A stretch of 64,000 bases of DNA from Escherichia phage D6. Shown in pieces: positions 1-64,000 of this stretch. Within the stretch, counting starts at the first letter, position 1. Every line of letters begins with the position of its first letter. The position numbers and the translations under genes are program-made. The DNA is taken from sequence record NC_050154.1. One strand, written 5' to 3'. Below the pieces are notes generated by a model that had not been told where the DNA came from, did not search any database, and saw nothing but the letters and a program-made list of their open reading frames with translations.

Positions 1-98
1 CAATTATTTAAAGTTATAAAATGCCGATTTTTTTTAATCCATCATAGATTGATGATGACCAGTAACACGTTGCCTTCATGGTCTTTAATTAGCGAAGT

Positions 99-127
99 GT
101 GGTTTCTACGGTTGGTTTTCTAAAATT
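99..127 (+). promoter_or_regulatory. Tandem operator-like motifs (tggtttctacgg, ggttttctaaaatt) about 100 bp upstream of the 227..1264 gene
   Basis: Shares the core TTTTCTAAC seen at 4630, 9075, 10323, 11366, 21267 and 54208; position matches the autoregulatory operators upstream of P1 c1. Confidence 0.4.
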
Positions 128-197
128 GATGACAAAAAATCACAGTTCGATCCTTTACTCACTCTGTTATTCGACATAAATTTGTCATAGTAATTTT

Positions 198-210
198 ATG
201 TTAGAAAACT
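198..210 (-). promoter_or_regulatory. Inverted copy of the operator-like motif (plus strand atgttagaaaact) 17 bp before the ATG at 227
   Basis: Reverse complement agttttctaacat matches the dispersed core; sits over the expected promoter/RBS region. Confidence 0.4.
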
Positions 211-226
211 AAATCGAGTAGGAATA

Positions 227-1264
227 ATGAGTAAGAAGTCGATCGAGAAAGAGTACAAACGGTTCCTGCAAACCGCTGAACGGTGGAAAGAGCTGGTGGT
301 CGCAAACTCTGTTTTCCATGATACCAGTTATGCTGGCGAGGAATTCCGCCATGTTGCATTAACGCATGACCAAAACATATTAGAAGAAGCTGAAAAATGT
401 CTTGCTGAATGGAAAGCCTTCGTTGACATGTGCCGCGATGCCGACGGCAAAGCGTCGAACATTGTTGAGTCTGTATATTCTCCGATCCCATTCATCATTG
501 AGGACACCAATCAAAGCACGCATGTCGTTGTGCAAAGCGCTACAACAACACGTACATTTACACGTGAACAATTGCTAAAAAAATACGACAAAATCATAAA
601 GAAAAGCCTGAAAAATAGGGTTTTTTCTCAAATCGTAGGTGCTCTTGAAGAAGAACAGCGCTTCTTTGAAGCTGAGCCTGAAGGCGAGATCTACCGGGCG
701 CGTAAAGAGGCATATACAGATGTTGTGCTGACAACAAACATCGAAGGCAGCAATGCCCTTTCTCGCTTTAGAGTTGGCGCACATGGCGCATTGGTTTTCG
801 CAAGACTACCGAAGACAACGATCCCCGTTGTCAATAATGTTGGTGAACGCCGGAGCATTACAATTTATTCTGGCGTCGAATCGGTACCTTGCAGCCTTCT
901 CGGCGATTTTAACTTATATCGTGTTCGTGACCTGGAAAAACACCAGCCAAGCTACGTTGCGAAGTCGTACATCTTAAGGAACATCGATATTCGCAATGAA
1001 AGCCTTAAGCAGAAATCCGCTAAGATGCTGGAGGATGCCGATCCGGCTATTCGCCATATCATTGAGCGTAAGATACGTACATCACGTGAAGCAATGGCAA
1101 GGCTGGATAAAATGGATCTGGAATTGTTAGACGTAATGATGGCCTCTGGAGACGACCTGACCGGCATTAAACTGAATGAAGCTCGTAAAAAATACGGCAA
1201 AGCAATCGAAGAACGTTACGGATACACATTCCCCCAAACGCAGTACGCCGCGAAGCTCTGGTAA
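227..1264 (+). CDS. Hypothetical 345-aa protein; candidate immunity repressor (c1-position analogue), function unproven
   Basis: ATG start; convergent with pacB as c1 is in P1; two operator-like motifs immediately upstream; no domain recognisable by eye. Confidence 0.4.
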   Translation: MSKKSIEKEYKRFLQTAERWKELVVANSVFHDTSYAGEEFRHVALTHDQNILEEAEKCLAEWKAFVDMCRDADGKASNIVESVYSPIPFIIEDTNQSTHVVVQSATTTRTFTREQLLKKYDKIIKKSLKNRVFSQIVGALEEEQRFFEAEPEGEIYRARKEAYTDVVLTTNIEGSNALSRFRVGAHGALVFARLPKTTIPVVNNVGERRSITIYSGVESVPCSLLGDFNLYRVRDLEKHQPSYVAKSYILRNIDIRNESLKQKSAKMLEDADPAIRHIIERKIRTSREAMARLDKMDLELLDVMMASGDDLTGIKLNEARKKYGKAIEERYGYTFPQTQYAAKLW

Positions 1265-1271
1265 TCACAAC

Positions 1272-1291
1272 CGGCCCCGCATCGCGGGGCT
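1272..1291. terminator. Bidirectional hairpin terminator between the convergent 227..1264 gene and pacB
   Basis: ccccgc-atc-gcgggg stem-loop followed by T-rich tract. Confidence 0.5.
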
Positions 1292-2800
1292 TTATATATC
1301 CAGATCCGGCATTTCGATATCCGCCAGAACCTGATCTCGGAAAGTTGCCATTTCGGCACCAATATCTTCATTAGCAGGCACATAGTCCACCAGCATAGTG
1401 AAGCAGTAGGTATCCCATCGGTCAGGCGATTTGATGTTTAGCTTTTGCCGCATGTGCTCTTTGCGCATCATCGCCATTTTCCCTTCTTCATTCAGTAAAA
1501 AGGGGATTTTTGACGCTTGCTCTGCCGTTTTAGGGTCACTGTCTATCCGCATACGCCCTGACTTTATGGCATCACGCGCCATAATATTTGCGTAGGCACG
1601 CTGATTAACAAATCGCTCCCTGTCTTTGTTCGCAAACATGGGTTTTCCCCACCGAATACGTACCGGGTTCGCACCACGACGCACCAACTGCGCACACGTA
1701 TCAGAACCAAAACCATCAGCATCAACCGCGATTGTTATATTCGGGTATTTTTCCGGCGTACATTCGTTATATATGAAGTCAGCAAAGGCCAATGGGTCCA
1801 TAGTGCCAGACATCTCCATTACCTTAAAGTTAACAACGCGCCGCTTATCCCTGTGACCTGATACCTTGCAGATGTTGAGGACCGACTTATCTCGCCCATT
1901 ACCAACGTCAGCCGTTGCCACCCATCCCCAGTTTTTCTCCAACAACACCTTGCGGCGAGCAGCGCGATCGCATTCATCACGACCAAGCAAATAGCCGTTA
2001 ATTTCTCGTGGGAACTGACCAAGCACCTTGACCATGTACTCAATAGAATCGCGCCCGCCATATTCCAGAAGCTTCTGCTTGATGAATTGTGGTGTGACGA
2101 ACGGTGATTCTTCCGAGTTAAGAACAATTGCTGTCCAGATCCCTTTCGGGTTGTCTGGGGTTTTTGCTTGAGAATGGTGCGAATCGTAGAAATAACCACT
2201 TGGCCTTGTTGGCTGGGATAGCATCAACATCCGGTTATCTTCTTCAGTAAGAGCACCGGTCATTACGCCGATCGCCTTATCAGATATACCAGATGCTTCA
2301 TCCAGAATTAGAAGCAAATGTGCCGCGTGTTCCCCCGCCAGCGCTTCTTCGTTGCCGAGTCGATAACCTTTGCAGAGAACTTCCCAAATCCCCTTACGGG
2401 AGCGCTCATAAAACATGGTGTCAGAGAGGACAAAATAGGTCTGCAACCACCCATGACGCTTAACTGCATTCGCCCAATACTGTTTAACGTATTTGAATAC
2501 GCCTGTTTTTACCTGGCCTATCTTGTTAGCAACAATGATGACACGGGCATCGGGGAACAGGATCATGAAAATCAACAGCAACATCGCGGTAAGGGACGAC
2601 TTCCCCGTTCCGTGTCCGGACGTGACGGTCGTCCTACTCCCCGTTTCCTGCACGGACTGAATGATCTGCTGCTGCTGGTGGGAGGGGAACATCCCAAAAA
2701 TATCGACAACAGCTTGGGTAAAGTTGTAGCGGTATTTGATTACCATATCGCGCCAGCGTGGATCGCTGGTGACGCATTTAATCTTGCGCCCTCCAGCCAT
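1292..2800 (-). CDS. pacB: Terminase large subunit (PacB-like)
   Basis: 502 aa; Walker A GHGTGKS; start ATG overlaps the upstream gene stop (TAATG); P1 PacB-like size. Confidence 0.85.
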   Translation of the reverse strand: MAGGRKIKCVTSDPRWRDMVIKYRYNFTQAVVDIFGMFPSHQQQQIIQSVQETGSRTTVTSGHGTGKSSLTAMLLLIFMILFPDARVIIVANKIGQVKTGVFKYVKQYWANAVKRHGWLQTYFVLSDTMFYERSRKGIWEVLCKGYRLGNEEALAGEHAAHLLLILDEASGISDKAIGVMTGALTEEDNRMLMLSQPTRPSGYFYDSHHSQAKTPDNPKGIWTAIVLNSEESPFVTPQFIKQKLLEYGGRDSIEYMVKVLGQFPREINGYLLGRDECDRAARRKVLLEKNWGWVATADVGNGRDKSVLNICKVSGHRDKRRVVNFKVMEMSGTMDPLAFADFIYNECTPEKYPNITIAVDADGFGSDTCAQLVRRGANPVRIRWGKPMFANKDRERFVNQRAYANIMARDAIKSGRMRIDSDPKTAEQASKIPFLLNEEGKMAMMRKEHMRQKLNIKSPDRWDTYCFTMLVDYVPANEDIGAEMATFRDQVLADIEMPDLDI

Positions 2801-4164
2801 TAATCATCCTCCGGCGGTTCTATCGCGATATCATCATCTCCGGCGTCATACCCTGCATCAGATGCATCATAATCACCGTAAATATCAGCCGTTGCCGAAG
2901 GGTCAATATCCAGCTCTTCGTCGTTGGCCTCGAATTCTCCAGCTTTACGCTCGCCATTGCGGTCGTAATCTCCGCACCCCAATTCTTCAACAATGGTTGC
3001 CACATCCGCCCGGCGCTCTGCCAGCCATTGCGGATGGTTAGCCTGAAGCGTCGCAAACTCCCTCGCCTCTTTGTCCAGCTGTTCATCATCAACATCATTG
3101 ACGTCAGAAACAGGTGGTTCGAGAAGAGTGATAGCTTTCGCCGCGCGCGCCGCGAGGATAGCCGGGACGCTGACCCCCTGGCGCTCGATGTATTCAGCAA
3201 CACCGATATCATCCAGTTCCTCGCGCTCACGCATACGTATAGCGGCGGCGATAACTCTGGCAGCGCGTGCGTCAGCGCCAATGCGATATTCAATCTCTTT
3301 GCCACGCTGTTCGGCCTGTAGGCGTGCTAATTCGAGTTTTTCTCTGGCCTCAGCCTCTTTGAATGCTTGCTGGCGAGCGCTCTGACGAAGCTTTTCATCC
3401 CCCTGTCGCAGCTTTTGTTCGGACTGATATATAGCTGCCAACCTACTGATAAAATCATTCATGTAGTAGGCCGCGTCACTGATTAGACCGAGAAGGCGCT
3501 GCCCAGGGTGCATTCCTTCTGGCTCTTTATCGCCCAAGGCGTCTATTTCCGCCTGTAGACGTTCGGCCTCCTGATCAACAATGCTTTGATACTGAAGTGC
3601 GCGCTCTTGCGCCATTTGAATTGCTAACCGCAGGTGTTCTTCTGCGCCGTTCTTCATCATATCGCGAGCCACATTCGTAGTGGGCAATGTGGCACGCTGC
3701 ACAGCACCGCCAGGGATCATTGCTGAAGATCCCTCAATTTTTGGGGCGCTTTTATCTTCTTCGGGGATCATTTTCGCCATTTTTTCGCGCAATGATCTCC
3801 TGACAGATTCTTTTATCTCATTGTTATTATTGGTATTACTTTCATGATCCGAAGTTTTCTTTCTTGGCATACTTCGGAAAGAACCTGCACCCTGCGAATT
3901 GTCAATTTCTGTAAATTTTGTTTTTTCTGCACCCTCTTCCAGCTTTTTTGTTGCTCTTCCCGCCCGTTTTTTTTCAGGTGATTTGGTGCTTTTTTTTGTT
4001 GTCTTTACCTGCGACCGCACCTCATTTTTTTTCATATTGAGATGCTTTCTGGCTGTATTGAAGCTAAGGCCATGCTCCTCACAGTATTCCTTTACAGTGA
4101 TCCCTTTTTCTTCACGCAACGCTATAAAGCGGGCGCGGTGCTCCTCCCAATTAACCAGACTCAT
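2800..4164 (-). CDS. pacA: Terminase small / pac-recognition subunit (PacA-like)
   Basis: 454 aa; N-terminal HTH-like segment (KEYCEEHGLSFNTARKHL); acidic C-terminus; translationally coupled to pacB. Confidence 0.55.
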   Translation of the reverse strand: MSLVNWEEHRARFIALREEKGITVKEYCEEHGLSFNTARKHLNMKKNEVRSQVKTTKKSTKSPEKKRAGRATKKLEEGAEKTKFTEIDNSQGAGSFRSMPRKKTSDHESNTNNNNEIKESVRRSLREKMAKMIPEEDKSAPKIEGSSAMIPGGAVQRATLPTTNVARDMMKNGAEEHLRLAIQMAQERALQYQSIVDQEAERLQAEIDALGDKEPEGMHPGQRLLGLISDAAYYMNDFISRLAAIYQSEQKLRQGDEKLRQSARQQAFKEAEAREKLELARLQAEQRGKEIEYRIGADARAARVIAAAIRMREREELDDIGVAEYIERQGVSVPAILAARAAKAITLLEPPVSDVNDVDDEQLDKEAREFATLQANHPQWLAERRADVATIVEELGCGDYDRNGERKAGEFEANDEELDIDPSATADIYGDYDASDAGYDAGDDDIAIEPPEDD

Positions 4165-4553
4165 AAAGCAACACCACGCTTTTTAACGGCGGCATTCCAC
4201 AGCTTATTCGCCATGTCCACCAGCTCTCGTTGCTCTTTTCGCGCCTGTTCGACTGATTTCCTGCTACAGTTTTTAACCAGTAAGCTACCGTATTCAGGCG
4301 TGCGCCCGCGCACCTTGAACTGATATCCGTTCAGACCATGTAGCCAGTATTTTCGTGGATACACACGATCATCCAGCTCACAGATTGCCCTGCTTGAACG
4401 AACAAAATGACGAATGATGTTAGTTACACTTACTCGTGAAACATGGAGATGAGGGTATTTTTCTTTGGCGAGAGTGGTAATTTCAGTGACTGTCAGATAG
4501 CAGTCAGCCCTGATCATGATATCCGCAATTTCTGCGCTGCTGATTTGTTCCAT
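4161..4553 (-). CDS. Hypothetical protein in the late-promoter-activator position (Lpa-like?)
   Basis: 130 aa; overlaps pacA start (ATGA); operator-like motif 77 bp upstream, as for C1-controlled lpa in P1. Confidence 0.3.
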   Translation of the reverse strand: MEQISSAEIADIMIRADCYLTVTEITTLAKEKYPHLHVSRVSVTNIIRHFVRSSRAICELDDRVYPRKYWLHGLNGYQFKVRGRTPEYGSLLVKNCSRKSVEQARKEQRELVDMANKLWNAAVKKRGVAL

Positions 4554-4629
4554 TAATCCCCCGGGCAGGAAATGACCGAGGGGATGATAATGAGAATGTT
4601 AAAACTGTATAGACTGGTAAAAAGATGAT

Positions 4630-4643
4630 TGTATTAGAAAATT
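4630..4643 (-). promoter_or_regulatory. Operator-like motif (plus strand tgtattagaaaatt) upstream of the 4161..4553 gene
   Basis: Read in the gene's direction it is aattttctaataca; ~30-bp block closely resembles the reverse complement of the site at 54208. Confidence 0.45.
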
Positions 4644-4661
4644 AATATTAAATACCTAATG

Positions 4662-5054
4662 CTACCAGCGAGACAAACGAACAACATGTTTCACTTTTGC
4701 GATCCACTTTCCGCGATAACTATTGATTACGGCCTGTGCCAGCTTCAAATTGGCTTCAAAATCAGCCTTACTACCATCAGACTCCACCAGCATTCCTCCA
4801 TCTATTTCTGGTAAACATAGATAATCCTGCTCAACCTGCAGCGGCATTGATGGCTCTCTGAATGGCGTTACTTGCTCTGCTTTCCAGCGAAATCTAACCC
4901 TCATCCCCCTGGTGGTCATTACTAGATAGCCTGTTATAGTGCTTTTATGGCCCACATCAGTACGCGTGGCATTGCATGACACGATCTTACAGTTAGCGAT
5001 AGACCACTCCATATTGGTGGCCTGTTGAGTGCTTAATTTGGTAGTCCCGTACAT
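4662..5054 (-). CDS. Hypothetical protein
   Basis: 130-aa ORF; overlaps the upstream gene by start/stop coupling. Confidence 0.35.
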   Translation of the reverse strand: MYGTTKLSTQQATNMEWSIANCKIVSCNATRTDVGHKSTITGYLVMTTRGMRVRFRWKAEQVTPFREPSMPLQVEQDYLCLPEIDGGMLVESDGSKADFEANLKLAQAVINSYRGKWIAKVKHVVRLSRW

Positions 5055-5629
5055 CAGAAAGCCTCCCAGTCAGTCGCGATAATATCCACACCAGTTGCAA
5101 ACCAGTCTGTCTGCGCCTGTAAATCACCATTCATCATTACCAGGCGAGGCATCACCATCACATCGCACCCTTCCACAATATCGAATGCCTCTTCCGGCAA
5201 GAATTCGAAGAGCTTTTCTTTGCTGCCAATGCTGCCACGGAACATCGATATATAGCTCCCTTTAGGCCATGATGTCCGCCGGGCATCAAGCCCTTTCATC
5301 ATCCAGTAAAAAGCCGAGGAAAAAGGGATATTCTTTTTGCCAATGATTACATTATTCGCTTCTGTGTACTTCAGGAACTTAACTAACCTTACCATTGACT
5401 CGGATAACGCAACGTATGGCTCATGATTGATTGCTGACACGCTTACACCGTGCAATCCAACGCTTACCACTGTCATATCGCCGCTCTGTGCGGTTTCGAT
5501 ATTGACGCCTTTGCGAACTAATGAGGCGTAAAGTTCCTCTCGCTTTTGGGTCCAGCGTTCACGCTTCCCTATGAAGTCACTCAAAATGAGATCTTCTTCT
5601 GCATATGCGTTATCGTTCGCCATTAACAT
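5054..5629 (-). CDS. Hypothetical protein
   Basis: 191-aa ORF with ATG start; no recognisable motif. Confidence 0.35.
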   Translation of the reverse strand: MLMANDNAYAEEDLILSDFIGKRERWTQKREELYASLVRKGVNIETAQSGDMTVVSVGLHGVSVSAINHEPYVALSESMVRLVKFLKYTEANNVIIGKKNIPFSSAFYWMMKGLDARRTSWPKGSYISMFRGSIGSKEKLFEFLPEEAFDIVEGCDVMVMPRLVMMNGDLQAQTDWFATGVDIIATDWEAF

Positions 5630-6083
5630 AACGTCTCCTTTTTTACACGCGCGACTATCCCCCGGAAGTGCCGGTAGTGATGTCGTAACTTCGTATTAAT
5701 TAAGGGGTACAGCCTGAGCGGCTATATGATGAATTGAAAGGAGTTGTGGCGGTGGTGCCTCCACCTGCCAGGTTAGCCACTCCTGGCGACGTCACTTATC
5801 AGAACGTAGTGAATGAAAATGGCTTCGTCACGAGCGCATAGCCGCAATTACCACAACGGAAACGGCGCTCACGCTAATTAAACGCCTTTTCCTGTTGTGC
5901 GCCGTGCTCTTCCGGCTGTCACACCGAATCGCCAGGATGGTGAATCCTCGGTCCGACGATATGAACGGGGCTTGCACATTCCGGCTACCTGGTTTGTTGC
6001 CTGAGCTAGGGGAAAAGGTAACCCCTTTAACGTCACCAGACCGCTAACGACGCATGTGCCAGACGCCGTGTTACAACCAAATA

Positions 6084-6159
6084 TGGTGGCCCCTACCTGA
6101 CTTGAACCGGTGACCGTGCGATTATGAGTCGCCAGCTCTAACCACTGAGCTAAGGGGCC
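6084..6159 (-). tRNA. tRNA with anticodon CAT (Met or lysidine-Ile2)
   Basis: Hand-folded cloverleaf: acceptor GGCCCCT/AGGGGCC, D-arm GCTC..GAGC, anticodon loop CTCATAA, T-loop TTCAAGT, encoded CCA; one mismatch each in anticodon and T stems. Confidence 0.55.
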
Positions 6160-6168
6160 AATTAGTTT

Positions 6169-6279
6169 TTATTTTCGACGCCTGAGATTCTTCGCTACTT
6201 GTTCTACTCCGTATACGATCACAAGCAGAAATAGCAAAGACCATCCAGGGTTCTTATCAATATACGTCCAAAAATCCAT
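6169..6279 (-). CDS. Small hydrophobic protein (36 aa; tciC-like position)
   Basis: Hand-translated micro-ORF below the ORF-track cutoff; ATG overlaps upstream stop (TGATG); one predicted TM helix. Confidence 0.3.
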   Translation of the reverse strand: MDFWTYIDKNPGWSLLFLLVIVYGVEQVAKNLRRRK

Positions 6280-6443
6280 CATGAGTTCCTGAACGCAGCT
6301 TTAATAATCGGCAATAGCAATACCACAGCTACTGAAACCAGTGCCCCATCAGCCAACACCGACATCACTTTGCTGGTGAAATCCACCAGCACGGACAAAA
6401 CGAGAAAACCAATGGCGCACGCAATACGCGCCTTGCCAATCAT
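6279..6443 (-). CDS. Small membrane protein (54 aa; tciB-like position)
   Basis: Hand-translated micro-ORF; ATG overlaps the TerB-like gene stop (TAATG); two hydrophobic segments. Confidence 0.3.
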   Translation of the reverse strand: MIGKARIACAIGFLVLSVLVDFTSKVMSVLADGALVSVAVVLLLPIIKAAFRNS

Positions 6444-6877
6444 TACAGATAATCTTCCACACGAAGGCCCAAACGACGGCCTACTTCTTCCAGTACTTTG
6501 TGTTCTGCTGGCTCGATTTCACCGTCCGCTTCTGCAATCGTCAGCATGTTAACGAATACTTCTTCCGCTTCTTTTGGATCATTTTTGATATCTTCAATTT
6601 CGCGAAGGATATTCATGCGACCAACACGGAAACCAGCTTCCAGTTGCTCAGTAAAACGGGTGATTGTTGCGGTAATTTCGTTGCCAAAATGACTTAAGCG
6701 AGGATTAGAGCGGACAAGCTGATCAAGTTTCGCTGTTTCTTCCTTTTCGATTTCACCATCTGCGGCAGACACCAACAAACAGCCACCGATAATGGCCTCC
6801 ATCAGATCGCGATTCTCAACCCTTTTCAGCTCTACTTTTGCTGAAGCGACTTTCTTACCGAAAAATTTACCGAACAT
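6443..6877 (-). CDS. TerB-family protein (TciA-like)
   Basis: 144 aa; duplicated acidic EADGEIE motifs typical of TerB; P1 carries TerB-like tciA next to its tRNA genes. Confidence 0.55.
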   Translation of the reverse strand: MFGKFFGKKVASAKVELKRVENRDLMEAIIGGCLLVSAADGEIEKEETAKLDQLVRSNPRLSHFGNEITATITRFTEQLEAGFRVGRMNILREIEDIKNDPKEAEEVFVNMLTIAEADGEIEPAEHKVLEEVGRRLGLRVEDYL

Positions 6878-7144
6878 TGGTTATCCCTCAATAAACATGA
6901 CGTATTTATTAGGTTGCGGTGCCTGGTGCCTCCAGGTGACGTTAACCAGTTAACAATTAACGCCGGGATTTTTGACTTAACCACTAAGGAGGATTGTTTT
7001 AACTGTTCCGCGTGCGCTTAGCCGCATTCACCGCAATGGTAAGAGCACTTGGCTGGCTGGGCGGCGATGACGCCTGTACGCATTTGGTGATCCGGTTCTG
7101 CTTCCGGCATTCGCTTAATTAGCCAAATACTCTTAACGTTGCGC

Positions 7145-7231
7145 TGGCGGAGAGTAATGGAATCGAACCATCATCGCTTGCGCAATGGGACGGTTTTCAA
7201 GACCGCTTGAGCACCATGCGCCCTACTCTCC
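7145..7231 (-). tRNA. Atypical type-II tRNA-like gene (anticodon TGA, Ser?) or pseudo-tRNA
   Basis: Perfect 7-bp acceptor GGAGAGT/ACTCTCC with encoded CCA; anticodon arm GCGGT-CTTGAAA-ACCGT; variable arm with GCAA tetraloop; T-arm GATGG-TTCGATT-CCATT; D-arm not canonical. Confidence 0.4.
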
Positions 7232-7378
7232 GGCCGTTGTGGTGGCCGGTACTGAATCTCCGGCATACGGTGCAGCCAATTAGGACTACGGACGATCACC
7301 GCTCGCGAAAGGGAAGATTTGCGGCCGCATTTCCCTAACATCCAAGAAAGCTATCGCATCAGCCTGCGAATCCACCAC

Positions 7379-7466
7379 AACGTTGAGAACACTGGTTGTC
7401 ACGCTGCAACGCAACATTTATTCGTAGATTGGGATATGACCCCGTTACGCCAGTGTTCTCAACGTT
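7379..7466. repeat. Long-stem hairpin H1 (17-bp perfect inverted repeat, 54-nt loop)
   Basis: aacgttgagaacactgg ... ccagtgttctcaacgtt. Confidence 0.7.
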
Positions 7467-7608
7467 GTAGTGCCGGTTACGGTTCCGGCCAGGCCTCTTC
7501 CTCAACGGGGTGTTCTCCGTACGGACTACCGTTTATTGGTCGTTCCTGCGGTTTATGTTGTGAAGCCAGATGCTTATCTTCTGGTTGCTTCAAAGAGCTG
7601 CACTTCAT

Positions 7609-7695
7609 CACAACGGTAAGGGTACTTCGTAGGGATTCGAACCCTCTGCCAAGCTCGGCGATCTCCGACGTCGCAAAATACCCTTACCTGTTGTG
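7609..7695. repeat. Long-stem hairpin H2 (16-bp stem with one bulge) enclosing a T-arm-like GGTTCGAATCC element
   Basis: cacaacggtaagggta ... tacccttacctgttgtg; internal agggattcgaaccct; directly adjacent to tRNA-Thr; does not fold as a complete tRNA. Confidence 0.6.
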
Positions 7696-7696
7696 C

Positions 7697-7772
7697 TGGT
7701 GCCGATTAACGGACTCGAACCGCTGACATCCTGCTTACAAGGCAGGCGCTCTACCAACTGAGCTAAACCGGC
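7697..7772 (-). tRNA. tRNA-Thr (anticodon TGT)
   Basis: Clean cloverleaf folded by hand: acceptor GCCGGTT/AATCGGC, anticodon stem CCTGC/GCAGG, loop CTTGTAA, T-loop TTCGAGT, encoded CCA. Confidence 0.9.
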
Positions 7773-7774
7773 AT

Positions 7775-7850
7775 TGGCGATGGTGGATGGATTTGAACCA
7801 TCGACCCGTTGATTAACAGTCAACCGCTCTAACCGCTGAGCTACACCATC
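7775..7850 (-). tRNA. tRNA-Asn (anticodon GTT)
   Basis: Clean cloverleaf: acceptor GATGGTG/CACCATC, anticodon stem GTTGA/TCAAC, loop CTGTTAA, T-loop TTCAAAT, encoded CCA. Confidence 0.9.
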
Positions 7851-8353
7851 ACTTGCCGGGTACGTCTCCGGCGAGGGCTTCCACCTCCGTATGCTTTTCG
7901 GCGCACCGCGCCCTGGCTGCAATTCGGTAACAGGGGATGCACAACCCTGGCTTCCAGCGTGATTAGCGCCTTCAGCATGACGGGATATACCCGTTACAAG
8001 AAATTCCCCCAGGATGCCATTAAGCAATGGCTGTTACGCGGGAGGGACGTAACAGGTAAGGGCGCTGACCAGAAAGACCTGACCCTTCTCATTCATCTGG
8101 TTAATCACACCAGCGCCCTTGCCTGTTATGCCTCCCCGTTCCCTAATACACAGACGGGGACACTCTGCGGTCGATTTTTTGACGGGGGACGACTCATACC
8201 CCGTGGCGTCTGGCTTCTTAGGCCGCTACCATCATCAGATCATCGTTTGCATTTACTTTAATGGTCGGTTTCTAAACCGCCGCAAAGTCGCTAACCATGA
8301 CGAAAACCCTAAAAAAGCCCACCCGAAGATGGGCAAATACGCTACATCTCACA

Positions 8354-8432
8354 CAAGAAAGAAGCCGACTGCCTGAGCTGGATTCACTTTCAAATGCCCG
8401 CTGAAAGGGATCACAAGTCGGCTTCTTTCTTG
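8354..8432. repeat. Long-stem hairpin H3 (17-bp perfect inverted repeat, 45-nt loop)
   Basis: caagaaagaagccgact ... agtcggcttctttcttg. Confidence 0.7.
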
Positions 8433-8648
8433 ATGCGGCACTCTCTCCGCCCGTCACCGCTCTGTCTCGGTTGTCGCGTTTGCCACGCCAGCCATAACGA
8501 GGTTTAAAGTCTTTGCACGTTCCCATCACTCGACTGCCGTCTGTGGCTGTTCGTTGCAGCGGGGGTGCCTCCCCCTGGGGATATCCCCGGCCTTACCCCA
8601 TTCTTTCAAGACACAATGCAAGGCCACATCCGCATAGGTGCATTACCG

Positions 8649-8713
8649 CAACATTAAGGAGACTCAGGGCAAAAGGTAACCGCCACAAAAATCCCTATGC
8701 CTCCTTAATGTTG
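8649..8713. repeat. Long-stem hairpin H4 (13-bp perfect inverted repeat, 39-nt loop)
   Basis: caacattaaggag ... ctccttaatgttg; loop contains aaaaggtaacc, also present at 6013. Confidence 0.65.
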
Positions 8714-8941
8714 AAGATGTGCATTGATGATTAGATGCAGCATGTACCGTTACTCTCTGCCGGACCATCATCAATGAACACCTTAAAAAGACCTTCCGTG
8801 GCTCAACATGTATTGTCGTTTACTCCGCAAAGTGCTCTCTCTGAAACCACTTTCCGCACTAAACCTGCTGAACTTTGGCCTGCACGGTGCCAAAGCGTGC
8901 TCTTGCATTACTATACTTTTCTAACACTTTAATTTGTTAAA

Positions 8942-9015
8942 TGCTGGTGGGCGAACAATAACCAATAAGTGACTATCAAGCCCAGCAAGCGAAACGTGGG
9001 TACCGCCCACCAGCA
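8942..9015. repeat. Long-stem hairpin H5 (12-bp perfect inverted repeat, ~50-nt loop)
   Basis: tgctggtgggcg ... cgcccaccagca. Confidence 0.65.
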
Positions 9016-9074
9016 AGGAAAATTCTATGTTAAGTTACCTTCACAATCAATACATTCGAATTGTGATTTTAGAT

Positions 9075-9087
9075 TTCTAACACATTA
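9075..9087 (+). promoter_or_regulatory. Operator-like motif (tttctaacacatt) at the 3' end of the 407-aa gene, facing the ORF-free hairpin region
   Basis: Core matches the dispersed motif; preceded by gtgatttta as at the 54208 site. Confidence 0.4.
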
Positions 9088-10308
9088 TTTCCCGTAAAGA
9101 TCTTCTACACCCCCATTATTCTTATCCCATTCGTTCGCCCATACCCGGCAAGCGTCAATGATTTCCTGACGACGATCTCCTTGCATGAACGGAATGCTTT
9201 CATGGAAACAGCTTGGAATGCAGGCCACACTGAATACAGTATCAAACTCCGTCTGCTTGATTGCCTCCAGCGTCTCCGGACGCATTTTTAATTCATCGAT
9301 TGGCGCATCCTTAGAGTCCATAATCCGGCGATATAAGCACGGAAAATCCGTCTCCAGGTACGCCATAATTTTATCTGCGAGACATTCGTCTATGTCGGTA
9401 TTCCAGTCCTTTTCGAAGCCCGGCAGGCGATAGTAAAGCGGCGTTCCCCATACCGATGGGATCACATCCATCGTTAACAGGCGATTGGTTCTGATTTGTT
9501 GATGGTAATTAGCCGTCAGCAGTGCTTCGCCACGCTGCCCAGTTTCCGCAACCAGGCCGTGCGGATACTCATGGATGTAGGCAATGGCATCCCGCCCATC
9601 ATACATAAGTGGAAATGTCTCTGGTCTTTGTCCCATGCCACAAGCACGGTTCAGATCGTGACCAAGCTGTGAGCACTCTCGCTTTAATGTTTCGATAATG
9701 CTCTGCGCTGTAGCCAACTTTTTACGCAGTGTGACGCCTTCGCCTTGATAATCAATGCATTGCTGATTGAGCTTGGTTAAACGCTCTTTTAGTTCCCGGC
9801 GCTCTCTTTTCAGCGTGCGGTTATCCTTCTCCGCAACATCCAGCCGCTTTGTCAGGCTTGGCGGATAGTCTTTTTTGTAACGGTTCAAATCGGCTTCGGC
9901 AGATTTACGCAGTGTATTTGCCTGTTCAAGACGCGCTTCCAGATTGCCGATCTCATTACGCATATTCGCGGCAAATTGATTAACTGCATCACCCAGGCTT
10001 TCAACTGTCGCTGATACGCCTGTGACTTGTGAAAAACGGATCAAGCCATCATTAACGGCTTGTTGGTATTCCTCAAACTGATCCACCAGCTTATTGTAAT
10101 CAACTGCCCCATCATCAAGCAGCTTGTTGATTTCCGCCACCAGGTTATCTGTAGTGGCAATGACACTCTCGTGCAGTCGCTTTGACAGGTCATCACCAGG
10201 ATTCCGTTTCTGTATAAGAGCGATTTGTGTGCGCAGCGTTTCAATTGCTGTCGAGATAATTTCCAGATTAGAAGTATCAGTGTGTTGACTCATTGCTGTT
10301 CCCGTCAC
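9085..10308 (-). CDS. Hypothetical coiled-coil protein with a C-terminal globular domain carrying an HExxH motif
   Basis: 407 aa; N-terminal ~200 aa heptad-rich; HEYPH in AIAYIHEYPHGLVAE; several conserved-looking Cys; operator-like motif ~15 bp upstream of the start. Confidence 0.4.
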   Translation of the reverse strand: MTGTAMSQHTDTSNLEIISTAIETLRTQIALIQKRNPGDDLSKRLHESVIATTDNLVAEINKLLDDGAVDYNKLVDQFEEYQQAVNDGLIRFSQVTGVSATVESLGDAVNQFAANMRNEIGNLEARLEQANTLRKSAEADLNRYKKDYPPSLTKRLDVAEKDNRTLKRERRELKERLTKLNQQCIDYQGEGVTLRKKLATAQSIIETLKRECSQLGHDLNRACGMGQRPETFPLMYDGRDAIAYIHEYPHGLVAETGQRGEALLTANYHQQIRTNRLLTMDVIPSVWGTPLYYRLPGFEKDWNTDIDECLADKIMAYLETDFPCLYRRIMDSKDAPIDELKMRPETLEAIKQTEFDTVFSVACIPSCFHESIPFMQGDRRQEIIDACRVWANEWDKNNGGVEDLYGK

Positions 10309-10322
10309 TTTGTTAAATTAGT

Positions 10323-10335
10323 TTTCTAACATATT
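10323..10335 (+). promoter_or_regulatory. Operator-like motif (ttttctaacatat) immediately upstream of the 407-aa gene start
   Basis: Core match; lies between the upstream terminator and the start codon. Confidence 0.45.
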
Positions 10336-10375
10336 TTATTAGTTTGATGACGGTATCGGAAGATGCAATAAACAA

Positions 10376-10400
10376 AAAACCCGCTAATTGGCGGGTTTTT
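10376..10400. terminator. Rho-independent terminator (bidirectional)
   Basis: aacccgc-taatt-ggcgggtt followed by TTTTT, flanked by A-run. Confidence 0.6.
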
Positions 10401-10406
10401 ATGCAA

Positions 10407-10721
10407 TTACTGTGTTGCAGCCTGATAAATAAGATACGCGATAAATACAGGTACGATGGCCCATTGCAGCAATGAAAGTAGCCTCATTACTGTTATTGGG
10501 GTAACTCCATCCACGTATTGTTTCTCTGACATTTTCCCTAACCAACTAACCGACAACAGTGCCGAGTTTTCACCCAATTCCAGCTCTCTGAGAGCTTCAC
10601 GGATTAACGGCGCTGTCACAGCCTGAACCGGTGTGCTCAACGTGATACTCCGCGTCCTCCCCGCATCGTCAGCGAACGCCAGACTCACATAATATTTTTT
10701 GCTCAATGTACAAACTCCCAA
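10407..10721 (-). CDS. Hypothetical protein with C-terminal hydrophobic segment
   Basis: 104-aa ORF; C-terminus LLSLLQWAIVPVFIAYLIY is TM-like. Confidence 0.3.
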   Translation of the reverse strand: MGVCTLSKKYYVSLAFADDAGRTRSITLSTPVQAVTAPLIREALRELELGENSALLSVSWLGKMSEKQYVDGVTPITVMRLLSLLQWAIVPVFIAYLIYQAATQ

Positions 10722-10903
10722 TCATCAGCGCTTGCACTTTCCGGGGTTATGTGAACCTTATCGCCAGTAACAATATTGCGAGCTTCAAAACTTCCATTGA
10801 TACGTTTCGAGATCTCAATACATAGAGCCTGCTGCCATGAGCGACGACGAGCGATAGCATTAGTTCCTGCAGGGATAAGTTCTGCCACGTTATGTAAACG
10901 CAA
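10703..10903 (-). CDS. Hypothetical small protein
   Basis: 66-aa ORF overlapping neighbours in operon-like fashion. Confidence 0.25.
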   Translation of the reverse strand: MRLHNVAELIPAGTNAIARRRSWQQALCIEISKRINGSFEARNIVTGDKVHITPESASADDWEFVH

Positions 10904-10917
10904 AACGATTTCTCCGT

Positions 10918-11412
10918 TTAATCAAGACAAACATACTCCGTGATAGCTTTTATGGCTTCAGCGGCACTGCGCGCCTCAAAGCAGTAGTAACCGGCTTCTG
11001 TGAGGCGAGTCATCCAGACGAGTTGTTCGGGAGTCAGGCGATTTCTCCCATGTTTCATCTCAATGCGCATTCCGTGGTATCCCCCACAAGCAAGGTCTAT
11101 AGAAAGATCGGGATATCCCTTCTTTTGGCCCTCTGCCACCATTTTTATTGCCGTCCTTATGCCTCGCAGGCCACCGTTTGGAGTGGCGTGAGTATGCTCA
11201 TACACATAACGCATATTGCGATACATCCAGTCCAGGACGCGAACCTGCTCGTAATGCTCATGGTTCCTTTTGATTAGATCTGGGTTTTTCTCCAGTTCTC
11301 TAAGAGCTGCGGCATGTGGGGATGTTTCAGAATATTCACTGCGACGCCTTCTCTTTCGCGCTATTTTTCTAACACACCCATTGATAGTAAATATGCGAAA
11401 TAATAACAACAA
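10918..11412 (-). CDS. VRR-NUC domain nuclease-like protein (start codon uncertain)
   Basis: GYPDL ... LACGGYHGMRIEMK signature; an operator-like motif sits inside the annotated 5' end, so the true start is probably downstream. Confidence 0.55.
   Translation of the reverse strand: MLLLFRIFTINGCVRKIARKRRRRSEYSETSPHAAALRELEKNPDLIKRNHEHYEQVRVLDWMYRNMRYVYEHTHATPNGGLRGIRTAIKMVAEGQKKGYPDLSIDLACGGYHGMRIEMKHGRNRLTPEQLVWMTRLTEAGYYCFEARSAAEAIKAITEYVCLD
11366..11377 (+). promoter_or_regulatory. Operator-like motif (ttttctaacaca)
   Basis: Exact core match; upstream of the VRR-NUC coding core. Confidence 0.4.
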
Positions 11413-11548
11413 CGTTAGATTTGTAAAACAAGAGAGATACTACTCAAGGATGGTCTATATGCAACAGGTCGGATTTGCTTTTAGAGTAAAGAGCGACCTT
11501 AATCAACAAGGAGGGTAAATCGCATGGCATTTACCCAACCTGTTATTT

Positions 11549-11809
11549 TTAAAGGGTTATTTTATCCTGTTCGGATAATTCTTTGATTGTCTTGTCGATT
11601 GCGATCAACCAACCTTCATAGGTTAAATCATCAACAAGTTCTACCAACTTATCATCGGTGTGAGGAAAGTATATCCAGCTCCAGTTCGCAGGGTTTTCTG
11701 CTTTTCGCAGCGTAAAAACCTTCTTGTATCGGTGGAACTCAAGGATATACCCCTTCGATATGGAATATTCCTTTAGGTCTTCGACCGTAAACCTACGATT
11801 CTTTCGCAT
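11549..11809 (-). CDS. Hypothetical protein
   Basis: 86-aa ORF downstream of darB in the same orientation. Confidence 0.35.
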   Translation of the reverse strand: MRKNRRFTVEDLKEYSISKGYILEFHRYKKVFTLRKAENPANWSWIYFPHTDDKLVELVDDLTYEGWLIAIDKTIKELSEQDKITL

Positions 11810-11811
11810 GG

Positions 11812-12246
11812 CTACCCCATAATTCGATATTTCTCTATAGACTCGTCGTAACTTGTGTACACGTATGGCTCTGTATCATCGGCATAAGGTGCGACTTCCA
11901 GAGCATGAACAGGATTGTATACCGCGTCATTTTCCAGGCGATCGCTCGAATACAGATGCCCAGCCAAAACCGTAAGCGCCGGGCGACTCATTTTGTAGAT
12001 CTCTGCCACATCACTATCTACCACTTGTCCAAATGATATGTCGCCGCGCTCCAGCAATAACGTTTTAAGCGCAGGCCACCACGGCCCATAAAGGTGATAA
12101 AGCTGTGGATCTCGTTTCAGCCTTTCCACCATGCCATTCAGATATGCATCCAGAAACGCCTCTTCACTCCTGCCATTGAGCGCCTGCGGCAAAATGTCCT
12201 CAAGGTAGGATTCCGTCGGTTTTACAGTGTCAATTAATGTCGTCAT
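11812..12246 (-). CDS. Hypothetical protein
   Basis: 144-aa ORF immediately downstream of darB. Confidence 0.4.
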   Translation of the reverse strand: MTTLIDTVKPTESYLEDILPQALNGRSEEAFLDAYLNGMVERLKRDPQLYHLYGPWWPALKTLLLERGDISFGQVVDSDVAEIYKMSRPALTVLAGHLYSSDRLENDAVYNPVHALEVAPYADDTEPYVYTSYDESIEKYRIMG

Positions 12247-12282
12247 TCAAATTCGGCCCCGGTTGGGGCCGCTCCTTATCTG

Positions 12283-15200
12283 TTAGGCCGCATCGGCGAT
12301 TATTTTACGCAGTTCATCTACCGAGTAACGCGTAGATACCATCCATGCAGGACGGTCAAAGTTCACATCAGCAACCGGGTTTGCTTCAAAATTCCAGAAA
12401 CGCCCGCCAATCTTCTTAATCGCGTCTTTGGCGTTCCGTATTGTCGAGGAACCTGGTTGGTCGGCAATGAGATAAACCGCGCCAACGTCCTCGCTGACGC
12501 TCCACCAGCGCCCGCGAACACGCGCCTTAGCGCGAATCGGCTTATCATTAACCACAATGATATAGTCATCATTCGCCGCTTCATCAGCTCTGGCTTCAGC
12601 CACTGCCGCCTGCTCTTCTCTTTTGCTTTCAGCCTGCTCAAGCCTTTCCGCGATCTCTGATTCAGTGGCCCCGCCGTTTTTCAGCGATACATAGTCCTGC
12701 CACGTTGACGATTTGAGCGTATCCGGCAACTCATTCACATAGTCGCCGTCTTTCAACTCACGGGCGCGGCGGGTAGCCATTTCGACCAGGCGATTAACAG
12801 AAACAGCATCAGCAAAATCGTCCTTACTAATGTGTTTTTCATCAAATGCATTGATGACAGCCCCCACCTTAATCCACTGTGCTGCCGGTGATTCCAGGGG
12901 GTTATCAGCCTGAACAATGGCGAGTTTCGCTCCATCTACCCCATTATTCGCCAGCTGTTCCAATGCCGTCCATCCATCTGCATCACTGAGTGATTTATAT
13001 TGCTCAAACAATGCATCGCGCCAGGCCACCAGCGCAGAACGTGTTTTTTCGATCTTCGCCTTAATTTTCGCGATCTTGACCTGATTAAACATCCGTTCAA
13101 TATCATCGATATTGCTAAAGGCTTTCATCCTGCCCTGGAATAAACGGTATGCCAGCACGGTCCTCCAGAATGATTCCAGACCTTCTCCGGACGGTTTGCG
13201 GAACAAGCTAAGAATATCTTCAGAAGTGACTTTATTAAGCGAACGACCTGACAGACCACGCCCAGCCATCCAGTTTTCGAACTCCTGGGTAACATCATCC
13301 ATCGTTGCCTGTGCGCCCCATGCCTGCATTCCCTGGGTGTAATCATACCCATACAATGCCTGGAGGAATCCCTCGCCGTCCACGATATTCAGCGGGTTAT
13401 CACTGGCTTGTATTTTTGCCACTTCACGCTTCAGCGCCTCGTCGTTGCCATCAGGATATATCCATCGCTCAGGTGCTATATCCGATGCTCGCCCGATTTT
13501 TTGGCCTATCACGCCATCATAGGCCGATGACAGCGCGATCTGACCATCATCTGTGCGATATGCCCAGTATTTAATAGCTGACCCACCGCCCCATGCATTA
13601 CCAGGTTTACCAGCAATAACATTCATTACCCCATTGCGAATAGCATCATAGAACTGATCGCGAGTAAGTATTGTTGATAGCTGGTGGCACTGAACACCAC
13701 GCGCAGCCGTTGCGCGCGATTCAGCTACCCCCTCTTCAAAAGTTACCGCTTCAATCACAGAGTCAAACGGCAATGTAACGATTGCCCCCGGTGCTCGAGC
13801 GTAACGACTTGCTCTATCCAGCCAGGCGATACGGCAGAGGTATTGTGCTTTTTCACCGTCAATTTTTTCCACCCGGACAATCGCTGTTGTTTCGCGATCA
13901 TCAATGACTGCACGGTAATAACTACCTTTATGCAACAGGATATTCTTGTCAGTGCGCATATATTCCTGTGGGTTCTGAATAACATCGATACTGATATCCA
14001 GCACACCAGACTTAATAGCGCGCTCCACATCACCACGAGAGCGTTTCATTATGGTATCCGCGTCTTTTGCCCTGGTGATCGCAAACCGCAGCACCCGCGC
14101 ACGTTTTCTGTAGCTACTCAACTGCTCAAGCGCGTATTTTTGCCCATTCCTGTTCGTACCCGCTTTTATCAGGTCGTCAAGATTTCGCTGGTAATACTCT
14201 ATCTGTTCCATCGCGCTTTTCAGTTCTGTCTCCATCATGCCGATATCTTTTCCGGCGGCGTTTGCCGCTTTCAGGTAGATATCGAGAGCATTGTTGGCCT
14301 CGCGCTGTGCTTTCAGTTTCAGACGTTCTTCACGCTCTTGCGCCTGGCGAGCCATGATTGCGCGGCGTTCTTCCGGGTTTGCCGCCAGCATAATGGCGCG
14401 TTCATCAGCATCATCCGCATCACCATTGGCGATCTCTGACATGTCGGAGGTCATCACCATCTTGATCCAGTCTTTCTTACGTTTAAGCGTATCCAGACGG
14501 AAGTCATCGAATGTGCCTTTGCCACAATAGTAGTGAACATTGACCTTTTCTTGCGGTGAACCTACGCGCGCACCGCGCCCATTTCGTTGGTCGATACTGG
14601 CTGGTGTCCAGGGTAGTGTCAGGTGGTGGATATCGGTTGTCCCGATGTGCAGGTTAATACCTACTTCAGCCTTCTTGTTACAGATTATGATGCGCGTGCG
14701 ACCTTCGTTATAGTCGGCGGCAATACCTTCCATGCCCTCAAGGCCAGCATCATTTTTAGCGGAGAGATAATCCTCATATTGGGCAAGTTTGCTGTAGTAG
14801 GTTTCCCATGCCCCTTCTTTGTATTCACCGTTTTTGTTTGGAGTAGGTTCGGTCGGCTTATTCACCTTCTTCAGTTTGATGCCACCAGCCTGGCTAACTG
14901 TCGTCGCATTGATAATGCCAATCTCCTGCTCCGGCATTTGCAGTGCACTGGCGATAATACGGCGCAGCTTCTGGTGCTGGGCTTTTTCATCAATAAAGAC
15001 GATCTGCTTACCGTTCTTCAGACCTTCACGAAGATTTTCGATCAGCGCGGCATACTTCGGCGGGATGGGGTGCGATACCTGCTGCATATCAATGCCGGCA
15101 GCCGCAATGGCCTTCAGTATTTCAGCTTCCAGTTCAATGCTGGCACGTATTTCAACATGCGTCGGATGTTCACTAAAAGCGGTCTTCACTACCTTGCTGG

Positions 15201-18200
15201 TACGCGTACTGACCAGCCCGCCAGCGCCGTCTTCCTCGGCCTCATCAACATCATCTGCCACTTTACCGCCAGCTACTTTTGGCAAGGCATCAGCAATAGC
15301 TTTTACCTGGTCTGCAAGCTCAACGGGGAACTGGAATGTAATCGCACTGGCATACAGATCCGGGTCTATAGCAACCTTATCCATGTCACGGATGATGGAG
15401 AAGATGAAATCATCCGGTTTGTCGTTAGTGATATGCCCGTTTTCATCGACTGTCAGCTCATCATTGCGACTTAACTCCTGAGCACGCTTACGAAGCTCTT
15501 CATAAGCAGTCTCCTGCTCCCCTGTCATCGGGATCTGCAAGGTGTTCTCGATGATGTCGGGAATTTTAACCGTCGCTCCGACATCTGCAGCAGTCTTCAG
15601 AGTGGCCCAACGATGGAAAATACCACGCAGGCCGTCAAGGTTCTGGAAGCCCACCAGCCCCTGCTTCTCTTCCACTTCCCCGGAAATTTTCTGGACCTGA
15701 ACTGTGGCTGTTTTGCCAAACACACGAACGAAATCATCAGGCGTAATGATGCCCATACGCATCCACTCTTCCTGCGGAATGACAGTAGACAGCATGTTGA
15801 AGGCATCAATCGGACTGTTCACCAGCGGTGTTGCCGTCAGCATGACTACACCACGCCCGTTGTTGCGTTTCATCATGTACGCAGCTTTTACAGCCATGTC
15901 GCGGGCCATCTTGGATACTGCCGGGTTAGGCAAATATGCCAGTTGTCCCGCTTCACGCCCGGCATTAAAGGAGTTGCGGTAGTTATGCCCCTCGTCGGCA
16001 ATCACGCTATCGAAGTTCATATCCTCAAAGTACGGGATATTTTGCTTCTTCGTTGTACCGGTATTCGCGGCCTGATCCTTAATCTTGTTCTTCTTCTGCG
16101 CATCACGGTGTTTACCGGACGCCAGGTCAAGACGCCCCATTTCCACAGCATTAAAGACAGCTTGCTGTGAGTTCTCCTCGATGGTTTTTTCTCGTAGCGG
16201 GATAGACGCGAATTGTTCTTTTGTCATGATGACCGTTCGCCAATTTGACGACGGGATCATGTTCATACGCTGAACGATAACGGCGCTGGAGGACTCTTTC
16301 ACAACATTTCTGGTAAGAGGCTGCCCGTTACTGTCGAGGCGTGGTTCGCCATTTTCATCAAGCACCGGCGCGGTCAGAATATTTCCGCTGTCATCACGAA
16401 CTTCATCCAAACCGATAAACATCATATTGGCGAAGGCATCAGCACTGTAGAAACTCTGTGCCTCGTGATACCAGTTCTGATAAACCGCCTTCGGAACAAC
16501 AATACACGTGCGTTTAGTGCGACCTGTTTCGAAGTTATACGCCTCAAGCGCAAGCGCGGTCGTGGTTTTACCCAGCCCGGTACCAAATCCCATGATGCCA
16601 CGCCCATCTTCTGACAAGCGCCGAACTTCTTCATTCTGATAAGTCAGAGGAATGCGCTTTCCACTAATCCCTTCCAGGCCAAGCGGTGCGTCAGAATGTG
16701 TGAACGGAATGAAACCATTGAATGCGTCGTTATAGTCACGGGCTATCTGATCCGCCTGCGGGTGGGTGCGTAACCAGTCGTTAAAGCTAACTTCCAGTTG
16801 AGCAATTTTATCCAGGTACTCGTTAGCGTTCTGCCCACGCGGTTTAACACCGTTCAGGTAGTTTTCTAACTGGTTCAGGAAGCCGTCTTTATTGTTGGCC
16901 TTCTTGAACTCATTCCCGTTTTTGCCGTTTACGGTTCGTAGCTGATAGCCGGTAAATACCCCGTCCTTACCTTCGTAATCGTCCGGAGATACCAGAATGC
17001 CATCGACGACCTTCAGATCAGGTTCAGTGTACTTAAACTCGTCATAGCCCTGCTCTGCCAAGAACTCTTTTATCAAGCGGCGATCCAGCCAGCGGGCATT
17101 CAGATTAACGGTGACTTTATTTAGTGGCGTGAAAATGCGTTTCTCTTCGATTTTCGCCAACTGACGCTCAAAGTTCGCTTTCTGCTCACCTGTTGACGCA
17201 TCACGCCAGCCCACCAGCAGTGCTGTTTTGGTTGCAACATCGCCGCTGGTGGCGCGGTCCATCGGCAGCAGACAGCCATACCCATCAATAGCGATATCAT
17301 CAAATTTCGCCAGGTATTCAAGGACCGCGTCGTCGTCCTCTGGCAGTTCACCAGCAAACGCCTCACGAAAGTCGCCCAGCGTTATAGGATTAAGGGCTAC
17401 ATCACTAAAAAGATGTGCTATCACTTGTTCAGGACGTGTAAAGTCAATACCGGCAGCACCATCCGTTACATCAAGTCGCCCTGCCAGAAGGTCAGAAGTG
17501 GAACCATCCTGTTTCACATTGCCAGTGAACGTCATCCAGTTTTTAGCGCCAGCTTCAGCAAGCCCATTCAGCTTAATGGCGTGCGGTGGTCCATACTTCG
17601 CAACTTCTGCTGCCGCCAGGCGGGATGCATCTGCCAGTTTGTCATCAACGTTCACACCCAGGTTACGCAAATCAAGTGCCTTGTTGATCAACTGACCTAT
17701 CAGCGCACCGCGCATAACGCGCTCCCTGTCTTTTTCTCGCTGCTTGCCAGCAAAGCGAATCATTGCTGCCACTTCATCACTGACAACCGATGGATAGTCG
17801 GACGCGATCGCCGATATCTGGTCCCATGACAAAGCCAGAATCCCGTTTGTTGACTGGAACGCGATCTGCAGATCGCCAAACGTCGAAACACCATATCGAC
17901 TTACATCAAGCGCGGAGGATTTGGTTGTCGTGTCCTTAACCCATTTCAGACCATCAAACTCATGCCAGATACCGCCTACAAGGCGTTTATCGCCCACTTT
18001 CGCGCCCTGCCATGCCTGAGTAGTTACGCCGAGCAAATCCCAATTGATGCGACTATCAAAGCGACGAGATAGCGCGGTTTTCATCGACTCATTGGATACA
18101 CGACCGTCTTTTTTCACCACCAGGGTATTGCGGAAGCTGGTACGTTCCATGTCGCCGTAAACAAATCGCTTCCCTTCGGTTGTAAACCATTTTCCTTTGA

Positions 18201-19119
18201 GGAAGGTATCCCAAAGGACGTTTGCCGATTTGAGTGTTGAATCATCCGTGTCGGGGATCATCTCCAGGAAGGTTTCCGGGTGTTTACGCAATACCCATAC
18301 GTCCACCACGGTATCTGTACCGGATTCGCTGAACGTACCAGAAGGCATACGATGTGCGCCCAAAAATTCCGCTTTACGGCTGACTTTATCGCGCAATTTT
18401 TTATATTTCGCACCATCGGTCATGCCATTCGGCACCACCAATACGATAAGCCCACCAGGCTTAACCTTGTCGATCGTGCGCAGCACAAAGTAATTGCCAA
18501 CGTTCTTCTCGTTTGCATATGCCGGATCAAGACCGGCGACACCGGAACGCCCTTCACCAAACGGTACGTTACCAACAGCGTGATCATACATTGCGTCTTT
18601 CGCCGCCAGCGCCTCAAACGCCCCGATATTCACATCGTCTTCCGGGTGCAAAAGCTGGTTTATTCGACCGGAAATCGGAGACAGTTCGGCGCTGGTCATT
18701 ATCATGCCCTGCCGTTTTGTCTCCTGGAAAATACCTGTGCCCGCTGATGGTTCCAGTACGTGCCCGCCATCAATACCGTAGTCAGCAAACAGATCCCATA
18801 TACCTTCAGCCATAAACTGTGGCGTGTAGTATTCGTATTGGCTGCCCTCACCATCTGTCAGGCCGCCTTCACCGGTATACCCGGCAAGAATCTGACGTTG
18901 TTCGTCAGTTAATTTCGCCCCATCGAAGCCGGGCGGAAGGGAATTAAGAAGATTTACTGCGGCATTATTTGCTGCCCGGCGTGTTTTCTGAATACTGACG
19001 CCATCGGCTTTCCTGACGCCAAAGGTCGCAACAGCACGTAATTTATGCAACCGACTAACAATTTCAATCAGTTCGCCTAAGCTGGAGGCTTCACTGATTG
19101 AATGAAGTAGTTTGTCCAA
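12283..19119 (-). CDS. darB: DarB-like antirestriction protein (N-terminal adenine-methyltransferase domain plus superfamily-2 helicase)
   Basis: 2278 aa; MTase-like NVPFG and SAM-binding region; helicase motifs GFGTGLGKTT and DEGH; TTG start with strong RBS (GAGGGGG); size matches P1 DarB (~2255 aa). Confidence 0.8.
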   Translation of the reverse strand: MDKLLHSISEASSLGELIEIVSRLHKLRAVATFGVRKADGVSIQKTRRAANNAAVNLLNSLPPGFDGAKLTDEQRQILAGYTGEGGLTDGEGSQYEYYTPQFMAEGIWDLFADYGIDGGHVLEPSAGTGIFQETKRQGMIMTSAELSPISGRINQLLHPEDDVNIGAFEALAAKDAMYDHAVGNVPFGEGRSGVAGLDPAYANEKNVGNYFVLRTIDKVKPGGLIVLVVPNGMTDGAKYKKLRDKVSRKAEFLGAHRMPSGTFSESGTDTVVDVWVLRKHPETFLEMIPDTDDSTLKSANVLWDTFLKGKWFTTEGKRFVYGDMERTSFRNTLVVKKDGRVSNESMKTALSRRFDSRINWDLLGVTTQAWQGAKVGDKRLVGGIWHEFDGLKWVKDTTTKSSALDVSRYGVSTFGDLQIAFQSTNGILALSWDQISAIASDYPSVVSDEVAAMIRFAGKQREKDRERVMRGALIGQLINKALDLRNLGVNVDDKLADASRLAAAEVAKYGPPHAIKLNGLAEAGAKNWMTFTGNVKQDGSTSDLLAGRLDVTDGAAGIDFTRPEQVIAHLFSDVALNPITLGDFREAFAGELPEDDDAVLEYLAKFDDIAIDGYGCLLPMDRATSGDVATKTALLVGWRDASTGEQKANFERQLAKIEEKRIFTPLNKVTVNLNARWLDRRLIKEFLAEQGYDEFKYTEPDLKVVDGILVSPDDYEGKDGVFTGYQLRTVNGKNGNEFKKANNKDGFLNQLENYLNGVKPRGQNANEYLDKIAQLEVSFNDWLRTHPQADQIARDYNDAFNGFIPFTHSDAPLGLEGISGKRIPLTYQNEEVRRLSEDGRGIMGFGTGLGKTTTALALEAYNFETGRTKRTCIVVPKAVYQNWYHEAQSFYSADAFANMMFIGLDEVRDDSGNILTAPVLDENGEPRLDSNGQPLTRNVVKESSSAVIVQRMNMIPSSNWRTVIMTKEQFASIPLREKTIEENSQQAVFNAVEMGRLDLASGKHRDAQKKNKIKDQAANTGTTKKQNIPYFEDMNFDSVIADEGHNYRNSFNAGREAGQLAYLPNPAVSKMARDMAVKAAYMMKRNNGRGVVMLTATPLVNSPIDAFNMLSTVIPQEEWMRMGIITPDDFVRVFGKTATVQVQKISGEVEEKQGLVGFQNLDGLRGIFHRWATLKTAADVGATVKIPDIIENTLQIPMTGEQETAYEELRKRAQELSRNDELTVDENGHITNDKPDDFIFSIIRDMDKVAIDPDLYASAITFQFPVELADQVKAIADALPKVAGGKVADDVDEAEEDGAGGLVSTRTSKVVKTAFSEHPTHVEIRASIELEAEILKAIAAAGIDMQQVSHPIPPKYAALIENLREGLKNGKQIVFIDEKAQHQKLRRIIASALQMPEQEIGIINATTVSQAGGIKLKKVNKPTEPTPNKNGEYKEGAWETYYSKLAQYEDYLSAKNDAGLEGMEGIAADYNEGRTRIIICNKKAEVGINLHIGTTDIHHLTLPWTPASIDQRNGRGARVGSPQEKVNVHYYCGKGTFDDFRLDTLKRKKDWIKMVMTSDMSEIANGDADDADERAIMLAANPEERRAIMARQAQEREERLKLKAQREANNALDIYLKAANAAGKDIGMMETELKSAMEQIEYYQRNLDDLIKAGTNRNGQKYALEQLSSYRKRARVLRFAITRAKDADTIMKRSRGDVERAIKSGVLDISIDVIQNPQEYMRTDKNILLHKGSYYRAVIDDRETTAIVRVEKIDGEKAQYLCRIAWLDRASRYARAPGAIVTLPFDSVIEAVTFEEGVAESRATAARGVQCHQLSTILTRDQFYDAIRNGVMNVIAGKPGNAWGGGSAIKYWAYRTDDGQIALSSAYDGVIGQKIGRASDIAPERWIYPDGNDEALKREVAKIQASDNPLNIVDGEGFLQALYGYDYTQGMQAWGAQATMDDVTQEFENWMAGRGLSGRSLNKVTSEDILSLFRKPSGEGLESFWRTVLAYRLFQGRMKAFSNIDDIERMFNQVKIAKIKAKIEKTRSALVAWRDALFEQYKSLSDADGWTALEQLANNGVDGAKLAIVQADNPLESPAAQWIKVGAVINAFDEKHISKDDFADAVSVNRLVEMATRRARELKDGDYVNELPDTLKSSTWQDYVSLKNGGATESEIAERLEQAESKREEQAAVAEARADEAANDDYIIVVNDKPIRAKARVRGRWWSVSEDVGAVYLIADQPGSSTIRNAKDAIKKIGGRFWNFEANPVADVNFDRPAWMVSTRYSVDELRKIIADAA

Positions 19120-19270
19120 AGGATTTCCCCCTCTAAACCGTAAAAAATTCCGCTATGCGGTACGGTTGAGAGGGTATGGAGAATGTTATTTTCAGGGGGA
19201 CGATACTACCGTCAAAATCACATACTCCCCATAGTTTGCCTACTTATTAACCCATGACCGGGAGAAAAAT

Positions 19271-19756
19271 ATGGCAAACATTGAACCTCGCTGGCTAATT
19301 GAAGCCCGTAAGCACATTGGCCTGACTGAAATAAAAGGCGCTAAACACAACCCTGAAATCGTTCAGTTCTGGCGCGACATCAAGCGCGGCGGAATTAAAG
19401 ACGATGAAACGCCGTGGTGCGCAGCATTTGTCGGTGCAATGCTGGAACGTGTAGGCATCCGCTCAACAAGATTTGAGTCGGCAAAATCCTATCTGGATTG
19501 GGGCGAGAAATTAGATACACCGGCATACGGATGTATCGTTGTATTTACCCGCGTAGGCGGTGGGCACGTAGGCTTCGTTGTCGGACGCCGCGCCAATGGC
19601 GATCTGCTTGTCCTGGGTGGGAACCAGGGGGATGCGGTTAATATTCGCGCATTCCCAACATCAAGAGTGTCTGGCTATCGCTGGCCTGCTGGCGAACCAC
19701 GCAATACCGCTCTGTTACCAGTCGGAGACGCAGCAACCTCAACTAATGAGGCATGA
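19271..19756 (+). CDS. NlpC/P60-CHAP-type peptidoglycan hydrolase-like protein (TIGR02594-like)
   Basis: 161 aa; catalytic-type Cys (ETPWCAAFV) and His (GGGHVGFVVG) spaced as in CHAP/NlpC-P60 enzymes. Confidence 0.5.
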   Translation: MANIEPRWLIEARKHIGLTEIKGAKHNPEIVQFWRDIKRGGIKDDETPWCAAFVGAMLERVGIRSTRFESAKSYLDWGEKLDTPAYGCIVVFTRVGGGHVGFVVGRRANGDLLVLGGNQGDAVNIRAFPTSRVSGYRWPAGEPRNTALLPVGDAATSTNEA

Positions 19757-19780
19757 AAAAAGCCCCGGCCAGGCCGGGGC
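19755..19780. terminator. Hairpin terminator (T-run on minus strand) ending the icd/ant-like operon
   Basis: gccccggc-cag-gccggggc preceded by AAAAAA on plus strand. Confidence 0.55.
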
Positions 19781-19788
19781 ATCACGCT

Positions 19789-19989
19789 TCAAGTCACGAT
19801 CCAATCATTACCGACTATATCAGCCGTCGATAAATCAACTTCCCGGATCTGGAGTCCATTAATACAAAACCATCCGGTAGTAGAGTAATTATCAGGCCAG
19901 GCCCATACACCAACACTCCATGCTTTACGGCGGCACACTTCAGCCTGTCCTTCCCTGATTTTTTTTACCGCCTGCATGATGTCCATCAC
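19789..19989 (-). CDS. Hypothetical small protein
   Basis: 66-aa ORF, start overlaps stop of the upstream gene. Confidence 0.3.
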   Translation of the reverse strand: MMDIMQAVKKIREGQAEVCRRKAWSVGVWAWPDNYSTTGWFCINGLQIREVDLSTADIVGNDWIVT

Positions 19990-20693
19990 TCACCTCCCCA
20001 ACCGATCACCTGGAATTGCCCCATTTTGGGGTGATACCAGCGTTTTCCTCGGTGTTCAGCCTCCGACATCATCCGGTTAAAAGCATTCATGAAGGGAGAT
20101 AAGGCCACGATGGAACGACGCGACAATACCCCCTCTGGAGTTAAAAACTCATGCGTATCGGTGGGAATCCGGTAAGCGTTGACCAAGTTGCGACATTTGG
20201 CTTCGGTCAGGCCACATTTCGCCGCCAGCTGGCGGTAGCCAATGTAGCCTTCCGGCATATTGCCCTTCTTGATTTGCTCGACGGTTTCAGCGACCTGGCT
20301 AACCTTTGACTCAACAGCATGAAGCCGCTTTTGCTGCTGAACTGCATTTGCAGCCATTGCGGCGATCATCTCTATTTCGGTCAACGGCTGGCGTACTTGT
20401 TCTTCCAGTTCGCGCCAGCGGTCCACCAGCCGGGCGGTAAATTCGGGAGAAAGCTGCGCAACGACAATGATACTGTCACGCTTGCCTTGCTCGCCTTCGA
20501 AGACGTAGTGTGAATTTTTAACTTTAAATCCTAAGTTATTGATATTTTCGGAAACCTCCATTGGAGGAAGTGGAATAACACCTGATTTACTCAAGCGTTC
20601 AATAGTGCGTTTAACGTTATCCGGGCGACTTCCCACCAGCTCCGCGATCTCAATGCTGGTCATTGATGGCTTTTCAAGAATGCAGATTTCCAT
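19986..20693 (-). CDS. Antirepressor-like protein (Rha/ORF6N-type N-terminal domain)
   Basis: 235 aa; SIEIAELVGSRPDNVKRTIERL resembles phage Rha/Ant N-termini; strong RBS GGAGG; sits where ant sits in the P1 c4-icd-ant operon. Confidence 0.45.
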   Translation of the reverse strand: MEICILEKPSMTSIEIAELVGSRPDNVKRTIERLSKSGVIPLPPMEVSENINNLGFKVKNSHYVFEGEQGKRDSIIVVAQLSPEFTARLVDRWRELEEQVRQPLTEIEMIAAMAANAVQQQKRLHAVESKVSQVAETVEQIKKGNMPEGYIGYRQLAAKCGLTEAKCRNLVNAYRIPTDTHEFLTPEGVLSRRSIVALSPFMNAFNRMMSEAEHRGKRWYHPKMGQFQVIGWGGE

Positions 20694-20917
20694 CAGTGTG
20701 CCTCCGCAATTCCGGGATTGGTAATATTGCGATACCAGGGATTAGTGTTTGGTTGTGGGGAAGTAGAGAAACGACCAGTAAGAACACCATACTGATCAGG
20801 GATCAGAGAACGGGCTTCTTTTTCGGTTGCGGCAATTGCGAAGTGATCGCAGTGTTTTTGCAGGGAGTGGAAACGCCAGATGAATTCTGGGCGTGAGCAA
20901 GGATTGGCATTAACCAT
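20693..20917 (-). CDS. Icd-like small protein (position and size analogue)
   Basis: 74 aa (P1 Icd is ~73 aa, from memory); start codon lies 11 nt downstream of an antisense-target element; coupled to the ant-like gene (ATGA overlap). Confidence 0.35.
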   Translation of the reverse strand: MVNANPCSRPEFIWRFHSLQKHCDHFAIAATEKEARSLIPDQYGVLTGRFSTSPQPNTNPWYRNITNPGIAEAH

Positions 20918-20974
20918 AGTTACGGCCTCGTAAGTTGATAAACAACCTGCGACCCGCTGTCAAACAGGTGGCAG

Positions 20975-21015
20975 GACGTGACAGGGTTGACAGACTGGCA
21001 CTTACGAAACCAGCA
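20975..21015 (-). ncRNA. c4-like antisense RNA core (boundaries approximate)
   Basis: Transcript would carry CGUAAGU and CUGUCAA, complementary in the correct antiparallel order to two repeated target pairs (GUUUGACAG ... ACUUACG) at 21112..21134 and 20928..20965, the latter overlapping the icd-like RBS. Confidence 0.4.
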
Positions 21016-21266
21016 GGCCGAAGCCTCCCCATCACGCCCCACCATAATTCGGGCGTAACGTGGTTTTACGGACACAAAAATACCGCAATATCGGAAATGT
21101 GCGGTTGTCCGCGTAAGTATTCAGGCTGTCAAACCCGGTCGCAGAATTTGCTACGACGGCATGAATATAAGCCTGAAAACATGGAAGATCAACTAAAAAT
21201 TTCAGCAATGGATGACTTCAGTCGATGATGCAGATCATACATTCCGATTTAGAAACAGCAAATTAA

Positions 21267-21284
21267 TTTTCTAACACAAATCAT
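21267..21284 (+). promoter_or_regulatory. Operator-like motif (ttttctaacacaaatcat) upstream of the c4/icd/ant-like operon
   Basis: 18-bp identity with the site at 54208..54225. Confidence 0.5.
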
Positions 21285-21330
21285 CGAGCGAGCATTTTCC
21301 GATCATTGGGATGTTTTGTAGACACACAGG

Positions 21331-22293
21331 TCATCCCCTAAATCCCGCAGGGATTGACCAATCCTCACGGTCAAATTCAGACCGATAGCCACGCTGTTTC
21401 ATCAGGTCAAAGGCTTCACCAATGGTTGCACACCCCTGGGAGCCAGAATAATCCATTGAGAAATCCAGGGCACTGGATTGTTTAGGCTTATTCACTGCGG
21501 TAGCGGCACTACGTATCCATGCAAATTTTTTTGCCAGCTTTTCAGCGGTACGATACAGAGCCTGCCGTTTTGCGTGCCCCTCGTCTGAACGACGCTTTGC
21601 AGCTCTCGCTTTTGCCGCCGCCAGGCAGTGGTTGGTATGTTCTTCCCTGATTACTGGTTTTTTATCCAGTACCACGTTATCCGTTTGAGAACTATCTGCT
21701 GGTGAAGCCTTTGGCTGAACCGCGCATGATCTTTCTCTTCTTTTGGCTATAGAGTGACTCTTATTTTCTATTGGCTGTTCATTTTGAACATGGGGGGACT
21801 TGTTCAATTTGAACAGGGGGTTCCCAGTTTCAAAAAAATAACGAACCTTTGAAATCAACTGCTTAACCAGTTTTGTGGCGTTGGCAAATTTGATGCCCTG
21901 CTTACCCCCTATCTCCATTGCTACATGAATGAAGTGGAGAAATTGTGTCGTAAACCGATATACGTTACACACCTGGGCATTGTTATTCGCTACCTGATGT
22001 TGCTTAACAAGCATTCCGCACTTCGTCGCTTCAGTAAATGCCCGGCGCACAGTAGAAATACTGCGCCCTGTAATCTCAGACATATCAGCATATGAGCGAC
22101 GGATCATGTATTCATCGGTAGCCCCTGCAAGGTTGGCGAACTCGGCAATAATGGCGCTATGTGAAGGGGAAAGAAGACCGCTATGACGAGCAAAAAAACT
22201 CAACTGATGACCTTTGATTTTTTTGTGGTATTCAGTGTTGTTTTTATACTCAGAAGTGTTGAAAGTTACTGAAACTGAATTTAAAATATTCAC
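21331..22293 (-). CDS. HTH-containing hypothetical protein (possible replication or regulatory protein)
   Basis: 320 aa; HTH-like MSEITGRSISTVRRAFTEATKCGML; basic C-terminal half. Confidence 0.3.
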   Translation of the reverse strand: MNILNSVSVTFNTSEYKNNTEYHKKIKGHQLSFFARHSGLLSPSHSAIIAEFANLAGATDEYMIRRSYADMSEITGRSISTVRRAFTEATKCGMLVKQHQVANNNAQVCNVYRFTTQFLHFIHVAMEIGGKQGIKFANATKLVKQLISKVRYFFETGNPLFKLNKSPHVQNEQPIENKSHSIAKRRERSCAVQPKASPADSSQTDNVVLDKKPVIREEHTNHCLAAAKARAAKRRSDEGHAKRQALYRTAEKLAKKFAWIRSAATAVNKPKQSSALDFSMDYSGSQGCATIGEAFDLMKQRGYRSEFDREDWSIPAGFRG

Positions 22294-22354
22294 CAGATAG
22301 TTCCGTGAAAAAATCTATCTACCGTATAAATCTATGCCAGTGGATTTATACACC

Positions 22355-22388
22355 AAAAAGCCGCTTCTCAGCGGCTTTTGCTTTTTTT
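22355..22388. terminator. Bidirectional rho-independent terminator downstream of the protease gene
   Basis: gccgc-ttctca-gcggc followed by T-run; A-run upstream. Confidence 0.6.
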
Positions 22389-22493
22389 GGCAATCGCTAC
22401 CGGAGCAGTGACCGCGATCCTACTCGATCACATCGGACAGGATCAACAGTGTATATAAATACACTATGTTAGCAATTTAATTTCATACAGCGG

Positions 22494-23492
22494 TTATGCC
22501 CGTCGCGAAACGAAGAGTAATGGGGTAGTATTTTTGCTCTCCTTCGGCGATAACTCCGGCTCTTTCTTGCCTGATATCGGCAAGCCATAAGTCGCATTTG
22601 CCCCCATAGATTCAAGCATCGCAGCCACTATGCGAGCATCATCTTCAGACTGCATACGGCAGAGCGCCCGACGCTGTTCTGCGCTGATAAAAACAGGCAT
22701 TTCCTGGATAGCGTCACGCAAAATCCGGCGGCATTGCTTTGCATTTTCCCCCTGGCTTTCCATCATCGCTGTTTGAGCGCGCAGCTTATCTCGAAGCTGT
22801 ATGTTTTCCACTTCAAGGAGCATCAATTCTGATTCCAGGGCTTCACGATGTGCAGATTCGAGCATGGCTTGCTGATTTTTCATTGCTGAAAAGTGGTGAA
22901 CCAGATCCGTAGCAGCGTTATCGGTAAAACCTTGTTCGATAAGTGCTGCATGAATAGCCGCATCGCGCTCTTCTGCTGATTCAAGCATCAGGCTTTTCTT
23001 GTCGAGGCTGATATAGTTAGGCACAGTTACGTAATCAAAGCCGTGGAAAGACTTTACCAGGGATACCGATGAATCTGGACCAGATGTAGCCCACGACCAA
23101 CCACCAGCACCAGAATTAATCATGCCCTGAACAATACGCCCGGTGTCTGTATCCAGTATTTCCTGCGTATGAGTAACAATGCCGTTGTCGTCAATCGAAA
23201 TGTCGATAGTCCTGTTTGACGGCACGTTCTCCAATACAACAGGCTTCCCATCTACCATCACAACAGAGACTTCCGGCAAGTTCAGGCTTTTCGTTTTGTT
23301 ATAGTGCATCGCCCGGCGACCATGACCGTAATAACCATACATCTCACCCAGCGCGATACGCTCTTTTGTTTCTGGCGAGTTGAATGTGTCTCGTACCGAC
23401 TGAATGACGTAATTTCGGTTGTTCTGCGGTGTGTGTTTGCGGATTTTCTCTACCAGGGAGAAGCGATCCGTAACAGTATTCAGTGATTGCAT
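22494..23492 (-). CDS. Prohead protease/scaffold-like protein (Pro-like)
   Basis: 332 aa directly downstream of the portal-sized gene; GYYGHG motif; C-terminal coiled-coil-like region. Confidence 0.45.
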   Translation of the reverse strand: MQSLNTVTDRFSLVEKIRKHTPQNNRNYVIQSVRDTFNSPETKERIALGEMYGYYGHGRRAMHYNKTKSLNLPEVSVVMVDGKPVVLENVPSNRTIDISIDDNGIVTHTQEILDTDTGRIVQGMINSGAGGWSWATSGPDSSVSLVKSFHGFDYVTVPNYISLDKKSLMLESAEERDAAIHAALIEQGFTDNAATDLVHHFSAMKNQQAMLESAHREALESELMLLEVENIQLRDKLRAQTAMMESQGENAKQCRRILRDAIQEMPVFISAEQRRALCRMQSEDDARIVAAMLESMGANATYGLPISGKKEPELSPKESKNTTPLLFVSRRA

Positions 23493-23505
23493 TATTTCCC
23501 TCCGG

Positions 23506-25188
23506 TTAATTGCTCATCACAAATTTTGCAAAGTTTATTAACTGTTCTGGCGTCCAGTTTTCCGGATCGTCACCGGACGACAACGGCGCGGATTCGTACA
23601 TACCATGCTCGTTGTTTTGCTCTGATTCATTCGCCTTAAACTCTTTGATCATGGTGTTGAGAGTGTCATCGTCGATGTGCAACTGCTCAGTGAACAGATA
23701 ACGCATAAACGCGTCGCTACCAGCCAGTTTCGGGTTGTTCTGGATCTGGTCCATAATTTGGGAGATGACAGCAACAAAGTTGGCGCGTGCATCCAGTTCT
23801 CGGTTTTCCTCTTCCTGGATAGCAGTGTTCATTGAGTTGAATTGCACGTCATAAGGGCGGTTTGTTTCGGTGTAAACCTTGCCGTATTTATAAGCGAGGT
23901 GAATGTCCAGAAGCCGATAAATAGTTCGCTGGGCGGCCTGTCTGATCCAGTTCGCACGCAATGCAGCCTGGATAGCAGTTTGCTGCCAGCCGCCTTCTCC
24001 AAGCCCTCCGCTCATCTGATCAGCCCAGCCAAGCATTGTTGCGTCAATGCCGAGGCTTGCAGCAAGCTGCCGGAGGTGAAACATAACGTCTTCGATACCA
24101 CTGATATCTGCGGGTATGGATTGCGTATCAATGGTGATGCCGTTCTTCCCGTCTCCCATAACAGGTATCAGATGGTTAAGCACAGTCGGAATAGCGTTGG
24201 CATTAATCGACCTTTGCGCCACCAGGTCACTATGACGCTTCAATGCCTGGCTGACGCCACGCGTATAGTTCGCCGCATTAACCGGGTCCAGTGTGTTCGT
24301 CGTAAGAGCAATCAGGCGGTCAATTTTGGCTGCATTATTTCGCGTTGATTTCAGCGCGGCGAGCGAAGCACATAAATTAAGGTAAGGTTCATAGCTGTAT
24401 TCCAGGAATGAAGTTCCGTAATTCTGCGTCTCCATTAACGGCTTATCAGCCTGATCACTTAACAGTGAGTACCCTTTTGTGCCGTAGCTAACCGGAATAA
24501 CTTTATGCTGTGGCGTCCAATAGGGATTTTTCATGGAAACCAGATTCCACGGTTCGGTTATTACTCTGCGCAAACTATGCGTATCCAGAATGTAATCACC
24601 ACTGAAACCTACCAGCTGGCTACCACGATAAAACTCCTGGACGAAGTGTGGCAGAGTGTAATAACTGGACTCAATGCCTGTTATCCCCCTGCCCTGTTCA
24701 GCATAAGGTCGGACATAAGACACCCCAAAGATAGCCATAATCATGGCCCATGAAGGAAGTCCGTCATTAATCATCGCCCCCAAATCAGCGGTTAACTCTT
24801 CACATCTACTTACTGCCTCAGCATCGGAACCATCCTTTGGCGAAAGGATGAATGCTTGTCCGGTTTTTTTTGAAGGCGCAAGCGCATGTGCAATGTGAAT
24901 GTTTAAAGCCGTCGAGATAGTCGGGCTTTTAGCCATCGTTTCCAGGATGTTGTACTTTTGCAGGCGCTCGCCGGGCAGTTCAGCGGATAAAGAAATTGAA
25001 TCTGCTGCACTCGTCATGCCATCGCTGTTGCTCCCCAGTATACCTGGACGTAAAGCAGACAGGCCGGAACGAGCAACGACACTATGCCCGCTCGTAAAAA
25101 CGACCGGATCGGCGGGCGTAACATCACCACCGTTGAAGGCTTTCTTCAATGCTGACAGAAAGCCTTTGTTTTTGTCTTTCGTTGCCAT
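23506..25188 (-). CDS. Portal protein (Prt-like)
   Basis: 560 aa; immediately upstream of the protease-like gene; size and position as P1 prt. Confidence 0.5.
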   Translation of the reverse strand: MATKDKNKGFLSALKKAFNGGDVTPADPVVFTSGHSVVARSGLSALRPGILGSNSDGMTSAADSISLSAELPGERLQKYNILETMAKSPTISTALNIHIAHALAPSKKTGQAFILSPKDGSDAEAVSRCEELTADLGAMINDGLPSWAMIMAIFGVSYVRPYAEQGRGITGIESSYYTLPHFVQEFYRGSQLVGFSGDYILDTHSLRRVITEPWNLVSMKNPYWTPQHKVIPVSYGTKGYSLLSDQADKPLMETQNYGTSFLEYSYEPYLNLCASLAALKSTRNNAAKIDRLIALTTNTLDPVNAANYTRGVSQALKRHSDLVAQRSINANAIPTVLNHLIPVMGDGKNGITIDTQSIPADISGIEDVMFHLRQLAASLGIDATMLGWADQMSGGLGEGGWQQTAIQAALRANWIRQAAQRTIYRLLDIHLAYKYGKVYTETNRPYDVQFNSMNTAIQEEENRELDARANFVAVISQIMDQIQNNPKLAGSDAFMRYLFTEQLHIDDDTLNTMIKEFKANESEQNNEHGMYESAPLSSGDDPENWTPEQLINFAKFVMSN

Positions 25189-25272
25189 GAATCACCGCAA
25201 ATTGTTTCCAGTTTTGCGGCAGCATAATCAGTATGTGATTTGATAGGAGAGTTTTATTGGTGCTGTTAATGA

Positions 25273-25605
25273 TTACTTACACGCTTCCCTGCCCACATAG
25301 TCAGCGATGGAACCACTTACAATCCCCCCCATTTTGGGATCAGGTTTTGAATTTTTCATCTGTTCAAGCGTCTCCCCAGAACCAAGATACTTCACTTCAT
25401 TTGTCATGCAATTATATATTCTCTTCGAATATGCTTTCCCAGATGGGCCTTCCCTTTTTGTAATGATAGTTTTATATTCACCTTCACGACCAATATCCAG
25501 CACTGTATAAGTAGCTTTTGGATCAGAAGGGATTTTTATCTTATAGGGCGCAGCACAAACTGATGCAGAAGCTAATAAAGCACAAACCAGGATTATATTT
25601 CTCAT
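25273..25605 (-). CDS. Secreted small protein with signal peptide (possible MliC/PliC-like lysozyme inhibitor)
   Basis: 110 aa; signal peptide MRNIILVCALLASASVCA; SGSIADY resembles the MliC SxSGAxY motif; lies in an AT-rich island. Confidence 0.35.
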   Translation of the reverse strand: MRNIILVCALLASASVCAAPYKIKIPSDPKATYTVLDIGREGEYKTIITKREGPSGKAYSKRIYNCMTNEVKYLGSGETLEQMKNSKPDPKMGGIVSGSIADYVGREACK

Positions 25606-25649
25606 AACTATACTCCATGTTATAAATTATCAAAGCTAAGTAAGTAAAA

Positions 25650-26207
25650 CTAATCTGGATCAACAATAAGTTGTGAAACCTTCGCTGCAAGTCTTATATA
25701 GCGTTCAGCTTCATTTCTGGTGATTTCAAAATCCAGAAAGTGCGCGGCTTCATTTCTTAGCGAGCGAAGCCGTTTTAACAGCAAAGCAGCGGAATCTTCA
25801 AGTTTTCCTTCTTGAATCAACCAGTCAATGAATAGTTCTGGATTCCGTTTCGGCTTTAACCCTCCCTGTATAAAACCAGAGCGCCCGGCAGCCTCCTCTA
25901 CCATCAACCATGACTCCATAATAGCAGCTCTAGGTGAAAAATCAGCAATTCTCTCTAATTGTGCGATTTTATTTATATATTCAGAGTTATTATTACCATT
26001 GTTAATATTTCTATTCCCAACTGATGCTTCTGTTGCTAATACTTCTGCTGCGGTTAGTCCCGCATTAAACTCAGCTTCAGCTACTCCAATCTTGAATCTA
26101 CTCAGACGTACTATTAACTCCTTAATATCAACCCCATACTTATTAACAAACCACACAAACACCAATGGCCATGCAAGAGCTGAAACCAAATCTGTAAATG
26201 ATGACAT
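25650..26207 (-). CDS. Membrane-anchored HEPN-like protein (candidate toxin / abortive-infection effector)
   Basis: 185 aa; ATG start; N-terminal TM helix (LVSALAWPLVFVWFV); C-terminal LRSLRNEAAHF fits the HEPN R-x4-H motif; about 30% GC against ~45% in flanking genes. Confidence 0.4.
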   Translation of the reverse strand: MSSFTDLVSALAWPLVFVWFVNKYGVDIKELIVRLSRFKIGVAEAEFNAGLTAAEVLATEASVGNRNINNGNNNSEYINKIAQLERIADFSPRAAIMESWLMVEEAAGRSGFIQGGLKPKRNPELFIDWLIQEGKLEDSAALLLKRLRSLRNEAAHFLDFEITRNEAERYIRLAAKVSQLIVDPD

Positions 26208-26332
26208 CGGTTATCCTCATTCATTATATTTTCAGCTAGTTTACATATTATTAAACAGGAACAAAAATGAATTATGCGCCCATCTTCAGATATGTGATGA
26301 ACGCACAGAAAGAGCATTAAGTTACATTGATG

Positions 26333-27709
26333 TTACCCAACAGAGGTTGGCTCAAACATAGAAAAAATTAACCCTTTACCTTCGCCAAACTCAGTCTCAA
26401 TTTCATCAGAAACGGCAGATAAAATGCTACGCAGATCGACATCTCCGCCGCCGAACATATCGCCTAACGCTTGTTGTTGGTGAATAAGTTCATCGTTAAT
26501 TTTTTGCGCCAGTTTCTTGAAAGCGGCCCCCATTCGCTTAGCGCTTCGGTTGTTGGCAACAATAAACAGAGCAAGCGCTTCTGCTTCCGGAGTGCTATCT
26601 CCAAACAATCCACGCTGTGCGATCACCTCTTCTACTGCCTGACCGTTATCTTTTGCTTCACGAACAAGGTTAATTGCTTCCTGTAGCGCTGCAATAGCCT
26701 GTTTATCCAGACCATTCAATTGCTCTATACCGTCTACCAGTCCGGTTACCGTGTCATGGTGAACATCGCCAGACAGCGACTGCATTTGCGCAAAATCGCT
26801 GGCTGCCGTATTTAATGCGGTCAGGATATTACGCATTTCCGGATCTGGCTCTTCCGACACCAGCCGAACAAGCCTTTCATCCTTGTACGCTTTGGCAAAA
26901 ATTGCATTCTGGATGCGATCGATAAGCTGTTTCGTGGGACGCCCATCGGCAGTAAGCAAGCCTGCCGTCGCTGTATCGCCAATTTCGCGCAAAAACGCAC
27001 GAATAAACGCATCATTGGACCGCGCCAGCAGATTTCCATCATCTGAAGGATTAAATAGCGCCATGACGCTCTCAGTGAGAAATTGCGCATCCGCATACGC
27101 TTTTTCACTTGCTGCCATCTCTTGCAGATCGCTAATGTTTGAATCGCGGGCAAATTGAGCGCGGTCTACATCTGTGAGTCTTTCTCGCACCAGTACGGGC
27201 ATAGACATTTGCGAAATTTCGTCAGGATTCAGACCAAACTCTTTCGCATGGTCGATCAGGTACTGGCGATACTCATCCGCCTGTCCTTGCTCATAGGCAC
27301 GCCAGATACCCATACTCCTTCCGTTGCCGGATTCAACAACGTTGTCCGGACCAACTATCGGCGCTCCGTGGCTGCTCATACCGGAATCCATTAATTGTGC
27401 CGGGCGTAAATCGGAGGCAATACGGTTAACCTGGAGTTTGCTGGATAGCCGGGTACGATCTCGTGGTTGGAGTTCTTCCGGGAAGGCCGGGTTAATCGTA
27501 CCGTCAAGGTTGTTCGAAATGATCAGACTGCTGGCATCAACGACCTTAAAAGCCGTCTTTACCTCTGCACCTTTGCTGGTGACTACGTAGCTACTTCGCC
27601 CCAGGCGTGTTTCTTTCCTCTCTAATGAAGAAACCAGAGCAATGACGCTGTTAATATCTGCGGCCTCGGAAAGCGCAGAAGTAACTGATTTGTTCAAAAT
27701 ACACTCCAA
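26333..27709 (-). CDS. Hypothetical virion-associated protein (Ddr-like position)
   Basis: 458-aa ORF downstream of the darA-like gene. Confidence 0.3.
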   Translation of the reverse strand: MECILNKSVTSALSEAADINSVIALVSSLERKETRLGRSSYVVTSKGAEVKTAFKVVDASSLIISNNLDGTINPAFPEELQPRDRTRLSSKLQVNRIASDLRPAQLMDSGMSSHGAPIVGPDNVVESGNGRSMGIWRAYEQGQADEYRQYLIDHAKEFGLNPDEISQMSMPVLVRERLTDVDRAQFARDSNISDLQEMAASEKAYADAQFLTESVMALFNPSDDGNLLARSNDAFIRAFLREIGDTATAGLLTADGRPTKQLIDRIQNAIFAKAYKDERLVRLVSEEPDPEMRNILTALNTAASDFAQMQSLSGDVHHDTVTGLVDGIEQLNGLDKQAIAALQEAINLVREAKDNGQAVEEVIAQRGLFGDSTPEAEALALFIVANNRSAKRMGAAFKKLAQKINDELIHQQQALGDMFGGGDVDLRSILSAVSDEIETEFGEGKGLIFSMFEPTSVG

Positions 27710-27791
27710 CTATAGAGAAAGCTGTGAGTGTAAAAAGAGTGTGATTTATGTGAGAACAGAGAAGTGAAAGGGGCATTTCACCCCCTTTTGA

Positions 27792-28166
27792 TTACCCGGC
27801 ATAACCGTTGGCTTTCACCCAGCTTATGGTCTGCTCTTTAGCCTGCTCCAACGTAAGGAATTCACCAACATAGTTTGAGATCCCACGCAGCGCATCAATA
27901 AATTCCATTTGTGTGGACTTTGTGAACACGCCGCCCAGGAAGTCAGTCACTATCTTAGGAACTTCATCTGCAACAGGATCAGACTGTGGTTGTGGTTGCG
28001 GTTCCGACATCGGTTGAGCGGCAGTACCCAACCCCAGTTTAAGCATCAGATCAACAATCTGCTTACCAATGGCGACGCGTTGTAATACTGGCGCGGTTTT
28101 CTGCGCCTGCATTAAATCTGATAGCTCTTTACCCAATTTCAGACGGTCTAAAACAGAGATAGTCAT
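27792..28166 (-). CDS. Hypothetical protein (DdrA-like position)
   Basis: 124 aa, start/stop coupled to the darA-like gene. Confidence 0.3.
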   Translation of the reverse strand: MTISVLDRLKLGKELSDLMQAQKTAPVLQRVAIGKQIVDLMLKLGLGTAAQPMSEPQPQPQSDPVADEVPKIVTDFLGGVFTKSTQMEFIDALRGISNYVGEFLTLEQAKEQTISWVKANGYAG

Positions 28167-30142
28167 TAAGCACCTCCCTGCTGAATTTCAGCCAGAATGT
28201 TGATCAGGTAGTCAACTGCTGCGCCAACCGTTGATTCGTTCTCGTCGTATCGACCAGCACTGATAAGAGCGTTTGCAGCTTCCTGCACATGGTCAAGTTC
28301 GGCACTGATTACCGTCAGATCGCGAGATGTAAACTGCACCGGGACGGATTTAAGGTACTCCAACGCTTTATCTGCTTCCTGATCAGCTTCAGTTGCCGCT
28401 TCTTCAGCGTCTTCCGGCGTTGGCTGTTGCTCTGGTGCTGTTTGTGGGTGTGATTCTGGCTCAACTACAGGTGCTAATTCAGGATCTGGCGTTACTTCGT
28501 TTGAATGATTTTGAAGGGCGTTATATACGTCCATAATGAAAAGGTTCTCCCCATCACCAAGTGGATACGCCACGTTTGGAAACGCTTTGCGGAAAAGAAT
28601 TTTCACTTGCGCCTTGAATGTTTTCAGGTCACTGCCAAACAGGTCTACATAGCCATCAATATGTTTCGACATGCTGGACACAACCAATTGGCCTGCAAAA
28701 TCTTTCAGCTCATCTTCATCAGGAAGATAGAGCAACTCGTACTGGCTGACTTCTTCATCTGTCAGTTTACGGTCATACGTAATGATACCGTGACGAGCAT
28801 ATTCGTAATACTGATCAGCCTGGTCAGGACGATCAAGCACGGCTTTATTTCCATCCGGCACAGCACCAACACCAGCCGGGCGAGATAGAAGTGCATAGTG
28901 GTATTTACCTACATCCTGGCTCTCTGGTTGTGATACTGGGTTCGTCTCGGGGTCTGTCTGTGGTGGTTCGGGGTCTTCCTGCTGGCCTGGTAACACATCA
29001 ACTTTATATTTATCTGCGTTATGCTCTCGGTAGGCTTTAAGTAATTTGGTTGCAGCATCTGCCAAACTGCCTCCTTTGACAGCACTGGCATTAATACTGA
29101 ATTTACCTTCAGGTGCTACTATCGTAACGAAATTGTCACTGCCGGACGTGACATAATTAACTTCAGCGCCATTATCCAGCACTGTTTTTCCGTCAATGGC
29201 AAGATTATGTTTTACATGTCGCAGCTGGTCGCTAAACGCTCGTTCTTTCGTTTTTTCACCTTTAGCAGACAACAATTTATCGCGTGTTGCTTGTAATTCC
29301 TCGTTGATGGCTTTCTGGGCATCAAGTTTTTTTTGCATCTCCGTAAGAGCAGCACGCTTTTCAGTCAGCCCACGTTGCGCAACTTCCACCTGATCAATCA
29401 TTATTGACCGTTCTTCTGCCAGTTTATCTGCTTCATTGAGATAACTCTCAATATCTGCCTTCATTTTGTCCTGGCGCTCTTTTGCTTTCTTAAATTTTTC
29501 GCTGTTACGCTCAATCAAATTAGATAGCGCCTGGCATACCTGGCTTAAAGAAACATCTCTCCCACCAATCGGGGCGACAACGTGAGTTACGTTACGCTTA
29601 TTAAGTAAAAACTGAAATGCAACAAGCTCGTCGTTACTCTTTATTTTTGCCCCGTCAGCTGTTGGAGAGTGGAAAATTATGCTTGTACTCTGCCCGTCAG
29701 TAAGCGGTATCTGCGCGGTCAAAACAGGGATATTAGCTACCCGACGTACACGACCGATAATCGCACCACCAATACAATTACGTCCATTTTCATCGGTCCC
29801 AGCTTCATCAGTCCCTGCCATAATATTCGTACCATTCAGGCCACGATTCAGCGCACGGACGAAAGCTCGCATTGTTTGAGCTAACCGAATTCTGGTTGTA
29901 GTTATGGACTCAAACATAGCTTCGTCAGACACAACCAGAATTTCATTGCCCATATAGGCAAGCTCAATATCTTCTAAGGTCGCCGCCTCAAAAATCAGGT
30001 CATCTTCGCTTAATTCTTCTGAAGACCAGCGACTTGGCATATAGCCGGGGATCGTATCAGCAAAAGTAGACTGAATATTAATTCGTAAAGGATTGTTAAT
30101 CATGCTCATCCTCCAGGCGCGCGATTTCTTCTTTAAGAGCAC
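28166..30142 (-). CDS. DarA-like antirestriction/head-internal protein
   Basis: 658 aa (P1 DarA ~639 aa); downstream of holin/antiholin-like genes as in the P1 lydA-lydB-darA operon; acidic Pro/Glu-rich segments. Confidence 0.4.
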   Translation of the reverse strand: MLLKKKSRAWRMSMINNPLRINIQSTFADTIPGYMPSRWSSEELSEDDLIFEAATLEDIELAYMGNEILVVSDEAMFESITTTRIRLAQTMRAFVRALNRGLNGTNIMAGTDEAGTDENGRNCIGGAIIGRVRRVANIPVLTAQIPLTDGQSTSIIFHSPTADGAKIKSNDELVAFQFLLNKRNVTHVVAPIGGRDVSLSQVCQALSNLIERNSEKFKKAKERQDKMKADIESYLNEADKLAEERSIMIDQVEVAQRGLTEKRAALTEMQKKLDAQKAINEELQATRDKLLSAKGEKTKERAFSDQLRHVKHNLAIDGKTVLDNGAEVNYVTSGSDNFVTIVAPEGKFSINASAVKGGSLADAATKLLKAYREHNADKYKVDVLPGQQEDPEPPQTDPETNPVSQPESQDVGKYHYALLSRPAGVGAVPDGNKAVLDRPDQADQYYEYARHGIITYDRKLTDEEVSQYELLYLPDEDELKDFAGQLVVSSMSKHIDGYVDLFGSDLKTFKAQVKILFRKAFPNVAYPLGDGENLFIMDVYNALQNHSNEVTPDPELAPVVEPESHPQTAPEQQPTPEDAEEAATEADQEADKALEYLKSVPVQFTSRDLTVISAELDHVQEAANALISAGRYDENESTVGAAVDYLINILAEIQQGGA

Positions 30143-30731
30143 GTGTCTTAGCTACTTCCTGAGACAAGGCAGCTTTAACATTACCCGTATCTTGCATTAC
30201 TTTGTCTGACTTGCTCTGGAGTTTAGACAGTTTGTCGTTAGCATTAGCGATATCTTCACGGAGTGCATCACGTGATTCTTTCGCTTCAGCTAATTTCTGA
30301 GCGTTAGATTTAACTCCCTGCCGCTTCTTATTTCCGTCATCAATATTTTTTGCTGCACGAGCAAGTTTTCGAGCTAATGACTTCTGGAAAGAAGTTGCTC
30401 CACGATTAAATAAAGCCGCAAGAGATTGCCCCAAAGCCGACATTGTTTTTACTGGCTTGAACGGTACTGTTTTACCATTCAGTTTGATCCCAGATATATC
30501 ACCGGTATCGTTAACCTGAACTTCCATTGTCTGTTCATCAATACCAATAAGGGTAAACGTGCGCGTCATGATCCCATCTTTCTTCCTGCCATTACTTGCA
30601 GGGATCACCCTCGCTATCTTGTAACCACCTTTGCTGATTTCTTTGACGAGTTTTGACAGCCCCTTTTCGTTTAACTCATCATAATTAAGAAGAACATAAT
30701 TATTTTTATTTGACATCCCAGTCTCCTTCAC
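30096..30731 (-). CDS. Hypothetical protein (Hdf-like position), coiled-coil C-terminus
   Basis: 211-aa ORF between antiholin-like and darA-like genes. Confidence 0.3.
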   Translation of the reverse strand: MKETGMSNKNNYVLLNYDELNEKGLSKLVKEISKGGYKIARVIPASNGRKKDGIMTRTFTLIGIDEQTMEVQVNDTGDISGIKLNGKTVPFKPVKTMSALGQSLAALFNRGATSFQKSLARKLARAAKNIDDGNKKRQGVKSNAQKLAEAKESRDALREDIANANDKLSKLQSKSDKVMQDTGNVKAALSQEVAKTRALKEEIARLEDEHD

Positions 30732-31152
30732 GCTTTTCGATCGTAAACTGGCGCTCTATGCAGTCATTGATAGGGAAAATGCGATAAAGCGGATTCAGTC
30801 GGCAGTTACCGTTAGTCAATGTGACTTTCAGATCCCACTTCGTTGGCTCAAGATATTTCGTATCGATGAGCAAATACTCTTCTCTCTCACCGCGTTTTGA
30901 GGCGTCAACTGGTCGCGTTTTCCCTGAAATAACCACAGATGGATTTTTCAGGTCTTGCAACCAATATTCGATTTGAGCATTGCTCACCCAGCTTCGCTTA
31001 ACACGTAGCGAAACAGGAAATGCTATAGCGGATTCTTTCACTACAGCGTCACCAATACTCAAAATCTCAACACTCTTGCGACGAAAAATGAAACGGTCAA
31101 TGATGGCAACAAATGCCATGATAAAAATGAAATAATTTCCAAAGTTACCCAT
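30706..31152 (-). CDS. Antiholin-like protein (LydB-like), one N-terminal TM segment
   Basis: 148 aa; N-terminal hydrophobic helix; directly follows the holin-like gene. Confidence 0.35.
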   Translation of the reverse strand: MGNFGNYFIFIMAFVAIIDRFIFRRKSVEILSIGDAVVKESAIAFPVSLRVKRSWVSNAQIEYWLQDLKNPSVVISGKTRPVDASKRGEREEYLLIDTKYLEPTKWDLKVTLTNGNCRLNPLYRIFPINDCIERQFTIEKREGDWDVK

Positions 31153-31478
31153 TATTTCTCTCCACCTTTTCCCCCATTCGCTATTACGCTTAAGAGATTC
31201 AAGACGTTACTAGCTCTGGACTTCAAGCCCTGTAAAATTTCACTACCGTTGTTACTGGCAATCAGAACAACGCAGAAAATGATACCTTCAGGCCATTCTT
31301 GGCTAACCGCCACCCCATACCCCGCAAGCCCGGCTGTTACCGCAGTAAACAATTCACTCGCAAGATTGAGCAGGGACGCAGAAATGCGCCCGTCTCTAAC
31401 TCCGAGAAGGAATACGCCGGTTCCACTTAGTAGGGATGTTATGACTACTACAGCCAGATTTTCATAATCTGCAAACAT
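31152..31478 (-). CDS. Holin-like protein (LydA-like), three predicted TM segments
   Basis: 108 aa with three hydrophobic helices and a charged C-terminus. Confidence 0.45.
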   Translation of the reverse strand: MFADYENLAVVVITSLLSGTGVFLLGVRDGRISASLLNLASELFTAVTAGLAGYGVAVSQEWPEGIIFCVVLIASNNGSEILQGLKSRASNVLNLLSVIANGGKGGEK

Positions 31479-31556
31479 ACCCCTCCAGAAATAACATCTA
31501 ATGCGCCACTAACTTAGTCAGTTTGTTATTTCCTTACAGGACATCTTCTAGAATCT

Positions 31557-31579
31557 CCCCCCTTAACATACAAGGGGGG
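31557..31579. promoter_or_regulatory. GC-rich palindrome that would sequester the cin RBS
   Basis: cccccctt-aacatac-aagggggg; the GGGGGG run is the only SD-like sequence, 5 nt before the cin ATG. Confidence 0.35.
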
Positions 31580-31583
31580 ACAT

Positions 31584-32144
31584 ATGCTTATTGGATACAT
31601 TCGCGTATCAACTAATGACCAAAACACCGCTTTACAACGAAACGCCCTTGAAAGCGCAGGATGTGAGCTAATTTTTGAGGATAAGGCGAGCGGCAAAAAG
31701 GCTGAACGCCCAGGGTTAAAAAAGGTTCTGCGTATTCTTTCCAGAGGTGACACCCTGGTCGTATGGAAGTTAGATCGCCTTGGGCGCAGCATGCGTCACT
31801 TGGTTGTGCTGGTGGAAGAGCTGCGTGACAGAGGCATTAACTTCCGGAGTCTCACTGACTCCATCGACACCAGTACACCAATGGGGCGCTTTTTCTTTCA
31901 CGTAATGGGTGCGCTGGCAGAAATGGAACGTGAGCTTATCATTGAACGTACACGCGCTGGACTTGATGCAGCTCGCGCAGAAGGTCGTATAGGTGGGCGT
32001 CGGCCTAAATACCAAGAAGAAACATGGCAGCAAATGCGGCGATTGCTGGAGAAGGGCATCCCTCGTAAGCAGGTTGCAATCATCTATGATGTGGCTGTTT
32101 CCACGCTTTATAAGAAGTTTCCGGCATCATCATTTCAATCCTAA
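31584..32144 (+). CDS. cin: Cin-type serine DNA invertase
   Basis: 186 aa; near-identical N-terminus to P1 Cin/Mu Gin/Hin (MLIGYIRVSTNDQNT ... GDTLVVWKLDRLGRS); catalytic Ser in RVSTNDQ. Confidence 0.9.
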   Translation: MLIGYIRVSTNDQNTALQRNALESAGCELIFEDKASGKKAERPGLKKVLRILSRGDTLVVWKLDRLGRSMRHLVVLVEELRDRGINFRSLTDSIDTSTPMGRFFFHVMGALAEMERELIIERTRAGLDAARAEGRIGGRRPKYQEETWQQMRRLLEKGIPRKQVAIIYDVAVSTLYKKFPASSFQS

Positions 32145-32160
32145 ACCTTGGTTTAAGAGA
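32135..32160. promoter_or_regulatory. cix-type crossover site (left)
   Basis: aaaccttggtttaagagaa with AACCTTGGTT centre typical of cix/gix/hix sites; overlaps the cin stop codon. Confidence 0.6.
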
Positions 32161-32762
32161 ACTCGGTACCAGTGGTGAAAAGATCCCCCTGTTGAGTACG
32201 GCTAACACATGGAGTGCGCGCCAGACTTTCAATGGCGGGATCACCGGGGCGCTGATAGGGAACGCCGACACCGCGACGAAATTGAAAACAGCCATAAACA
32301 TTAATGGCGTCAGGTTCGATGGTTCGGCTGACATTAATATCAATACTCTGGTATCGCGTGGTCGCGTAACGGCTCTGGGGGCGAATGCACAGGGGACATC
32401 CGGGATTCAGCTGTATGAGGCATACAACAATGGCTATCCTTCCCCCTATGGCAATGTGCTTCACCTTAAAGGTGCCACCGCTGCTGGCGAAGGTGAATTA
32501 TTCATTGGCTGGAGTGTCTCGAGCGGTGACCATGCGCCCGTACATATCCGTTCGCGGCGTGATATTGATTCTGCCAACTGGTCTGAATGGGCACAGGTCT
32601 ATACGTCAAAAGATTCAGTTCCCGGCGTTAATGCCAAAGGGAATCAGGATACCTCTGGTAATGCGGCTACAGCGACCAAATTGCAGACGGCGTGTACTAT
32701 CAACGGTGTCTCGTTTGATGGTTCTAAAAACATTGAGCTAACGGCGGAAGATTTAAATCTTG
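32146..32762. repeat. Left inverted repeat of the C segment
   Basis: Encodes LLSTANTWSARQTFNGGITGAL ... ELTAEDLNL, mirrored at 35800..36413. Confidence 0.8.
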
Positions 32763-33712
32763 AGCAAACCGTAGAATTAGCCGCAGGAGCATTGCAGAAA
32801 AACCAGAACGGTGCAGATATTCCGAATAAAGATAAATTCATACAAAACACAGGGGCCTGTCGTGCATTTAGCGGTCAGACTGATATCGATGGTTCACAAG
32901 GTGAATGGTCGACAGTTGCATTTATCTCGTGGCTGGAGAATAACGGAGCTTTCCGACATCCATACTGGATGTGTAAAGGGTCATGGTCCTATGCCAGAAA
33001 CAGGGTTATTACGGATACCGGTTGTGGAAATATCTGCCTTGCCGGAGCCGTGATTGAGGTTATGGGAACCCGCGGCGCAATGACCATACGCGTTACCACG
33101 CCGAGCACGTCCAGCGGTGGCGGAATCACTAACGCTCAATTCACTTATATTAATCATGGTGATGCTTACGCTCCTGGCTGGCGACGAGACTACAACACGA
33201 AAAACCAGCAGCCTGCATTTGCTTTAGGGCAAACAGGACGCAGGGTCGCAAATGATAAAGCTGTTGGCTGGAACTGGAATAGCGGCGTTTATGATGCAGA
33301 TATCAGTGGCGCATCGACATTAATCCTCCACTTTAATATGAATGCGGGGAGTTGCCCTGCTGTACAGTTCCGCGTGAATTACAGAAATGGCGGTATCTTT
33401 TATCGTTCAGCGCGTGATGGTTATGGCTTTGAAGCTAACTGGTCAGAGTTTTACACCACAACACGCAAACCCTCTGCGGGAGATGTTGGTGCATATACGC
33501 AGGCAGAATGTAACTCAAGGTTTATTACAGGTATTCGCCTTGGCGGTCTGTCATCTGTTCAGACATGGAATGGTCCTGGCTGGTCTGACAGGTCAGGTTA
33601 TGTCGTTACTGGTTCAGTTAACGGAAACCGTGATGAATTAATTGATACAACTCAGGCAAGGCCAATTCAGTATTGCATTAATGGAACGTGGTATAACGCG
33701 GGGAGTATTTAA
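32192..33712 (+). CDS. Alternative tail-fibre variable segment Sv' (promoterless, silent in this orientation)
   Basis: Shares the N-terminal ~200 aa with the S variable part and then diverges; no independent start codon. Confidence 0.7.
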   Translation: MSTANTWSARQTFNGGITGALIGNADTATKLKTAININGVRFDGSADININTLVSRGRVTALGANAQGTSGIQLYEAYNNGYPSPYGNVLHLKGATAAGEGELFIGWSVSSGDHAPVHIRSRRDIDSANWSEWAQVYTSKDSVPGVNAKGNQDTSGNAATATKLQTACTINGVSFDGSKNIELTAEDLNLEQTVELAAGALQKNQNGADIPNKDKFIQNTGACRAFSGQTDIDGSQGEWSTVAFISWLENNGAFRHPYWMCKGSWSYARNRVITDTGCGNICLAGAVIEVMGTRGAMTIRVTTPSTSSGGGITNAQFTYINHGDAYAPGWRRDYNTKNQQPAFALGQTGRRVANDKAVGWNWNSGVYDADISGASTLILHFNMNAGSCPAVQFRVNYRNGGIFYRSARDGYGFEANWSEFYTTTRKPSAGDVGAYTQAECNSRFITGIRLGGLSSVQTWNGPGWSDRSGYVVTGSVNGNRDELIDTTQARPIQYCINGTWYNAGSI

Positions 33713-33714
33713 TT

Positions 33715-34248
33715 ATGATGCACTTAAAAAATATTACTGCTGGCAACCCTAAAACAAAAGAGCAATACCAGCTAACAAAGCAATTTAACATCAAATGGCT
33801 TTATTCAGATGATGGAAAAAACTGGTATGAGGAACAAAAGAATTTCCGGCCAGACACTTTGAAAATGGTCTATGACCATAACGGCGTTATTATTTGTATT
33901 GAAAAGGATGTTTCAGCAATTAATCCGGAAGGCGCAAGCGTCGTTGAATTACCTGATATTACAGCAAATCGCCGGGCTGATATTTCGGGTAAATGGATGT
34001 TCAAAGATGGCGTAGTGATAAAGCGAACTTATACCGAGGAGGAACAGAGGCAGCAGGCAGAGAATGAAAAGCAAAGCCTGTTGCAACTTGTCAGGGATAA
34101 AACCCAGCTATGGGACTCACAGCTACGGCTGGGTATCATTTCCGACGAGAATAAACAAAAATTAACCGAGTGGATGCTCTATGCGCAGAAGGTCGAATCC
34201 ACAGACACCTCCAGCCTGCCAGTAACGTTTCCAGAACAACCAGAATGA
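33715..34248 (+). CDS. Tail-fibre assembly protein U' (silent alternative)
   Basis: 177 aa; highly similar to the minus-strand U ([22 protein letters not shown] ...). Confidence 0.75.
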   Translation: MMHLKNITAGNPKTKEQYQLTKQFNIKWLYSDDGKNWYEEQKNFRPDTLKMVYDHNGVIICIEKDVSAINPEGASVVELPDITANRRADISGKWMFKDGVVIKRTYTEEEQRQQAENEKQSLLQLVRDKTQLWDSQLRLGIISDENKQKLTEWMLYAQKVESTDTSSLPVTFPEQPE

Positions 34249-34251
34249 AAC

Positions 34252-34278
34252 AAGGCCCGCTATCGGGCCTTAATTTTT
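34252..34278. terminator. Bidirectional hairpin between convergent U' and U
   Basis: ggcccg-ctat-cgggcc followed by T-rich tract. Confidence 0.5.
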
Positions 34279-34807
34279 ATTCAGGCTTTTGTGGCCATTC
34301 AGGATTTGCCGTATCCACACGGCTGACCAGAACACTGTAGCGTTCCCATGACTCCAGTCGTGCGCGTTCCTCATCCGTCGCCATATTCAGTCTGACAGCG
34401 CGTTCCAGTGGCTGAATAACGTTTTCTGCTTCGGAAAGTAACGCGGCCTTTTGTGATTCGGCCTGTTGTTGTTGCTCGTCTGCCGTATAAATCCGTTTAA
34501 CCACAGCTCCGTCCTTAAACATCCACTTCCCTGAATCATCGGCACGACGATTGGCTGTTATATCTGGAATCTCAACGACGCTAAAGCCTTCGGGATTAAG
34601 CGTTGAGGCATCTTTGGTTATGGCAACAATAATATTATTTTCGTCGTATACAATCTTTATGGTGTCGTCCTGAAAGTTATTTACTTCTTCATACCAGTTT
34701 TTACCGTCTTCGGACCATAACCAGATAACATCAAAATTCTTTGTTAGCTGATATTGTTCTTTCGTTTTAGGATTTCCAGACTTAATATTTTTTAAATGCT
34801 GCATCAT
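34277..34807 (-). CDS. U: Tail-fibre assembly protein U (expressed orientation)
   Basis: 176 aa Tfa-like protein directly downstream of S. Confidence 0.75.
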
Positions 34808-37633
34808 TTACACCTGTGCGACGTTATACCATGTGCCATTGATGTATTTTTGTATTGGCCTGAAGATGGCTTCATCATCGCCATCTACTTCACCAATGAT
34901 TCTTAATCCGGTAATTGCGTGTCCGGCTTTTTCATAACGACCACCACGCGCCATCAATTGAACAACACGTGTGCCAAGTCGGACATCTCTCACATAGCGT
35001 GAGTCAAAATTGCCATAATTGCCGGGAATAACTTGCGCACCACAAAGCCAGTTACCGTTATTATCCATGTACGCCTGACCATCGGTGCCATTGGCTGTCC
35101 TTGAGTTATTAATCATGTAGATGCCAAATTGCTTGTTCCCCAGTCCACCTATCATGAACTTTCGGTCGGCGTGATTCTGGCGAAGTAACGCCTGAGCGCT
35201 ATCAGTGTTAACTATATTTTTCCCAAAGATAGCGTTGTTATCGCGCATCTGAATCCACATACCATTACTGCTGTTAATAGCAAAACGGTCTGAAAGTGTC
35301 TCCCCTGAAACATTAAGACCACGTCCCATCGAAACAGCGCCAGTAGCGTTATTAATCCATAATGGCCTTAATCCGTTATAAGTCCCCATGTTGTCACCGG
35401 AGTTTGTCAACATGAAGTATGTATTTGAACCATCATTACGAATAAAGAATCCGTAATTACCATAAGCAATACGTAGGCCGTTTGCTGATTTTGATATGAC
35501 TTCGCCATTTACAATGGCATTGACAAGAACATACAAAGCATCCCATTTAAGATTCATCAGGTCTTTTGTTGTGGTACTTTGTTTGCTTCTCCATTTGAAA
35601 TATTCATTGCCGTTGTCGCCTGTCTCAAACCACATGTATGAATCAGTATCGCTGTCGGCATCATTTTTAAAACCAATCTTCGCCCAGTCAGTATTCCGAA
35701 TCCAGGCAAGGATTGAGTCGTTTTCAAAAGTAAGTCCACCGGACAAGGTATCGCCTGTCTTTTGAACCGCGTTATCAGCCTTGTTTACCGTTTCCTGTAG
35801 ATTTAAATCTTCCGCCGTTAGCTCAATATTTTTAGAACCGTCAAACGAGACGCCGTTGATAGTACATGCTATCTGCAATTTGGTCGCTGTAGCCGCATTA
35901 CCAGAGGTGTCCTGATTCCCTTTGGCATTGACGCCGGGAACTGAATCTTTTGACGTATAGATCTGTGCCCACTCGGACCATGCCGCAGCAGTGCTATCTC
36001 TTTTGGATCGAATGAAAGCAGGTGCATGAGCGCCATTTGTGCCACTCCAGCCAATGAATAACTCACCTTCGCCAGCAGCGGTGGCACCTTTAAGGTGAAG
36101 CACATTGCCATAGGGGGAAGGGTAGCCATTGTTGTATGCCTCATACATCTGCAATCCAGTAGCAGCACCTTGCGTTGTACCGGTAAGCGCAGTAACGCGT
36201 CCTCTAGACGTAATTGTTGGTATCGAAATGTTCGTAGAACCATCGAACCTGACGCCATTAATGTTTATGGCTGTTTTTAATTTCGTCGCGGTATCGGCGT
36301 TCCCTGTCAGCGCCCCGGTGATCCCGCCGTTGAAAGTCTGGCGTGCACTCCACGTGTTAGCCGTGCTCAACAGGGGGATCTTTTCACCGCTGGTACCGAG
36401 TTCTCTTAAACCAAGGTATTGGATAACGGCCAGTGTGCTTGTTTTAGCCAGAATATCGCGACCGACTGACGTTAAATCAGTCTGCGCTACCGTATCCTTA
36501 CCGGTGAAATAAGGCAGTTTGTTTGCACCAGTCGCAAGGCCAGCGAGCGCGGTTAAAGTTGCATCCAGAGGCTGTTTGCCTGCCAGCGCATTTGTCATTG
36601 TTGTCGCAAAGTTCGGGTCATTACCAAGTGCTGCGGCAAGCTCATTCAGGGTATCAAGAGCTTCTGGTGATGAACCAACCAATGCGGATATGGCAGCTCT
36701 TACATAAGCGGTCGTAGCAATCTGCGTGTTATTCGTACCCTGTGCAGCGGTAGGCGCAGTAGGTATTCCCGTTAATGCAGGACTTGCTAAAGGAGCTTTA
36801 AGAGCCAGAGCATTGTTGATAGTTGTGCTGAAATTCGGGTCGTTATTGATCGCAGCCGCTATTTCTTTCAGCGTGTCCATCGTTCCCGGAGCACCATTGA
36901 TAAGCGCATTTATAGCAGCATAGACAAAGGCCGCATTTGCGATCTGTGTGTTGTTTGTACCGGGTTCAGGTGTCGGCGAAGTCGGCGTACCTGACAGATG
37001 CGGACTATCGAGCGGAGCTTTTGTATCAACCAAATCATGGAGAGTTTTGACAGCCAGAGGTGTAGCCGCTTTTCTTTCTTCTGTACTGCTTATTTCATTA
37101 GAGAATTCGACACCAACAGCACGGTTAACCCGGTATTTAAGCACAATCATTTCTTTAGTCACAGCCGTTGCGCCGTTAGGCACGATAACTCGACATAATT
37201 CAATTTGATTCTGCCCAATAGTATTGTCCGTACGCGCGTAAATTCTTGCAGCACTGACAGAAGATGCGCTATCTACCTGTGTCGTTTTTACACCATGTTC
37301 AAAATTGGCTTCCAGCACAATAATGTTGGTAGCCCCAGCCTTTACCGAGACAGTCACATCTTCTATTTGCTGAACGGATATCTGAACATTATTTACATCT
37401 ACTGAAGCAGCCCCTTTACCTTCTGAGTTTTCAGAAGTTATACGAACACTCAACCCTGTGCCGGGAACTGGTTCAAATCCACAGTAAAAGCCAGGCAAAA
37501 CAATATTTTTAAGTTTTCTGTTAAGAGCCGAACTACTATAGAGTTCGAAATATTGAACATCAGCAAGCAAAGGCTGTGAGACACCAGAGGATAGTGTCAT
37601 TATGTTGTTCGTTTTATCAGCCCCCATAATCAA
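34808..37633 (-). CDS. S: Tail fibre protein S (constant part fused to the currently selected variable part)
   Basis: 941 aa; spans cixR; C-terminal half includes the inverted-repeat region. Confidence 0.8.
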   Translation of the reverse strand: MIMGADKTNNIMTLSSGVSQPLLADVQYFELYSSSALNRKLKNIVLPGFYCGFEPVPGTGLSVRITSENSEGKGAASVDVNNVQISVQQIEDVTVSVKAGATNIIVLEANFEHGVKTTQVDSASSVSAARIYARTDNTIGQNQIELCRVIVPNGATAVTKEMIVLKYRVNRAVGVEFSNEISSTEERKAATPLAVKTLHDLVDTKAPLDSPHLSGTPTSPTPEPGTNNTQIANAAFVYAAINALINGAPGTMDTLKEIAAAINNDPNFSTTINNALALKAPLASPALTGIPTAPTAAQGTNNTQIATTAYVRAAISALVGSSPEALDTLNELAAALGNDPNFATTMTNALAGKQPLDATLTALAGLATGANKLPYFTGKDTVAQTDLTSVGRDILAKTSTLAVIQYLGLRELGTSGEKIPLLSTANTWSARQTFNGGITGALTGNADTATKLKTAININGVRFDGSTNISIPTITSRGRVTALTGTTQGAATGLQMYEAYNNGYPSPYGNVLHLKGATAAGEGELFIGWSGTNGAHAPAFIRSKRDSTAAAWSEWAQIYTSKDSVPGVNAKGNQDTSGNAATATKLQIACTINGVSFDGSKNIELTAEDLNLQETVNKADNAVQKTGDTLSGGLTFENDSILAWIRNTDWAKIGFKNDADSDTDSYMWFETGDNGNEYFKWRSKQSTTTKDLMNLKWDALYVLVNAIVNGEVISKSANGLRIAYGNYGFFIRNDGSNTYFMLTNSGDNMGTYNGLRPLWINNATGAVSMGRGLNVSGETLSDRFAINSSNGMWIQMRDNNAIFGKNIVNTDSAQALLRQNHADRKFMIGGLGNKQFGIYMINNSRTANGTDGQAYMDNNGNWLCGAQVIPGNYGNFDSRYVRDVRLGTRVVQLMARGGRYEKAGHAITGLRIIGEVDGDDEAIFRPIQKYINGTWYNVAQV
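35800..36413. repeat. Right inverted repeat of the C segment
   Basis: Reverse complement of 32146..32762 at high but imperfect identity. Confidence 0.8.
36399..36426. promoter_or_regulatory. cix-type crossover site (right)
   Basis: ttctcttaaaccaaggtattggataa, mirror of the left site with the same AACCAAGG centre. Confidence 0.6.
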
Positions 37634-38076
37634 CCCTCAACTTGCTCGATTGTCATGAGAATACTGTAACGTTTACCTTTATAGAGGGTATCTTGCTGGG
37701 TGCAAAGCACACCAAAAGCCCGTTCCTCAGCATCAACAAGCACAAGCGTGTTAAAATCGTAAGGCGTGTTATCCGGCATTCTTTCTTGTGGGAAGGCTGC
37801 ATTGATAGTGATAATCCCATCCACGCTGGACAATATCAGATCGGACACAGCAAACTGTTGAGCGTCACTCAATTTAAAATCGAGTGGAATGTCCGCTATA
37901 TTCCAGCCTCCTGCACCATTAGCAGTTACCAGACTAGATTTGCACCAATACGCCTTAGAGATAACAAAACGCGCACCTTTGCCGATCGCCGACTCAGCGC
38001 GGCGTGAATAATAGTAGGAAAGCAATTGTGCCTTATACAGGCGGTTACCATCTCTTGCCTTTAAATTTTCAGCCAT
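37630..38076 (-). CDS. Tail fibre / baseplate-associated protein (R-like)
   Basis: 148 aa; immediately upstream of S. Confidence 0.4.
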   Translation of the reverse strand: MAENLKARDGNRLYKAQLLSYYYSRRAESAIGKGARFVISKAYWCKSSLVTANGAGGWNIADIPLDFKLSDAQQFAVSDLILSSVDGIITINAAFPQERMPDNTPYDFNTLVLVDAEERAFGVLCTQQDTLYKGKRYSILMTIEQVEG

Positions 38077-38170
38077 ACGAACATAGCTCCTTCATAAGCA
38101 ATGAACCAAAGGAGAGTATGCTCAGTTTGTGATTTCCGTTGTTCTTCCCCCAAATGCGGGGGAGGAATTA

Positions 38171-39016
38171 TTAAACAGGTTGAAGGTGGTAATCCAAAGG
38201 CCACGCATCGAGTGGGGTTACATCAAGATGTAATTGCTTTTCTGCCGTTCGGTTCGGTATGGCGTTAAGAGAAATATTGTCTACCTGGCAGGAGGTATCA
38301 CTACGGGATAGCATATCAGCCATACTCTCAGTAACATAAACACCTTCAATTACCGAAACATCCGTAGACAAGCAATTTAGTATTTCTGCCACTTCAGGGA
38401 ATACAGCACTAAGCCGAAACGAGACGCCATCAAAAACAATATGCAATGGCAATAAAGGGGCTATTACTGTTTCGAAGTCAGATAACAATTTCTGTACAGC
38501 GGCTTCTTTATCCTGCTCTCCATATGAGCGATATAGCTTGTTCTGATCAACAACGACCAGCCCCCTTGATGTCAGGAAGAACTCACCGAATTGAGCCTGT
38601 GCCGTAGGTATTTCTATTTCGGTCGCAAAATATGAACCATAGGGGTGTTTTTCTATATTTACAGGTGCATACAGCGGTTCCCAACTAACAGGAATACAAC
38701 CGAATTCACGCCAGAATGTCTGCTCAATTGGCAAGATAGTGCCTTTAAAGTGCACTTCATCTAAACGTTGTGCCAGCAGCATTGGCCTACGAGCCTTATC
38801 TTTTTCAGTGATAACGAAAAAACGCCCGTATTCAGCAATGCGGGCATCCATGTCCTCACTGTCCATAGTGAAGAAGGATTTTCTGTTACTTATTCTTGTT
38901 AATATTGGTTCTACTGCCTCATTCCAGACATCCTGTAAAGCGTCTATAAATGCACTCCAGAGATGTGAATCCTGTTTTACTTTAGTTAATCGTTCCTTAA
39001 GCCAATTATCTTTCAT
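38171..39016 (-). CDS. Baseplate protein (gene 16-like position)
   Basis: 281-aa ORF between baseplate J-like and R-like genes. Confidence 0.35.
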   Translation of the reverse strand: MKDNWLKERLTKVKQDSHLWSAFIDALQDVWNEAVEPILTRISNRKSFFTMDSEDMDARIAEYGRFFVITEKDKARRPMLLAQRLDEVHFKGTILPIEQTFWREFGCIPVSWEPLYAPVNIEKHPYGSYFATEIEIPTAQAQFGEFFLTSRGLVVVDQNKLYRSYGEQDKEAAVQKLLSDFETVIAPLLPLHIVFDGVSFRLSAVFPEVAEILNCLSTDVSVIEGVYVTESMADMLSRSDTSCQVDNISLNAIPNRTAEKQLHLDVTPLDAWPLDYHLQPV

Positions 39017-39026
39017 GCTAACCTCA

Positions 39027-40457
39027 TTACGGGTAAGAAATGCTGAACGTTGAAGATTTCACGTCAAGATAAATGAAGTCATTAAAGTAAACTGCATCTT
39101 TCATATTTTGTATTGTTATGTCATAAGAGAGAAACATATCCAGCGACTCTATTACTCGCCAAATATCTTTAACTTTTACCTGTGCATAACATTGCTGAGA
39201 ATCATCATCACTCTGTAGTAATAAACTGAATGATGACGAATCACGACCAAAATTTTCTTCCAACGCTGCTTTAATAGCATTTTGAGCGTCGTCTATCAGA
39301 ACATTTTTACGTGCAATACCTGTAAATTTTATAGTAAATGGTTGTTCATTTGTATCTACATACTCAAACCGCTTGTTCAACTCATTTGGAACATTCTCTA
39401 GAGCTTTCAGTATTTCTGATTTTAGCTGAGCCTGGCTTACACCTGGCTTATGTCCGCAAAAGAAAATCTTGTTGATGTTTCGAACGTCAAACCCAGTTAT
39501 TTTCTCTTGCAACGCTTCGCCCCAAACGTTCAACCATGAAGTTCCATGAACAACATTCTGAATGAATTGGCGATAATCACCGCCCCATACCACTTGTTCA
39601 TCGTATGCAACATAATACTGAGCACGATTTCGAGTTTCTTCTGTAGTTTCCATACCACTACCACCGGTAATGATCGAATCAGTTTTAAACTCTAGTGACT
39701 CCACATATTGAGCGATATTTCCAGCCGGTTCTAACTTTTGTCCTTCAGCCAAAGTATAGTCGCCAAGGCTAGCCATAACATCGATTCGAACCTGACAGCC
39801 TGCTGGAGGCATCATACCCATAGAACCATCACCAAACTTGACTCCAAGTTGTTCTGTAGGTTTATATGCCAATGAATAGTGCTTACTCTTGTCTCTGGAC
39901 ATTCTAAATAATGGGTTATATGTCCATTTTTCTTCTACGCCATCTGTAATAACATAAACATCCAGGCTAGAGACTTCTTTTGTTAATTCTCTGGAAAGCA
40001 ACAATGTCAGAAATAAAGTTTCCTTCTCAATATCAAATGTAACGCTAACAGCTTCATGCTGTTTAGTTTCTACGCCAGAAACAGTTCCTCCAGCAGGAAT
40101 TACAACACTGTTAATAATTGCCAAAGGTGTTTGGTCATTGGCAAGCAATTCAGCCCCGGCTGGTAACGTAATATCCCGATCAGTTTTATTGGTTATAGAC
40201 GTTGTTCCGTATGAAGCACTAACAAATCGCCCTACGTAGCTACGGTCTTCAGCAACCGCTAAAATACTTGAGCGGCGCGTAGCCGTTGAAATAAGTCCCT
40301 CAGTGAGGCCGCGGCTTGCAAATGTACGGGCAATATAAATAAGCTGTGATCCGAATATAGCGTGCATCTGCACAAACTGACTATTTACAAATCGTGACCA
40401 CCATGTGTTTTCATTTAACTTGGCGTTAAATTTGTCCAGTAATTCTGTAATCGTCAC
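39027..40457 (-). CDS. Baseplate J-like protein (BplA-like)
   Basis: 476 aa downstream of the W/gp25-like gene; classic myovirus baseplate order. Confidence 0.45.
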   Translation of the reverse strand: MTITELLDKFNAKLNENTWWSRFVNSQFVQMHAIFGSQLIYIARTFASRGLTEGLISTATRRSSILAVAEDRSYVGRFVSASYGTTSITNKTDRDITLPAGAELLANDQTPLAIINSVVIPAGGTVSGVETKQHEAVSVTFDIEKETLFLTLLLSRELTKEVSSLDVYVITDGVEEKWTYNPLFRMSRDKSKHYSLAYKPTEQLGVKFGDGSMGMMPPAGCQVRIDVMASLGDYTLAEGQKLEPAGNIAQYVESLEFKTDSIITGGSGMETTEETRNRAQYYVAYDEQVVWGGDYRQFIQNVVHGTSWLNVWGEALQEKITGFDVRNINKIFFCGHKPGVSQAQLKSEILKALENVPNELNKRFEYVDTNEQPFTIKFTGIARKNVLIDDAQNAIKAALEENFGRDSSSFSLLLQSDDDSQQCYAQVKVKDIWRVIESLDMFLSYDITIQNMKDAVYFNDFIYLDVKSSTFSISYP

Positions 40458-40828
40458 GCGCCCACCCCACTTGATTTCTGCATAACAATATCCATGCTCC
40501 CACCTTTCGCATAAAAACTAATTAATAAAGAATCTTCAGAAATTGATGTGCAACGAATCCCCTGCACATCCAAACCTGGCAAGTCTTGTCGTAGTTTTTT
40601 CATCATTCTCCCTTCAATAGCCACTTCAACTATGTGCGAAGTTTCAGAGCCGAATGGTTCATGCTTAAATTCTTCCATTGGATTCCCCCAAGAGGGTAAA
40701 CCATAAACACTCCCTTCAGGGGTTCGTAGCCACTCGTCAAGTCGGGCCATCCATGCTGCGGAACTTCCTTCTGCAATAATGACACCGCTCTCATTCGTTT
40801 GAAGTCTTGCGTCTATTTCATAAAGCAT
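40454..40828 (-). CDS. Baseplate wedge gpW/gp25-like protein
   Basis: 124 aa; directly downstream of the tape-measure gene and coupled to the J-like gene. Confidence 0.45.
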   Translation of the reverse strand: MLYEIDARLQTNESGVIIAEGSSAAWMARLDEWLRTPEGSVYGLPSWGNPMEEFKHEPFGSETSHIVEVAIEGRMMKKLRQDLPGLDVQGIRCTSISEDSLLISFYAKGGSMDIVMQKSSGVGA

Positions 40829-40833
40829 CTTTA

Positions 40834-43800
40834 TTAATCCTCAAGCAGAGCATCCAGCGACGGGTCATTAATAGTTGTGCTAGCACGTGGTCGCGGTTGC
40901 GGCTGCGATGTTTTGACAACCTTATCCGGATCGCCTTTTGTATTGTTCTTGTTCACATTCAGAAGATCGTTCAGGATAGAGCAGATGTTATCCAGCGCCT
41001 TCAACATAGCAGGATCGTTATTTATAGTGTCAGTAGTTAATGGTTGTCTTATTCCGCTTCGTGCGAGATCTGTTACAGTAGGAAGCTGTGGTGGCATAGC
41101 AAGAAAAGGTTCTTGCACGGCTGACGCAGAGCCAAATATGGCATTATTGGCTTCGTTTGATATACCTCTAATGCTATCTGCGGTTTGTTGAATACCATTA
41201 TTCAGCCAACTACCGGCGCTCCTGGTAAGCGGGCTAATAGCCCTAGCAATTGTTGAGTTCTGCCCAGTAGCCTGATAAACCAAATCATTAACAATGCCAG
41301 TGCCATCTACCCCACCAATAAGTCGTGAAACGTTATCGCCAATTGCAGGTAACACAGCAGAGCTAATACGTTTCAGACCTGTTAATGACGAGTCAAACAA
41401 AGAGCCAAGCACCCCCTTATCTTCACCATCAATTACCTTGTATCCATTGTCATAAACTGGAATCCCCCTTGAGTTTACAGGGATTTTTTCACTCTCACTT
41501 GCCGAAGAAACACCGGAAAGAAGATCCACTGAAGGCATATCGCGTTCAGCTTTTGGTCTTTTTTGTAAAGCGTCTCTTATATCAGTTACCTGGCTTGCTT
41601 TTTGAAATCCAAAAGATTTACCGGTTAAGCTGGATATCTTTTCAGTAAGAGCCTGATCCATTCCTTTCGCTTTTTCGGAAAGCGAAGATATAGAACCAAA
41701 CGAAGTCGCCGACGCAAAATCCTTAATCAGGCCAAGGCTTGTACCAGCAAGGCTGGTAGCCGCACCTCCAAATAAATTACCTACCCCGCTGTCATTTATA
41801 GCGATTAATCTCTCAAGCAGACTTGATGGAGAGCCAGTATTAACATCAACGTTCTCTGGATTAATCGGTTGCGATTGATTGCCTGTTTTTTGTGGCTTTT
41901 TGACTGCCTGGGCATATTGTGCAACCTCAATTGGCTGTTGTGTTGCTGTCGGAACGGCATTCAAAACTGGTTGAGCTGGAGATTTTCCATTAACATATTT
42001 TATCTTGCGACCAACACTATATTGCGAATCGCGGGCAATTAGCTGACCACCATTTTCTTTCTGAATTTTATTAATCCGCGCCAATGTTTCGTCAGAGAAT
42101 TGTCCCTCCCATCGACCAGTATTTGTGTTAAATGCCCCAAGAGCATTCTTTATGAACTCATTGTTAACCGCCGGGTTTCCACCTTCTTTCGTCGCTATTG
42201 CACGAACTAATTGCGTCATAACCTCTGGGTTGCTGACGTCTATTTTTTCATTAGGCGAGACGCCAAGATATTTGCTGACGTTATCAATATATTGATTAGT
42301 ATTGTTCTCCTTTGGGGGTGCCCATTTGGAAATAATACTGGATACCGTCTGTAGCTTCTGATACCCAGCAGCGGCGCTGGTGCCGTTGTAATAGCTTGAC
42401 ACCTGGTTTGCCAGCGCCCTGATCCCTTCTTCAGGCGTGTTAAATCGCGCAAAACGTTGTTCACCTTTTGCATTTGGTGCTTCCAGCGTCGCCCCTTCCT
42501 GATTAGCGAAAACAAGGTTGCCGAGATTATTATTCCGGTAATTGCGGTTTTTGGCGTTGCTGCCACCAATATTCAGATCCGCTGCAATGGTGTTGCTGGT
42601 AGGGGCATTAAATTCAGCCGGGGAAGTATACCCGTGCTCACCAACACCATCTTCACCATCACGCCCGCCTTGTAGCTGCTCACCTAAAGAATGAATCGCA
42701 TCGACAGTTTTTTTGGTGCCGTCTTCAACAGCTTTTTTTACTTGTTTTGTGTTTTCGTCAGTGGATAAAAATGTATCCTTAAGGCTACCAAAAACAGATT
42801 TTGTGATATCTACCGCGCCGTTAACACCACGAGCAATATCTCCGGTATCAAAATTCTGAAGTTTTTCACCTGCTCTTTCAAATCCTAGCGCAGAAATTCC
42901 TTTCCCTATCAAGTTTGTTGCGCCCGACACCAAGCCCCCCATATCGAGCACATTAGCTGTTGCGTAAGCCGTTTTTTGCTGTTCGGATACAGCATCATCG
43001 TCACTTAAACCAAAGGCTGCCTTTTGCGCCTCTGTATCTGTGTAACCATCTATGGCGTCATATCCAGCCATTGCCAGCGAACCGATGATAGGGACCGCTC
43101 TTGCCGCAGTGGATGCTGCTGATTTAACTCCTATTTTTGCAGCACTTTTGAGGGCTACAGATTCAGTTTTTTTCTTTGCAATGGCTTCGCCGGTTTTAAT
43201 GGTGGCATCTTCAGCCACAACACCAGCTGACTTCACGGCCTTAGCAGTATTTTTTGTTTCCTTTGCAATCCCCTTTGATGTATCGCTGATAGTGCTTACA
43301 TCTTTGGGTTTGCTGATCTCATTTTTAACTACTTTTGCTGCTCCGACACCAGTGCCAGCTGCAGCGCTACCGGCAGCAACTTTTTCGCCAACGGAGAGTG
43401 CTTTTTTCCCAAGATTGCGGCCTTTCCTTTTCGATTTATTCCGTTTATTTTTTCCCGTTTGATCACCAATATTGATTTTATTTCTTCTGCTTGCTCGATT
43501 TTTCCAGAGATCACTTAAGCCGAACTTATTTCCAGAAGACACTGATTTCCGAAGCTTAACTATCTCGTCAGAAACATTTTCCAGACCATCAATTATTTTG
43601 TTGTCATTGGTCTGAAGGATTTTGGTTTGCTCTTCTACTGCTTGTGCGGATTTTGTCTCAACAGCGTTATTGAACGCTTTTGCAGATGTTGCTTTTTGAG
43701 AATTCACCGCCGCCGGATAAGTAATTACTGGTGATATCGCTTTCGAGGTTGATGTTTCTTTTTTCCCCTTTTCTACCCATTCTTTAAGAGATTCTGCTTT

Positions 43801-44616
43801 ACCTGTGATCTCTTTAGTTATGTCGTACATGCCTCGAGCCGCCATCCATAACGGCCCACCAGCACCGACACCAGCTGCATTTGTTAAAGACTCTTCACTG
43901 GAAGACTGATTGCCATCTACCCCCATAATGGAACCTAGCTTTCTGAGAAAGCCAGCTTGTAATTTTGCGTCGGCTTTACGTGCGTTCTGCAATTCTTTTT
44001 TTCTGGCTATATCCTCATTGCTTTTTTGGGATACAAAACGTCCATTACTATCCCGCAGCGGGCCTTTTAGACTTTGGGGGGATTGTGGTTCAAGAGGGGC
44101 TGAATTAGCCGCTACCGGTATAAAACCGTCCGATTTTCGGATGGTCTGACGTGATTGCACGGAGCGAACACTTTCTGGTGTGTTCGTTGCAACGATAGCG
44201 CGGTCCACGGTTTGGTTTATCGGTGCCCTTTCCTTTTTAGCAGGGAGACGTTTTTTATATGGGTTAGTTTGGGCATCTCTAACGCTATCAGATGTACTTT
44301 GCTCGTAGTCTTTACGCCTGCGTGATAGTCTGTTGCTAACTCTGCCTTGCTTTTCGTCCTGTTGAGTTATGGTGCCTACCCCAGAAAGAATGGCGTCTTT
44401 TACCTCAGCAAGAGCTTTAAGTTCGTTTGTGCTCGCCTCCTGAATAGCGTCAATTATTGCGATACGGTCTTTATTCTCTTTCAAAATAACCTCTCTTTTA
44501 CCAGCGCGATCAACGTTTCCCGGCTTGAGCTTTGTATTTTTCTTCCAGGGCTTTTGACATATGGAGTGCTCGCCATTGCGGTAATTGTTCAACGTCGCTA
44601 ACGGGCTGATATCCAT
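40834..44616 (-). CDS. sit: Tape-measure / structural injection transglycosylase (Sit-like)
   Basis: 1260 aa; Ala/Gly/Ser-rich repetitive body; central region resembles lytic transglycosylase domains; position before baseplate genes. Confidence 0.55.
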   Translation of the reverse strand: MDISPLATLNNYRNGEHSICQKPWKKNTKLKPGNVDRAGKREVILKENKDRIAIIDAIQEASTNELKALAEVKDAILSGVGTITQQDEKQGRVSNRLSRRRKDYEQSTSDSVRDAQTNPYKKRLPAKKERAPINQTVDRAIVATNTPESVRSVQSRQTIRKSDGFIPVAANSAPLEPQSPQSLKGPLRDSNGRFVSQKSNEDIARKKELQNARKADAKLQAGFLRKLGSIMGVDGNQSSSEESLTNAAGVGAGGPLWMAARGMYDITKEITGKAESLKEWVEKGKKETSTSKAISPVITYPAAVNSQKATSAKAFNNAVETKSAQAVEEQTKILQTNDNKIIDGLENVSDEIVKLRKSVSSGNKFGLSDLWKNRASRRNKINIGDQTGKNKRNKSKRKGRNLGKKALSVGEKVAAGSAAAGTGVGAAKVVKNEISKPKDVSTISDTSKGIAKETKNTAKAVKSAGVVAEDATIKTGEAIAKKKTESVALKSAAKIGVKSAASTAARAVPIIGSLAMAGYDAIDGYTDTEAQKAAFGLSDDDAVSEQQKTAYATANVLDMGGLVSGATNLIGKGISALGFERAGEKLQNFDTGDIARGVNGAVDITKSVFGSLKDTFLSTDENTKQVKKAVEDGTKKTVDAIHSLGEQLQGGRDGEDGVGEHGYTSPAEFNAPTSNTIAADLNIGGSNAKNRNYRNNNLGNLVFANQEGATLEAPNAKGEQRFARFNTPEEGIRALANQVSSYYNGTSAAAGYQKLQTVSSIISKWAPPKENNTNQYIDNVSKYLGVSPNEKIDVSNPEVMTQLVRAIATKEGGNPAVNNEFIKNALGAFNTNTGRWEGQFSDETLARINKIQKENGGQLIARDSQYSVGRKIKYVNGKSPAQPVLNAVPTATQQPIEVAQYAQAVKKPQKTGNQSQPINPENVDVNTGSPSSLLERLIAINDSGVGNLFGGAATSLAGTSLGLIKDFASATSFGSISSLSEKAKGMDQALTEKISSLTGKSFGFQKASQVTDIRDALQKRPKAERDMPSVDLLSGVSSASESEKIPVNSRGIPVYDNGYKVIDGEDKGVLGSLFDSSLTGLKRISSAVLPAIGDNVSRLIGGVDGTGIVNDLVYQATGQNSTIARAISPLTRSAGSWLNNGIQQTADSIRGISNEANNAIFGSASAVQEPFLAMPPQLPTVTDLARSGIRQPLTTDTINNDPAMLKALDNICSILNDLLNVNKNNTKGDPDKVVKTSQPQPRPRASTTINDPSLDALLED

Positions 44617-44630
44617 ATAGAGTCAGGTTG

Positions 44631-45452
44631 TTAATAATGGTTAGCCATCCATTCAGATCTAATTGATGGGATAAACTCTCTATTGAGAAAGGGGACGTAC
44701 AGTGTGGTTGTCACATCTGCACCCTCCTTAGCGTTTTTGCAATGTTGCGGAGGCAGGATCAGTCGGCTTGTGCCTCTCTCAATAGACATTTTCAGGCCGT
44801 GGCGTAGGTCTTTTTGCATAAGCTGTATGCGAGCCACAAGCGGAGTAAATTCGGTTTCAAGCGCCATGCTTTCAATGATGTCAAAGCGTCGGTTAGCGGC
44901 CTGCGTGAAGTCCTCCGGATCGTCTTCAAGCGCCGTGCATAAAGCGAGTTCAGCAATTCGCATCCGTGCCACGCCAGCACTGTATTCGGGGCTTTTCATA
45001 TCAGGAAGTGACGCTCGCATTCGTTCAAGGAGTTCCGCGCCTTTCCCGGTTAATGGTTTAAGTATCCAGTCAGTTGGTATTCCATTTACTGGTACGTTGG
45101 TTTTCACGTAAGGAGGTACAGTGAGTATTTCTACTGTTTGGGCCAGGTCGCTCAGGTTAATATCTGCATGATGCGTATTACCGCAGTGACTGCACTCATA
45201 GGAGTAGGTCATTACTGCATCGGGGCGCGAATTAACAAATATCCACCAAAGAGCAGTTCTGCGATCCTGAACTGTCCAGTTAGCACTGTCGTTAATTTCA
45301 CCATCCTGCATAGAGTTAAGGTACTCTGTAGTAGTTGCCTCATCTTCTGCCGGGTTCAGGTCAGAATATTTCAGCGCATCCTTCACGGTAGGGGCGTGGA
45401 ACTGAATTTCTGTCTCAGGACGGGAAGGCAATGGGAATTTTGGAATGTTCAA
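44631..45452 (-). CDS. Tail-assembly-associated protein with Zn-ribbon (PmgB-like position)
   Basis: 273 aa; CSHCG motif; first gene of the tail operon. Confidence 0.3.
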   Translation of the reverse strand: MNIPKFPLPSRPETEIQFHAPTVKDALKYSDLNPAEDEATTTEYLNSMQDGEINDSANWTVQDRRTALWWIFVNSRPDAVMTYSYECSHCGNTHHADINLSDLAQTVEILTVPPYVKTNVPVNGIPTDWILKPLTGKGAELLERMRASLPDMKSPEYSAGVARMRIAELALCTALEDDPEDFTQAANRRFDIIESMALETEFTPLVARIQLMQKDLRHGLKMSIERGTSRLILPPQHCKNAKEGADVTTTLYVPFLNREFIPSIRSEWMANHY

Positions 45453-45698
45453 TTATTCCTCCGAAAAGCAGGTATCTGTTCATTTTCCAGAGGATAGGGA
45501 GTGTGTGATTTGCGATGGGGATTGAATGAAGATCTTTGCCGGTCGAGAAGCGATTATTGAGGGTGATTTTTACACCTTAAGTGACGCTACTCACATATCC
45601 ACAGAGTATTTTTATAAACCTTTTTCCATTTTTAATCCTTTTTAGATCCTTTTTAGGCGTCGCTGGAGCCAGTAGTGGCGCGGGCTGTAGAGGAGGCT

Positions 45699-45816
45699 GG
45701 TGTAAGATTTGCCCTCAATTAAATACGATCGGTGTAAGATTTGCCCTCAAAAGGTGTAAGATTTGCCCTCAAAAGGTGTAGTAATTGCCCTCAAAGTGAT
45801 GTAAAAATTGCCCTCA
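45699..45816 (+). repeat. Five direct ~20-bp iterons upstream of repA (origin / incC-like)
   Basis: ggtgtaagatttgccctcaa x3 then ggtgtagtaattgccctcaa and gatgtaaaaattgccctca, at ~22-bp spacing. Confidence 0.8.
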
Positions 45817-45840
45817 CCATTTGAAGGATCACACAGGGTT

Positions 45841-46596
45841 ATGAACAGAGCGGAATTAACAGCAAAAGCCGTCAGCCTGATTGAGTCAGCGACACCTATT
45901 AGTCGTAGTTTGGCACAAGCCAATGAGATCACGGAGGCTGCTTATCACCTGACTCGCGACCAAAAGCGACTGTTGTTTATTGTGGTGGGAAGACTTCGCT
46001 ATGCTTCTAAGGATGGCGTTCTTGGTTCAGGTGCCTGTGAGTTGACGGTCAACGAATATGCAGAGATGTATAATTTGCCCTCTGCTGAAGCCAGCAAGGA
46101 TATTCGTAAGGCCATTTCAGGTCTTAGCGAGAAGAAAGTTACGATATATAACCCTGATGAATCGACCGAATCAGAAGACAGTTATGAGTCTTATCCTTGG
46201 ATGATTAAGGATGCCTATTCACCACGGCGCGGGACTTACATTATTCATCTTAATCCATATCTCATGCCGTTTTTTACTCTGCTTGATAAGAGATTCACAA
46301 GGCTGAATTTTACCGAAGTATCTCGCCTTACAAATCCTTATTCTATGCGGCTTTATGAGTCCTTATGCCAGTACAGGAAGGATGATGGAAGCGGCTTTGC
46401 CATACTTGGCGTCGAATGGATGCGGGAGCGTTATGGGTTACCAAAAAGCTATCAGCGGTATGCCGAATTTAAGAGAAGTTTTTTAACGAAGGCTGTAGCA
46501 GAGATTGAAAAAAATACAAAAATGAAAATAGTCTTCTCAGAGGTGACGGAAGGCGGCAAAGTTACCAGGATAAAATTTACCTATCAGCAGTCTTAA
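45841..46596 (+). CDS. repA: Iteron-binding plasmid replication initiator (RepA-type)
   Basis: 251 aa from the first ATG (track ORF begins at an upstream TTG inside the last iteron); flanked by iterons on both sides as in the P1 R replicon, but different iteron sequence. Confidence 0.6.
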   Translation: MNRAELTAKAVSLIESATPISRSLAQANEITEAAYHLTRDQKRLLFIVVGRLRYASKDGVLGSGACELTVNEYAEMYNLPSAEASKDIRKAISGLSEKKVTIYNPDESTESEDSYESYPWMIKDAYSPRRGTYIIHLNPYLMPFFTLLDKRFTRLNFTEVSRLTNPYSMRLYESLCQYRKDDGSGFAILGVEWMRERYGLPKSYQRYAEFKRSFLTKAVAEIEKNTKMKIVFSEVTEGGKVTRIKFTYQQS

Positions 46597-46889
46597 GGGC
46601 AATTTTTACACCCTTCTCAAGGTGTAGAATTTGCCCTTAACGATCGGCAATTGAGGGCAATTTTTACATCTTAATTGCATGTATCTTGTTATTAGCAAGT
46701 TGTGTTTTTATATAACGTATTGATATATAAGGGTTATGTAAAAATCACCCTCAACCAATATCGTGCGTATCGTGCATTCTTATTGCGCTTTTTTATTATC
46801 ATTCACTGTGTTAACTGATTGATATTATTGAAATGTGTAAAGAATGCCTTCATTACAGATGAATTGATGATGTAAAAAATGCCCTCAAA
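46593..46889. repeat. Downstream iteron array in mixed orientation (incA-like copy-control locus)
   Basis: ttaagggcaatttttacaccc, ggtgtagaatttgcccttaa, ttgagggcaatttttacatc, tatgtaaaaatcaccctcaa, gatgtaaaaaatgccctcaa. Confidence 0.7.
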
Positions 46890-46977
46890 ATTGCGCTACC
46901 TTCCCTACCCGCTATCGTTGAGGGCGTGGGTGCTGACGGGAAATGAGCAACCCTCCAGCACACATAATTAAAGCGCT

Positions 46978-47685
46978 TCAGAATTTAATCACTCCACTCA
47001 CAGCTCCCTTTAACGCACTTGTAGCCATGCCTGCGGCACCGTTGACCAAAGCAGAAACACCTGAGCCTGCGGATGTGTATTTCTGGAAAGTGATTGGGTA
47101 TGACAAGAACTCTGACACCTGATCACGTGAGCGAGTGATTTCCCCAAGTTGTGTAGGAAATACGCGCATTTCTTCTTCCAGTTCTTTTCCGCCGTCCTGA
47201 GTTACCCGGTAGACACGGATTTTCATCAGATATTCCGGAGGAAGGTTTATTGTTCCATCAGGATTTGTTACACGAGAACGACGCTCTTTGAACCAGTCCA
47301 TGATCTTGCCATCTTCGGTATCCCTCACGGTCATAGTGACCGGTCCGGCGCTAACATAGGTTGGCTTGCTGAATTCTACGCTGCCGATCACCTTGCTTTC
47401 TGTCTCGATGTTCCCACTGCTGTAGGTGATATCCTTCACGAACATATCGAAGCCGTTCAGACCATCCACTTCAACGGTCCACTGCCACCCCTGGGCGTAA
47501 CGGATACGCATAGCGGCAGCAACAATATTTTTCCCGTAGGCAATATCGCTACTGTAATTCCCGCTTACCCCGCCGCCTGATATGGCTTTATCAAGAATGT
47601 CGCTAATGAGGTTGCTGGTGAATGATTTCGTGTTAAATGACAATGCGGTGGTCAACGTTCTACCAACGCTGCTGAAAATACTCAC
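46978..47685 (-). CDS. Hypothetical structural protein
   Basis: 235-aa ORF at the end of the head/sheath operon. Confidence 0.3.
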   Translation of the reverse strand: MSIFSSVGRTLTTALSFNTKSFTSNLISDILDKAISGGGVSGNYSSDIAYGKNIVAAAMRIRYAQGWQWTVEVDGLNGFDMFVKDITYSSGNIETESKVIGSVEFSKPTYVSAGPVTMTVRDTEDGKIMDWFKERRSRVTNPDGTINLPPEYLMKIRVYRVTQDGGKELEEEMRVFPTQLGEITRSRDQVSEFLSYPITFQKYTSAGSGVSALVNGAAGMATSALKGAVSGVIKF

Positions 47686-47700
47686 TCTGCGCCTCCAGCG

Positions 47701-48252
47701 TTAAAAAATGGTAGCCCCCGGAATAATGGCCCGGTTTGAGGACATTTTTTCCTCAATCTCCTGCACGCGGGCATATAGCGTGGCTTCATCGGGCAGATCG
47801 GAGTAGTCAAATTTCCCGTCGATGGATGCTCTACGCTGCCGGGCGACATTTCTTACGTTGATAAGCGCCTCCAGATATTCCTCCAGCATTCCAATGATTG
47901 CAGGAGGCACTTGCCATTCATCCAGCTTTCTGTCGCGTAGATTAACCAGATACAGCATTCGAAAAGGCCAGCGTTCTGAACCTGTTAGCTCTAATTCAAT
48001 AAAGCCGGATAATTCATCCGAATAGACCAACAGGCCGTTGTTGTCGGTAACATGAACCAGAGAGAGATAATCTTCTGGCAACGGGATTGCAGTACCACCA
48101 GCTCTTTCAAGTTTTAACGTTTTCACTACCCCTGCCCTGTCCTGATACGTGGTCAGAGCTTTGATCAGGAATGCTTTCAACGTTTCTTCTTCACGCACAA
48201 GCAGCGGATTAAATCGCTCTTTAACGCTTTCTAATAATTCAATTGGTGTCAT
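47701..48252 (-). CDS. Hypothetical structural protein
   Basis: 183-aa ORF. Confidence 0.3.
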   Translation of the reverse strand: MTPIELLESVKERFNPLLVREEETLKAFLIKALTTYQDRAGVVKTLKLERAGGTAIPLPEDYLSLVHVTDNNGLLVYSDELSGFIELELTGSERWPFRMLYLVNLRDRKLDEWQVPPAIIGMLEEYLEALINVRNVARQRRASIDGKFDYSDLPDEATLYARVQEIEEKMSSNRAIIPGATIF

Positions 48253-48306
48253 TGTTGCCTACAACTCAATAACAAGGATGTTCCCGCCACAAGGGCGGGA
48301 TAGGGA

Positions 48307-48798
48307 TTATTCCGCCCAGTTGTAAACAATGCGCAGGGAAGGTTTAACGACCGCCGTTACGTCTTCGGATGAGAAGTCCACGGCGTCGGAATACACTTTG
48401 CAATGAGAATATGTGCGGATCAGACCTTTATGGTTACCGCTATTCGATTCAGCCGCCGCCTGTAAGGTAATTTCCAGATATTCTTTTCCGTATACCATCT
48501 GTTTTACAGCGGCGAGAACTGCGCCTTCGATAGTTTCCGCGCATGTGACCTGAAATTCACCAGAGTTGCGTAATGGTCCGTGCTGGTTGAATTTCATGCC
48601 ACCAGGGGCGTAATCCTCCACATCTTCACGTGTCATTTCTGGTAACTGAGCTGTACGAACTAGTACAGACAGATGTTCGTAACCCTTAATGGTCATCCAA
48701 TATTCAGAACCAATAAGTTTTTCGCCTGCAGCCAGGTTTTTATTAAACCGGGATTTTAGAAAGGCCATATCGGCTTTTGTATTTGCAAAACCGGACAT
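48307..48798 (-). CDS. Hypothetical structural protein (possible tail tube)
   Basis: 163 aa; size and position downstream of the sheath-like gene. Confidence 0.3.
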   Translation of the reverse strand: MSGFANTKADMAFLKSRFNKNLAAGEKLIGSEYWMTIKGYEHLSVLVRTAQLPEMTREDVEDYAPGGMKFNQHGPLRNSGEFQVTCAETIEGAVLAAVKQMVYGKEYLEITLQAAAESNSGNHKGLIRTYSHCKVYSDAVDFSSEDVTAVVKPSLRIVYNWAE

Positions 48799-48806
48799 AA
48801 ATACTC

Positions 48807-49397
48807 CTACACAAAAACAGATGAGATATTGCTACGGTTGATCGATGTGTTACCGCTGCATTGCAGGGTTACCGTGTTATGAGTGAAATAGCCTTCCGGT
48901 GTGCGCGGGGCGTCCAGTTGGTAACTCACGCTTTTGATAACAACGTCGGTAAGGGCTATGTTCCTACCTATGTTTAACGTTACTGTCTCCGGGCGACGAC
49001 CGAATGGCGCTACATTGTTCAGTTCCGGCGATTCCATCTTCAGCAATGCTGTAATGGCTGCGTTCACTTCAAGTTGCGCATTCACTGTCGCCATGAAATC
49101 AATTACCAGATTAAATTCAGGCGGTTGCTGACCTTCCCAAACAAGCATTGAGTTGAAGAGGGTTTTTGTTGTTACGCCGGTTGCGGTCTGAAGCGTATCT
49201 GCAAGAGAGCCAGCCGCAGCGCTAATACCGCCAAGCAAACCTCCTACTGACTGGTTTTCAAATGGTGATTGCCACATTGATGACAGTTCTGCGGTAGATC
49301 CTTCACCGATATAACCGACGACCATATCCTCTGAAGAGAGGATATAAACCTTCATTAACGGACTTATTCCGTCAGGCATTATCGCGCCGCAAATCAA
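48807..49397 (-). CDS. Hypothetical structural protein
   Basis: 196-aa ORF. Confidence 0.3.
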   Translation of the reverse strand: MICGAIMPDGISPLMKVYILSSEDMVVGYIGEGSTAELSSMWQSPFENQSVGGLLGGISAAAGSLADTLQTATGVTTKTLFNSMLVWEGQQPPEFNLVIDFMATVNAQLEVNAAITALLKMESPELNNVAPFGRRPETVTLNIGRNIALTDVVIKSVSYQLDAPRTPEGYFTHNTVTLQCSGNTSINRSNISSVFV

Positions 49398-49446
49398 ACG
49401 CTATTTCTCCCAGGTAGAGGCCACCTTTGCAGGCGGCCTGTGTCAC

Positions 49447-50187
49447 TTACAAACCGCGTTTTTTGCGAATGCGCATTGATTTTTTGCGGTTGATATTCGC
49501 TACGGATGTATGTGCTTTGCGGCGTGCTTTTTTCAGCGCCTGTTTTTGCAATGACGTCATGCGGCGAGGACGCGGGCGTTTACGGATGATGGTAACCTTG
49601 CCATCACGAACCACTTTTTTACGTACCGCTTCCAGCATTGCGCTATCACCACCAGCAACGGTGTAAATGGCAATAGCTGTTTCCATCATGTCGGTGTCGC
49701 TTTCGGAAAGAGCGTCATAAACACGTTCGGCAGCTGAGTCATCTTCATCGTCGATCATTTCGGTTACATCGTCCTGATCAGCGCCAAGCGCAACAGCTGC
49801 ATCAGCAAGAGCTGCGAGAGCATCGTTATAAGCATCGATTTGCTCATCGGTGAAATCGGTGTCTTCATCGATATCAGCCAGGCCAGCCATAGTGATTGCT
49901 AATGCATCAAATGAGTCAGCCTCCGGATCACCATCTTCAACCCAACCAGCAAGCATGGAAGCTGCCAGGCTGCGCATATCACCTTGTGCACGGGATTCAA
50001 CCGCTTCCATCATCGCGGTTTCAATGTCGTCTTTGGGCTTTGGTTGAGTGTCCTTTCCTTTCTGTCCTGCGCTTTCCAGCATGGCGTTATCATTATTGTC
50101 CTGCGTGGATTTATCACCGCTTTCAAAGCAGCCAGAACCGAAAATCGCACGCATAAAAGGATCAGCAGTATAATTTTTCATATTCAA
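49447..50187 (-). CDS. Acidic protein with basic C-terminal tail (scaffold or internal-protein-like)
   Basis: 246 aa; Asp/Glu-rich body, RKRPRPRR and KKARRK C-terminus. Confidence 0.3.
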   Translation of the reverse strand: MNMKNYTADPFMRAIFGSGCFESGDKSTQDNNDNAMLESAGQKGKDTQPKPKDDIETAMMEAVESRAQGDMRSLAASMLAGWVEDGDPEADSFDALAITMAGLADIDEDTDFTDEQIDAYNDALAALADAAVALGADQDDVTEMIDDEDDSAAERVYDALSESDTDMMETAIAIYTVAGGDSAMLEAVRKKVVRDGKVTIIRKRPRPRRMTSLQKQALKKARRKAHTSVANINRKKSMRIRKKRGL

Positions 50188-50224
50188 ACCTCTCTCCCCC
50201 GCATCATTTAGCGGGGGTTATAAA

Positions 50225-51883
50225 TCAGCGCATCAGAATTGGCTTACCGACGATTCGGCGAGCTGTACCGGTCGGACAAACAGACCAGGACACTTCCCAC
50301 AGATCGATGTCCTTTTGGACAACCTGAACAACATATGGATCTTCACCCTGGGACTTGTCACGTGGAGTAACCAGCGCACCGGCTGCAACGTAACGGTCAA
50401 GCAATTCAGTCATTGCTTTCATTAGCGTTTCTTTGGTAATGCCATCCGGTTCGTGCTTAATCGCCTGAGCTACTTCATAGAAATCTCTGGCGATGGCGTT
50501 CATCAAGGAAGACACATGCTGGAATCGCAGATAGTTGTTTTTGCTGTAAGTTGTTAAAGAGTCGTCAATGTAAACGGACCCGTCAGCAGCAACTGAAACT
50601 GGATTAATGCGCGCAAGAACGAACGCTTCACGATCAACTGCACCGATATTTGGAATTCGGGCAATGTTCTGTCGATCAATAATCGCGCGTGATATACCTG
50701 CCGGTGCGTAATGCCAACCACCAACATCCGGTACCAGCGCCACTCCTTTTGCTTTCGCTACGAATGCGTCGCAGCTAATGCCATAGACGACATTCATTCC
50801 AGTGAAAGTATCTCGGCAGGAGAGCGGGAAGTAGTAACGGCTTGGTTGATGTGAGCCGCCAAAACTATGGCTTTTCGCTTCTGAAATAGCGTTTTCAGGT
50901 GTCTGGTTGCCCTTCAGGTCATAGAACATGTCTACGCGAACATCTTCAGCCAGCTTTTTGATTGCGGCTAAGGCGGATGCGTCATAACAACCCAGTGACA
51001 GCAATGCGGTGTAATTAACCTCTGAAGCTTCGAGAACCTTTAATGCTTCCAGATAGTCTTCAGTGTCAATTTCGGACAGATCTCCATCAGTACCACCTTC
51101 AAAAGCTACATCCTCAAAAATGAGTTGAGCAGCGGATGCTTCTGCATTATCTGCCAGTACGGCACCAATGCGAGTGGACTGGCTTTCAAGCAGTGTCGGA
51201 ATCCATGCTGGTTGGCCCATGTCGTTAGTGCCTTCTGGATTGAAAGACACTTGGTGGCTTTCCAGCACCTCAATGGACCCATCGGTTTGTTTTTCTTTCA
51301 GCGTCAGCGTAAAGAGTTCGCTTTCTTCATCATCGCGAGTTAGTGATAACGTGCGATTTTGAGATGCATCACCATCTTTGATGAAGAATAATGCCTTCTC
51401 TTCACCTTTAATCTGGGGCGTCTCTTTGGGTGTGAAGGACACTGATTGAGTCGTTGCAGTTGAAGCAACACCAACGCTTAATGTGTCACCTGGATTTACT
51501 GTGGTTTCAGTAGGTTCAACGGAAAGTTCTTTGCTCGCCTTTGCCGCTTTTGCTTTGCCCACAACGGAAACAGAAATACCCGGCACCTTCATGTCTTTAG
51601 CGCAAACTCGAACGACATATCCAGATCCGCCTTTTACTGCACGCTCCACGTGGCGATATGGTTCAAATGCCGCGCCCTGGCGAGGGTGAATCGGTGAACC
51701 TAATACGCTTTGATAAGTCGTATCGTCAACTTTCAGTACCTTACCCGGTGCGCCACGACGCGATATTACAAGCCCAGCAAAGACGGATGCGCCACCGCTG
51801 GTATTGGTGAGGGTAGCGTCAGCATTTACTGACATTACAGCAACGCCAGCTGCCTGCCCTACCGAAAAACTAATCTTATTCAT
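50225..51883 (-). CDS. Tail sheath-like protein
   Basis: 552 aa (~59 kDa); size and position as P1 gp22. Confidence 0.4.
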   Translation of the reverse strand: MNKISFSVGQAAGVAVMSVNADATLTNTSGGASVFAGLVISRRGAPGKVLKVDDTTYQSVLGSPIHPRQGAAFEPYRHVERAVKGGSGYVVRVCAKDMKVPGISVSVVGKAKAAKASKELSVEPTETTVNPGDTLSVGVASTATTQSVSFTPKETPQIKGEEKALFFIKDGDASQNRTLSLTRDDEESELFTLTLKEKQTDGSIEVLESHQVSFNPEGTNDMGQPAWIPTLLESQSTRIGAVLADNAEASAAQLIFEDVAFEGGTDGDLSEIDTEDYLEALKVLEASEVNYTALLSLGCYDASALAAIKKLAEDVRVDMFYDLKGNQTPENAISEAKSHSFGGSHQPSRYYFPLSCRDTFTGMNVVYGISCDAFVAKAKGVALVPDVGGWHYAPAGISRAIIDRQNIARIPNIGAVDREAFVLARINPVSVAADGSVYIDDSLTTYSKNNYLRFQHVSSLMNAIARDFYEVAQAIKHEPDGITKETLMKAMTELLDRYVAAGALVTPRDKSQGEDPYVVQVVQKDIDLWEVSWSVCPTGTARRIVGKPILMR

Positions 51884-51950
51884 GCTGGTTCTTATCCTCT
51901 AAAGCGAGAGAACGAGGCAAGGCTACCCACGGTTAATGGGCAGCCTCTGA

Positions 51951-52229
51951 TCAGGATTCGCTTACCGTGAAGTTGTCGCCTACGGTTACTTCTTTCGTAG
52001 TTGGTTCAACACTGACGGCGCTTACGCTTTTAGGTGCCTCCCTAACAGTGACTGTGCACTGTGCGGTTTTATTGCCGTCATTTGTTTTGATTGTCAGCAC
52101 TGCCTGCCCGGCCTTAAGAGCGGTACATGTAGTGCCATCAACCTGGACAATTTCAGGGTGATCTGACTCAACAGTGAAAGATTTGTCTGTTGCGTCAGAT
52201 GGCGTGATAGTTACTTGAATGTTTGCCAT
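51951..52229 (-). CDS. Ig-like (Big_2-type) domain protein
   Basis: 92 aa; TITPSDATDKSFTVESDHPEIVQVDGTT ... TVTV pattern typical of bacterial Ig-like folds. Confidence 0.35.
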   Translation of the reverse strand: MANIQVTITPSDATDKSFTVESDHPEIVQVDGTTCTALKAGQAVLTIKTNDGNKTAQCTVTVREAPKSVSAVSVEPTTKEVTVGDNFTVSES

Positions 52230-52376
52230 TCTTTTCTCCTGAACGCCCCTTATTCAGGGGCGTGTTTTTGCCTTACTTCTGCTTTGTTTTTTTCTGTGCC
52301 TTTGAAGTGTTCGCGGCGATAGTTTCACCTTCATCTACGTCAAGTGACGTTGGTGATACCGACACGTTCGCCACCA

Positions 52377-54074
52377 TCACTTTTTTTCGTTAACCTTGCC
52401 TGTCAGCATGTCGATAGCACCTTCTTTGGCACGAGTCAGACGCAGGCGGGTGAAGTAGTTTTCACCGTTGCGAGGATGTACTTCGTTGATGGCACTGCCC
52501 CAGAGAGTGGTACGGTTAACGAGAGACGGATTGGTTTCGTGCACGTAAGGGATTGCTGGGACTGCATCACCAGCAATCAGACCGGCTTTACCGATGCCTT
52601 CGCCACGCCCATAGAAGAAGATGTCATCCAGCCCGAAGTCATATCCCTGTGCCTGGAATTGCTCACAGACAGGTTGCGGCACTTCGTAAATACGAATCGT
52701 GCCAAACAGGGTGCCGATGTACTGTACATACGGCGACTGAACGTAACCTGGTGCGATCTGGAAGTGCTGTGGAGGCAGAGAGCGCAGGAAGTTCGCGGCG
52801 TCACCACCAGCAAAGCCGCCACGAATACCCGTTGTCAGGGTACGATTTGCCATTTCTTGAGACAGAGCGTTTACTACGTGACGCAGGAGGCCGACCCAGG
52901 ACTCATAGTTTTGAGCTTCCGGCAGAGCCACATCAAATTCACGACCATAAACGGTATGGAATACCAGGGTGCGCAGACGCATGATGTCGGTTTCATGGGA
53001 GATCCAGTTACGCATCGCGGAGAACTGAAGTGCCGCTAATTCAAGGCCGTGCTCACGGCTTAAATCGGATGCGGACATTACCGTGTGTTCGGAAGCAATT
53101 ACGTACTGGGACGGACGAACTTCGTACTTACGCATAGCCTGGTTGATCACCGGAATCAGGCTTGGATTGCGCTCGATGTTAATTTCGACCTGAACAGCAA
53201 TTTCAGTACCTTCTGGCGGAGCCTGGGTAAATGTAATGTCAATGACACCAGTGTCATAGGCAACTTTGGCAGTCGCTGAGAAAGCATTACCTTTGCTGTC
53301 TTTAGCATTGAAATAAAGGTTGCCATCGCCGTCGTCAACTTTGGACGGTTTGCGGTTGATCAGCAGTTTGTTATAACCAGCGCGAAGCGGGCAGGATTGT
53401 CCCTCAAAATTTTGGATGTCGAACTGGAAGGTTTTGGTGCTGCCATCCCCTTTAGTGGAAAGGGTATACAGGCGCTTCATTTGAGAATAAACACCAGCTG
53501 ACTGCATATTCAGTTCGTCACCTTGTTTGAAGGTGCCGAATTTTGTGCCTGCTACGTTGACCAGTTCATAAATATTTGACTCGTCACGATCACAAGGAAC
53601 AAAAGTACAGGCATCACTGGTAGCAGCGCCCAGAGAGGCAGGCAGAATTAGAGCAGCATATTGAGCAACTTTCATTACGCCGTCAGAGCTACGCATTGAT
53701 TGCGCGACAGACTCAAACATTGCCTTACCCGTGCCTTCATGGGTATCACTGGCACATTCAGTCATCAAGCGTTCAAGAGCCATGTGTGCGTTCGCCAGGA
53801 TGTCACTTGCCGGGTAATGACCATGTTGACGTTTATACTCATGCAGAGACATAGCCCACCCACCAGTGATCTGACGAGCGACCTCTGGATTTACGCCTTC
53901 AAACATAGGCACTTTCTGGATTGCTTTATCCAGGTTTTCCATCATTACTGCCTGGTCAGCAATCATGTTTCCTGCTGCATCGGTGGTCGGATCGACGGTC
54001 ATAGCCATGACGCTTGCCGCCCGATTCATAATCTCGCGCTCGCGATCACGAGCTGGCTGAATGTTTTTATTCAC
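52377..54074 (-). CDS. Major capsid-like protein
   Basis: 565 aa (~62 kDa), as for P1 gp23 precursor; first gene of the head/sheath operon. Confidence 0.4.
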   Translation of the reverse strand: MNKNIQPARDREREIMNRAASVMAMTVDPTTDAAGNMIADQAVMMENLDKAIQKVPMFEGVNPEVARQITGGWAMSLHEYKRQHGHYPASDILANAHMALERLMTECASDTHEGTGKAMFESVAQSMRSSDGVMKVAQYAALILPASLGAATSDACTFVPCDRDESNIYELVNVAGTKFGTFKQGDELNMQSAGVYSQMKRLYTLSTKGDGSTKTFQFDIQNFEGQSCPLRAGYNKLLINRKPSKVDDGDGNLYFNAKDSKGNAFSATAKVAYDTGVIDITFTQAPPEGTEIAVQVEINIERNPSLIPVINQAMRKYEVRPSQYVIASEHTVMSASDLSREHGLELAALQFSAMRNWISHETDIMRLRTLVFHTVYGREFDVALPEAQNYESWVGLLRHVVNALSQEMANRTLTTGIRGGFAGGDAANFLRSLPPQHFQIAPGYVQSPYVQYIGTLFGTIRIYEVPQPVCEQFQAQGYDFGLDDIFFYGRGEGIGKAGLIAGDAVPAIPYVHETNPSLVNRTTLWGSAINEVHPRNGENYFTRLRLTRAKEGAIDMLTGKVNEKK

Positions 54075-54207
54075 GGTTAAGCCCTAAATTCGGGCGCGGC
54101 GTGAAGGTTCTTTTGACGGGCTAACAATACCTACTTTGTGATTTAGTCAATAGGTTTAGTAAAATAAAATCTATTAACACTCATGTTGTTATGTGATTTA
54201 ATTTTGG

Positions 54208-54225
54208 TTTTCTAACACAAATCAT
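54208..54225 (+). promoter_or_regulatory. Operator-like motif (ttttctaacacaaatcat) 8 bp upstream of the 54233 start
   Basis: 18-bp identity with the site at 21267; preceded by gtgattta. Confidence 0.5.
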
Positions 54226-54232
54226 TAGAGTT

Positions 54233-54625
54233 ATGGCGTATCGAATCTTTGTTTCGTATAAAAATGGCGCTAAGAGCCACTCTCTGAACACAACAAGTCG
54301 CTTTCTTGTTGAGGCGCAGTTGGCATCAATTCTTGCCGAAAGTGAGATACTCTCGCTCGCTGAACGGATCGTTATCCAGTTTTCTGGTAGAGATATACTC
54401 AATGCCCCCGCCCTCACTCCGGCCTCCGAAGTTATGGAATCAATTAAATGGCCTGTATGCGGATGTCCTGCCAGGGTTGAAGAGCCGGTAACAGCAACGC
54501 TCTACATGCCGAAAGCAGTAAGAGATTGGCTTGCTATGGTTGGTAATGGGAAAGTCAGTGCTGGACTTCGCAAGTTAATTGAAATGGCAGATATTCCTGA
54601 GTTAAAAAATGCATGGCGACAATGA
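54233..54625 (+). CDS. Hypothetical protein, possible DNA-binding C-terminus
   Basis: 130 aa; ATG start; CGCP motif; C-terminal KAVRDWLAMVGNGKVSAGLRKLIEMA. Confidence 0.35.
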   Translation: MAYRIFVSYKNGAKSHSLNTTSRFLVEAQLASILAESEILSLAERIVIQFSGRDILNAPALTPASEVMESIKWPVCGCPARVEEPVTATLYMPKAVRDWLAMVGNGKVSAGLRKLIEMADIPELKNAWRQ

Positions 54626-54641
54626 GTAAACAAGGGACAAA

Positions 54642-55100
54642 ATGAGTCACGTTAACCCATCAAAAACACAATATCGCTTAATGCTGGCGATCGCGTCAGC
54701 TATACCAACCAGCCTGAATCCCCCGGCAGGCTATCCCGCTGTTGTTGATGATTGTTTTCAGTATTACGGAGAAGACATCCTGAGCCAGTCAAAAGCGCTC
54801 AAGCAGTTATGTAAGGCAGGTATTCTTCACTGTATCGGAGATCCGGACGATTTTGTTGTTATGCTGGCGGATCGTGACTCTTTTCTACTGTCCTGGAAAG
54901 CTGGTGCGCGCGAAGCACGTTTGGGGAATGGTATTGGTTACATAGACTATAGCGATTGTCCGCTGGCATTTGCTGGTGGATATATGCATTGGCATGAGCG
55001 AAATAGGGGCCGTCAGCGTCAGTATCGTTTGAGTGACTTTAACGTCTGTCACGGTTTCGAAGAAGCTGACAGCCAGGACATCTGGCTTCAGGAGCCTTGA
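54642..55100 (+). CDS. Hypothetical protein
   Basis: 152-aa ORF 17 bp downstream of the previous gene. Confidence 0.35.
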   Translation: MSHVNPSKTQYRLMLAIASAIPTSLNPPAGYPAVVDDCFQYYGEDILSQSKALKQLCKAGILHCIGDPDDFVVMLADRDSFLLSWKAGAREARLGNGIGYIDYSDCPLAFAGGYMHWHERNRGRQRQYRLSDFNVCHGFEEADSQDIWLQEP

Positions 55101-55420
55101 TCCCCCTTCCCTTCCCAAATCTCCCTGTTTCTTTGGTTATTCAGTGCGTTTCGTTGGTTGCATTCGTCGATCGTGCTGAATAACTGTTCAGCGTATGTCG
55201 GATACTTGTTTAACAGCACTGGCGTGTCTTCTGGCACTAAACAAGGGGAGTAATCAATCAGATTTGCCTGCGGCTTGCTGGTGGCTTCTACGGTAATTTT
55301 CACTGGCACGCTGGTTGATGGCTTTTGCCCGTTCCCGCTGCATCCTGATAACGTCATCAGGCACACGCACATCGTTAATCCCAGCACGGCGTAACGCATT
55401 TTCAAGGCGAGTGATTTCAT
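55088..55420 (-). CDS. Outer-membrane spanin lipoprotein (Rz1-like), overlapping the i-spanin gene out of frame
   Basis: Lipobox LSGC after a hydrophobic signal; Pro-rich mature region with Cys; RBS GAGAGGAAAG before ATG at 55420. Confidence 0.55.
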   Translation of the reverse strand: MKSLALKMRYAVLGLTMCVCLMTLSGCSGNGQKPSTSVPVKITVEATSKPQANLIDYSPCLVPEDTPVLLNKYPTYAEQLFSTIDECNQRNALNNQRNREIWEGKGDQGS

Positions 55421-55727
55421 TCTGGCTTTCCTCTCGTTGTTTGATTAGGTTGGCATTCAGTTCTGCTGTTTTGCGCTGGTACTCCTTTTCCAGTGCTTTA
55501 ATTCTTTCGTTTTCGGTCAGCATGGCTGAGCGAGCGTTCTCACTTAACTGTAATGCGGTAGAAAGCGTGTTGTTCGTGCTTTCCAGTTGTGATTTTGAGT
55601 CTTCAAGCGATCGGACATACCTGATGTGTTCGATAACTGCCGTCGTTGTTCGGTAAATTCCAGAAATGGCTAAAAGCGCAATTACAATCAAAATTATCTT
55701 TTTCAAAACCATCCTCTTCAGGTTCAT
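55254..55727 (-). CDS. Inner-membrane spanin (Rz-like)
   Basis: 157 aa; N-terminal TM helix followed by coiled-coil periplasmic domain; contains the Rz1-like frame. Confidence 0.55.
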   Translation of the reverse strand: MNLKRMVLKKIILIVIALLAISGIYRTTTAVIEHIRYVRSLEDSKSQLESTNNTLSTALQLSENARSAMLTENERIKALEKEYQRKTAELNANLIKQREESQNEITRLENALRRAGINDVRVPDDVIRMQRERAKAINQRASENYRRSHQQAAGKSD

Positions 55728-55782
55728 TTTCGGTGTTAAACATGTACCAAATTACATCCTTTTGTGTGCCTAAGTGGTGTTG

Positions 55783-56589
55783 CTATGGTTCCTTTTTGGT
55801 GTTCTTTTGGAGCGCATCGATAACGCCTTGTGGCATGATTAAACTGATTGCCGGACTCATTACTGCATCATCCAGTAGAGAACCAGTTAACGTGATGGCG
55901 ACAGCGTTCTCTAAACCTTTGGTTGCCTGAGTGGTTGACGTTTTAATGCGACCTGTAAGGGCTACGACACTCTCACTTGCTGAGTTAATTTCGGAGAGTA
56001 AAGCTTCGGCGGCTGTCACTGCTTCCCGTAAAGCATCAATTTCATCCTGAGTAATGACTGGAGCCTGAGCGCCCCCAGCACCACCCTGTCCACCATTGCT
56101 ATCACCACCACCAGCACTTCCGGCAGCTTCAATTTTTGCGTTAATGGCGTTCATGGCGGTTTTCAGAGCATCAAGTTTTAGCGCCGTCAATGCGTCCGTT
56201 AGAGATTGCGGAATGGAAACATTCCCCATTCCCTCAACAAGGGCGAAAGCAGGTATGGGGGTCAGCTCGTTACCTTTTGCGTAGCATTCCCAGCCAATCT
56301 TCATCTGTAACAGCTCTGATGGCTTGGTGTATGGGGAAAGAGAATCAGCCAGTAATGAAGACGCTTTGCTGGCCTCATTGAGCTGTTCAGAAAAGCCAAG
56401 CAATTGAGTAGTCCAGGCCGAAACAGAATCAGGATAGGTTTTATCGGCGTGAACTATTCCCTGTATGGCGCTGGCGAGCGATGAGGCTTTTACAGAAGCT
56501 GCTCGGCTTATGGTTATAGATTCTGGTGTAGAGATACCGGCATCTGACAGAATTTTGAAGGCTTTAACTTCACCTATTGAATCAAGCAT
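55783..56589 (-). CDS. Hypothetical Ala/Gly-rich protein
   Basis: 268 aa from ATG at 56589 (overlaps PAAR stop, TAATG); the track's longer ORF uses an upstream alternative start. Confidence 0.35.
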   Translation of the reverse strand: MLDSIGEVKAFKILSDAGISTPESITISRAASVKASSLASAIQGIVHADKTYPDSVSAWTTQLLGFSEQLNEASKASSLLADSLSPYTKPSELLQMKIGWECYAKGNELTPIPAFALVEGMGNVSIPQSLTDALTALKLDALKTAMNAINAKIEAAGSAGGGDSNGGQGGAGGAQAPVITQDEIDALREAVTAAEALLSEINSASESVVALTGRIKTSTTQATKGLENAVAITLTGSLLDDAVMSPAISLIMPQGVIDALQKNTKKEP

Positions 56590-56873
56590 TATGCAACCTG
56601 AAAAATATCCTCGCCGTTGGCGATAACAGAACCACAAGAAAGCAGATCGCCTACACAGACAACTCCCTTTCCACCTATCGAAAACCATGCTCGCGTCGAT
56701 ACAGCTGCCCCTGGATGTGCACTGTTACCGTCAGTGTGACTGGGAAACATGGCACCATCTACAACAACTGGCTTACCGTTAACGGTGAACCAGGGAACGG
56801 TTTCAGCTACCAGTCGCGGCGGAAATCCTCCGTGACCAGAACAAAGGGTGTCGCTGGTGGCTATTGCGCTCAT
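56589..56873 (-). CDS. PAAR-domain spike-tip protein
   Basis: 94 aa; CSGHGGFPP and VCVGDLLSCGS pattern typical of PAAR; strong RBS AGGAGG. Confidence 0.7.
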   Translation of the reverse strand: MSAIATSDTLCSGHGGFPPRLVAETVPWFTVNGKPVVVDGAMFPSHTDGNSAHPGAAVSTRAWFSIGGKGVVCVGDLLSCGSVIANGEDIFQVA

Positions 56874-56957
56874 TCTTCACCTCCTGGTTATCCTTCTATT
56901 GTCATCACTTTGTTATTTCGTCATTCAAACGGAGAGTTAAATTTCGGAATATTTTTG

Positions 56958-57116
56958 TATTCTCAATTCGCTCTCAAATTTATCTCACTATCAGACCATC
57001 ATTCGGTGGGTGATTAAGATATTCTCAAAATAAACTCAACAAGCGCCCTTTTTTATCTCGTTTGGTGTGGATTTTTGGGGGCTTCTCTTTTAAAATTACA
57101 TTTTGATTCTCAAATG
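56958..57116 (+). repeat. parC-like centromere region with repeated TTCTCAA(A) motifs
   Basis: tattctcaattcg, gctctcaaattt, atattctcaaaat, tgattctcaaatg upstream of parM. Confidence 0.4.
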
Positions 57117-57139
57117 TGTCTCAGAAGTGGAGCAAGAAG

Positions 57140-58096
57140 ATGCGCATTTTTATCGATGATGGTTCAACCAATATCAAAATGCTGTGGGAGCACGACGGGG
57201 AAACTCGCACTCACATCAGCCCTAACAGCTTTAAGCGCGGATGGTCAGCAACATTTGGTGCGGGCAAGCCGTTTAACTATGTCATTGACGACGAAAAGTA
57301 TTCATACGACTTGATATCGCCAGATGTTCTGCCGACGAATAATGTGGAATGGCAATACAGCCCGCTTAACGTCCTGGCTGTTCACCATGCCCTGCTGACA
57401 AGCGGTATTGAGCCGCAGGAAGTAGAAATTGTGGTCACGCTGCCTCTGGCAGAGTTTTACGACGACGACGCGCAATACAATCTCGATAACATCGAGCGCA
57501 AGAAAGCCAGTCTTATGCGCCCCGTCACGCTGAATAAAGGCAATGTATTCACTATTAAGAAAGTTACGGTACGCCCGGAGTCTATCCCGGCGGGAATTAG
57601 CCTGTGCGACAATCTGAACCCTGCCCACTCTGTTCTTATCGTCGATTTGGGTGGAACTACCCTTGATGTTTCAATGGTCGCTGGACAAATGACGGCAGTT
57701 TCCCGTGTTTTTGGCGATTCGAATCTTGGTGTATCACTGGTCACCAGGGAAGTAAGGCAAGCACTTGCAAGGGCCAATACCGAAACGTCAAATTACAATG
57801 TTGATCAGCTCATTATTAACCGCCACGATGAAGATTATCTGAACGACAATATCAATGACCCATCAGCGATTGGTGATGTGAAAAAGGCCATTGCCGCAAG
57901 CATTGACCGTCTGCGTACCCGCGTTCTTGATGTGATTGGCGACTTTAAAGGATATACGCATGTCATGGTGATCGGTGGTGGCGCACCGCTGGTGGCAGAT
58001 GCAATTCGCGAGCAAGTTAATATTCGTGATGACCGTTTCTTCGTGGCGGATGACCCGCAACTTGCTCTTGTTCATGGCCTGAAAGCAATCGGTTAA
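57140..58096 (+). CDS. parM: Actin-like plasmid segregation ATPase ParM (StbA)
   Basis: MRIFIDDGSTNIK ... ISPNSFKRGW ... VAVHHALLTSG closely parallels plasmid R1 ParM; ATG at 57140 with GGAG RBS. Confidence 0.85.
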   Translation: MRIFIDDGSTNIKMLWEHDGETRTHISPNSFKRGWSATFGAGKPFNYVIDDEKYSYDLISPDVLPTNNVEWQYSPLNVLAVHHALLTSGIEPQEVEIVVTLPLAEFYDDDAQYNLDNIERKKASLMRPVTLNKGNVFTIKKVTVRPESIPAGISLCDNLNPAHSVLIVDLGGTTLDVSMVAGQMTAVSRVFGDSNLGVSLVTREVRQALARANTETSNYNVDQLIINRHDEDYLNDNINDPSAIGDVKKAIAASIDRLRTRVLDVIGDFKGYTHVMVIGGGAPLVADAIREQVNIRDDRFFVADDPQLALVHGLKAIG

Positions 58097-58102
58097 CGAG
58101 GT

Positions 58103-58447
58103 ATGTCCATGTCTCAGGAACGTAAGAAAGTGATGATTTATCTTCGCCCAGAGGCTTATGCCAATGAAAAGGCGGCGAGCGAGAAGATAAAAAAACATAG
58201 CGATATGGCAAGAACTGCATTGTTGGCAGGGCTTGCGCTGGGAGAAGTCGATAGCAGGCTTCCAGGATTACTGGCTTCCCTGCTGACCGAAGACAATAAC
58301 CCGGAGCTGATCCGAAAAATGCTGGCATCCTTCTTGGAACTACCAGCTGCGGTTGAGGAGCGCCCTGCCTCCATTGAGCCAGTGAAGGAGCAATTTGTTG
58401 CCAAAAGCGCGTCGGCGCGCAATCTGGCTGACTCTCTACCTGATTGA
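58103..58447 (+). CDS. parR: ParR (StbB) centromere-binding adaptor
   Basis: 114 aa; RTALLAGLAL matches R1 ParR RAALTAGLAL; directly downstream of parM. Confidence 0.7.
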   Translation: MSMSQERKKVMIYLRPEAYANEKAASEKIKKHSDMARTALLAGLALGEVDSRLPGLLASLLTEDNNPELIRKMLASFLELPAAVEERPASIEPVKEQFVAKSASARNLADSLPD

Positions 58448-58465
58448 CAGAAGATGTGCTGGTTT

Positions 58466-58490
58466 AAGGCTGCAAATTGCAGCCTTTTTT
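58466..58490 (+). terminator. Rho-independent terminator after parR
   Basis: aaggctgca-aat-tgcagcctt followed by TTTT. Confidence 0.65.
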
Positions 58491-58500
58491 ATGCCTTAAT

Positions 58501-58570
58501 GGTGTCTAATTAGTGTTAATCTGGCACCAGTTAGGTGCTGTTATGGTGCAATTTTGTATCTGGTTCCAAT
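58501..58570. repeat. GGTGC/GGTTC-type repeats at ~11-bp phasing upstream of parA (putative centromere/operator)
   Basis: ggtgtc, ggcacc, ggtgct, ggtgca, ggttcc spaced about one helical turn apart. Confidence 0.4.
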
Positions 58571-58734
58571 TTGGGGCTGCTTTCGTGTTAAATAGGATGC
58601 AATATAAGGTGTATTTGGTCTGATTGATGTTATACTTTGCCAAACATTCATGACTCCATTATAGAGCCTGTCCCGCATCAAAAAGGCTCTTATCTGGAAC
58701 CGTTTTGATACCAAAATCACACCGAGGAACGGAT

Positions 58735-59376
58735 ATGATTATATTGGTAGTCAGCCAAAAAGGTGGCTGTGGAAAATCAACCACAAGCGTAAACATCTGT
58801 GCGGAGCTTGCCCGCGAAAATAAGGATGTAGTGTTACTAGATGCAGACAAGCAAGGAACAGCTGCCCGCTGGGCAGCTGACCGTAACACGGCAGAGGTTT
58901 CTCCTGTAATTCATTGTGTCCAGAAGTTTGGTAATATTCGAGAAACACTTCTCGATCTGGATAAGCGTTATGAATTTGTAGTTGTTGATACAGCCGGGCG
59001 CGATAGCAAAGAGATGCGTACAGGCATAACCGCTGCAGATATTGTGTTGGTCCCATTCAGACCATCTCAACCAGATTTAGACACGCTGGCACACTTTGTT
59101 GAAGTGTTTGAAGAGGCTTTGGACCTGATGCCTAATCCTAGCATCAAGGCGTTCGCAGTCTTAACAATGGCCCCATCCAATCCGGTTGTGAATGAAACCA
59201 ATGAGGCCAAAGAGTACCTGGCTGAATATCCGCAACTGAAGTTGCTGAAAACCATCATTCGTGATCGTAAGGTTTACCGCGATTGCATGGCTGAAGGGAA
59301 GGGCGTTGTTGAGATGGACAACGGGAAAGCTAAAGGTGAAATCCAGATGTTGGTTAAGGAGTTATTAAGTGATTAA
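58735..59376 (+). CDS. Small ParA-family partition ATPase (type Ib)
   Basis: Walker A KGGCGKST; 213 aa from ATG at 58735 with GAGGAA RBS. Confidence 0.75.
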   Translation: MIILVVSQKGGCGKSTTSVNICAELARENKDVVLLDADKQGTAARWAADRNTAEVSPVIHCVQKFGNIRETLLDLDKRYEFVVVDTAGRDSKEMRTGITAADIVLVPFRPSQPDLDTLAHFVEVFEEALDLMPNPSIKAFAVLTMAPSNPVVNETNEAKEYLAEYPQLKLLKTIIRDRKVYRDCMAEGKGVVEMDNGKAKGEIQMLVKELLSD

Positions 59377-59656
59377 GCCTCGTAAATCGGTAAAAGCCCC
59401 CGAAGTAAAAGACCCTGATCTTGAACGCCGAATTGAGGATTTTGCCAGTAAGGCTGATTTGGTGCCGGGTGAGCAACCAGAAGACAACAAAGTGCTCGAT
59501 AAGGACGCTCCACGTGATTTTAAATCTATTCGTGTTGGTTTCAATGAATACGAGTACCAAGTACTTGATGCGTTAAGTAAAAAGCATAATCGCAGCAAAT
59601 TGAATATGATCCGCCATGCTATCCTCATGTTAGCGGAGTCTGAGGAAGCAAAATAA
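59369..59656 (+). CDS. ParG-like centromere-binding protein (ribbon-helix-helix C-terminus)
   Basis: 95 aa; GTG start with AAGGAG RBS overlapping the parA stop; C-terminal IRVGFNEYEYQVLDALSKKHNRSKLNMIRHAI is RHH-like. Confidence 0.5.
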   Translation: MIKPRKSVKAPEVKDPDLERRIEDFASKADLVPGEQPEDNKVLDKDAPRDFKSIRVGFNEYEYQVLDALSKKHNRSKLNMIRHAILMLAESEEAK

Positions 59657-59690
59657 AGTCTTTCAGGTTGGTTTTAGAACTTAAAAAGTC

Positions 59691-59760
59691 TTGAACCAAA
59701 GGTGCACCAATACACCACTAATTTGGTGCACCTTTACATCCTTTTTGGTTCCAATTGTGT
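59691..59760. repeat. Second block of GGTGCACC / TTGGTTCC repeats downstream of parG
   Basis: Palindromic GGTGCACC twice (25-bp spacing) plus ttggttccaa; includes a terminator-like hairpin. Confidence 0.4.
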
Positions 59761-59924
59761 ACCATTTGTCATTAATTTACTTATGCGCAAAAGTGGGCTT
59801 CATGAAAAAGCTCATTATTGAAATAACGATAGAAAGCAATTTCTAATCAACTAGTGGTTGTCAGCCTATTCGGCTTATAAGATCATACGCTGTTATACGT
59901 TGTTTACGCTTTGAGGAATCCACA

Positions 59925-61586
59925 ATGAGTGAGGCAGAAGCCCGCCCGACTAACTTTATTCGTCAGATCATCGATGAAGATCTGGCCAGTGGTAAGCACA
60001 CCACAGTACATACCCGTTTCCCGCCGGAACCGAATGGCTATCTGCATATTGGTCATGCGAAATCTATCTGCCTGAACTTCGGGATCGCCCAGGACTATAA
60101 AGGCCAGTGCAACCTGCGTTTCGACGACACTAACCCGGTAAAAGAAGATATCGAGTACGTCGAGTCGATTAAAAACGACGTTGAATGGTTAGGTTTTCAC
60201 TGGTCTGGCAACATCCGTTACTCCTCCGATTATTTTGACAAACTCCATGCCTATGCTGTTGAACTGATCAACAAAGGCCTGGCGTATGTTGACGAACTGA
60301 CGCCGGAACAGATCCGCGAATACCGCGGCACCCTGACGCAGCCGGGTAAAAATAGCCCGTACCGCGATCGCAGCGTTGAAGAGAACCTGGCGCTGTTCGA
60401 AAAAATGCGTGCCGGTGGTTTTGAAGAAGGTAAAGCCTGCCTGCGTGCGAAAATCGATATGGCTTCGCCGTTTATCGTGATGCGCGACCCGGTGCTGTAC
60501 CGCATTAAGTTTGCTGAACACCACCAGACTGGCAACAAGTGGTGCATCTACCCGATGTACGACTTCACCCACTGCATCAGCGATGCGCTGGAAGGTATTA
60601 CGCACTCTCTGTGTACGCTTGAGTTCCAGGACAACCGTCGTCTGTATGACTGGGTACTGGACAACATCACCATTCCTGTTCACCCGCGCCAGTACGAATT
60701 CTCGCGCCTGAATCTGGAATACACTGTGATGTCCAAGCGTAAGCTGAACCTGCTGGTGACCGACAAGCACGTTGAAGGCTGGGATGACCCGCGTATGCCG
60801 ACCATTTCCGGTCTGCGTCGTCGTGGTTACACTGCTGCTTCTATTCGTGAGTTCTGCAAACGCATCGGCGTGACCAAGCAGGACAACACCATTGAGATGG
60901 CGTCGTTGGAATCCTGCATCCGTGAAGATCTCAACGAAAATGCGCCGCGCGCAATGGCGGTTATCGATCCGGTGAAACTGGTTATCGAAAACTATCAGGG
61001 CGAAGGCGAAATGGTCACCATGCCGAACCATCCGAACAAACCGGAAATGGGGAGCCGTCAGGTGCCGTTTAGCGGTGAGATTTGGATTGATCGCGCCGAT
61101 TTCCGCGAAGAAGCTAACAAGCAGTACAAACGTCTGGTGCTGGGTAAAGAAGTGCGTCTGCGTAATGCTTATGTGATTAAGGCAGAACGCGTCGAGAAAG
61201 ATGCCGAAGGTAATATCACCACCATCTTCTGTACTTATGACGCCGATACCTTAAGCAAAGATCCGGCAGATGGTCGTAAAGTCAAAGGTGTTATTCACTG
61301 GGTGAGCGCGGCACATGCGCAGCCGGTTGAAATCCGTTTGTATGACCGTCTGTTCAGCGTGCCGAACCCAGGTGCTGCGGATGATTTCCTGTCGGTGATT
61401 AACCCGGAATCGCTGGTGATCAAACAGGGCTTTGCTGAACCGTCGCTGAAAGATGCGGTTGCGGGTAAAGCATTCCAGTTTGAGCGTGAAGGTTACTTCT
61501 GCCTCGACAGCCGCCATTCTACGGCGGAAAAACCGGTATTTAACCGCACCGTTGGGCTGCGTGATACCTGGGCGAAGTTAGGTTAA
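59925..61586 (+). CDS. glnS: Glutaminyl-tRNA synthetase
   Basis: 553 aa; HIGH motif (HIGH at residues ~40-43), VMSKR motif; near-identical along its length to E. coli GlnS as I recall it. Confidence 0.95.
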
Positions 61587-61611
61587 TAGGTATTTCGCCA
61601 CATAAAAAAGT

Positions 61612-61636
61612 AAACGCCGCTACTGCGGCGTTTTTT
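61612..61636. terminator. Bidirectional rho-independent terminator between glnS and dam
   Basis: aacgccgc-tact-gcggcg followed by TTTTTT; A-run upstream. Confidence 0.7.
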
Positions 61637-62540
61637 ACTTCATTATTGCAATTATATCGTTAGCAACTACACGTGTTGACGCCTTGCAGGACACCGACCG
61701 TCTGGCTGCCATATGATGTACTTTAAACCCGTTTCCTTCATATAGTTCACGGATGTTTGGCGCACCACTATTTGTTATCACTACCTTAGCGCCGCGCTGG
61801 TGGGCTTCCACCAATAGAGATACCAGCCGTTTCTGTTCGTCGAAACGGAAGCTATTTCCTGAATAACTGGTAAACCCTTCTGTATCCGGCAGCGGTTCAT
61901 ACGGCGGATCGCAAAAAATCACATCGCCTTCACCAGCCGCCTCGATGACGCCAGCAAAGTCACCTGATACAAAGGACGTGTTTTTGAGTACGTCATCAGC
62001 CAAAAATGCCTCCATCTCTGCATGTGGGAAGTAGGGCGCTTTGTATTTGCCATACCCCACGTTGAACTCGCCATTTTGGTTGTACCGCGTTACGCCATTA
62101 AAACAGTGCCGATTAAGGTACAAAAAGGCGGCAGCATGATGTAGCTGGTCATACTTTCCTCTGTTAAATGCCTCACGCACTTCGAGGTAAGCGTCAGCGT
62201 TGTTGTAATTTTGGAAAAAACTATATGACAGCGTGACGAGCGAATGTCCTTCTCGCTGCAATGTCTGATAGAAGTTAATCAGGTCACCGTTAATATCATT
62301 AAGCAGGTTGTGGCGAAATCCTGCATTCGTAAATACGGAACCGCCACCAACGAATGGTTCTATTAACCGCTTACCGTGTGGTAGATGCTCAAGCACTGTA
62401 GGCAATTCTGAGAATTTACCACCTACCCATTTGAATATCGGACGCTCATATTCATCCGGAGTCCGAATGGTGCGCATATAGCTAATTTCAGCCATCGTAT
62501 CCTGTTTTTCTATGGCTATGCTTGCTATAGATTTACTCAT
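61635..62540 (-). CDS. dam: Dam-family N6-adenine DNA methyltransferase
   Basis: KWVGGK, FLYLNR, EFNV and DPPY motifs aligned to E. coli Dam; ATG at 62540 overlaps the upstream gene stop (ATGAGTAA). Confidence 0.8.
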   Translation of the reverse strand: MSKSIASIAIEKQDTMAEISYMRTIRTPDEYERPIFKWVGGKFSELPTVLEHLPHGKRLIEPFVGGGSVFTNAGFRHNLLNDINGDLINFYQTLQREGHSLVTLSYSFFQNYNNADAYLEVREAFNRGKYDQLHHAAAFLYLNRHCFNGVTRYNQNGEFNVGYGKYKAPYFPHAEMEAFLADDVLKNTSFVSGDFAGVIEAAGEGDVIFCDPPYEPLPDTEGFTSYSGNSFRFDEQKRLVSLLVEAHQRGAKVVITNSGAPNIRELYEGNGFKVHHMAARRSVSCKASTRVVANDIIAIMK

Positions 62541-63213
62541 AGAGCACCCCCTTATTCGCTTCGAAAACTGCCTTTGCGAATCCATGTGGAGTAGCACTTC
62601 GAAAATTAGCCCTGTCAGGCCCTGGTGGCGCGGCATGGATTCTGTTATCTGGCTTGCCTAATGATTCGTCCATTAGGGCATCAGGCATGACAAAGCCCTG
62701 GCCGCTCCAGAGGCATGTTTTTTTGGTGTAGTTATCTTCCTGACAATATGCAGTGAAGAAGTAAGGGTGAAAGATGTGATCTGGCTTACGCCAGAATGTC
62801 GATATTTTGCTGACCGGATTTTCAATCATGTACGGACAACCGATCATCTTTGCAATGTCATAACACTGCCAGACAACCTGCATTGCTTTGAACTGGAAAA
62901 CCGGATCTTTATTAGCCTTGTCCGAAAACCAGCGCGCGCCGGAAACAGCCAGGTCAGTACACGGTGGGAACCCGGCCAGAAACACGATGCGCTGCAAATT
63001 CTTACGGAGAAAAGCGTATACTTCATCGCTATCGATGATCGCACTAATACGCGTCAGAACGGCACCTGATTGCATCCGCTCGTCACTGGTCGATAAGTGC
63101 TGTGGATCGACGATAGCGGCATCGACACCGTATTCCAGCCAGGGGGCAACCATTGCCCCCGTAAAATCACAAAGACTCACAACAAGCGGTCGGTTATTAT
63201 CGTTCTGCTTCAC
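62533..63213 (-). CDS. Compact C5-cytosine-methyltransferase-like protein (start uncertain)
   Basis: [12 protein letters not shown] (PC motif IV-like) and YMIENP (ENV motif VI-like); candidate GTG start at 63213 with GGAGG RBS; too short for a full C5-MTase with target-recognition domain. Confidence 0.4.
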
Positions 63214-64000
63214 CGCCAATGGCCTCCACCAGCGCGTTAAACAGTGCAGATAATTCGCCCGTAAAGAGCACGAAATCAGCATCAAATCGTTGTGCTACAT
63301 CCTCCCGGTCGATATCGTCGTTCTGGTCATAGAGATCATCACAGAATGTCAGGGCTTTGATACTCATATCATCGTTGACTCTGAACGACGCGCGGTCCAT
63401 CCAGTTAATTGCAACGGTCGTAGCTACTTTCCCCGCCTCAATGTGAGACATAATCTCGTCGGACTGTAGATCAACTTTGTTGCAGCGAACGGCACCACCA
63501 TTATCGAGCAGACCCTTTAATGTGGCGTCTTCACCTGCTGTAAATCCGGCAGGGAAGCCGTTTTTAAACCACTCGGTCATTGTAATTTCCAGCGGTTCGC
63601 GTGGTGTGAATGGAATGACAGGCAGGCTGCCGAGCGATTTTCGCAATAAAGCCAGCTGGTCCTCTGCCTTTTTGGCGCTGCTTGCCTCAACGAATACCAG
63701 ATGGTTTCTGCGGTCGATCAGGATTTTGGCGAGTGATTTTCTCGTGAAAGCACGAGGAAGAAGAGAGTGAAGCACTTCATCCTTCAGCGAATCTTTTTCG
63801 GTCTTCTTCAGCTTTCTGTCTTGCTCTTCTTCAAGTGTCAGGATTTTTTTCTGTAACTCTTCTTTGAGCACTTGAGAAGGTAGGATTTTTTCCTCTCGTT
63901 TATGCTGTATCAGAAGAAAACCCTGGTATTCATGGGTGAGGTTGTCACCAAGAACGGAGGTCCAACCAGCTTTAGCCATATCCTGAGAACCGCATGGGGT
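63197..64000 (-). CDS. rdgC: RdgC-like recombination-associated protein (5' end beyond window)
   Basis: EEKILPS ... [21 protein letters not shown] ... [20 protein letters not shown] matches E. coli RdgC over its C-terminal ~260 aa; P1 carries a homologue (hrdC) next to dmt. Confidence 0.85.

What the first reader, a model, noticed from the sequence alone, without database searches (positions are those of the whole stretch)
7379..9015. Five tRNA-sized hairpins with 12-17 bp perfect stems in an ORF-free stretch next to the tRNA genes
H1 (7379..7466, 17 bp), H2 (7609..7695, 16 bp with a bulge, enclosing a T-arm-like GGTTCGAATCC), H3 (8354..8432, 17 bp), H4 (8649..8713, 13 bp) and H5 (8942..9015, 12 bp) each enclose a 39-54 nt loop that contains a small internal GGG/CCC hairpin. 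The five differ in sequence but share this architecture. Perfect inverted repeats of this length do not arise by chance, and none is followed by a U-run, so they are not simple terminators. Possibilities are an array of small structured RNAs, tRNA-derived elements with extended acceptor-like stems, or protein-binding cruciforms. An operator-like motif at 9075 faces the region.
Basis: seen in the sequence. Interest (0 to 1): 0.55.

Follow-up and report, generated by a model that had tools for sequence, protein, structure and literature searches.

The report
Structured RNA modules beside phage tRNAs
The five hairpins are real and belong to a chain of at least ten conserved RNA folding units, one of them a tRNA look-alike without an anticodon arm, in the untranslated, tRNA-carrying leader of an early operon of a P1-like phage-plasmid; the same family sits in the late-gene leader of lambda-like prophages, matches no Rfam family, and has no known function.

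Summary
Observation confirmed and extended. The window is a P1/P7-like phage-plasmid. Region 6878-9015 is the non-coding leader of the repressor-controlled "ban operon", transcribed on the minus strand and interleaved with tRNA-Asn, -Thr and -Ser. Besides H1-H5 there are further long-stem hairpins (H0, HX, HY, HZ) and STnc100-like modules.

Relatives keep the stems through compensatory changes while the interiors diverge. Non-Watson-Crick positions are G·U on the transcribed strand (57 vs 4 A·C cells), so these are RNA structures, not cruciforms.

H2 is tRNA-derived: invariant D-arm-like and T-arm hairpins closed by a 21-bp covarying helix (10 of 21 pairs changed on both sides). It also occurs in lambdoid prophages (between Q and holin) and an ε15-like podovirus. 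H0, H1, H2, HX and H4 share a scaffold signature. In 249 loci this near-constant ~20-bp helix carries at least 40 unrelated "cargo" interiors, always in the sense orientation.

No Rfam family matches. In phage P1 itself, H1 and H2 lie inside the annotated plp ORF on the opposite strand, which is probably spurious.

Most likely these are cis-acting folding, processing and insulation units of a polycistronic tRNA precursor that also yield stable small RNAs. A trans-acting role is not excluded. Function is inferred, not shown.

The parts
9074..9082 (+). Operator-like motif TTTCTAACA, upstream of the -35 hexamer. Probably the operator core of this element's own C1-type repressor.
   Evidence: 7 copies in the window vs 0.48 expected. 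The extended consensus is shared, and one copy lies upstream of c4 at 21268. No P1-type C1 operator within 3 mismatches.
9022..9050 (-). Sigma-70-like promoter TTGATT-17-TAGAAT of the leader. Predicted start is about 9015. The palindrome TCACAAT-N12-ATTGTGA (9041-9067) overlaps the -35 hexamer.
   Evidence: Position analogous to Pban/Op72 of P1.
8942..9015 (-). H5: hairpin at the predicted 5' end of the transcript. 12-bp stem, and both arms carry the Chi octamer.
   Evidence: Stem kept in all relatives, 2 pairs changed on both sides, interior 39/57 columns variable.
8918..8926 (+). Second copy of the operator-like motif, just downstream of H5.
8801..8873 (-). HZ: imperfect long hairpin.
   Evidence: z = -3.1. 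A G·G mismatch in the window is U-A in relatives.
8711..8787 (-). HY: long-stem hairpin, abutting H4.
   Evidence: 96.8% of cells paired, 21 G·U vs 2 A·C cells.
8649..8713 (-). H4: long-stem hairpin of the X type. 3' flank is GUUGCGGUAAUGC.
   Evidence: 3 pairs changed on both sides, 98.9% paired, inner helix replaced by a different pairing helix in L188/L189.
8555..8650 (-). Y-type module: closing helix UUGCGGU/GCUGCAA, with a 3'-proximal hairpin GGGGG-AGGCA-CCCCC like that of STnc100.
   Evidence: weak z = -1.3. The architecture was compared by eye with the STnc100 alignment.
8354..8432 (-). H3: 17-bp perfect stem, directly upstream of the terminator.
   Evidence: 3 pairs changed on both sides. 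Absent in L190/L191.
8310..8334 (-). Intrinsic terminator GCCCAUCUUCGGGUGGGC + U6. Shared with P1, where it overlaps the annotated 'dicF-like region'.
8041..8137 (-). HX: X-type scaffold hairpin (AACAGGYAAGGGCGCUG...).
   Evidence: U-A to C-G compensatory change between the window and the P1 group.
7775..7850 (-). tRNA-Asn (GTT).
7697..7772 (-). tRNA-Thr (TGT).
7609..7695 (-). H2: tRNA-elbow mimic. A 21-bp closing helix with a bulged A encloses a D-arm-like hairpin GCGA-CGUCGGAGA-UCGC, an 11-13 nt linker in place of the anticodon arm, and a T arm AGGG-UUCGAAU-CCCU.
   Evidence: Homologues in ε15-like phage BUCT554 and in lambdoid prophages.
7373..7472 (-). H1: 23-bp stem. Its interior motif GUAACGGGGUCAUAUCCCAAUCUAC is shared with another module of P1 (H2c).
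7235..7382 (-). 'mid': Y-type module. Closing helix CGUUGUGGUGG/CCACCACAACG. It has a 5' hairpin with loop GGCUGA and a 3' hairpin whose loop (UCAG) can pair with it.
   Evidence: (I9). Homologous module in BUCT554, P1 and the lambdoid loci.
7145..7231 (-). tRNA-Ser (TGA), class II.
   Evidence: Scores 43.1 bits on the Rfam tRNA-Sec model, below its gathering score of 47.
7032..7143 (-). H0: X-type hairpin starting one nucleotide after tRNA-Ser. Its 3' arm ...GUGCUCUUACCAUUGCGGUGAAU runs into the next module.
   Evidence: z = -3.7.
6915..7035 (-). STnc100-like module forming the 5' UTR of terB.
   Evidence: RF02076, 39.6 bits, below the gathering score of 47.
6443..6877 (-). terB (tciA homologue), the first protein-coding gene after the leader.
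   Evidence: (PF05099, E = 2e-14).

Best explanation
The hairpins are RNA structures in the roughly 2.1-kb untranslated leader of the repressor-controlled early operon. That operon runs promoter, leader, tRNA-Asn, tRNA-Thr, tRNA-Ser, terB, tRNA(CAT) and then ban in P1.

The leader is one polycistronic precursor built from self-contained folding units:
- X modules: a 12-23 bp closing helix around a 35-55 nt interior.
- Y modules: a short closing helix around several hairpins, with STnc100-like architecture.
- True tRNAs.

Selection acts on the closing helices and is relaxed on most interiors.

I infer that the helices work in cis in three ways:
(i) They act as processing stalks. They are about two helical turns long, the length RNase III prefers, as in rRNA operons and T7 early RNA. 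This would cut the precursor into tRNA-sized pieces next to the RNase P and RNase E sites of the tRNAs.
(ii) They cap ends. H5 sits at the 5' end, and each module leaves a 3' hairpin, protecting against 5'-end-dependent RNase E and 3' exonucleases.
(iii) They keep a long untranslated RNA free of single-stranded stretches where Rho could load. This would let RNA polymerase reach the tRNAs, terB and ban.

The released hairpins probably accumulate as stable 65-110 nt RNAs.

H2 is tRNA-derived. It keeps the D-loop/T-loop elbow, has lost the anticodon arm, and has an acceptor-side helix extended to 21 bp.

Shown: the structures, their conservation, the strand, the orientation and the context. Inferred: transcription from the predicted promoter, the nucleases involved and the insulation role.
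For: Context:
- The window is 100% identical to E. coli plasmid pRHB38-C13_3 and 93-95% identical to P7 and P1 over 6903-8337.
- P1 annotation places Pban/Op72, a dicF-like region, tRNA-Asn, tRNA-Thr, tciABC, tRNA-Ile and ban on this strand.
- All four tRNAs are on the minus strand.
- A promoter-like site lies at 9050..9022, flanked by a 7-fold repeated operator-like motif.

Structure:
- Each hairpin has z = -4 to -8.
- Each half of the leader has z = -6.1, against -1.2 and 0.0 for neighbouring CDSs.

Conservation:
- H2: 96.2% of cells paired, 10 of 21 stem pairs changed on both sides, 0 of 500 shuffles as good, and slid controls at most 48% paired.
- H3, H4 and H5 have 3, 3 and 2 pairs changed on both sides. 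Stems are 95-99% paired.
- Stems diverge less than interiors and less than the rest of the leader. For L188 the figures are 0.14, 0.33 and 0.17.

Strand:
- 57 G·U vs 4 A·C cells in H3, H4, HY and H5 on the transcribed strand.
- 25 vs 8 over 87 distinct hairpins.
- A U·G pair is kept in 17 of 18 H2 homologues.

Orientation: in 249 loci, 160 of 161 gene relations are sense. Q is upstream, and holin, lysozyme and terB are downstream.

Placement: H2 and H0 start one nucleotide after the CCA of tRNA-Thr and tRNA-Ser. H1-like hairpins in CMS-2020a start at the last bases of tRNA-Thr and tRNA-Ser.

Precedent: an abundant 101-nt RNA (P22E) maps to the late leader of P22 and is a long-stem hairpin by inspection of its printed sequence (PMC13397905).
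Against: - No expression or processing data exist for this element. The promoter is a consensus match only.
- A strong terminator (8334-8310) separates H5-H3 from the tRNAs, and no promoter-like site was found after it. The two halves may therefore be separate transcripts, or read-through must be assumed.
- A purely structural role does not explain three things: the X-scaffold keeps its sequence, not only its pairing, across at least 40 cargo families; the D-like and T arms of H2 are invariant; and T-arm-like hairpins recur in cargo (10 of 54 vs 0.13 expected).
- In lambdoid prophages, Q-modified polymerase already resists termination, so Rho insulation is not needed there.
- RNase III cleavage cannot be predicted from sequence.
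- The covariation counts rest on few, related sequences.
Confidence: 0.5

Rival explanations
1. The modules are trans-acting RNAs. A constant helix plus tail is bound by a host or phage factor and presents a variable cargo. H2 would be a tRNA-elbow decoy for a tRNA-binding enzyme or a tRNA-directed defence nuclease. Other cargos would be regulators or sponges.
For: - Near-constant scaffold sequence with at least 40 unrelated cargos in 249 loci.
- Invariant D-like and T arms in H2 across P1-like, lambdoid and ε15-like phages.
- T-arm-like hairpins enriched in cargo.
- The neighbouring tRNA set varies between relatives: Asn, Thr, Tyr, Arg, Ser. From my own knowledge, this is the pattern expected of counter-defence tRNA arrays.
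- Neighbouring STnc100/PasD are reported Hfq-dependent sRNAs (bioRxiv 10.64898/2026.05.13.724894).
Against: - No partner is identified.
- Cargos have no matches elsewhere in 2.8 Mb of fetched phage DNA.
- H3, H4 and H5 interiors evolve at or above the rate of the rest of the leader, as if unconstrained.
- H2 lacks an anticodon arm, the part that anticodon nucleases recognise (my own knowledge).
Confidence: 0.25
2. The modules are processive antitermination elements, either BoxA/Nus-dependent or put-like. They would make RNA polymerase read through the leader terminator and resist Rho.
For: - The lambdoid scaffold 3' arm reads CAGUGCUCUUUCC, and P1-type arms read UGCUCUUACC. From my recollection of the rrn BoxA (UGCUCUUUAACAA) and lambda BoxA (CGCUCUUAC), these arms resemble both.
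- The leaders contain intrinsic terminators that must be passed.
- BoxA is known to protect long untranslated CRISPR arrays (PMC7665894, seen in the list).
Against: - The gamma-proteobacterial consensus GYTCTTTAANA (PMC5725501) is not matched in the leader even with one mismatch.
- The BoxA-like stretch is base-paired in a 20-bp helix.
- H1, H2, H3 and H5 of the window lack it.
- Only H0 carries YGCTCTTWM.
Confidence: 0.08
3. The hairpins are evolutionary debris: decayed tRNA genes and recombination scars of a mosaic region, without present function.
For: - The region is highly mosaic. Modules and tRNAs come and go between close relatives.
- H2 is clearly tRNA-derived.
- H3 is missing in L190/L191.
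Against: - Compensatory changes keep the stems.
- H2's interior is identical in phages whose flanks are unrelated.
- Stems evolve more slowly than the surrounding leader.
- Orientation is strictly sense.
Confidence: 0.08
4. The hairpins are DNA-level elements: cruciforms, protein-binding palindromes, MITE-like mobile repeats or recombination sites.
For: - Long, nearly perfect inverted repeats with shared terminal sequences, present or absent as units.
- H5 carries Chi in both arms.
Against: - Strong G·U over A·C bias on one strand.
- Fixed orientation relative to transcription.
- Copies are confined to phage leader regions, with no target-site duplications seen.
- Only one of 185,579 species-representative genomes has the H2 core.
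Confidence: 0.05
5. The region encodes proteins on the plus strand, Plp and Upl as annotated in P1. The repeats would then be incidental.
For: - P1 and several records annotate plp and upl here.
- An ORF of 96-139 aa stays open across relatives.
Against: - The ORF overlaps tRNA-Thr antisense by 30 nt.
- It has no Pfam family.
- Its C-terminal third is replaced in the many relatives with a 196-nt insertion.
- The H2 interior shows no synonymous-type variation where flanks are 15% diverged.
- The same RNA modules occur in phages without this ORF context.
Confidence: 0.03

Closest known systems
Phage T4 stable RNA rnaC (species 1 RNA) in the T4 tRNA cluster
   Same: - A small non-tRNA RNA encoded inside a phage tRNA gene cluster, a few bases from the neighbouring RNA gene, on the same strand.
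- It contains a canonical T arm (CCGGGUUCGAAUCCCGG) immediately before the 3' strand of a closing helix, with no recognisable anticodon arm.
- Its function is still unknown (my own knowledge).
   Different: - No sequence similarity.
- rnaC's closing helix is short, while H2's is 21 bp.
- rnaC carries two long internal hairpins.
- T4 is virulent, and its cluster is not a leader of protein genes.
YrlA / bacterial Y RNAs (Rfam RF02553)
   Same: A long helix formed by the 5' and 3' ends, plus a tRNA-like domain with T-arm and D-arm mimicry.
   Different: - The YrlA model does not match H2. Its only hit (25.6 bits vs a gathering score of 69) lies over tRNA-Thr/Asn.
- From my own knowledge, in YrlA the long helix takes the anticodon-stem position and the acceptor is closed. 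In H2 the strand order is helix, D, linker, T, helix, so the long helix takes the acceptor position.
- No rsr (Ro) gene is nearby.
STnc100 / PasD prophage sRNAs (Rfam RF02076)
   Same: - They co-locate with terB, Q and holin in lambdoid prophages.
- A sub-threshold STnc100 match forms the terB 5' UTR here.
- The Y modules share its layout: GGUG...CACC closing helix, AAU, a 5' hairpin and a 3' hairpin with an AGGCA-type loop.
- A full STnc100 follows an H2 homologue in L162.
   Different: - The long-stem X hairpins (H0-H5) are not matched by the model.
- STnc100 is described as an Hfq-dependent base-pairing sRNA, and nothing comparable is known for the hairpins.
RNase III processing stalks of rRNA operons and of T7 early RNA
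   Same: Helices of about two turns formed by sequences flanking a functional RNA within a polycistronic untranslated precursor (my own knowledge).
   Different: - Cleavage is not shown here.
- The enclosed RNAs are only 35-55 nt.
- The scaffold sequence is conserved, which RNase III does not require.
Transcribed palindromic repeats (ERIC, Correia elements, other MITEs)
   Same: Units of 70-130 bp with terminal inverted repeats that fold as RNA hairpins in transcripts.
   Different: - The modules are not dispersed and have a fixed orientation.
- Their interiors are unrelated between copies.
- They are confined to phage leaders.
DicF (the P1 record's 'dicF-like region')
   Same: A prophage-encoded small RNA processed from a longer transcript. 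The P1 label sits on the leader terminator region homologous to window ~8300-8340.
   Different: The Rfam scan of the P1 leader gave no DicF match at E <= 1, and the scan of the window leader gave none at E <= 10. The label does not cover the hairpins.

Membership tests
tRNA (Rfam RF00005 / ARAGORN) | Cloverleaf with acceptor, D, anticodon and T arms that scores above the model threshold. | tested here: not met
   ARAGORN calls only the four true tRNAs. cmscan at E <= 10 gives no tRNA match over any hairpin. H2 has D-like and T arms but only an 11-13 nt linker in place of the anticodon arm.
tRNA-like / tRNA-derived RNA (loose class) | Canonical T arm (G53-UUCRANY-C61) together with a D-arm-like hairpin bearing GG, able to form the elbow. 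| tested here: met
   H2 only. AGGG-UUCGAAU-CCCU and GCGA-CGUCGGAGA-UCGC are invariant in 18 distinct homologues. Elbow formation itself is inferred.
YrlA / Y RNA-like (RF02553) | Match to the covariance model. | tested here: not met
   No match over H1-H5. The only hit (25.6 bits, gathering score 69) covers tRNA-Thr/Asn.
YrlA / Y RNA-like (RF02553) | Neighbouring rsr (Ro) gene. | tested here: not met
   The ORFs and annotation around the region show terB, a DUF3927 protein and a DivIVA-like protein, and no Ro.
STnc100 (RF02076) | Score at or above the gathering score of 47 bits. | tested here: not met
   6915-7035 scores 39.6 bits over model positions 31-147 only. The other Y modules give no hit. 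L162 has a full match of 109.7 bits next to an H2 homologue.
Intrinsic (Rho-independent) terminator | GC-rich short hairpin followed directly by a U-run. | tested here: not met
   None of H0-H5, HX, HY or HZ has a U-run. A separate true terminator is at 8334-8310.
BoxA antitermination element | Single-stranded GYTCTTTAANA (consensus of PMC5725501). | tested here: not met
   No match within 1 mismatch in the leader. The similar stretch is inside a helix.
BoxA antitermination element | Binding of NusB-NusE. | not testable with these tools
   Needs a binding assay or ChIP.
MITE / dispersed palindromic repeat | Many copies dispersed in the genome in both orientations, similar interiors, target-site duplications. 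| tested here: not met
   Copies occur only in phage leaders. 160 of 161 gene relations are sense, there are 40 unrelated interiors, and one hit among species-representative genomes.
RNase III substrate | Cleavage by RNase III in vivo or in vitro. | not testable with these tools
   Only helix length (12-23 bp) is compatible. No predictive sequence rule was applied.
Any Rfam 15 family | Match at the gathering threshold. | tested here: not met
   Window: only 3 tRNAs (tRNA-Ser scores below threshold), C4 and c4-a1b1. Eleven related loci: only tRNAs and STnc100. P1 leader: none.

The most novel reading that the evidence does not exclude
Temperate enterobacterial phages (P1-like phage-plasmids, P22/lambda-like prophages and ε15-like podoviruses) share an undescribed 'scaffolded' RNA system. 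It consists of a sequence-constant ~20-bp helix with a bulged A, a U·U mismatch and a GGUGAAU tail. A specific host or phage factor would recognise this helix, which presents a hypervariable 35-55 nt cargo. At least 40 cargo families exist, several built on tRNA T arms, and one is a complete tRNA-elbow mimic. The modules would be cut out of leader transcripts and act in trans in phage-host or phage-phage conflicts, for example as decoys for tRNA-directed enzymes.
Probability: 0.2. Interest if true: 0.9.

Novelty: new variant of a known kind. Interest (0 to 1): 0.68.

Why it matters
P1 and the lambdoid phages are among the best-studied genetic elements. Even so, about 2 kb of their highly transcribed leaders is filled with conserved RNA structures that match no Rfam family. 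No paper in the searched library prints the core sequences.

In P1 the homologous DNA is annotated as two hypothetical proteins, Plp and Upl, on the wrong strand. If the modules are processing and insulation units, they show how a phage expresses tRNAs and genes through kilobases of untranslated RNA without a dedicated antiterminator. If they act in trans, the constant-helix, variable-cargo design would be a new class of phage small RNAs. The anticodon-less tRNA mimic would join T4 rnaC and Y RNAs as tRNA look-alikes of unknown purpose.

Either way the finding gives concrete, cheap experiments in a tractable system and corrects annotation in hundreds of phage-plasmid records.

Tried and rejected
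- **Rfam.** Gathering and E-value scans of the window, the P1 leader and 11 related loci found no family for the hairpins. The miRNA-precursor hits are generic long-hairpin matches.
- **DicF.** The P1 'dicF-like' label is not supported by the Rfam scans.
- **P1 C1 operator.** ATTGCTCTAATAAATTT is absent within 3 mismatches. It is replaced by a different repeated motif.
- **BoxA.** There is a partial resemblance in scaffold 3' arms, but the strict consensus is not met.
- **'CRISPR-spacer-like' cargo.** There are no matches outside homologous modules in 2.8 Mb of fetched phage DNA.
- **HX in inverted orientation.** I first read it that way. This was an error, because perfect palindromes read alike on both strands. 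Its interior has the same orientation as in P1.
- **Protein coding (plp-like ORF).** No Pfam family, and the C-terminus is not conserved.
- **Self-cleaving ribozymes.** I considered hammerhead because of CUGAUG...GAAA after H2 in L008. The motif is the loop of a small hairpin, and there is no Rfam hit.
- **Literature.**
  - The P1 genome paper (Łobocka 2004) is not held.
  - Searches on the ban operon, tRNA-like RNAs in lambdoid phages and the exact core sequences found no description.
  - A P1vir RNA-seq paper mentions upl only as an up-regulated gene.
- **First whole-leader shuffle script.** It timed out and was rerun successfully.
- **Genome-contig scan.** Only one species-representative genome carries the H2 core.
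Full report
**What the region is**

The window is a P1/P7-like phage-plasmid.
- It carries the C4 antisense RNA and its a1/b1 targets.
- It is 100% identical over 6900-9100 to E. coli plasmid pRHB38-C13_3.
- It is 93-95% identical to phages P7 and P1 over 6903-8337.

In P1 the homologous stretch is the leader of the C1-controlled ban operon. The order is Pban/Op72, a 'dicF-like region', tRNA-Asn, tRNA-Thr, tciA(terB)BC, tRNA-Ile and ban. All of this is on the strand that is the minus strand of the window.

The window has tRNA-Asn, -Thr and -Ser(TGA) and a CAT-anticodon tRNA on the minus strand. A sigma-70-like promoter lies at 9050..9022, placing the start near 9015. The P1 C1 operator is absent. 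A different motif, TTTCTAACA, occurs seven times against 0.48 expected. Copies lie at 9074 and 8918, on either side of the promoter and H5, and at 21268 upstream of c4. By analogy with P1, the leader is probably switched on at induction or infection. That last step is inference.

**The observation**

All five hairpins are present as described. Each folds 4-8 standard deviations better than dinucleotide shuffles. Seven of the roughly ten separated-arm inverted repeats of the 64-kb window fall in 7373-9015.

- HX (8041-8137), HY (8711-8787), HZ (8801-8873) and H0 (7032-7143).
- Three multi-hairpin 'Y' modules closed by a 9-11 bp helix: 7235-7382, 8555-8650 and the STnc100-like 6915-7035.

Each half of the leader has a structure z-score of -6.1, against -1.2 and 0.0 for flanking coding regions. 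H5 begins at the predicted 5' end. H3 is followed by a canonical terminator at 8334-8310. H2 and H0 begin one nucleotide after the CCA of tRNA-Thr and tRNA-Ser.

**Are the hairpins maintained, and at what level?**

I collected relatives in three ways: by anchoring on terB, by pattern scans and from PLSDB.

For H3, H4, HY and H5, relatives 74-93% identical keep 95-99% of stem cells paired. Three, three, zero and two pairs respectively are changed on both sides. Only 27% of stem columns vary, against 70% of interior columns. In L188/L189 the inner helix of H4 is replaced by a different sequence that still pairs. Stems diverge less than interiors and less than the rest of the leader. For L188 the figures are 0.14, 0.33 and 0.17.

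Non-Watson-Crick positions are overwhelmingly G·U on the transcribed strand:
- 57 vs 4 A·C cells in these four modules.
- 25 vs 8 over 87 distinct hairpins.

On the opposite strand, or in DNA, these would be mismatches. The structures are therefore selected as RNA on the minus strand. These counts come from related sequences and are not independent events.

**H2 is a tRNA-derived elbow mimic**

H2 has homologues outside the P1 family:
- Enterobacter phage BUCT554, an ε15-like podovirus.
- Several P22/lambda-like prophages, with no tRNA gene nearby.

In 18 distinct sequences two hairpins are invariant:
- GCGA-CGUCGGAGA-UCGC, a 4-bp stem with a 9-nt loop carrying GG, like a D arm.
- AGGG-UUCGAAU-CCCU, a canonical T arm.

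The 21-bp closing helix, by contrast, has 10 pairs changed on both sides. It is 96.2% paired, no shuffle out of 500 reaches the observed values, and slid controls reach at most 48%. In L162 the helix has an almost entirely different sequence that still pairs. One U·G pair is kept in 17 of 18 sequences.

An 11-13 nt linker replaces the anticodon arm. ARAGORN and the Rfam tRNA and YrlA models do not recognise H2. H2 is thus tRNA-derived but not a tRNA.

**A wider family**

H0, H1, H2, HX and H4 share end sequences: 5' (C)ACAAC... and ...GUUGYGGUGAAU(GC) 3'.

All sit inside a helix whose sequence is nearly constant: cacAACAGGTAAGaGCAtTg ... agtgCtcTTtCcGTTGTGgtgaa, with a bulged A and a U·U mismatch. 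Ten of 54 cargo representatives contain a T-arm-like hairpin, against 0.13 expected.

Orientation is always sense. Q is upstream, and holin, lysozyme and terB are downstream, in 160 of 161 relations.

In an annotated E. coli prophage the modules fill the 1-kb gap between the Q gene and the holin gene, after a PR'-like promoter and tR'-like terminator.

The strand GUUGYGGUG can pair backward to close an X hairpin. It can also pair forward with CACCRCAAC to close the following Y module. Both helices show compensatory variants, for example GUUGUGAUG/CAUCACAAC in L008. The Y modules share the layout of STnc100. A full STnc100 follows an H2 homologue in L162.

**Consequence for annotation**

H1 and H2 are present at 98-100% identity in phage P1 itself, inside the annotated plp CDS on the opposite strand, which overlaps tRNA-Thr by 30 nt. 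Another scaffold module and a Y module lie under or beside upl. The plp-like ORF of the window has no Pfam family. Its C-terminal third is replaced in the many relatives that carry a 196-nt insertion, itself a Y module plus a second scaffold hairpin. Plp and Upl are probably not genes.

**How it most likely works**

Shown: RNA-level, sense-oriented, conserved closing helices with mostly unconstrained interiors. They are packed end to end with tRNAs in untranslated leaders that also contain terminators.

Inferred, with about 0.5 confidence in the cis account overall:
- The helices define self-contained folding units of a polycistronic precursor.
- They serve as processing stalks of about two helical turns, like the RNase III stalks of rRNA operons.
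- They act as end caps against RNase E and 3' exonucleases.
- They insulate the RNA so that little single-stranded sequence is left for Rho on an RNA that is never translated.
- The pieces would accumulate as stable small RNAs. An abundant 101-nt RNA from the P22 late leader is a long-stem hairpin by its printed sequence (PMC13397905).

This cis account does not explain why the scaffold sequence is constant, why the H2 interior is invariant, or why T arms recur. Those features point to recognition by a factor and possibly to trans action (0.25). A BoxA-like reading of the 3' arm is attractive but fails the consensus test.

**Comparison with known systems**

The nearest classical analogue is T4 rnaC (species 1 RNA). 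It is a stable RNA inside the T4 tRNA cluster, with a canonical T arm next to the 3' strand of its closing helix, and its function is still unknown. Y RNA-like YrlA shares the idea of a long helix plus tRNA mimicry, but it differs in topology and is not matched by its model. STnc100/PasD sRNAs are neighbours and possibly relatives of the Y modules. No Rfam family matches the hairpins, and no paper in the searched library prints the core sequences. The P1 genome paper could not be read, so an earlier textual mention of inverted repeats cannot be excluded.

**Verdict**

The feature is real, RNA-level and conserved. The mechanism is inferred, not shown. I file it as a new variant of a known kind: phage-encoded structured or tRNA-like RNAs in tRNA operons and leaders. 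Interest is 0.68.

Noticed in passing
window 8943-8950 (+) and 9014-9007 (-): Both arms of H5 carry the Chi octamer GCTGGTGG, one on each strand. This part of the stem is invariant in all relatives while the interior diverges.
   Followed up: partly
window 199, 8918, 9074, 10323, 11366, 21268, 54209: TTTCTAACA occurs 7 times (0.48 expected) within a longer shared motif (~TTAGTTTTCTAACAYA). The P1 C1 operator is absent from the window. This is probably the operator set of a heteroimmune C1-type repressor. One copy lies upstream of c4.
   Followed up: partly
L001 (phage P1, NC_005856) 3067-3636; window ORF 7319-7726 (+): The P1 genes plp and upl overlap conserved RNA modules on the other strand, and plp overlaps tRNA-Thr. 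There is no protein family, and the C-terminus is not conserved. These are likely mis-annotations copied into many records.
   Followed up: yes
window 6915-7035 (-): The 5' UTR of terB is a truncated STnc100-like element (39.6 bits, gathering score 47). The same element is present in P1 (33.4 bits).
   Followed up: partly
related loci L004-L046, L085, L150: The tRNA content of the leader varies between close relatives: Asn and Thr, with or without Tyr(GTA), Arg(TCT) and Ser(TGA). This points to rapid turnover of the phage tRNA repertoire.
   Followed up: no
window 8649-8713 (-): The H4 stem pairs UUAAGGAGG, a strong Shine-Dalgarno-like sequence, with CUCCUUAA, which resembles the 3' end of 16S rRNA. 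No conserved ORF follows.
   Followed up: no
window 7354-7369 and 7246-7262 (-); L084, L165, L171, L186: In the 'mid' Y module, the loop GGCUGA of the 5' hairpin is complementary to the loop (A)UCAGC of the 3' hairpin in all homologues. This suggests a possible kissing-loop contact. The small 5' hairpin shows compensatory changes: GCGCA/UGCGC, UCGCA/UGCGA and GCACA/UGUGC.
   Followed up: partly
window 9085-10308 (-): In this sublineage a 407-aa coiled-coil protein (weak DivIVA and ERM-helical matches) takes the place of P1's dmt methyltransferase upstream of the leader. The H3-H5 part of the leader travels with it.
   Followed up: no
window 11487-11495 (-): CGCTCTTTA, a BoxA-like nonamer, lies about 75 nt upstream of the 164-aa VRR-NUC ORF (10918-11412) and near another operator-like motif. 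YGCTCTTWM occurs 13 times in the window vs 4 expected.
   Followed up: no
window 44673-44792 and 46593-46754: These are the other long inverted repeats of the window: 20-nt arms 80 nt apart, and TTAAGGGCAATTTTTACA-type repeats. I did not examine them.
   Followed up: no
window 7145-7231 (-): ARAGORN calls this tRNA-Ser(TGA). In Rfam it scores best on the tRNA-Sec model (43.1 bits, below 47) and is missed at the gathering threshold, as often happens with class II phage tRNAs.
   Followed up: no
L186 4990-5095 and homologues in L086, L093, L136, L144, L165; window ~8140-8300: A further conserved leader segment (…UUUAGAAACUGA…AAAUGCAAACGA… followed by a GAGG-UCUUCCGAUU-CCUC hairpin) is shared between lambdoid late leaders and the P1/window leader just after the terminator.
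   Followed up: no

What the first reader, a model, noticed from the sequence alone, without database searches (positions are those of the whole stretch)
19271..19756. Stand-alone CHAP/NlpC-P60-like peptidase gene divergent from darB
A 161-aa protein with a catalytic-type Cys-His pair sits alone on the plus strand between two minus-strand operons. It is not in a recognisable lysis cassette; holin/antiholin are at ~31 kb and spanins at ~55 kb, and no lysozyme-type endolysin is evident in this window. It could be the endolysin, a virion-associated wall hydrolase, or cargo.
Basis: partly seen in the sequence, partly recalled or inferred. Interest (0 to 1): 0.35.

Follow-up and report, generated by a model that had tools for sequence, protein, structure and literature searches.

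The report
Endolysin of a D6-like phage-plasmid
This small gene most likely encodes the enzyme that a P1-related E. coli plasmid-phage uses to cut the bacterial cell wall when it bursts the cell; it stands in for the unrelated lysozyme that phage P1 uses, and it had already been flagged in the literature, so the finding is real but ordinary.

Summary
The ORF is real: 19271..19756 (+), 161 aa. It clears TIGR02594 (143 bits, cutoff 70.6) and CHAP (31.4, cutoff 26). The confident model has an NlpC/P60 papain-like fold. His99 is invariant and Cys50 is present in at least 90% of diverse homologues.

The window is a D6-like, P1-related phage-plasmid.

Best reading: this is the phage's soluble, holin-dependent endolysin, a non-orthologous replacement of P1 Lyz. 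The evidence:
- The complete reference plasmid has LydA, LydB and a spanin pair but no Lyz/LydD/LydE; P1 has no TIGR02594 gene.
- Homologues 69-72% identical fill the endolysin slot of holin-endolysin-spanin cassettes in three unrelated phages. The protein is 51% identical to the catalytic part of the tested endolysin Lysqdvp001.
- The gene keeps its place (darB | X | repL-pro-prt) in relatives down to 78% identity.
- It is preceded by a conserved box (AATCACAnnC-N4-yAnnnT) also found upstream of prt, lydA, the tail-fibre and sit operons and darB (7 sites against 0.68 expected). This is probably this lineage's late promoter.
- The tail protein Sit already carries a lysin domain, which weakens the virion-lysin rival.

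Silva et al. 2019 already called this gene a predicted peptidoglycan hydrolase. Activity, bond specificity and timing remain untested.

The parts
19271..19756 (+). CDS of the 161-aa TIGR02594/CHAP (NlpC/P60-fold) cysteine peptidase; proposed endolysin. Catalytic C50 and H99, and the GGNQ motif at 116-119.
19216..19235 (+). Late-promoter-like element for the gene: box AATCACATAC, 4-nt spacer, -10-like CATAGT; 36 nt upstream of the ATG.
   Evidence: Pattern scan: 7 hits against 0.68 expected, all intergenic and 18-52 nt upstream of same-strand starts. PWM score 24.9 bits, leave-one-out 19.8. The box is invariant in 4 lineages although the spacer is only 56% identical. No sigma-70-like site was found on the + strand.
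19260..19264 (+). Shine-Dalgarno sequence GGGAG, 6 nt before the ATG.
   Evidence: Read directly from the sequence. AGGAG is at the same place in relatives.
19171..19190 (-). Divergent late-promoter-like element pointing at darB (AATAACATTC-TCCA-TACCCT), 52 nt upstream of the darB start.
   Evidence: 22.6 bits.
19762..19780 (.). GC-rich hairpin GCCCCGGCCTGGCCGGGGC between the convergent genes. It has a T-run only for the minus-strand (immI) transcript and forms a hairpin without a U-tract for the X transcript.
31152..31478 (-). LydA-type holin; the inferred partner that releases the soluble enzyme.
   Evidence: 43% identical to P1 LydA; phrog_1527 holin, E = 8e-39.
30706..31152 (-). LydB antiholin.
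   Evidence: 34% identical to P1 LydB; PF16084 LydB, E = 1e-24.
31511..31530 (-). Late-promoter-like element of the lydA-lydB-dar operon (AATAACAAAC-TGAC-TAAGTT); positional counterpart of P1 LPdar.
55254..55727 (-). i-spanin (N-terminal TM helix, coiled-coil-type sequence).
   Evidence: phrog_214 Rz-like spanin, E = 8e-16.
55088..55420 (-). o-spanin lipoprotein (lipobox LSGC), overlapping the i-spanin gene; homologue of P1 Mlp.
4161..4553 (-). Lpa (late promoter activator) homologue, 31% identical to P1 Lpa; the inferred activator of the box-type promoters.
40834..44616 (-). Sit-like tail injection protein (1260 aa) with an internal endolysin-like domain (about aa 688-817). This is context: it already fills the virion-lysin role.
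   Evidence: phrog_7182, 2426 bits; PDB 7q47 'Endolysin', E = 5e-18.

Best explanation
The gene encodes the endolysin of a D6-like (P1-related) phage-plasmid.

Proposed mechanism:
1. Late in the lytic cycle the Lpa homologue activates a box-type late promoter 36 nt upstream of the gene.
2. The 17.6-kDa enzyme has no signal, SAR or TM segment, so it accumulates folded in the cytoplasm.
3. The LydA holin, timed by the LydB antiholin and expressed from its own late promoter at ~31.5 kb, permeabilises the inner membrane.
4. The enzyme reaches the murein and cleaves it with a papain-like Cys50/His99 dyad. The polar third residue probably comes from the GGNQ motif.
5. The spanin pair at ~55 kb then disrupts the outer membrane.

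Evolutionarily, this is a non-orthologous replacement of P1's SAR lysozyme module (lyz-lydD-lydE) by a cassette-type TIGR02594 peptidase.

Shown here: the domain, fold and residue conservation; the absence of any other endolysin; synteny; and the promoter-like box and its distribution.

Inferred: the timing of expression, the dependence on LydA, the lytic role itself, and the bond cleaved (amidase or endopeptidase; unknown).
For: 1. Enzyme identity. TIGR02594 at 143 bits against a cutoff of 70.6, and CHAP above its gathering score. The AF2 model has pLDDT 93.7 and pTM 0.89. Its best PDB matches are peptidoglycan NlpC/P60 endopeptidases: 4xcm, MepS, LytE, RipA and Tse1. H99 is invariant, C50 is kept in at least 90% of members, and GGNQ is nearly invariant.

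2. Sole candidate.
- tblastn finds no P1 Lyz, LydD or LydE in the window or the whole 90.9-kb reference plasmid, while LydA, LydB, Pro, Prt and Ulx are found.
- The plasmid's PGAP annotation names no other lysozyme, amidase or peptidase.
- The unannotated 6.9-9.1 kb gap holds tRNA genes, not an endolysin.
- P1 (nt 8000-94800) has no TIGR02594 homologue; best E = 1.0.
- In PLSDB, 114 plasmids carry X at 90% identity or more and about 500 carry Lyz at 90% or more. The sampled lists share no accession.

3. Family function.
- Homologues at 69-72% identity sit between holin and Rz/spanin genes in Aeromonas phage PCAh2 and Klebsiella phage BUCT711.
- In the E. coli lambdoid phage 705R4 the homologue follows Q and a holin.
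- Pseudomonas phage ZC01 has the same arrangement (PMC5418858).
- X is 51% identical over residues 8-161 to the catalytic region of Lysqdvp001, whose recombinant catalytic domain kills V. parahaemolyticus (PMC9180635).

4. Core gene, not cargo. The order darB(-) | X(+) | repL-pro-prt(-) is kept in Klebsiella, Raoultella and metagenome relatives at 78-84% identity.

5. Late expression.
- The box AATCACAnnC-N4-yAnnnT occurs 7 times against 0.68 expected, always intergenic and 18-52 nt upstream of a same-strand start.
- The genes downstream are darB, X, prt, a ddrB-like gene, lydA, the R/S/U tail-fibre operon, and pmgB-sit.
- Four of these sit where P1 has annotated late promoters LPpro, LPdar, LPs and LPsit.
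- The box upstream of X and of prt is invariant across four lineages.
- Two further sites, not used to build the motif, lie outside the window upstream of minus-strand genes.
- The architecture (9-10 nt box, 4-nt spacer, -10) equals that of P1 late promoters. The box sequence differs, matching an Lpa that is only 31% identical.

6. No TM or signal segment, so a holin is needed.

7. The virion-lysin role is already taken by Sit.
Against: - No experiment supports any step. Activity, timing and the lysis phenotype are all inferred.
- The gene is not linked to the holin or spanins in this genome. P1's lysis genes are equally dispersed, however.
- The promoter motif was derived post hoc from three of the sites. 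Only the other sites, the out-of-window sites and the cross-lineage conservation are independent of that. No transcript data were available.
- The same domain is fused to large tail or baseplate proteins in other phages (phrog_1259; BFVD) and to T6SS effectors (PMC13055248). The domain alone therefore does not specify an endolysin role.
- The Plychap001 construct in PMC9180635 starts at Lysqdvp001 residue 119. By my alignment that is about at the catalytic Cys, so that paper's activity data say little about mechanism.
- P1 nt 1-7999 were not scanned for a TIGR02594 homologue.
- The D6 genome paper could not be read.
Confidence: 0.85

Rival explanations
1. X is a virion-associated (entry) peptidoglycan hydrolase. 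It would be made late and built into the tail or baseplate, or packaged in the head with the Dar proteins whose gene darB it faces. It would then digest the wall locally during DNA injection rather than cause lysis from within.
For: The best PHROG is phrog_1259, 'baseplate hub subunit and tail lysozyme', matched at profile positions 987-1146 of 1179. BFVD shows the fold fused to tail proteins of 600-1400 aa. Late-type promoters are arranged back-to-back with darB. Late expression fits this role as well as the endolysin role.
Against: The protein is a stand-alone 161-aa protein with no tail-attachment domain, and it lies outside every tail or baseplate operon. Sit, the P1-type injection protein, is present at full length and carries its own endolysin-like domain. 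If X were only an entry enzyme, a phage with a holin, an antiholin and spanins would have no endolysin at all. Its closest non-lineage homologues are cassette endolysins. The 'tail lysozyme' label on small homologues is a name carried over from one PHROG.
Confidence: 0.07
2. X is accessory cargo unrelated to phage lysis. It could be a moron expressed in the lysogen that remodels the host wall, or a Tae-like antibacterial toxin domain.
For: It stands alone on its own strand next to a variable region. Relatives carry a HigBA insertion or the immI module at this spot. TIGR02594 domains occur at the C-terminus of T6SS effectors (PMC13055248), and Tse1 is a weak structural match.
Against: Its position is conserved in every relative examined, down to 78% identity, and 114 PLSDB plasmids carry it. 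There is no signal peptide, secretion-linked domain, or adjacent co-directional immunity gene. In relatives its stop codon is 2 nt from the end of repL. No sigma-70-like promoter was found on its strand; instead it has the box shared with structural genes.
Confidence: 0.04
3. X is a catalytically active wall peptidase that only assists lysis, for example by cutting peptide cross-links. The main endolysin would be something unrecognised among the many hypothetical proteins.
For: About half of the plasmid's genes are 'hypothetical'. I did not scan every ORF against Pfam.
Against: PGAP's HMM-based naming found no other muralytic family. In three other phages the homologue is the only enzyme in the holin-endolysin-spanin cassette.
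Confidence: 0.04

Closest known systems
Lysqdvp001, endolysin of Vibrio phage qdvp001 (and its catalytic fragment Plychap001)
   Same: 51% identical over window residues 8-161 against Lysqdvp001 residues 82-236. The match includes the PWC and GGHVGFV catalytic motifs and the C-terminal S-x-NEA tail. It has been tested experimentally as a lytic enzyme (PMC9180635).
   Different: Lysqdvp001 has an extra N-terminal PG_binding_1 domain (236 aa). The window protein is the bare catalytic domain. Host and phage type are unrelated.
TIGR02594 endolysins in canonical lysis cassettes (Aeromonas phage vB_AhyM_UALMA_PCAh2, Klebsiella phage BUCT711, E. coli phage vB_EcoM-705R4, Pseudomonas phage ZC01)
   Same: The first three are 69-72% identical, about 160 aa, and stand-alone. 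ZC01 is about 46% identical and is annotated as a putative endolysin.
   Different: Those genes lie directly between holin and spanin genes. Here the gene is alone, 11.4 kb from the holin and 35 kb from the spanins, under its own promoter.
P1 Lyz (gp17), the SAR endolysin of phage P1, with LydD/LydE
   Same: It has the same inferred role in a related phage: a monocistronic-style late unit (LPlyz in P1) in the darB-prt-pro neighbourhood. The lysis genes are dispersed in both phages.
   Different: There is no sequence or fold relationship. P1 Lyz is a T4-type lysozyme, and its SAR domain is known from the published P1 work (my own knowledge). X is a cysteine peptidase with no TM or SAR segment. 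LydD and LydE are absent here. X should therefore depend strictly on the holin.
NlpC/P60 peptidoglycan endopeptidases with solved structures (T. thermophilus 4xcm, E. coli MepS, B. subtilis LytE, M. tuberculosis RipA; T6SS effector Tse1)
   Same: Papain-like fold. Cys50 lies at the start of helix 50-60 and His99 in strand 97-106. Foldseek probability is 1.0.
   Different: The relationship is at fold level only: TM about 0.45-0.54 and 15-22% identity. No TIGR02594 member has a solved structure. Bond specificity cannot be transferred.

Membership tests
TIGR02594 family (NCBIfam) | Full-length match to the TIGR02594 HMM above the curated cutoff (70.55 bits). | tested here: met
   143.3 bits, E = 5e-42, residues 8-138 against profile positions 2-132 of 132.
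CHAP domain (Pfam PF05257) | Score above the gathering threshold (26 bits). | tested here: met
   31.4 bits, residues 44-118.
CHAP domain (Pfam PF05257) | Conserved catalytic Cys and His. | tested here: met
   C50 is kept in at least 90% and H99 in 100% of 38 diverse homologues.
NlpC/P60 papain-like peptidoglycan peptidase fold | Alpha+beta papain-like fold with the nucleophile Cys at a helix N-terminus and His on a beta-strand. | tested here: met
   AF2 pLDDT 93.7. C50 starts helix H50-60 and H99 lies in strand E97-106. Foldseek probability 1.0 to 4xcm, MepS, LytE and RipA, TM about 0.5. Distances between catalytic residues were not measured.
Phage endolysin (functional class) | Non-structural muralytic enzyme, and the only one in a genome that has a holin and spanins. 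| tested here: met
   No Lyz, LydD, LydE or other annotated lysin in the full plasmid. Holin, antiholin and spanins are present.
Phage endolysin (functional class) | Late expression together with the holin. | tested here: inconclusive
   A conserved late-type promoter box is shared with the lydA, prt, tail-fibre and sit operons. This is in silico only; there are no transcript data.
Phage endolysin (functional class) | Genetic linkage to the holin/spanin genes in a lysis cassette. | tested here: not met
   The gene is 11.4 kb from lydA and 35 kb from the spanins. The feature is met for homologues in other phages. P1's lysis genes are also dispersed, so linkage is typical rather than defining.
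Phage endolysin (functional class) | Loss of the gene blocks lysis; the purified protein degrades murein. | not testable with these tools
   Needs a deletion mutant and a zymogram or sacculus assay.
SAR endolysin (P1 Lyz type) | N-terminal weakly hydrophobic signal-arrest-release segment. | tested here: not met
   The N-terminal 30 residues have mean hydropathy -0.54. The maximum 19-residue window is 1.42 and lies in the beta-core. There is no homology to P1 Lyz.
Virion-associated peptidoglycan hydrolase | Fused to, or encoded within, tail/baseplate genes, and present in virions. | tested here: not met
   It is stand-alone and sits between darB and immI/repL, outside the tail operons. Sit carries the virion lysin domain. 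Presence in virions cannot be tested here.
T6SS Tae-type amidase/endopeptidase effector | Adjacent cognate immunity gene and association with VgrG/PAAR/T6SS loci. | tested here: not met
   There is no co-directional neighbour. In relatives the gene ends 2 nt from the convergent repL. The 66-aa neighbour in the window belongs to the immI operon and is absent in relatives.

The most novel reading that the evidence does not exclude
The disordered C-terminal tail ending in S-x-x-E-A-COOH is a regulatory element of this endolysin family. It could be a substrate-mimicking plug for the active-site groove, or a recognition tag that keeps the cytoplasmic enzyme inert until it is released. About half of the diverse TIGR02594 proteins whose domain is C-terminal carry this tail, including the tested Lysqdvp001. 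If so, it would be a control mechanism not yet described for soluble Gram-negative endolysins.

A second, smaller novelty: the D6 lineage has re-specified its Lpa/late-promoter pair to a different box (AATCACAnAC instead of P1's AAGTGACTT) while keeping the same promoter architecture and positions.
Probability: 0.12. Interest if true: 0.5.

Novelty: already known. Interest (0 to 1): 0.15.

Why it matters
The result completes the lysis system of the D6-like phage-plasmids, a widespread group in E. coli and Salmonella (114 PLSDB plasmids). The system is a soluble cysteine-peptidase endolysin, the LydA/LydB holin-antiholin pair and a spanin pair, each at a separate locus.

It also gives a clean example of an endolysin module swap between related phages: a SAR lysozyme with LydD/LydE in P1, and a holin-dependent peptidase here.

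This makes one testable prediction. lydA should be strictly essential for lysis in D6-like phages, whereas P1's SAR endolysin can act without its holin.

The late-promoter box is a practical by-product for annotating late operons in this lineage.

None of this changes current understanding. The enzyme family, its use as an endolysin, and the presence of this gene next to ImmI were already on record.

Tried and rejected
1. P1 late-promoter consensus (AAGTNNYT-N5-TANNNT) in the window: 2 hits against 0.93 expected, neither near the gene. I rejected it and found the lineage's own box instead.
2. The bare 9-mer ATCACANAC with 1 mismatch: 52 hits against 53 expected. It is uninformative; only the composite of box, spacer and -10 is specific.
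3. Sequence search of the protein against the PDB: only a chance GAPDH hit at E = 0.2. No solved structure exists for this family.
4. The D6 genome paper (PMC5800970) and the D6 record under the accession I recalled (MF356679) are not held. I could not check how the D6 authors annotate the gene or whether they describe late promoters.
5. Pfam on the Sit-like protein found nothing at E <= 0.01. That briefly raised the virion-lysin rival. PHROGs and a PDB sequence search then showed an endolysin-like domain in Sit.
6. The unannotated gap at 6.9-9.1 kb was checked for a hidden endolysin. It holds tRNA genes and no convincing ORF.
7. C88 was considered as an alternative nucleophile and rejected, because the position is variable.
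8. The 66-aa convergent neighbour was considered as an immunity protein and rejected. It is part of the immI insertion and absent in relatives.
9. A literature search for 'D6-like' plus 'endolysin' returned only a general review.
Catalytic-residue distances and docking of the C-terminal tail could not be measured.

Full report
**1. The observation**

The ORF is as described: 19271..19756, plus strand, ATG start, 161 aa. A GGGAG ribosome-binding site lies 6 nt upstream.

- To its left is a 2278-aa DarB homologue on the minus strand (12283..19119).
- To its right, convergent with it, is a minus-strand operon: a 66-aa ORF, a Rha/Ant-type regulator and icd.
- A GC-rich hairpin (19762-19780) separates the convergent genes.

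**2. What the element is**

- Window 18500-21500 is 100% identical to E. coli plasmid NZ_CP122910.1 (90.9 kb). It is 99% identical to Salmonella plasmid CP011430.
- CP011430 is pYU39_89, which Silva et al. 2019 describe as a "D6-like plasmid prophage" (PMC6799933).
- Relative to phage P1, the proteins are 31-56% identical: Prt 50%, Pro 43%, LydA 43%, LydB 34%, Ulx 46%, Lpa 31%.
- About 370 nt at 20.8-21.2 kb match the P1 immI region at 86-92% identity.
- Rfam finds C4 antisense RNA at 20964-21049 (-) and its a1/b1 targets at 21118-21170 (-).

**3. What the protein is**

- It scores 143.3 bits on TIGR02594 (cutoff 70.55) and 31.4 bits on Pfam CHAP (cutoff 26).
- With a 38-sequence alignment, AlphaFold2 gives a confident model: pLDDT 93.7 and pTM 0.89.
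- The best PDB matches are NlpC/P60 peptidoglycan endopeptidases: T. thermophilus 4xcm, MepS, LytE, RipA, and more weakly Tse1.
- Those matches are at fold level only, with TM about 0.5 and 22% identity or less. No solved structure of the family exists.
- In the alignment His99 is invariant and Cys50 is present in at least 90% of members; one member has Ser. A GGNQ motif (116-119) is nearly invariant, and Cys88 is variable.
- Cys50 opens helix 50-60 and His99 lies in strand 97-106. This is the papain-like arrangement.
- The protein has no signal peptide, SAR or TM segment. It is 17.6 kDa with pI 9.0.
- The family is very large: 8,424 clusters at 50% identity. The domain occurs stand-alone and fused.

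**4. Why it is most likely the endolysin**

*(a) It is the only candidate.*
- The complete reference plasmid has no homologue of P1 Lyz, LydD or LydE.
- Its PGAP annotation names no other muralytic enzyme.
- The phage keeps a LydA holin (phrog_1527, E = 8e-39), a LydB antiholin (PF16084, E = 1e-24) and an overlapping i-/o-spanin pair homologous to P1 ppfA/mlp.
- P1 (nt 8000-94800) has no TIGR02594 homologue.
- In PLSDB, 114 plasmids carry X at 90% identity or more and about 500 carry P1-type Lyz at 90% or more. The sampled lists share no accession.

*(b) Its nearest relatives outside the lineage are cassette endolysins.*
- Homologues at 69-72% identity lie between holin and Rz/spanin genes in an Aeromonas phage and a Klebsiella Uetakevirus.
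- In an E. coli lambdoid phage the homologue follows Q and a holin.
- Pseudomonas phage ZC01 has the same layout (PMC5418858).
- X is 51% identical to the catalytic region of the tested endolysin Lysqdvp001 (PMC9180635).

*(c) It is a core gene.* Klebsiella variicola, Raoultella ornithinolytica and a metagenome contig (X 78-84% identical) keep the order ulx-darB(-) | X(+) | repL-pro-prt(-). In the window the immI module is an insertion between X and repL (21331..22293).

*(d) It carries a late-type promoter.*
- A composite element, AATCACAnnC-N4-yAnnnT, lies 36 nt upstream of the ATG (19216-19235).
- A relaxed form of the pattern occurs 7 times in the window against 0.68 expected.
- All seven are intergenic and 18-52 nt upstream of a same-strand start. 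The downstream genes are darB, X, prt, a ddrB-like gene, lydA, the R-S-U tail-fibre operon and pmgB-sit.
- Four of these positions correspond to annotated P1 late promoters: LPpro, LPdar, LPs and LPsit.
- As a weight matrix the seven score 21.6 bits or more; the next-best hit scores 15.6.
- Two further sites, not used to build the motif, lie outside the window upstream of minus-strand genes. One is 41 nt upstream of a gene block that I assume, without testing, to be tail/baseplate genes. The other is 137 nt upstream of the mat-like gene.
- The box upstream of X, and that upstream of prt, are invariant across four lineages, although the surrounding spacers are only 56-65% identical.
- The architecture equals that of P1 late promoters (9-nt box, 4-nt spacer, -10). 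The box sequence differs: P1 has AAGTGACTT. This fits the 31% identity of the Lpa homologues.
- No sigma-70-like promoter was found on the gene's strand.
- Caveat: I derived the pattern from three of the sites, so the raw enrichment figure is biased. The independent support is the remaining sites, their placement, and the conservation across lineages.

*(e) The virion-lysin role is already filled.* The 1260-aa Sit homologue (40834..44616, -) is a full-length member of the "tail injection transglycosylase" family (phrog_7182). Its residues ~688-817 match a solved endolysin, 7q47, at E = 5e-18.

**5. Mechanism**

The proposed sequence is:
1. Late transcription, dependent on Lpa.
2. Accumulation of the folded enzyme in the cytoplasm.
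3. Release through LydA holes, timed by LydB.
4. Cleavage of murein by the Cys50/His99 dyad.
5. Disruption of the outer membrane by the spanins.

Steps 1 and 3-5 are inferred. The bond cleaved is unknown. The fold neighbours are mostly gamma-D-Glu-mDAP or cross-link endopeptidases, whereas CHAP domains can also be amidases.

The enzyme lacks a SAR domain, and P1's lyz-lydD-lydE module is missing as a whole. The swap therefore looks module-level, and it predicts strict dependence on the holin.

**6. Rivals**

- A virion-associated role (0.07) is suggested by the PHROG name and by tail-fused homologues. It would leave the phage without an endolysin, and it duplicates Sit.
- Cargo or toxin (0.04) is contradicted by the conserved synteny, the missing signal peptide and immunity gene, and the promoter type.
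- An auxiliary role beside an unrecognised main endolysin (0.04) cannot be fully excluded, because I did not profile every hypothetical ORF.

**7. Novelty**

- RefSeq already labels the gene "TIGR02594 family protein".
- Silva et al. [quoted passage not shown]
- The family is already used and tested as an endolysin.
- This analysis adds the argument for sole-endolysin status, the reciprocal replacement of P1 Lyz, the conserved synteny and the lineage-specific late-promoter box.
- Whether the D6 genome paper already reports these could not be checked.
- The finding is therefore correct but ordinary.

Noticed in passing
window 19676-19753 (protein residues ~136-161); alignment A3: TIGR02594 proteins have a conserved, low-confidence (pLDDT 43-72) C-terminal tail: RWP...LP(V/L)...S-x-x-E-A-COOH. 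Of 79 diverse 50%-identity cluster representatives whose domain is C-terminal, 39 end exactly in EA. Lysqdvp001 ends in SNNEA. The tail lies outside the TIGR02594 model and its function is unknown.
   Followed up: partly
window 19171-19190(-), 19216-19235(+), 25221-25240(-), 27727-27746(-), 31511-31530(-), 38115-38134(-), 45491-45510(-); L001+L002 plasmid coordinates 67511-67530(-) and 72022-72041(-): A lineage-specific late-promoter-like element, AAATCACAnAC-N4-yAnnnT. It has the same architecture and genomic positions as P1's Lpa-dependent late promoters but a different box; P1 has AAGTGACTT. The darB-X spacer holds two of them back to back.
   Followed up: yes
window 19789-21330 versus L004/L006/L007 10487-10489: The immI module (C4 RNA, a1/b1 targets, icd, Rha-type antirepressor, 66-aa ORF) is inserted between X and repL in the window. 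It is absent at that site in the Klebsiella, Raoultella and metagenome relatives. The reference plasmid also has a second icd copy at 74885..75100 of NZ_CP122910.1.
   Followed up: partly
window 19789..19989 (-): A 66-aa ORF at the end of the immI operon belongs to phrog_7385 (unknown function) and has no Pfam hit. By eye its sequence (RRKAWSVGVWAWP...) resembles the start of DUF2829-type proteins. This was not tested.
   Followed up: no
window 6084-7850 (-): A cluster of four tRNA genes (Met-CAT, Ser-TGA, Thr-TGT, Asn-GTT) sits in a 2.2-kb stretch with no annotated genes. P1 also carries Asn and Thr tRNAs plus an Ile2 (CAT) tRNA, so the 'Met-CAT' gene here may likewise be an Ile2-type tRNA.
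   Followed up: partly
window 45808..46596 (+) and 44631..45452 (-): A plus-strand ORF, at the position of the gene annotated as a RepB-family replication initiator in the reference plasmid, sits between the tub and pmgB homologues. It splits what is one LPsit-driven operon in P1 (pmgC-tub-pmgB-sit). A strong late-promoter box (45491-45510) lies directly upstream of pmgB, as if to restore expression of pmgB-sit.
   Followed up: partly
window 40834..44616 (-) versus NZ_CP122910.1 40572..44788: Sit is intact in the window (1260 aa). In the otherwise near-identical reference plasmid it is interrupted by an IS91-family element, so that plasmid is probably defective as a phage. The window therefore comes from a different, probably intact, member of the group.
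   Followed up: partly
window 59925..61586 (+): A 553-aa ORF at the position of the gene annotated glnS (glutamine--tRNA ligase) in the reference plasmid. This is an unusual cargo gene for a phage-plasmid.
   Followed up: no
window 56898-56917 (-): A weak match (11.8 bits) to the late-promoter matrix lies 25 nt upstream of the PAAR gene (56589..56873). That gene heads the upfC-upfB-spanin gene string, so this may be the promoter that times spanin expression.
   Followed up: no
L004 9143-9859; L007 14700-16439: Relatives carry different insertions at the same junctions. The K. variicola plasmid has a HigB/HigA-type toxin-antitoxin pair between darB and X. The metagenome contig has a group II intron-type reverse transcriptase (RVT_1, GIIM, HNH) upstream of prt.
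   Followed up: no
PLSDB hits H142-H152 (Acinetobacter baumannii plasmids of 55-112 kb): TIGR02594 genes at 37-47% identity recur on large non-mobilizable Acinetobacter plasmids. These may be phage-plasmids that use the same endolysin family.
   Followed up: no

What the first reader, a model, noticed from the sequence alone, without database searches (positions are those of the whole stretch)
19789..21284. c4-like antisense RNA immunity module: repeated target pairs and a complementary segment upstream of icd/ant-like genes
In the 350-nt leader between the operator at 21267 and the 74-aa gene start, the transcript would contain two copies of GUUUGACAG ... ACUUACG (plus strand 21112..21134 and 20928..20965) and, between them, CGUAAGU ... 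CUGUCAA (plus strand 20987..21006), complementary to both in the antiparallel order needed for pairing. The proximal target lies 11 nt before the start codon and overlaps its GAGG Shine-Dalgarno. This matches the logic of P1/P7 immI, where C4 RNA pairs with two sites to block icd/ant translation, and the downstream genes match in size and type (74-aa Icd-like, Rha-type antirepressor). The element sequences themselves look distinct from what I would expect for P1 or P7, suggesting a different immI specificity.
Basis: partly seen in the sequence, partly recalled or inferred. Interest (0 to 1): 0.6.

Follow-up and report, generated by a model that had tools for sequence, protein, structure and literature searches.

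The report
C4 antisense-RNA immunity switch, D6-like phage-plasmid
This is a genuine copy of the well-known phage P1/P7 "C4" antisense-RNA switch that keeps a cell-division inhibitor and an antirepressor silent in a plasmid prophage; here it sits in a D6-like E. coli phage-plasmid and carries a recognition-sequence allele that differs from both P1 and P7, so it is a real but largely ordinary feature.

Summary
GUUUGACAG…ACUUACG occurs twice on the minus strand (21112-21134, 20929-20965). Its antiparallel complement CGUAAGU…CUGUCAA lies between them (20987-21006). About 0.01 such pairs are expected by chance.

Rfam finds both the C4 antisense RNA (RF01695, 69.6 bits) and its a1/b1 targets (RF03163, 55.9 bits) above gathering score. 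The predicted 77-nt C4 matches P1 C4 at 72 of 77 positions, and all five differences lie in the b' loop. The b2 target overlaps the GAGG Shine-Dalgarno of an Icd homologue. A Rha-type "anti-repressor" gene and a 65-aa gene follow, each with a one-base TGATG stop/start overlap.

Across 50 distinct related loci, 6 of the 7 base pairs in each b helix (b1:b' and b':b2) show changes on both sides, with 98-100% of cells paired.

The a element is the P1 allele. The b element is the allele of Salmonella phage SJ46. At least 12 a/b combinations exist, and this one also occurs in P1-backbone elements.

The host is a D6-like plasmid prophage in which c4, icd and an antirepressor are already annotated in print.

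This is a new member (allele plus cargo) of a known kind, and interest is modest.

The parts
21265..21285 (-). Operator-like motif GATGATTTGTGTTAGAAAATT, a candidate binding site for the element's own C1-type repressor
   Evidence: The core TGTTAGAAAA/TATTAGAAAA recurs at window 201(+), 4634(+), 54215(-), 11372(-), 10329(-) and 8924(-), and four more times in the rest of the plasmid, including upstream of ref. An 18-mer is identical at 54208-54225. Copies lie directly upstream of the C1 homologue at 227-1264. The motif is conserved in all 9 distinct D6-like upstream regions. No binding was tested.
21234..21262 (-). Possible weak upstream promoter TTGCTG-17-TATGAT next to the operator, in a position analogous to P1 P51a
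   Evidence: Read directly from the sequence and conserved in D6-like relatives. It falls below the threshold of the promoter scan. This is an inference only.
21164..21192 (-). Sigma-70 promoter TTGATC-17-TATATT, equivalent to P1 P1c4/P51b
   Evidence: Promoter scan. It aligns with the annotated -35 TTGACC and -10 TATAGT of P1.
21126..21134 (-). a1 target (GUUUGACAG; core UUGACAG at 21126-21132)
   Evidence: Aligns with the P1 'a1 target site' and lies inside the Rfam c4-a1b1 hit at 21118-21170. In the a1:a' helix, 4 of 7 pairs show changes on both sides and 100% of cells are paired.
21112..21118 (-). b1 target (ACUUACG)
   Evidence: Aligns with P1 b1. In the b1:b' helix, 6 of 7 pairs show changes on both sides and 99.7% of cells are paired.
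21076..21105 (-). Leader hairpin ACCGCA…UGCGGU followed by a U-run, an IsrK-like partial terminator between b1 and C4
   Evidence: Fold of 21157-21072. The isrK model scores 46.5 bits at 21076-21157, below its gathering score of 50. Its function is inferred from Gifsy-1 IsrK (PMC4825925).
20967..21043 (-). C4 antisense RNA; the 77-nt mature form is predicted by alignment with P1 c4
   Evidence: RF01695, 69.6 bits. 72 of 77 positions match P1 C4, and all differences lie in b'. MFE -42.8 kcal/mol, z -5.2.
21000..21006 (-). b' recognition element CGUAAGU, in a 9-nt hairpin loop
   Evidence: The predicted duplex with its own b2 is -11.1 kcal/mol, against -0.9 for P1 b2 and -1.7 for P7 b2.
20987..20993 (-). 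a' recognition element CUGUCAA, in the single-stranded junction
   Evidence: It is identical to P1 a'.
20957..20965 (-). a2 target (GUUUGACAG)
   Evidence: In the a':a2 helix, 2 of 7 pairs show changes on both sides and 98.3% of cells are paired.
20926..20935 (-). b2 target ACUUACG (20929-20935) overlapping the Shine-Dalgarno GAGG (20926-20929) of icd
   Evidence: In the b':b2 helix, 6 of 7 pairs show changes on both sides and 98% of cells are paired.
20693..20917 (-). icd homologue (74 aa); its 5' third is P1-like at the DNA level and the remainder is diverged
   Evidence: NF033153 phage_ICD_like, 40 bits. 60.7% identity to P1 Icd over 61 aa. DNA homology to P1 ends near 20806.
19986..20693 (-). 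Rha-type putative antirepressor (235 aa); its ATG overlaps the icd stop (TGATG)
   Evidence: phrog_63 'anti-repressor Ant', E 3.7e-48. Pfam HTH_24 is above its cutoff; Phage_pRha scores 26.5 bits, below its cutoff of 29.9. No significant similarity to P1 Ant1 or KilA.
19789..19986 (-). 65-aa gene, third in the operon (TGATG overlap); possibly a Tad2-like/DUF2829 domain
   Evidence: phrog_7385. Weak full-length PF11195 hit of 15.2 bits, below the cutoff of 25. The homologue P0007 scores 23.9 bits. The domain is fused to the Rha paralogue in the plasmid's second module.
19762..19780 (-). Intrinsic terminator GCCCCGGCC-UGG-CCGGGGC followed by a U-run, ending the operon
   Evidence: Terminator scan: 8 GC pairs followed by a T-run.

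Best explanation
This is the immI-type secondary immunity switch of a D6-like plasmid prophage. It works in the following steps.

1. Transcription starts at a P51b-like promoter (21192-21164). A possible weaker promoter further upstream lies next to a lineage-specific C1-type operator (21265-21285).
2. The transcript carries, in order: the a1/b1 sites, a hairpin with a U-run, the C4 RNA, the a2/b2 sites, icd, a Rha-type antirepressor gene and a 65-aa gene.
3. C4 is cut out of this transcript as a stable RNA of about 77 nt. By analogy with P1, RNase P makes the 5' end.
4. The loop element b' (CGUAAGU) and the single-stranded element a' (CUGUCAA) of C4 pair with b2 and a2 on the same or sister transcripts.
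5. This pairing buries the GAGG Shine-Dalgarno of icd and blocks its translation. Because the downstream genes overlap icd (TGATG), and by analogy with P1 are subject to Rho-dependent polarity, the antirepressor and the 65-aa protein are silenced too.
6. In a lysogen the switch therefore holds the antirepressor off. On infection or induction, before C4 accumulates or when it is titrated, Icd and the antirepressor are made.
7. The upstream a1/b1 leader probably acts as a second C4-binding site or decoy, as IsrK does.

What is shown here: the sequence elements, the RNA family membership, the complementarity and the three-way covariation. What is inferred: the processing, the translational block, the polarity, the antirepressor activity and the operator function.

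Specificity is set by two short elements. This element combines the P1 a allele with the SJ46 b allele. It is therefore predicted not to be fully repressed by the C4 of P1, of P7 or of SJ46.
For: - **RNA family membership.** Rfam C4 and c4-a1b1 both score above gathering.
- **Homology to P1 and relatives.** Window 20806-21177 is 86-92% identical to the c4-icd leaders of P1, P7 and SJ46. Every annotated P1 feature maps onto the window.
- **Structure.** The C4 fold places b' in a loop and a' in a single strand; z = -5.2.
- **Pairing energies.** Cognate b'-b2 is -11.1 kcal/mol, against -0.9 with P1 b2 and -1.7 with P7 b2.
- **Allele survey.** Among 125 C4 occurrences, the a1 = a' = a2 and b1 = b' = b2 correspondence holds in essentially all. 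There are 2 a alleles and at least 7 b alleles.
- **Formal pair counts on 50 distinct loci.** 6 of 7 b pairs show changes on both sides, 98-100% of cells are paired, and controls with the partner slid by 1-3 columns give 33-54%.
- **Downstream genes.** Icd family hit and the PHROG 'anti-repressor Ant' hit. Stop/start overlaps and a terminal terminator are present.
- **Operator.** The motif is repeated at least 11 times in the plasmid, including upstream of the C1 homologue and of ref.
- **P1 mechanism.** As summarised in PMC8198154, citing Citron & Schuster 1990.
- **IsrK precedent.** PMC4825925.
Against: - There are no expression or processing data for this element.
- The antirepressor is not homologous to P1 Ant1/2 (E 0.18). 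Its target repressor is only 21% identical to P1 C1. Antirepressor activity therefore rests on a PHROG family label.
- The P1-type C1 operator is absent from the whole window. The substitute operator is inferred from motif recurrence alone.
- Whether a mismatch in only one of the two elements is enough for heteroimmunity is not known from anything I could read.
- The leader hairpin scores below the isrK gathering threshold.
Confidence: 0.88

Rival explanations
1. P4/N15-type mode. The C4-like RNA acts mainly by causing premature transcription termination when it pairs with flanking target sites, as P4 CI RNA does with seqA/seqC, rather than by blocking icd translation.
For: P4 CI, N15 CB and P1 C4 are the same kind of processed antisense RNA; the relation for P4 is described in PMC4825925. 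A hairpin with a U-run sits between b1 and C4. Two target pairs flank the RNA.
Against: b2 overlaps the Shine-Dalgarno 11 nt before the icd ATG, exactly as in P1. The leader is 86-92% identical to P1/P7, where the translational block is the established primary event. The two modes are not mutually exclusive, because in P1 the translational block itself leads to transcriptional polarity; that point rests on my own knowledge of Biere et al. 1992, which I did not read here.
Confidence: 0.07
2. Decayed or orphan module. The C4 region is a recombination relic carried over from a P1-like phage and no longer regulates anything in the D6-like backbone.
For: Homology to P1 is confined to about 370 bp and ends abruptly on both sides. 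The downstream cargo is unrelated to P1 Ant.
Against: All three copies of both elements are perfectly matched. The module with intact promoter and operator is conserved in 110 plasmid records that cover at least 80% of the query and in 9 distinct D6-like upstream variants. Within the D6-like lineage several different a/b alleles occur, each with all three copies co-changed. That pattern requires continuing selection for pairing.
Confidence: 0.03
3. Chance complementarity in an AT/GC-mixed leader, with no RNA gene.
For: None beyond the shortness of the elements (7-9 nt).
Against: The expected number of such paired motifs is 0.00-0.01. Rfam E-values are about 1e-11. Covariation is present.
Confidence: 0.01

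Closest known systems
Phage P1 / P7 immI operon (Op51-P51a/b, a1 b1, c4, a2 b2, icd, ant1/ant2)
   Same: The order of elements is the same. C4 matches P1 C4 at 72 of 77 positions, and the P51b-type promoter is shared. The a allele is identical to P1. b2 lies over the icd Shine-Dalgarno, and an Icd homologue is followed by an overlapping next gene.
   Different: The b allele is ACUUACG (P1 has GUUAGUG, P7 has GAUUGUG). There is no P1-type C1 operator. The antirepressor is Rha-type and lacks the ANT/KilAC domain. An extra 65-aa gene is present. No kilA-repL follows; a RepL-like gene lies upstream instead. No sim genes are adjacent.
Salmonella phage SJ46 (Punavirus SJ46) c4 region
   Same: The b1/b'/b2 allele is identical (ACUUACG/CGUAAGU). 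SJ46 gives the highest DNA identity of the phage records, 91.7%.
   Different: SJ46 carries the P7-type a allele (UUAGCAG) and has a P1-type backbone with P1-type Ant, KilA and RepL.
D6-like plasmid prophages (phage D6; pYU39_89, CP011430)
   Same: The window belongs to this group. The 1701-bp region is 98.8% identical to NZ_CP011430.1. PMC6799933 already reports c4, icd and antirepressor homologues there, plus a second c4/icd region.
   Different: The published description stays at the level of gene homology. I found no analysis of the a/b recognition alleles. I could not read Gilcrease & Casjens 2018.
Gifsy-1 IsrK / orf45 / AnrP (with STnc1160)
   Same: A leader sRNA ends at a leaky terminator, a processed RNA lies downstream, and a small ORF precedes an antirepressor-like gene (PMC4825925). 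The window leader gives a sub-threshold isrK hit. The plasmid's second module gives a full one at 62.5 bits.
   Different: In Gifsy-1 the leader RNA acting in trans is the described activator. In the window the leader matches the c4-a1b1 model better than isrK, and its U-run hairpin is weaker.
P4 CI RNA and N15 CB RNA immunity
   Same: These are processed antisense RNAs with two flanking target sites that control anti-immunity or replication genes. This comparison rests on my own knowledge plus PMC4825925.
   Different: They act chiefly by transcription termination, and their recognition sequences and cargo differ.

Membership tests
C4 antisense RNA (Rfam RF01695; P1/P7 c4) | Sequence and secondary structure match the family model at or above the gathering score | tested here: met
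   69.6 bits against a gathering score of 45, E 1.7e-11, full-length model match at 20964-21049(-). The MFE fold reproduces the consensus; z = -5.2.
C4 antisense RNA (Rfam RF01695; P1/P7 c4) | Two exposed recognition elements (b' in a hairpin loop, a' single-stranded) complementary to a downstream a2/b2 pair, with b2 at the ribosome-binding site of the first ORF | tested here: met
   b' is at 21000-21006 and a' at 20987-20993. a2 is at 20957-20965 and b2 at 20929-20935, overlapping GAGG.
C4 antisense RNA (Rfam RF01695; P1/P7 c4) | Complementarity maintained by compensatory change in relatives | tested here: met
   50 distinct loci were compared. For b':b2, 6 of 7 pairs show changes on both sides and 98% of cells are paired. 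For b1:b', 6 of 7 pairs and 99.7%. Slid controls give 33-54%. In 125 occurrences there are 2 a alleles and at least 7 b alleles, with the three copies matched in essentially all.
C4 antisense RNA (Rfam RF01695; P1/P7 c4) | Processed from the operon transcript to a stable RNA of about 77 nt (RNase P makes the 5' end) | not testable with these tools
   Only inferred: 72 of 77 positions match P1 C4, with an identical closing stem and 3' GCCACC.
c4-a1b1 target motif (Rfam RF03163) | Upstream a1/b1 copies in the family's two-hairpin context, at or above the gathering score | tested here: met
   55.9 bits against a gathering score of 46.7 at 21118-21170(-). The fold agrees.
P1/P7 immI operon (protein cargo and control) | The first ORF is an Icd homologue | tested here: met
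   NF033153, 40 bits against a cutoff of 25. 60.7% identity to P1 Icd over 61 aa.
P1/P7 immI operon (protein cargo and control) | The downstream antirepressor is homologous to Ant1/Ant2 (ANT/KilAC domain) | tested here: not met
   BLASTP against P1 Ant1 gives E 0.18. Pfam finds ANT in P1 Ant1 but not in the window protein, which has HTH_24 and a sub-threshold Phage_pRha hit. It does match PHROG 63 'anti-repressor Ant'.
P1/P7 immI operon (protein cargo and control) | A P1 C1 operator (ATTGCTCTAATAAATTT type) upstream of the promoters | tested here: not met
   There is no match with up to 3 mismatches anywhere in the window. A different repeated motif occupies the position.
P1/P7 immI operon (protein cargo and control) | Control by the element's own primary repressor at that operator | tested here: inconclusive
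   The motif TGTTAGAAAA recurs at least 11 times in the plasmid. Sites include upstream of the C1 homologue (227-1264; 21% identity to P1 C1, E 4e-6) and upstream of ref. There are no binding data.
P1/P7 immI operon (protein cargo and control) | Translation of icd is required for downstream transcription (Rho-dependent polarity) | not testable with these tools
   Only the one-base TGATG overlaps, which are consistent with coupling, can be seen.
IsrK sRNA (Rfam RF01394) | Match at or above the gathering score, including the Rho-independent terminator | tested here: not met
   46.5 bits against a gathering score of 50 at 21076-21157. The plasmid's second module, outside the window, scores 62.5 bits.
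Tad2-like / DUF2829 (PF11195), for the 65-aa third gene | Pfam match at or above the gathering score | tested here: inconclusive
   15.2 bits, E 0.032, against a cutoff of 25, but the match is full-length. The homologue P0007 scores 23.9 bits and P0006 scores 14 bits. hhalign against the plasmid's own DUF2829 protein gives a probability of 2.7%. The AF2 single-sequence model has pLDDT 60.7 and is unusable.

The most novel reading that the evidence does not exclude
The C4 switch is a portable two-key antisense lock. The survey found 12 of the 14 possible combinations of 2 a alleles and 7 b alleles. These are functionally orthogonal immunity specificities, and they are exchanged as a cassette of about 370 bp between P1-like and D6-like phage-plasmids that use unrelated antirepressors and different C1 repressors.

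On this reading the window's allele (a of P1, b of SJ46) is heteroimmune to P1, P7 and SJ46. It is homoimmune at the immI level to P1-backbone elements such as L118 and L040, whose leaders are 98-99% identical. That would give cross-lineage immunity between otherwise unrelated prophages.

D6-like elements would additionally run two orthogonal C4 circuits. One of them co-regulates a Tad2-like anti-defence domain together with the antirepressor.
Probability: 0.4. Interest if true: 0.5.

Novelty: new member of a known kind. Interest (0 to 1): 0.3.

Why it matters
The result confirms that raw-sequence reading can recover an antisense-RNA regulatory circuit correctly. It also places that circuit in a lineage, the D6-like phage-plasmids common in E. 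coli and Salmonella, where it has only been noted by homology.

The a/b allele survey has modest wider value. It suggests a natural library of short, orthogonal antisense "keys". These may decide which phage-plasmids can hold each other's antirepressors silent, which bears on superinfection and co-residence of elements that often carry resistance genes. They could also be borrowed as orthogonal RNA regulators.

None of this changes the known mechanism.

Tried and rejected
- **IMG/VR scan with internal Ns.** A pattern with internal Ns returned nothing. A plain 25-mer worked.
- **GTDB genome scan.** A scan of species representatives with a 20-mer gave mostly chance hits in GC-rich MAGs and only two Escherichia contigs, so it added nothing.
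- **P1 C1 operator.** The consensus is absent from the window. I therefore dropped the idea that P1 C1 controls this operon.
- **Second C4 inside the window.** None was found, even at relaxed Rfam thresholds. The published "second c4/icd region" lies outside the window.
- **The 65-aa protein.** Searches found almost no homologues: 3 and 7. A single-sequence AlphaFold model was too poor for fold search. I ran no further search on it.
- **Papers.** Gilcrease & Casjens 2018 and Lobocka 2004 are not held. I cannot say whether the a/b allele diversity has already been tabulated there.
- **Antirepressor homology.** BLASTP of the Rha-type protein against P1 Ant1 and KilA found nothing significant.
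Full report
**1. Observation**

- GTTTGACAG-N-ACTTACG occurs twice, at 21112-21134 and 20929-20965. Shuffles give an expectation of 0.01.
- The antiparallel complement CGTAAGT-N6-CTGTCAA lies between them at 20987-21006, with an expectation of 0.00.
- The proximal ACTTACG ends 11 nt before the ATG at 20917, and its last G begins the GAGG Shine-Dalgarno.
- The "operator at 21267" is part of a motif repeated elsewhere in the window.

**2. What it is**

Rfam places two families here above their gathering scores.
- C4 antisense RNA (RF01695): 69.6 bits at 20964-21049(-).
- Its a1/b1 targets (RF03163): 55.9 bits at 21118-21170(-).

Megablast shows that window 20806-21177 is 86-92% identical to the c4-icd leaders of P1, P7, SJ46 and relatives, and nothing else in the 1.7-kb region matches. 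A four-way alignment with the annotated P1 record maps every P1 feature onto the window.

| Feature | Window coordinates (minus strand) |
|---|---|
| P51b-type promoter, TTGATC-17-TATATT (also found by the scan) | 21192-21164 |
| a1 | 21126-21132 |
| b1 | 21112-21118 |
| C4 RNA, 77 nt | 20967-21043 |
| a2 | 20957-20963 |
| b2 | 20929-20935 |
| icd ATG | 20917 |

The predicted C4 matches P1 C4 at 72 of 77 positions, and all five differences fall in the b' loop. It folds into the family structure at -42.8 kcal/mol with z -5.2. In that fold b' sits in a 9-nt hairpin loop and a' in a single-stranded junction.

**3. Genes under its control**

- icd (20693-20917) is an Icd homologue: NF033153 at 40 bits and 60.7% identity to P1 Icd. 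DNA-level similarity to P1 fades after about codon 37.
- The icd stop overlaps the ATG (TGATG) of a 235-aa protein. That protein has an N-terminal winged-helix/Rha-type domain and matches PHROG 63 "anti-repressor Ant" at E 3.7e-48.
- This protein is not a homologue of P1 Ant1 or KilA.
- A third gene of 65 aa (19789-19986) overlaps in the same way, and a strong intrinsic terminator follows at 19762-19780.

**4. Host element and upstream control**

- The 1.7-kb region is 100% identical to E. coli plasmid NZ_CP122910.1 and 98.8% identical to pYU39_89 (NZ_CP011430.1). In all, 110 plasmid records hold at least 80% of it.
- pYU39_89 is published as a D6-like plasmid prophage. Its authors already noted c4, icd and antirepressor homologues and a second c4/icd region (PMC6799933).
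- The P1 C1 operator consensus is absent from the whole window.
- Instead, the motif TGTTAGAAAA(Y)(Y)AA recurs at least 7 times in the window and 4 more times in the rest of the plasmid. The sites include the positions directly upstream of a distant C1 homologue (227-1264; 21% identity to P1 C1, E 4e-6) and upstream of ref.
- The copy at 21265-21285 is conserved in all D6-like relatives sampled.
- I therefore read this motif as the lineage's own C1-type operator. That is an inference.
- Homology to P1 begins only at the -35 of the P51b-type promoter. The shared cassette thus excludes the operator, which has to match each lineage's own repressor.

**5. Test of the antisense logic in relatives**

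A 25-mer from the invariant C4 core retrieved 120 IMG/VR loci. Together with P1, P7, SJ46, the identical plasmid L004 and the window, this gives 125 occurrences.
- The a element has 2 alleles (GA, AG).
- The b element has at least 7 alleles: GATTGTG, ACTTACG, GTTAGTG, ACGAATG, GTACATG, ACTTGTG and GTTCAAG.
- In essentially every locus the three copies (1, prime, 2) carry the same allele.

Formal pair counts on 50 distinct sequences:

| Helix | Pairs with changes on both sides | Cells paired |
|---|---|---|
| b':b2 | 6 of 7 | 98% |
| b1:b' | 6 of 7 | 99.7% |
| a':a2 | 2 of 7 | 98.3% |
| a1:a' | 4 of 7 | 100% |
| Controls, partner slid by 1-3 columns | 0-4 of all 41 pairs in the structure | 33-54% |

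**6. Specificity**

- The window carries the P1 a allele and the b allele of SJ46. P1 is GA/GTTAGTG, P7 is AG/GATTGTG, and SJ46 is AG/ACTTACG.
- Predicted b'-b2 duplex energy is -11.1 kcal/mol for the cognate pair, against -0.9 for P1 b2 and -1.7 for P7 b2.
- The combination occurs 7 times in the sample.
- It also occurs in P1-backbone elements such as L118 and L040, which carry P1-type Icd, Ant1 and KilA and whose 255-nt leaders are 98-99% identical to the window.
- Alleles are shuffled over both backbones.

**7. Mechanism**

The mechanism is as given under best explanation. The anatomy, family membership, complementarity and covariation are shown here. The following are inferred from P1/P7 (summarised in PMC8198154) and from my own knowledge of the Schuster-lab papers: processing of C4, occlusion of the Shine-Dalgarno, polarity on the downstream genes, antirepressor action on the C1 homologue, and operator function.

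The a1/b1 leader ends in a hairpin with a U-run and gives a sub-threshold isrK hit. By analogy with Gifsy-1 IsrK (PMC4825925), it may be released as a short RNA that titrates C4.

**8. Beyond the window**

The rest of the plasmid (L125) holds a second, orthogonal module.
- isrK scores 62.5 bits and C4 scores 76.7 bits.
- The recognition elements differ from those in the window: a' is GUUCCAA and b' is CCCUUUUGC.
- icd2 is 45% identical to the window Icd.
- A Rha paralogue is 67% identical to the window protein. Its C-terminus is fused to a homologue of the window's 65-aa protein (40% identity, E 1e-17).
- That fusion ties the 65-aa gene functionally to the antirepressor.

The 65-aa protein gives weak but full-length hits to Tad2-like/DUF2829: 15.2 bits, with a homologue at 23.9 bits, against a cutoff of 25. 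This is suggestive and unproven.

**9. Verdict**

The feature is real and correctly interpreted. It belongs to a long-known system, is detected by curated models, and lies in an element where it has been noted in print. It differs from P1 in its a/b allele combination, its Rha-type cargo and its lineage-specific operator. I rate it a new member of a known kind, with interest 0.3.

Noticed in passing
L125 10440-11870 (- strand); NZ_CP122910.1 about 73940-75370, outside the window: The same plasmid has a second, orthogonal immI-like module. It contains isrK (62.5 bits), C4 (76.7 bits; a' GUUCCAA, b' CCCUUUUGC), icd2, and a Rha paralogue fused to a homologue of the window's 65-aa protein. PMC6799933 mentions a second c4/icd region; I did not see the fusion described.
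   Followed up: partly
window 19789-19986 (-): The 65-aa third gene of the operon gives weak full-length hits to Tad2-like/DUF2829 (PF11195): 15.2 bits, with homologue P0007 at 23.9 bits, against a cutoff of 25. If real, a Thoeris anti-defence-type domain would be co-regulated with the antirepressor by C4.
   Followed up: partly
window 201(+), 4634(+), 8924(-), 10329(-), 11372(-), 21274(-), 54215(-); L125 737, 12405, 13067, 16774: A repeated motif (T)TGTGTTAGAAAA(Y)(Y)AA has at least 11 copies in the 91-kb plasmid, against 2.7 expected in the window for the 8-mer core. It is probably the operator set of the D6-type C1 repressor and takes the place of the P1 ATTGCTCTAATAAATTT operators.
   Followed up: partly
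window 227-1264 (+): A 345-aa ORF is a distant homologue of P1 C1 (21% identity over 268 aa, E 4e-6). Operator-like motifs lie at about 123(-) and 194-214(+) immediately upstream, which suggests autoregulation as at P1 Op99.
   Followed up: partly
L045 (IMGVR_UViG_2565956613_000015), c4 region: One P1-backbone locus has b1 and b' of allele ACGAATG but b2 of allele GTTAGTG. Its icd Shine-Dalgarno target does not match its own C4, so it may be a recombinant with a derepressed or cross-controlled antirepressor.
   Followed up: no
window 6087-6159, 7700-7772, 7778-7850 (-); also 7148-7232 and 6915-7035: Three tRNA genes form a cluster (58-75 bits). Nearby are a sub-threshold tRNA-Sec-like hit (43.1 bits against a gathering score of 47) and a sub-threshold STnc100 hit (39.6 against 47).
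   Followed up: no
window 19271-19756 (+) and 12283-19119 (-): A TIGR02594/CHAP-domain peptidoglycan hydrolase gene converges on the immI operon and shares its GC-rich terminator. Beyond it lies a 2278-aa DarB-like methylase/helicase gene. The gene order around immI (portal, prohead protease-like, RepL-like, c4-icd-rha) differs from P1.
   Followed up: no
window 21331-22293 (-): A 320-aa protein annotated elsewhere as 'lytic replication protein/RepL' (phrog_2418; weak HTH_36) ends 46 bp upstream of the operator. The lytic replicon gene therefore precedes immI here, whereas in P1 it follows (ant-kilA-repL).
   Followed up: no
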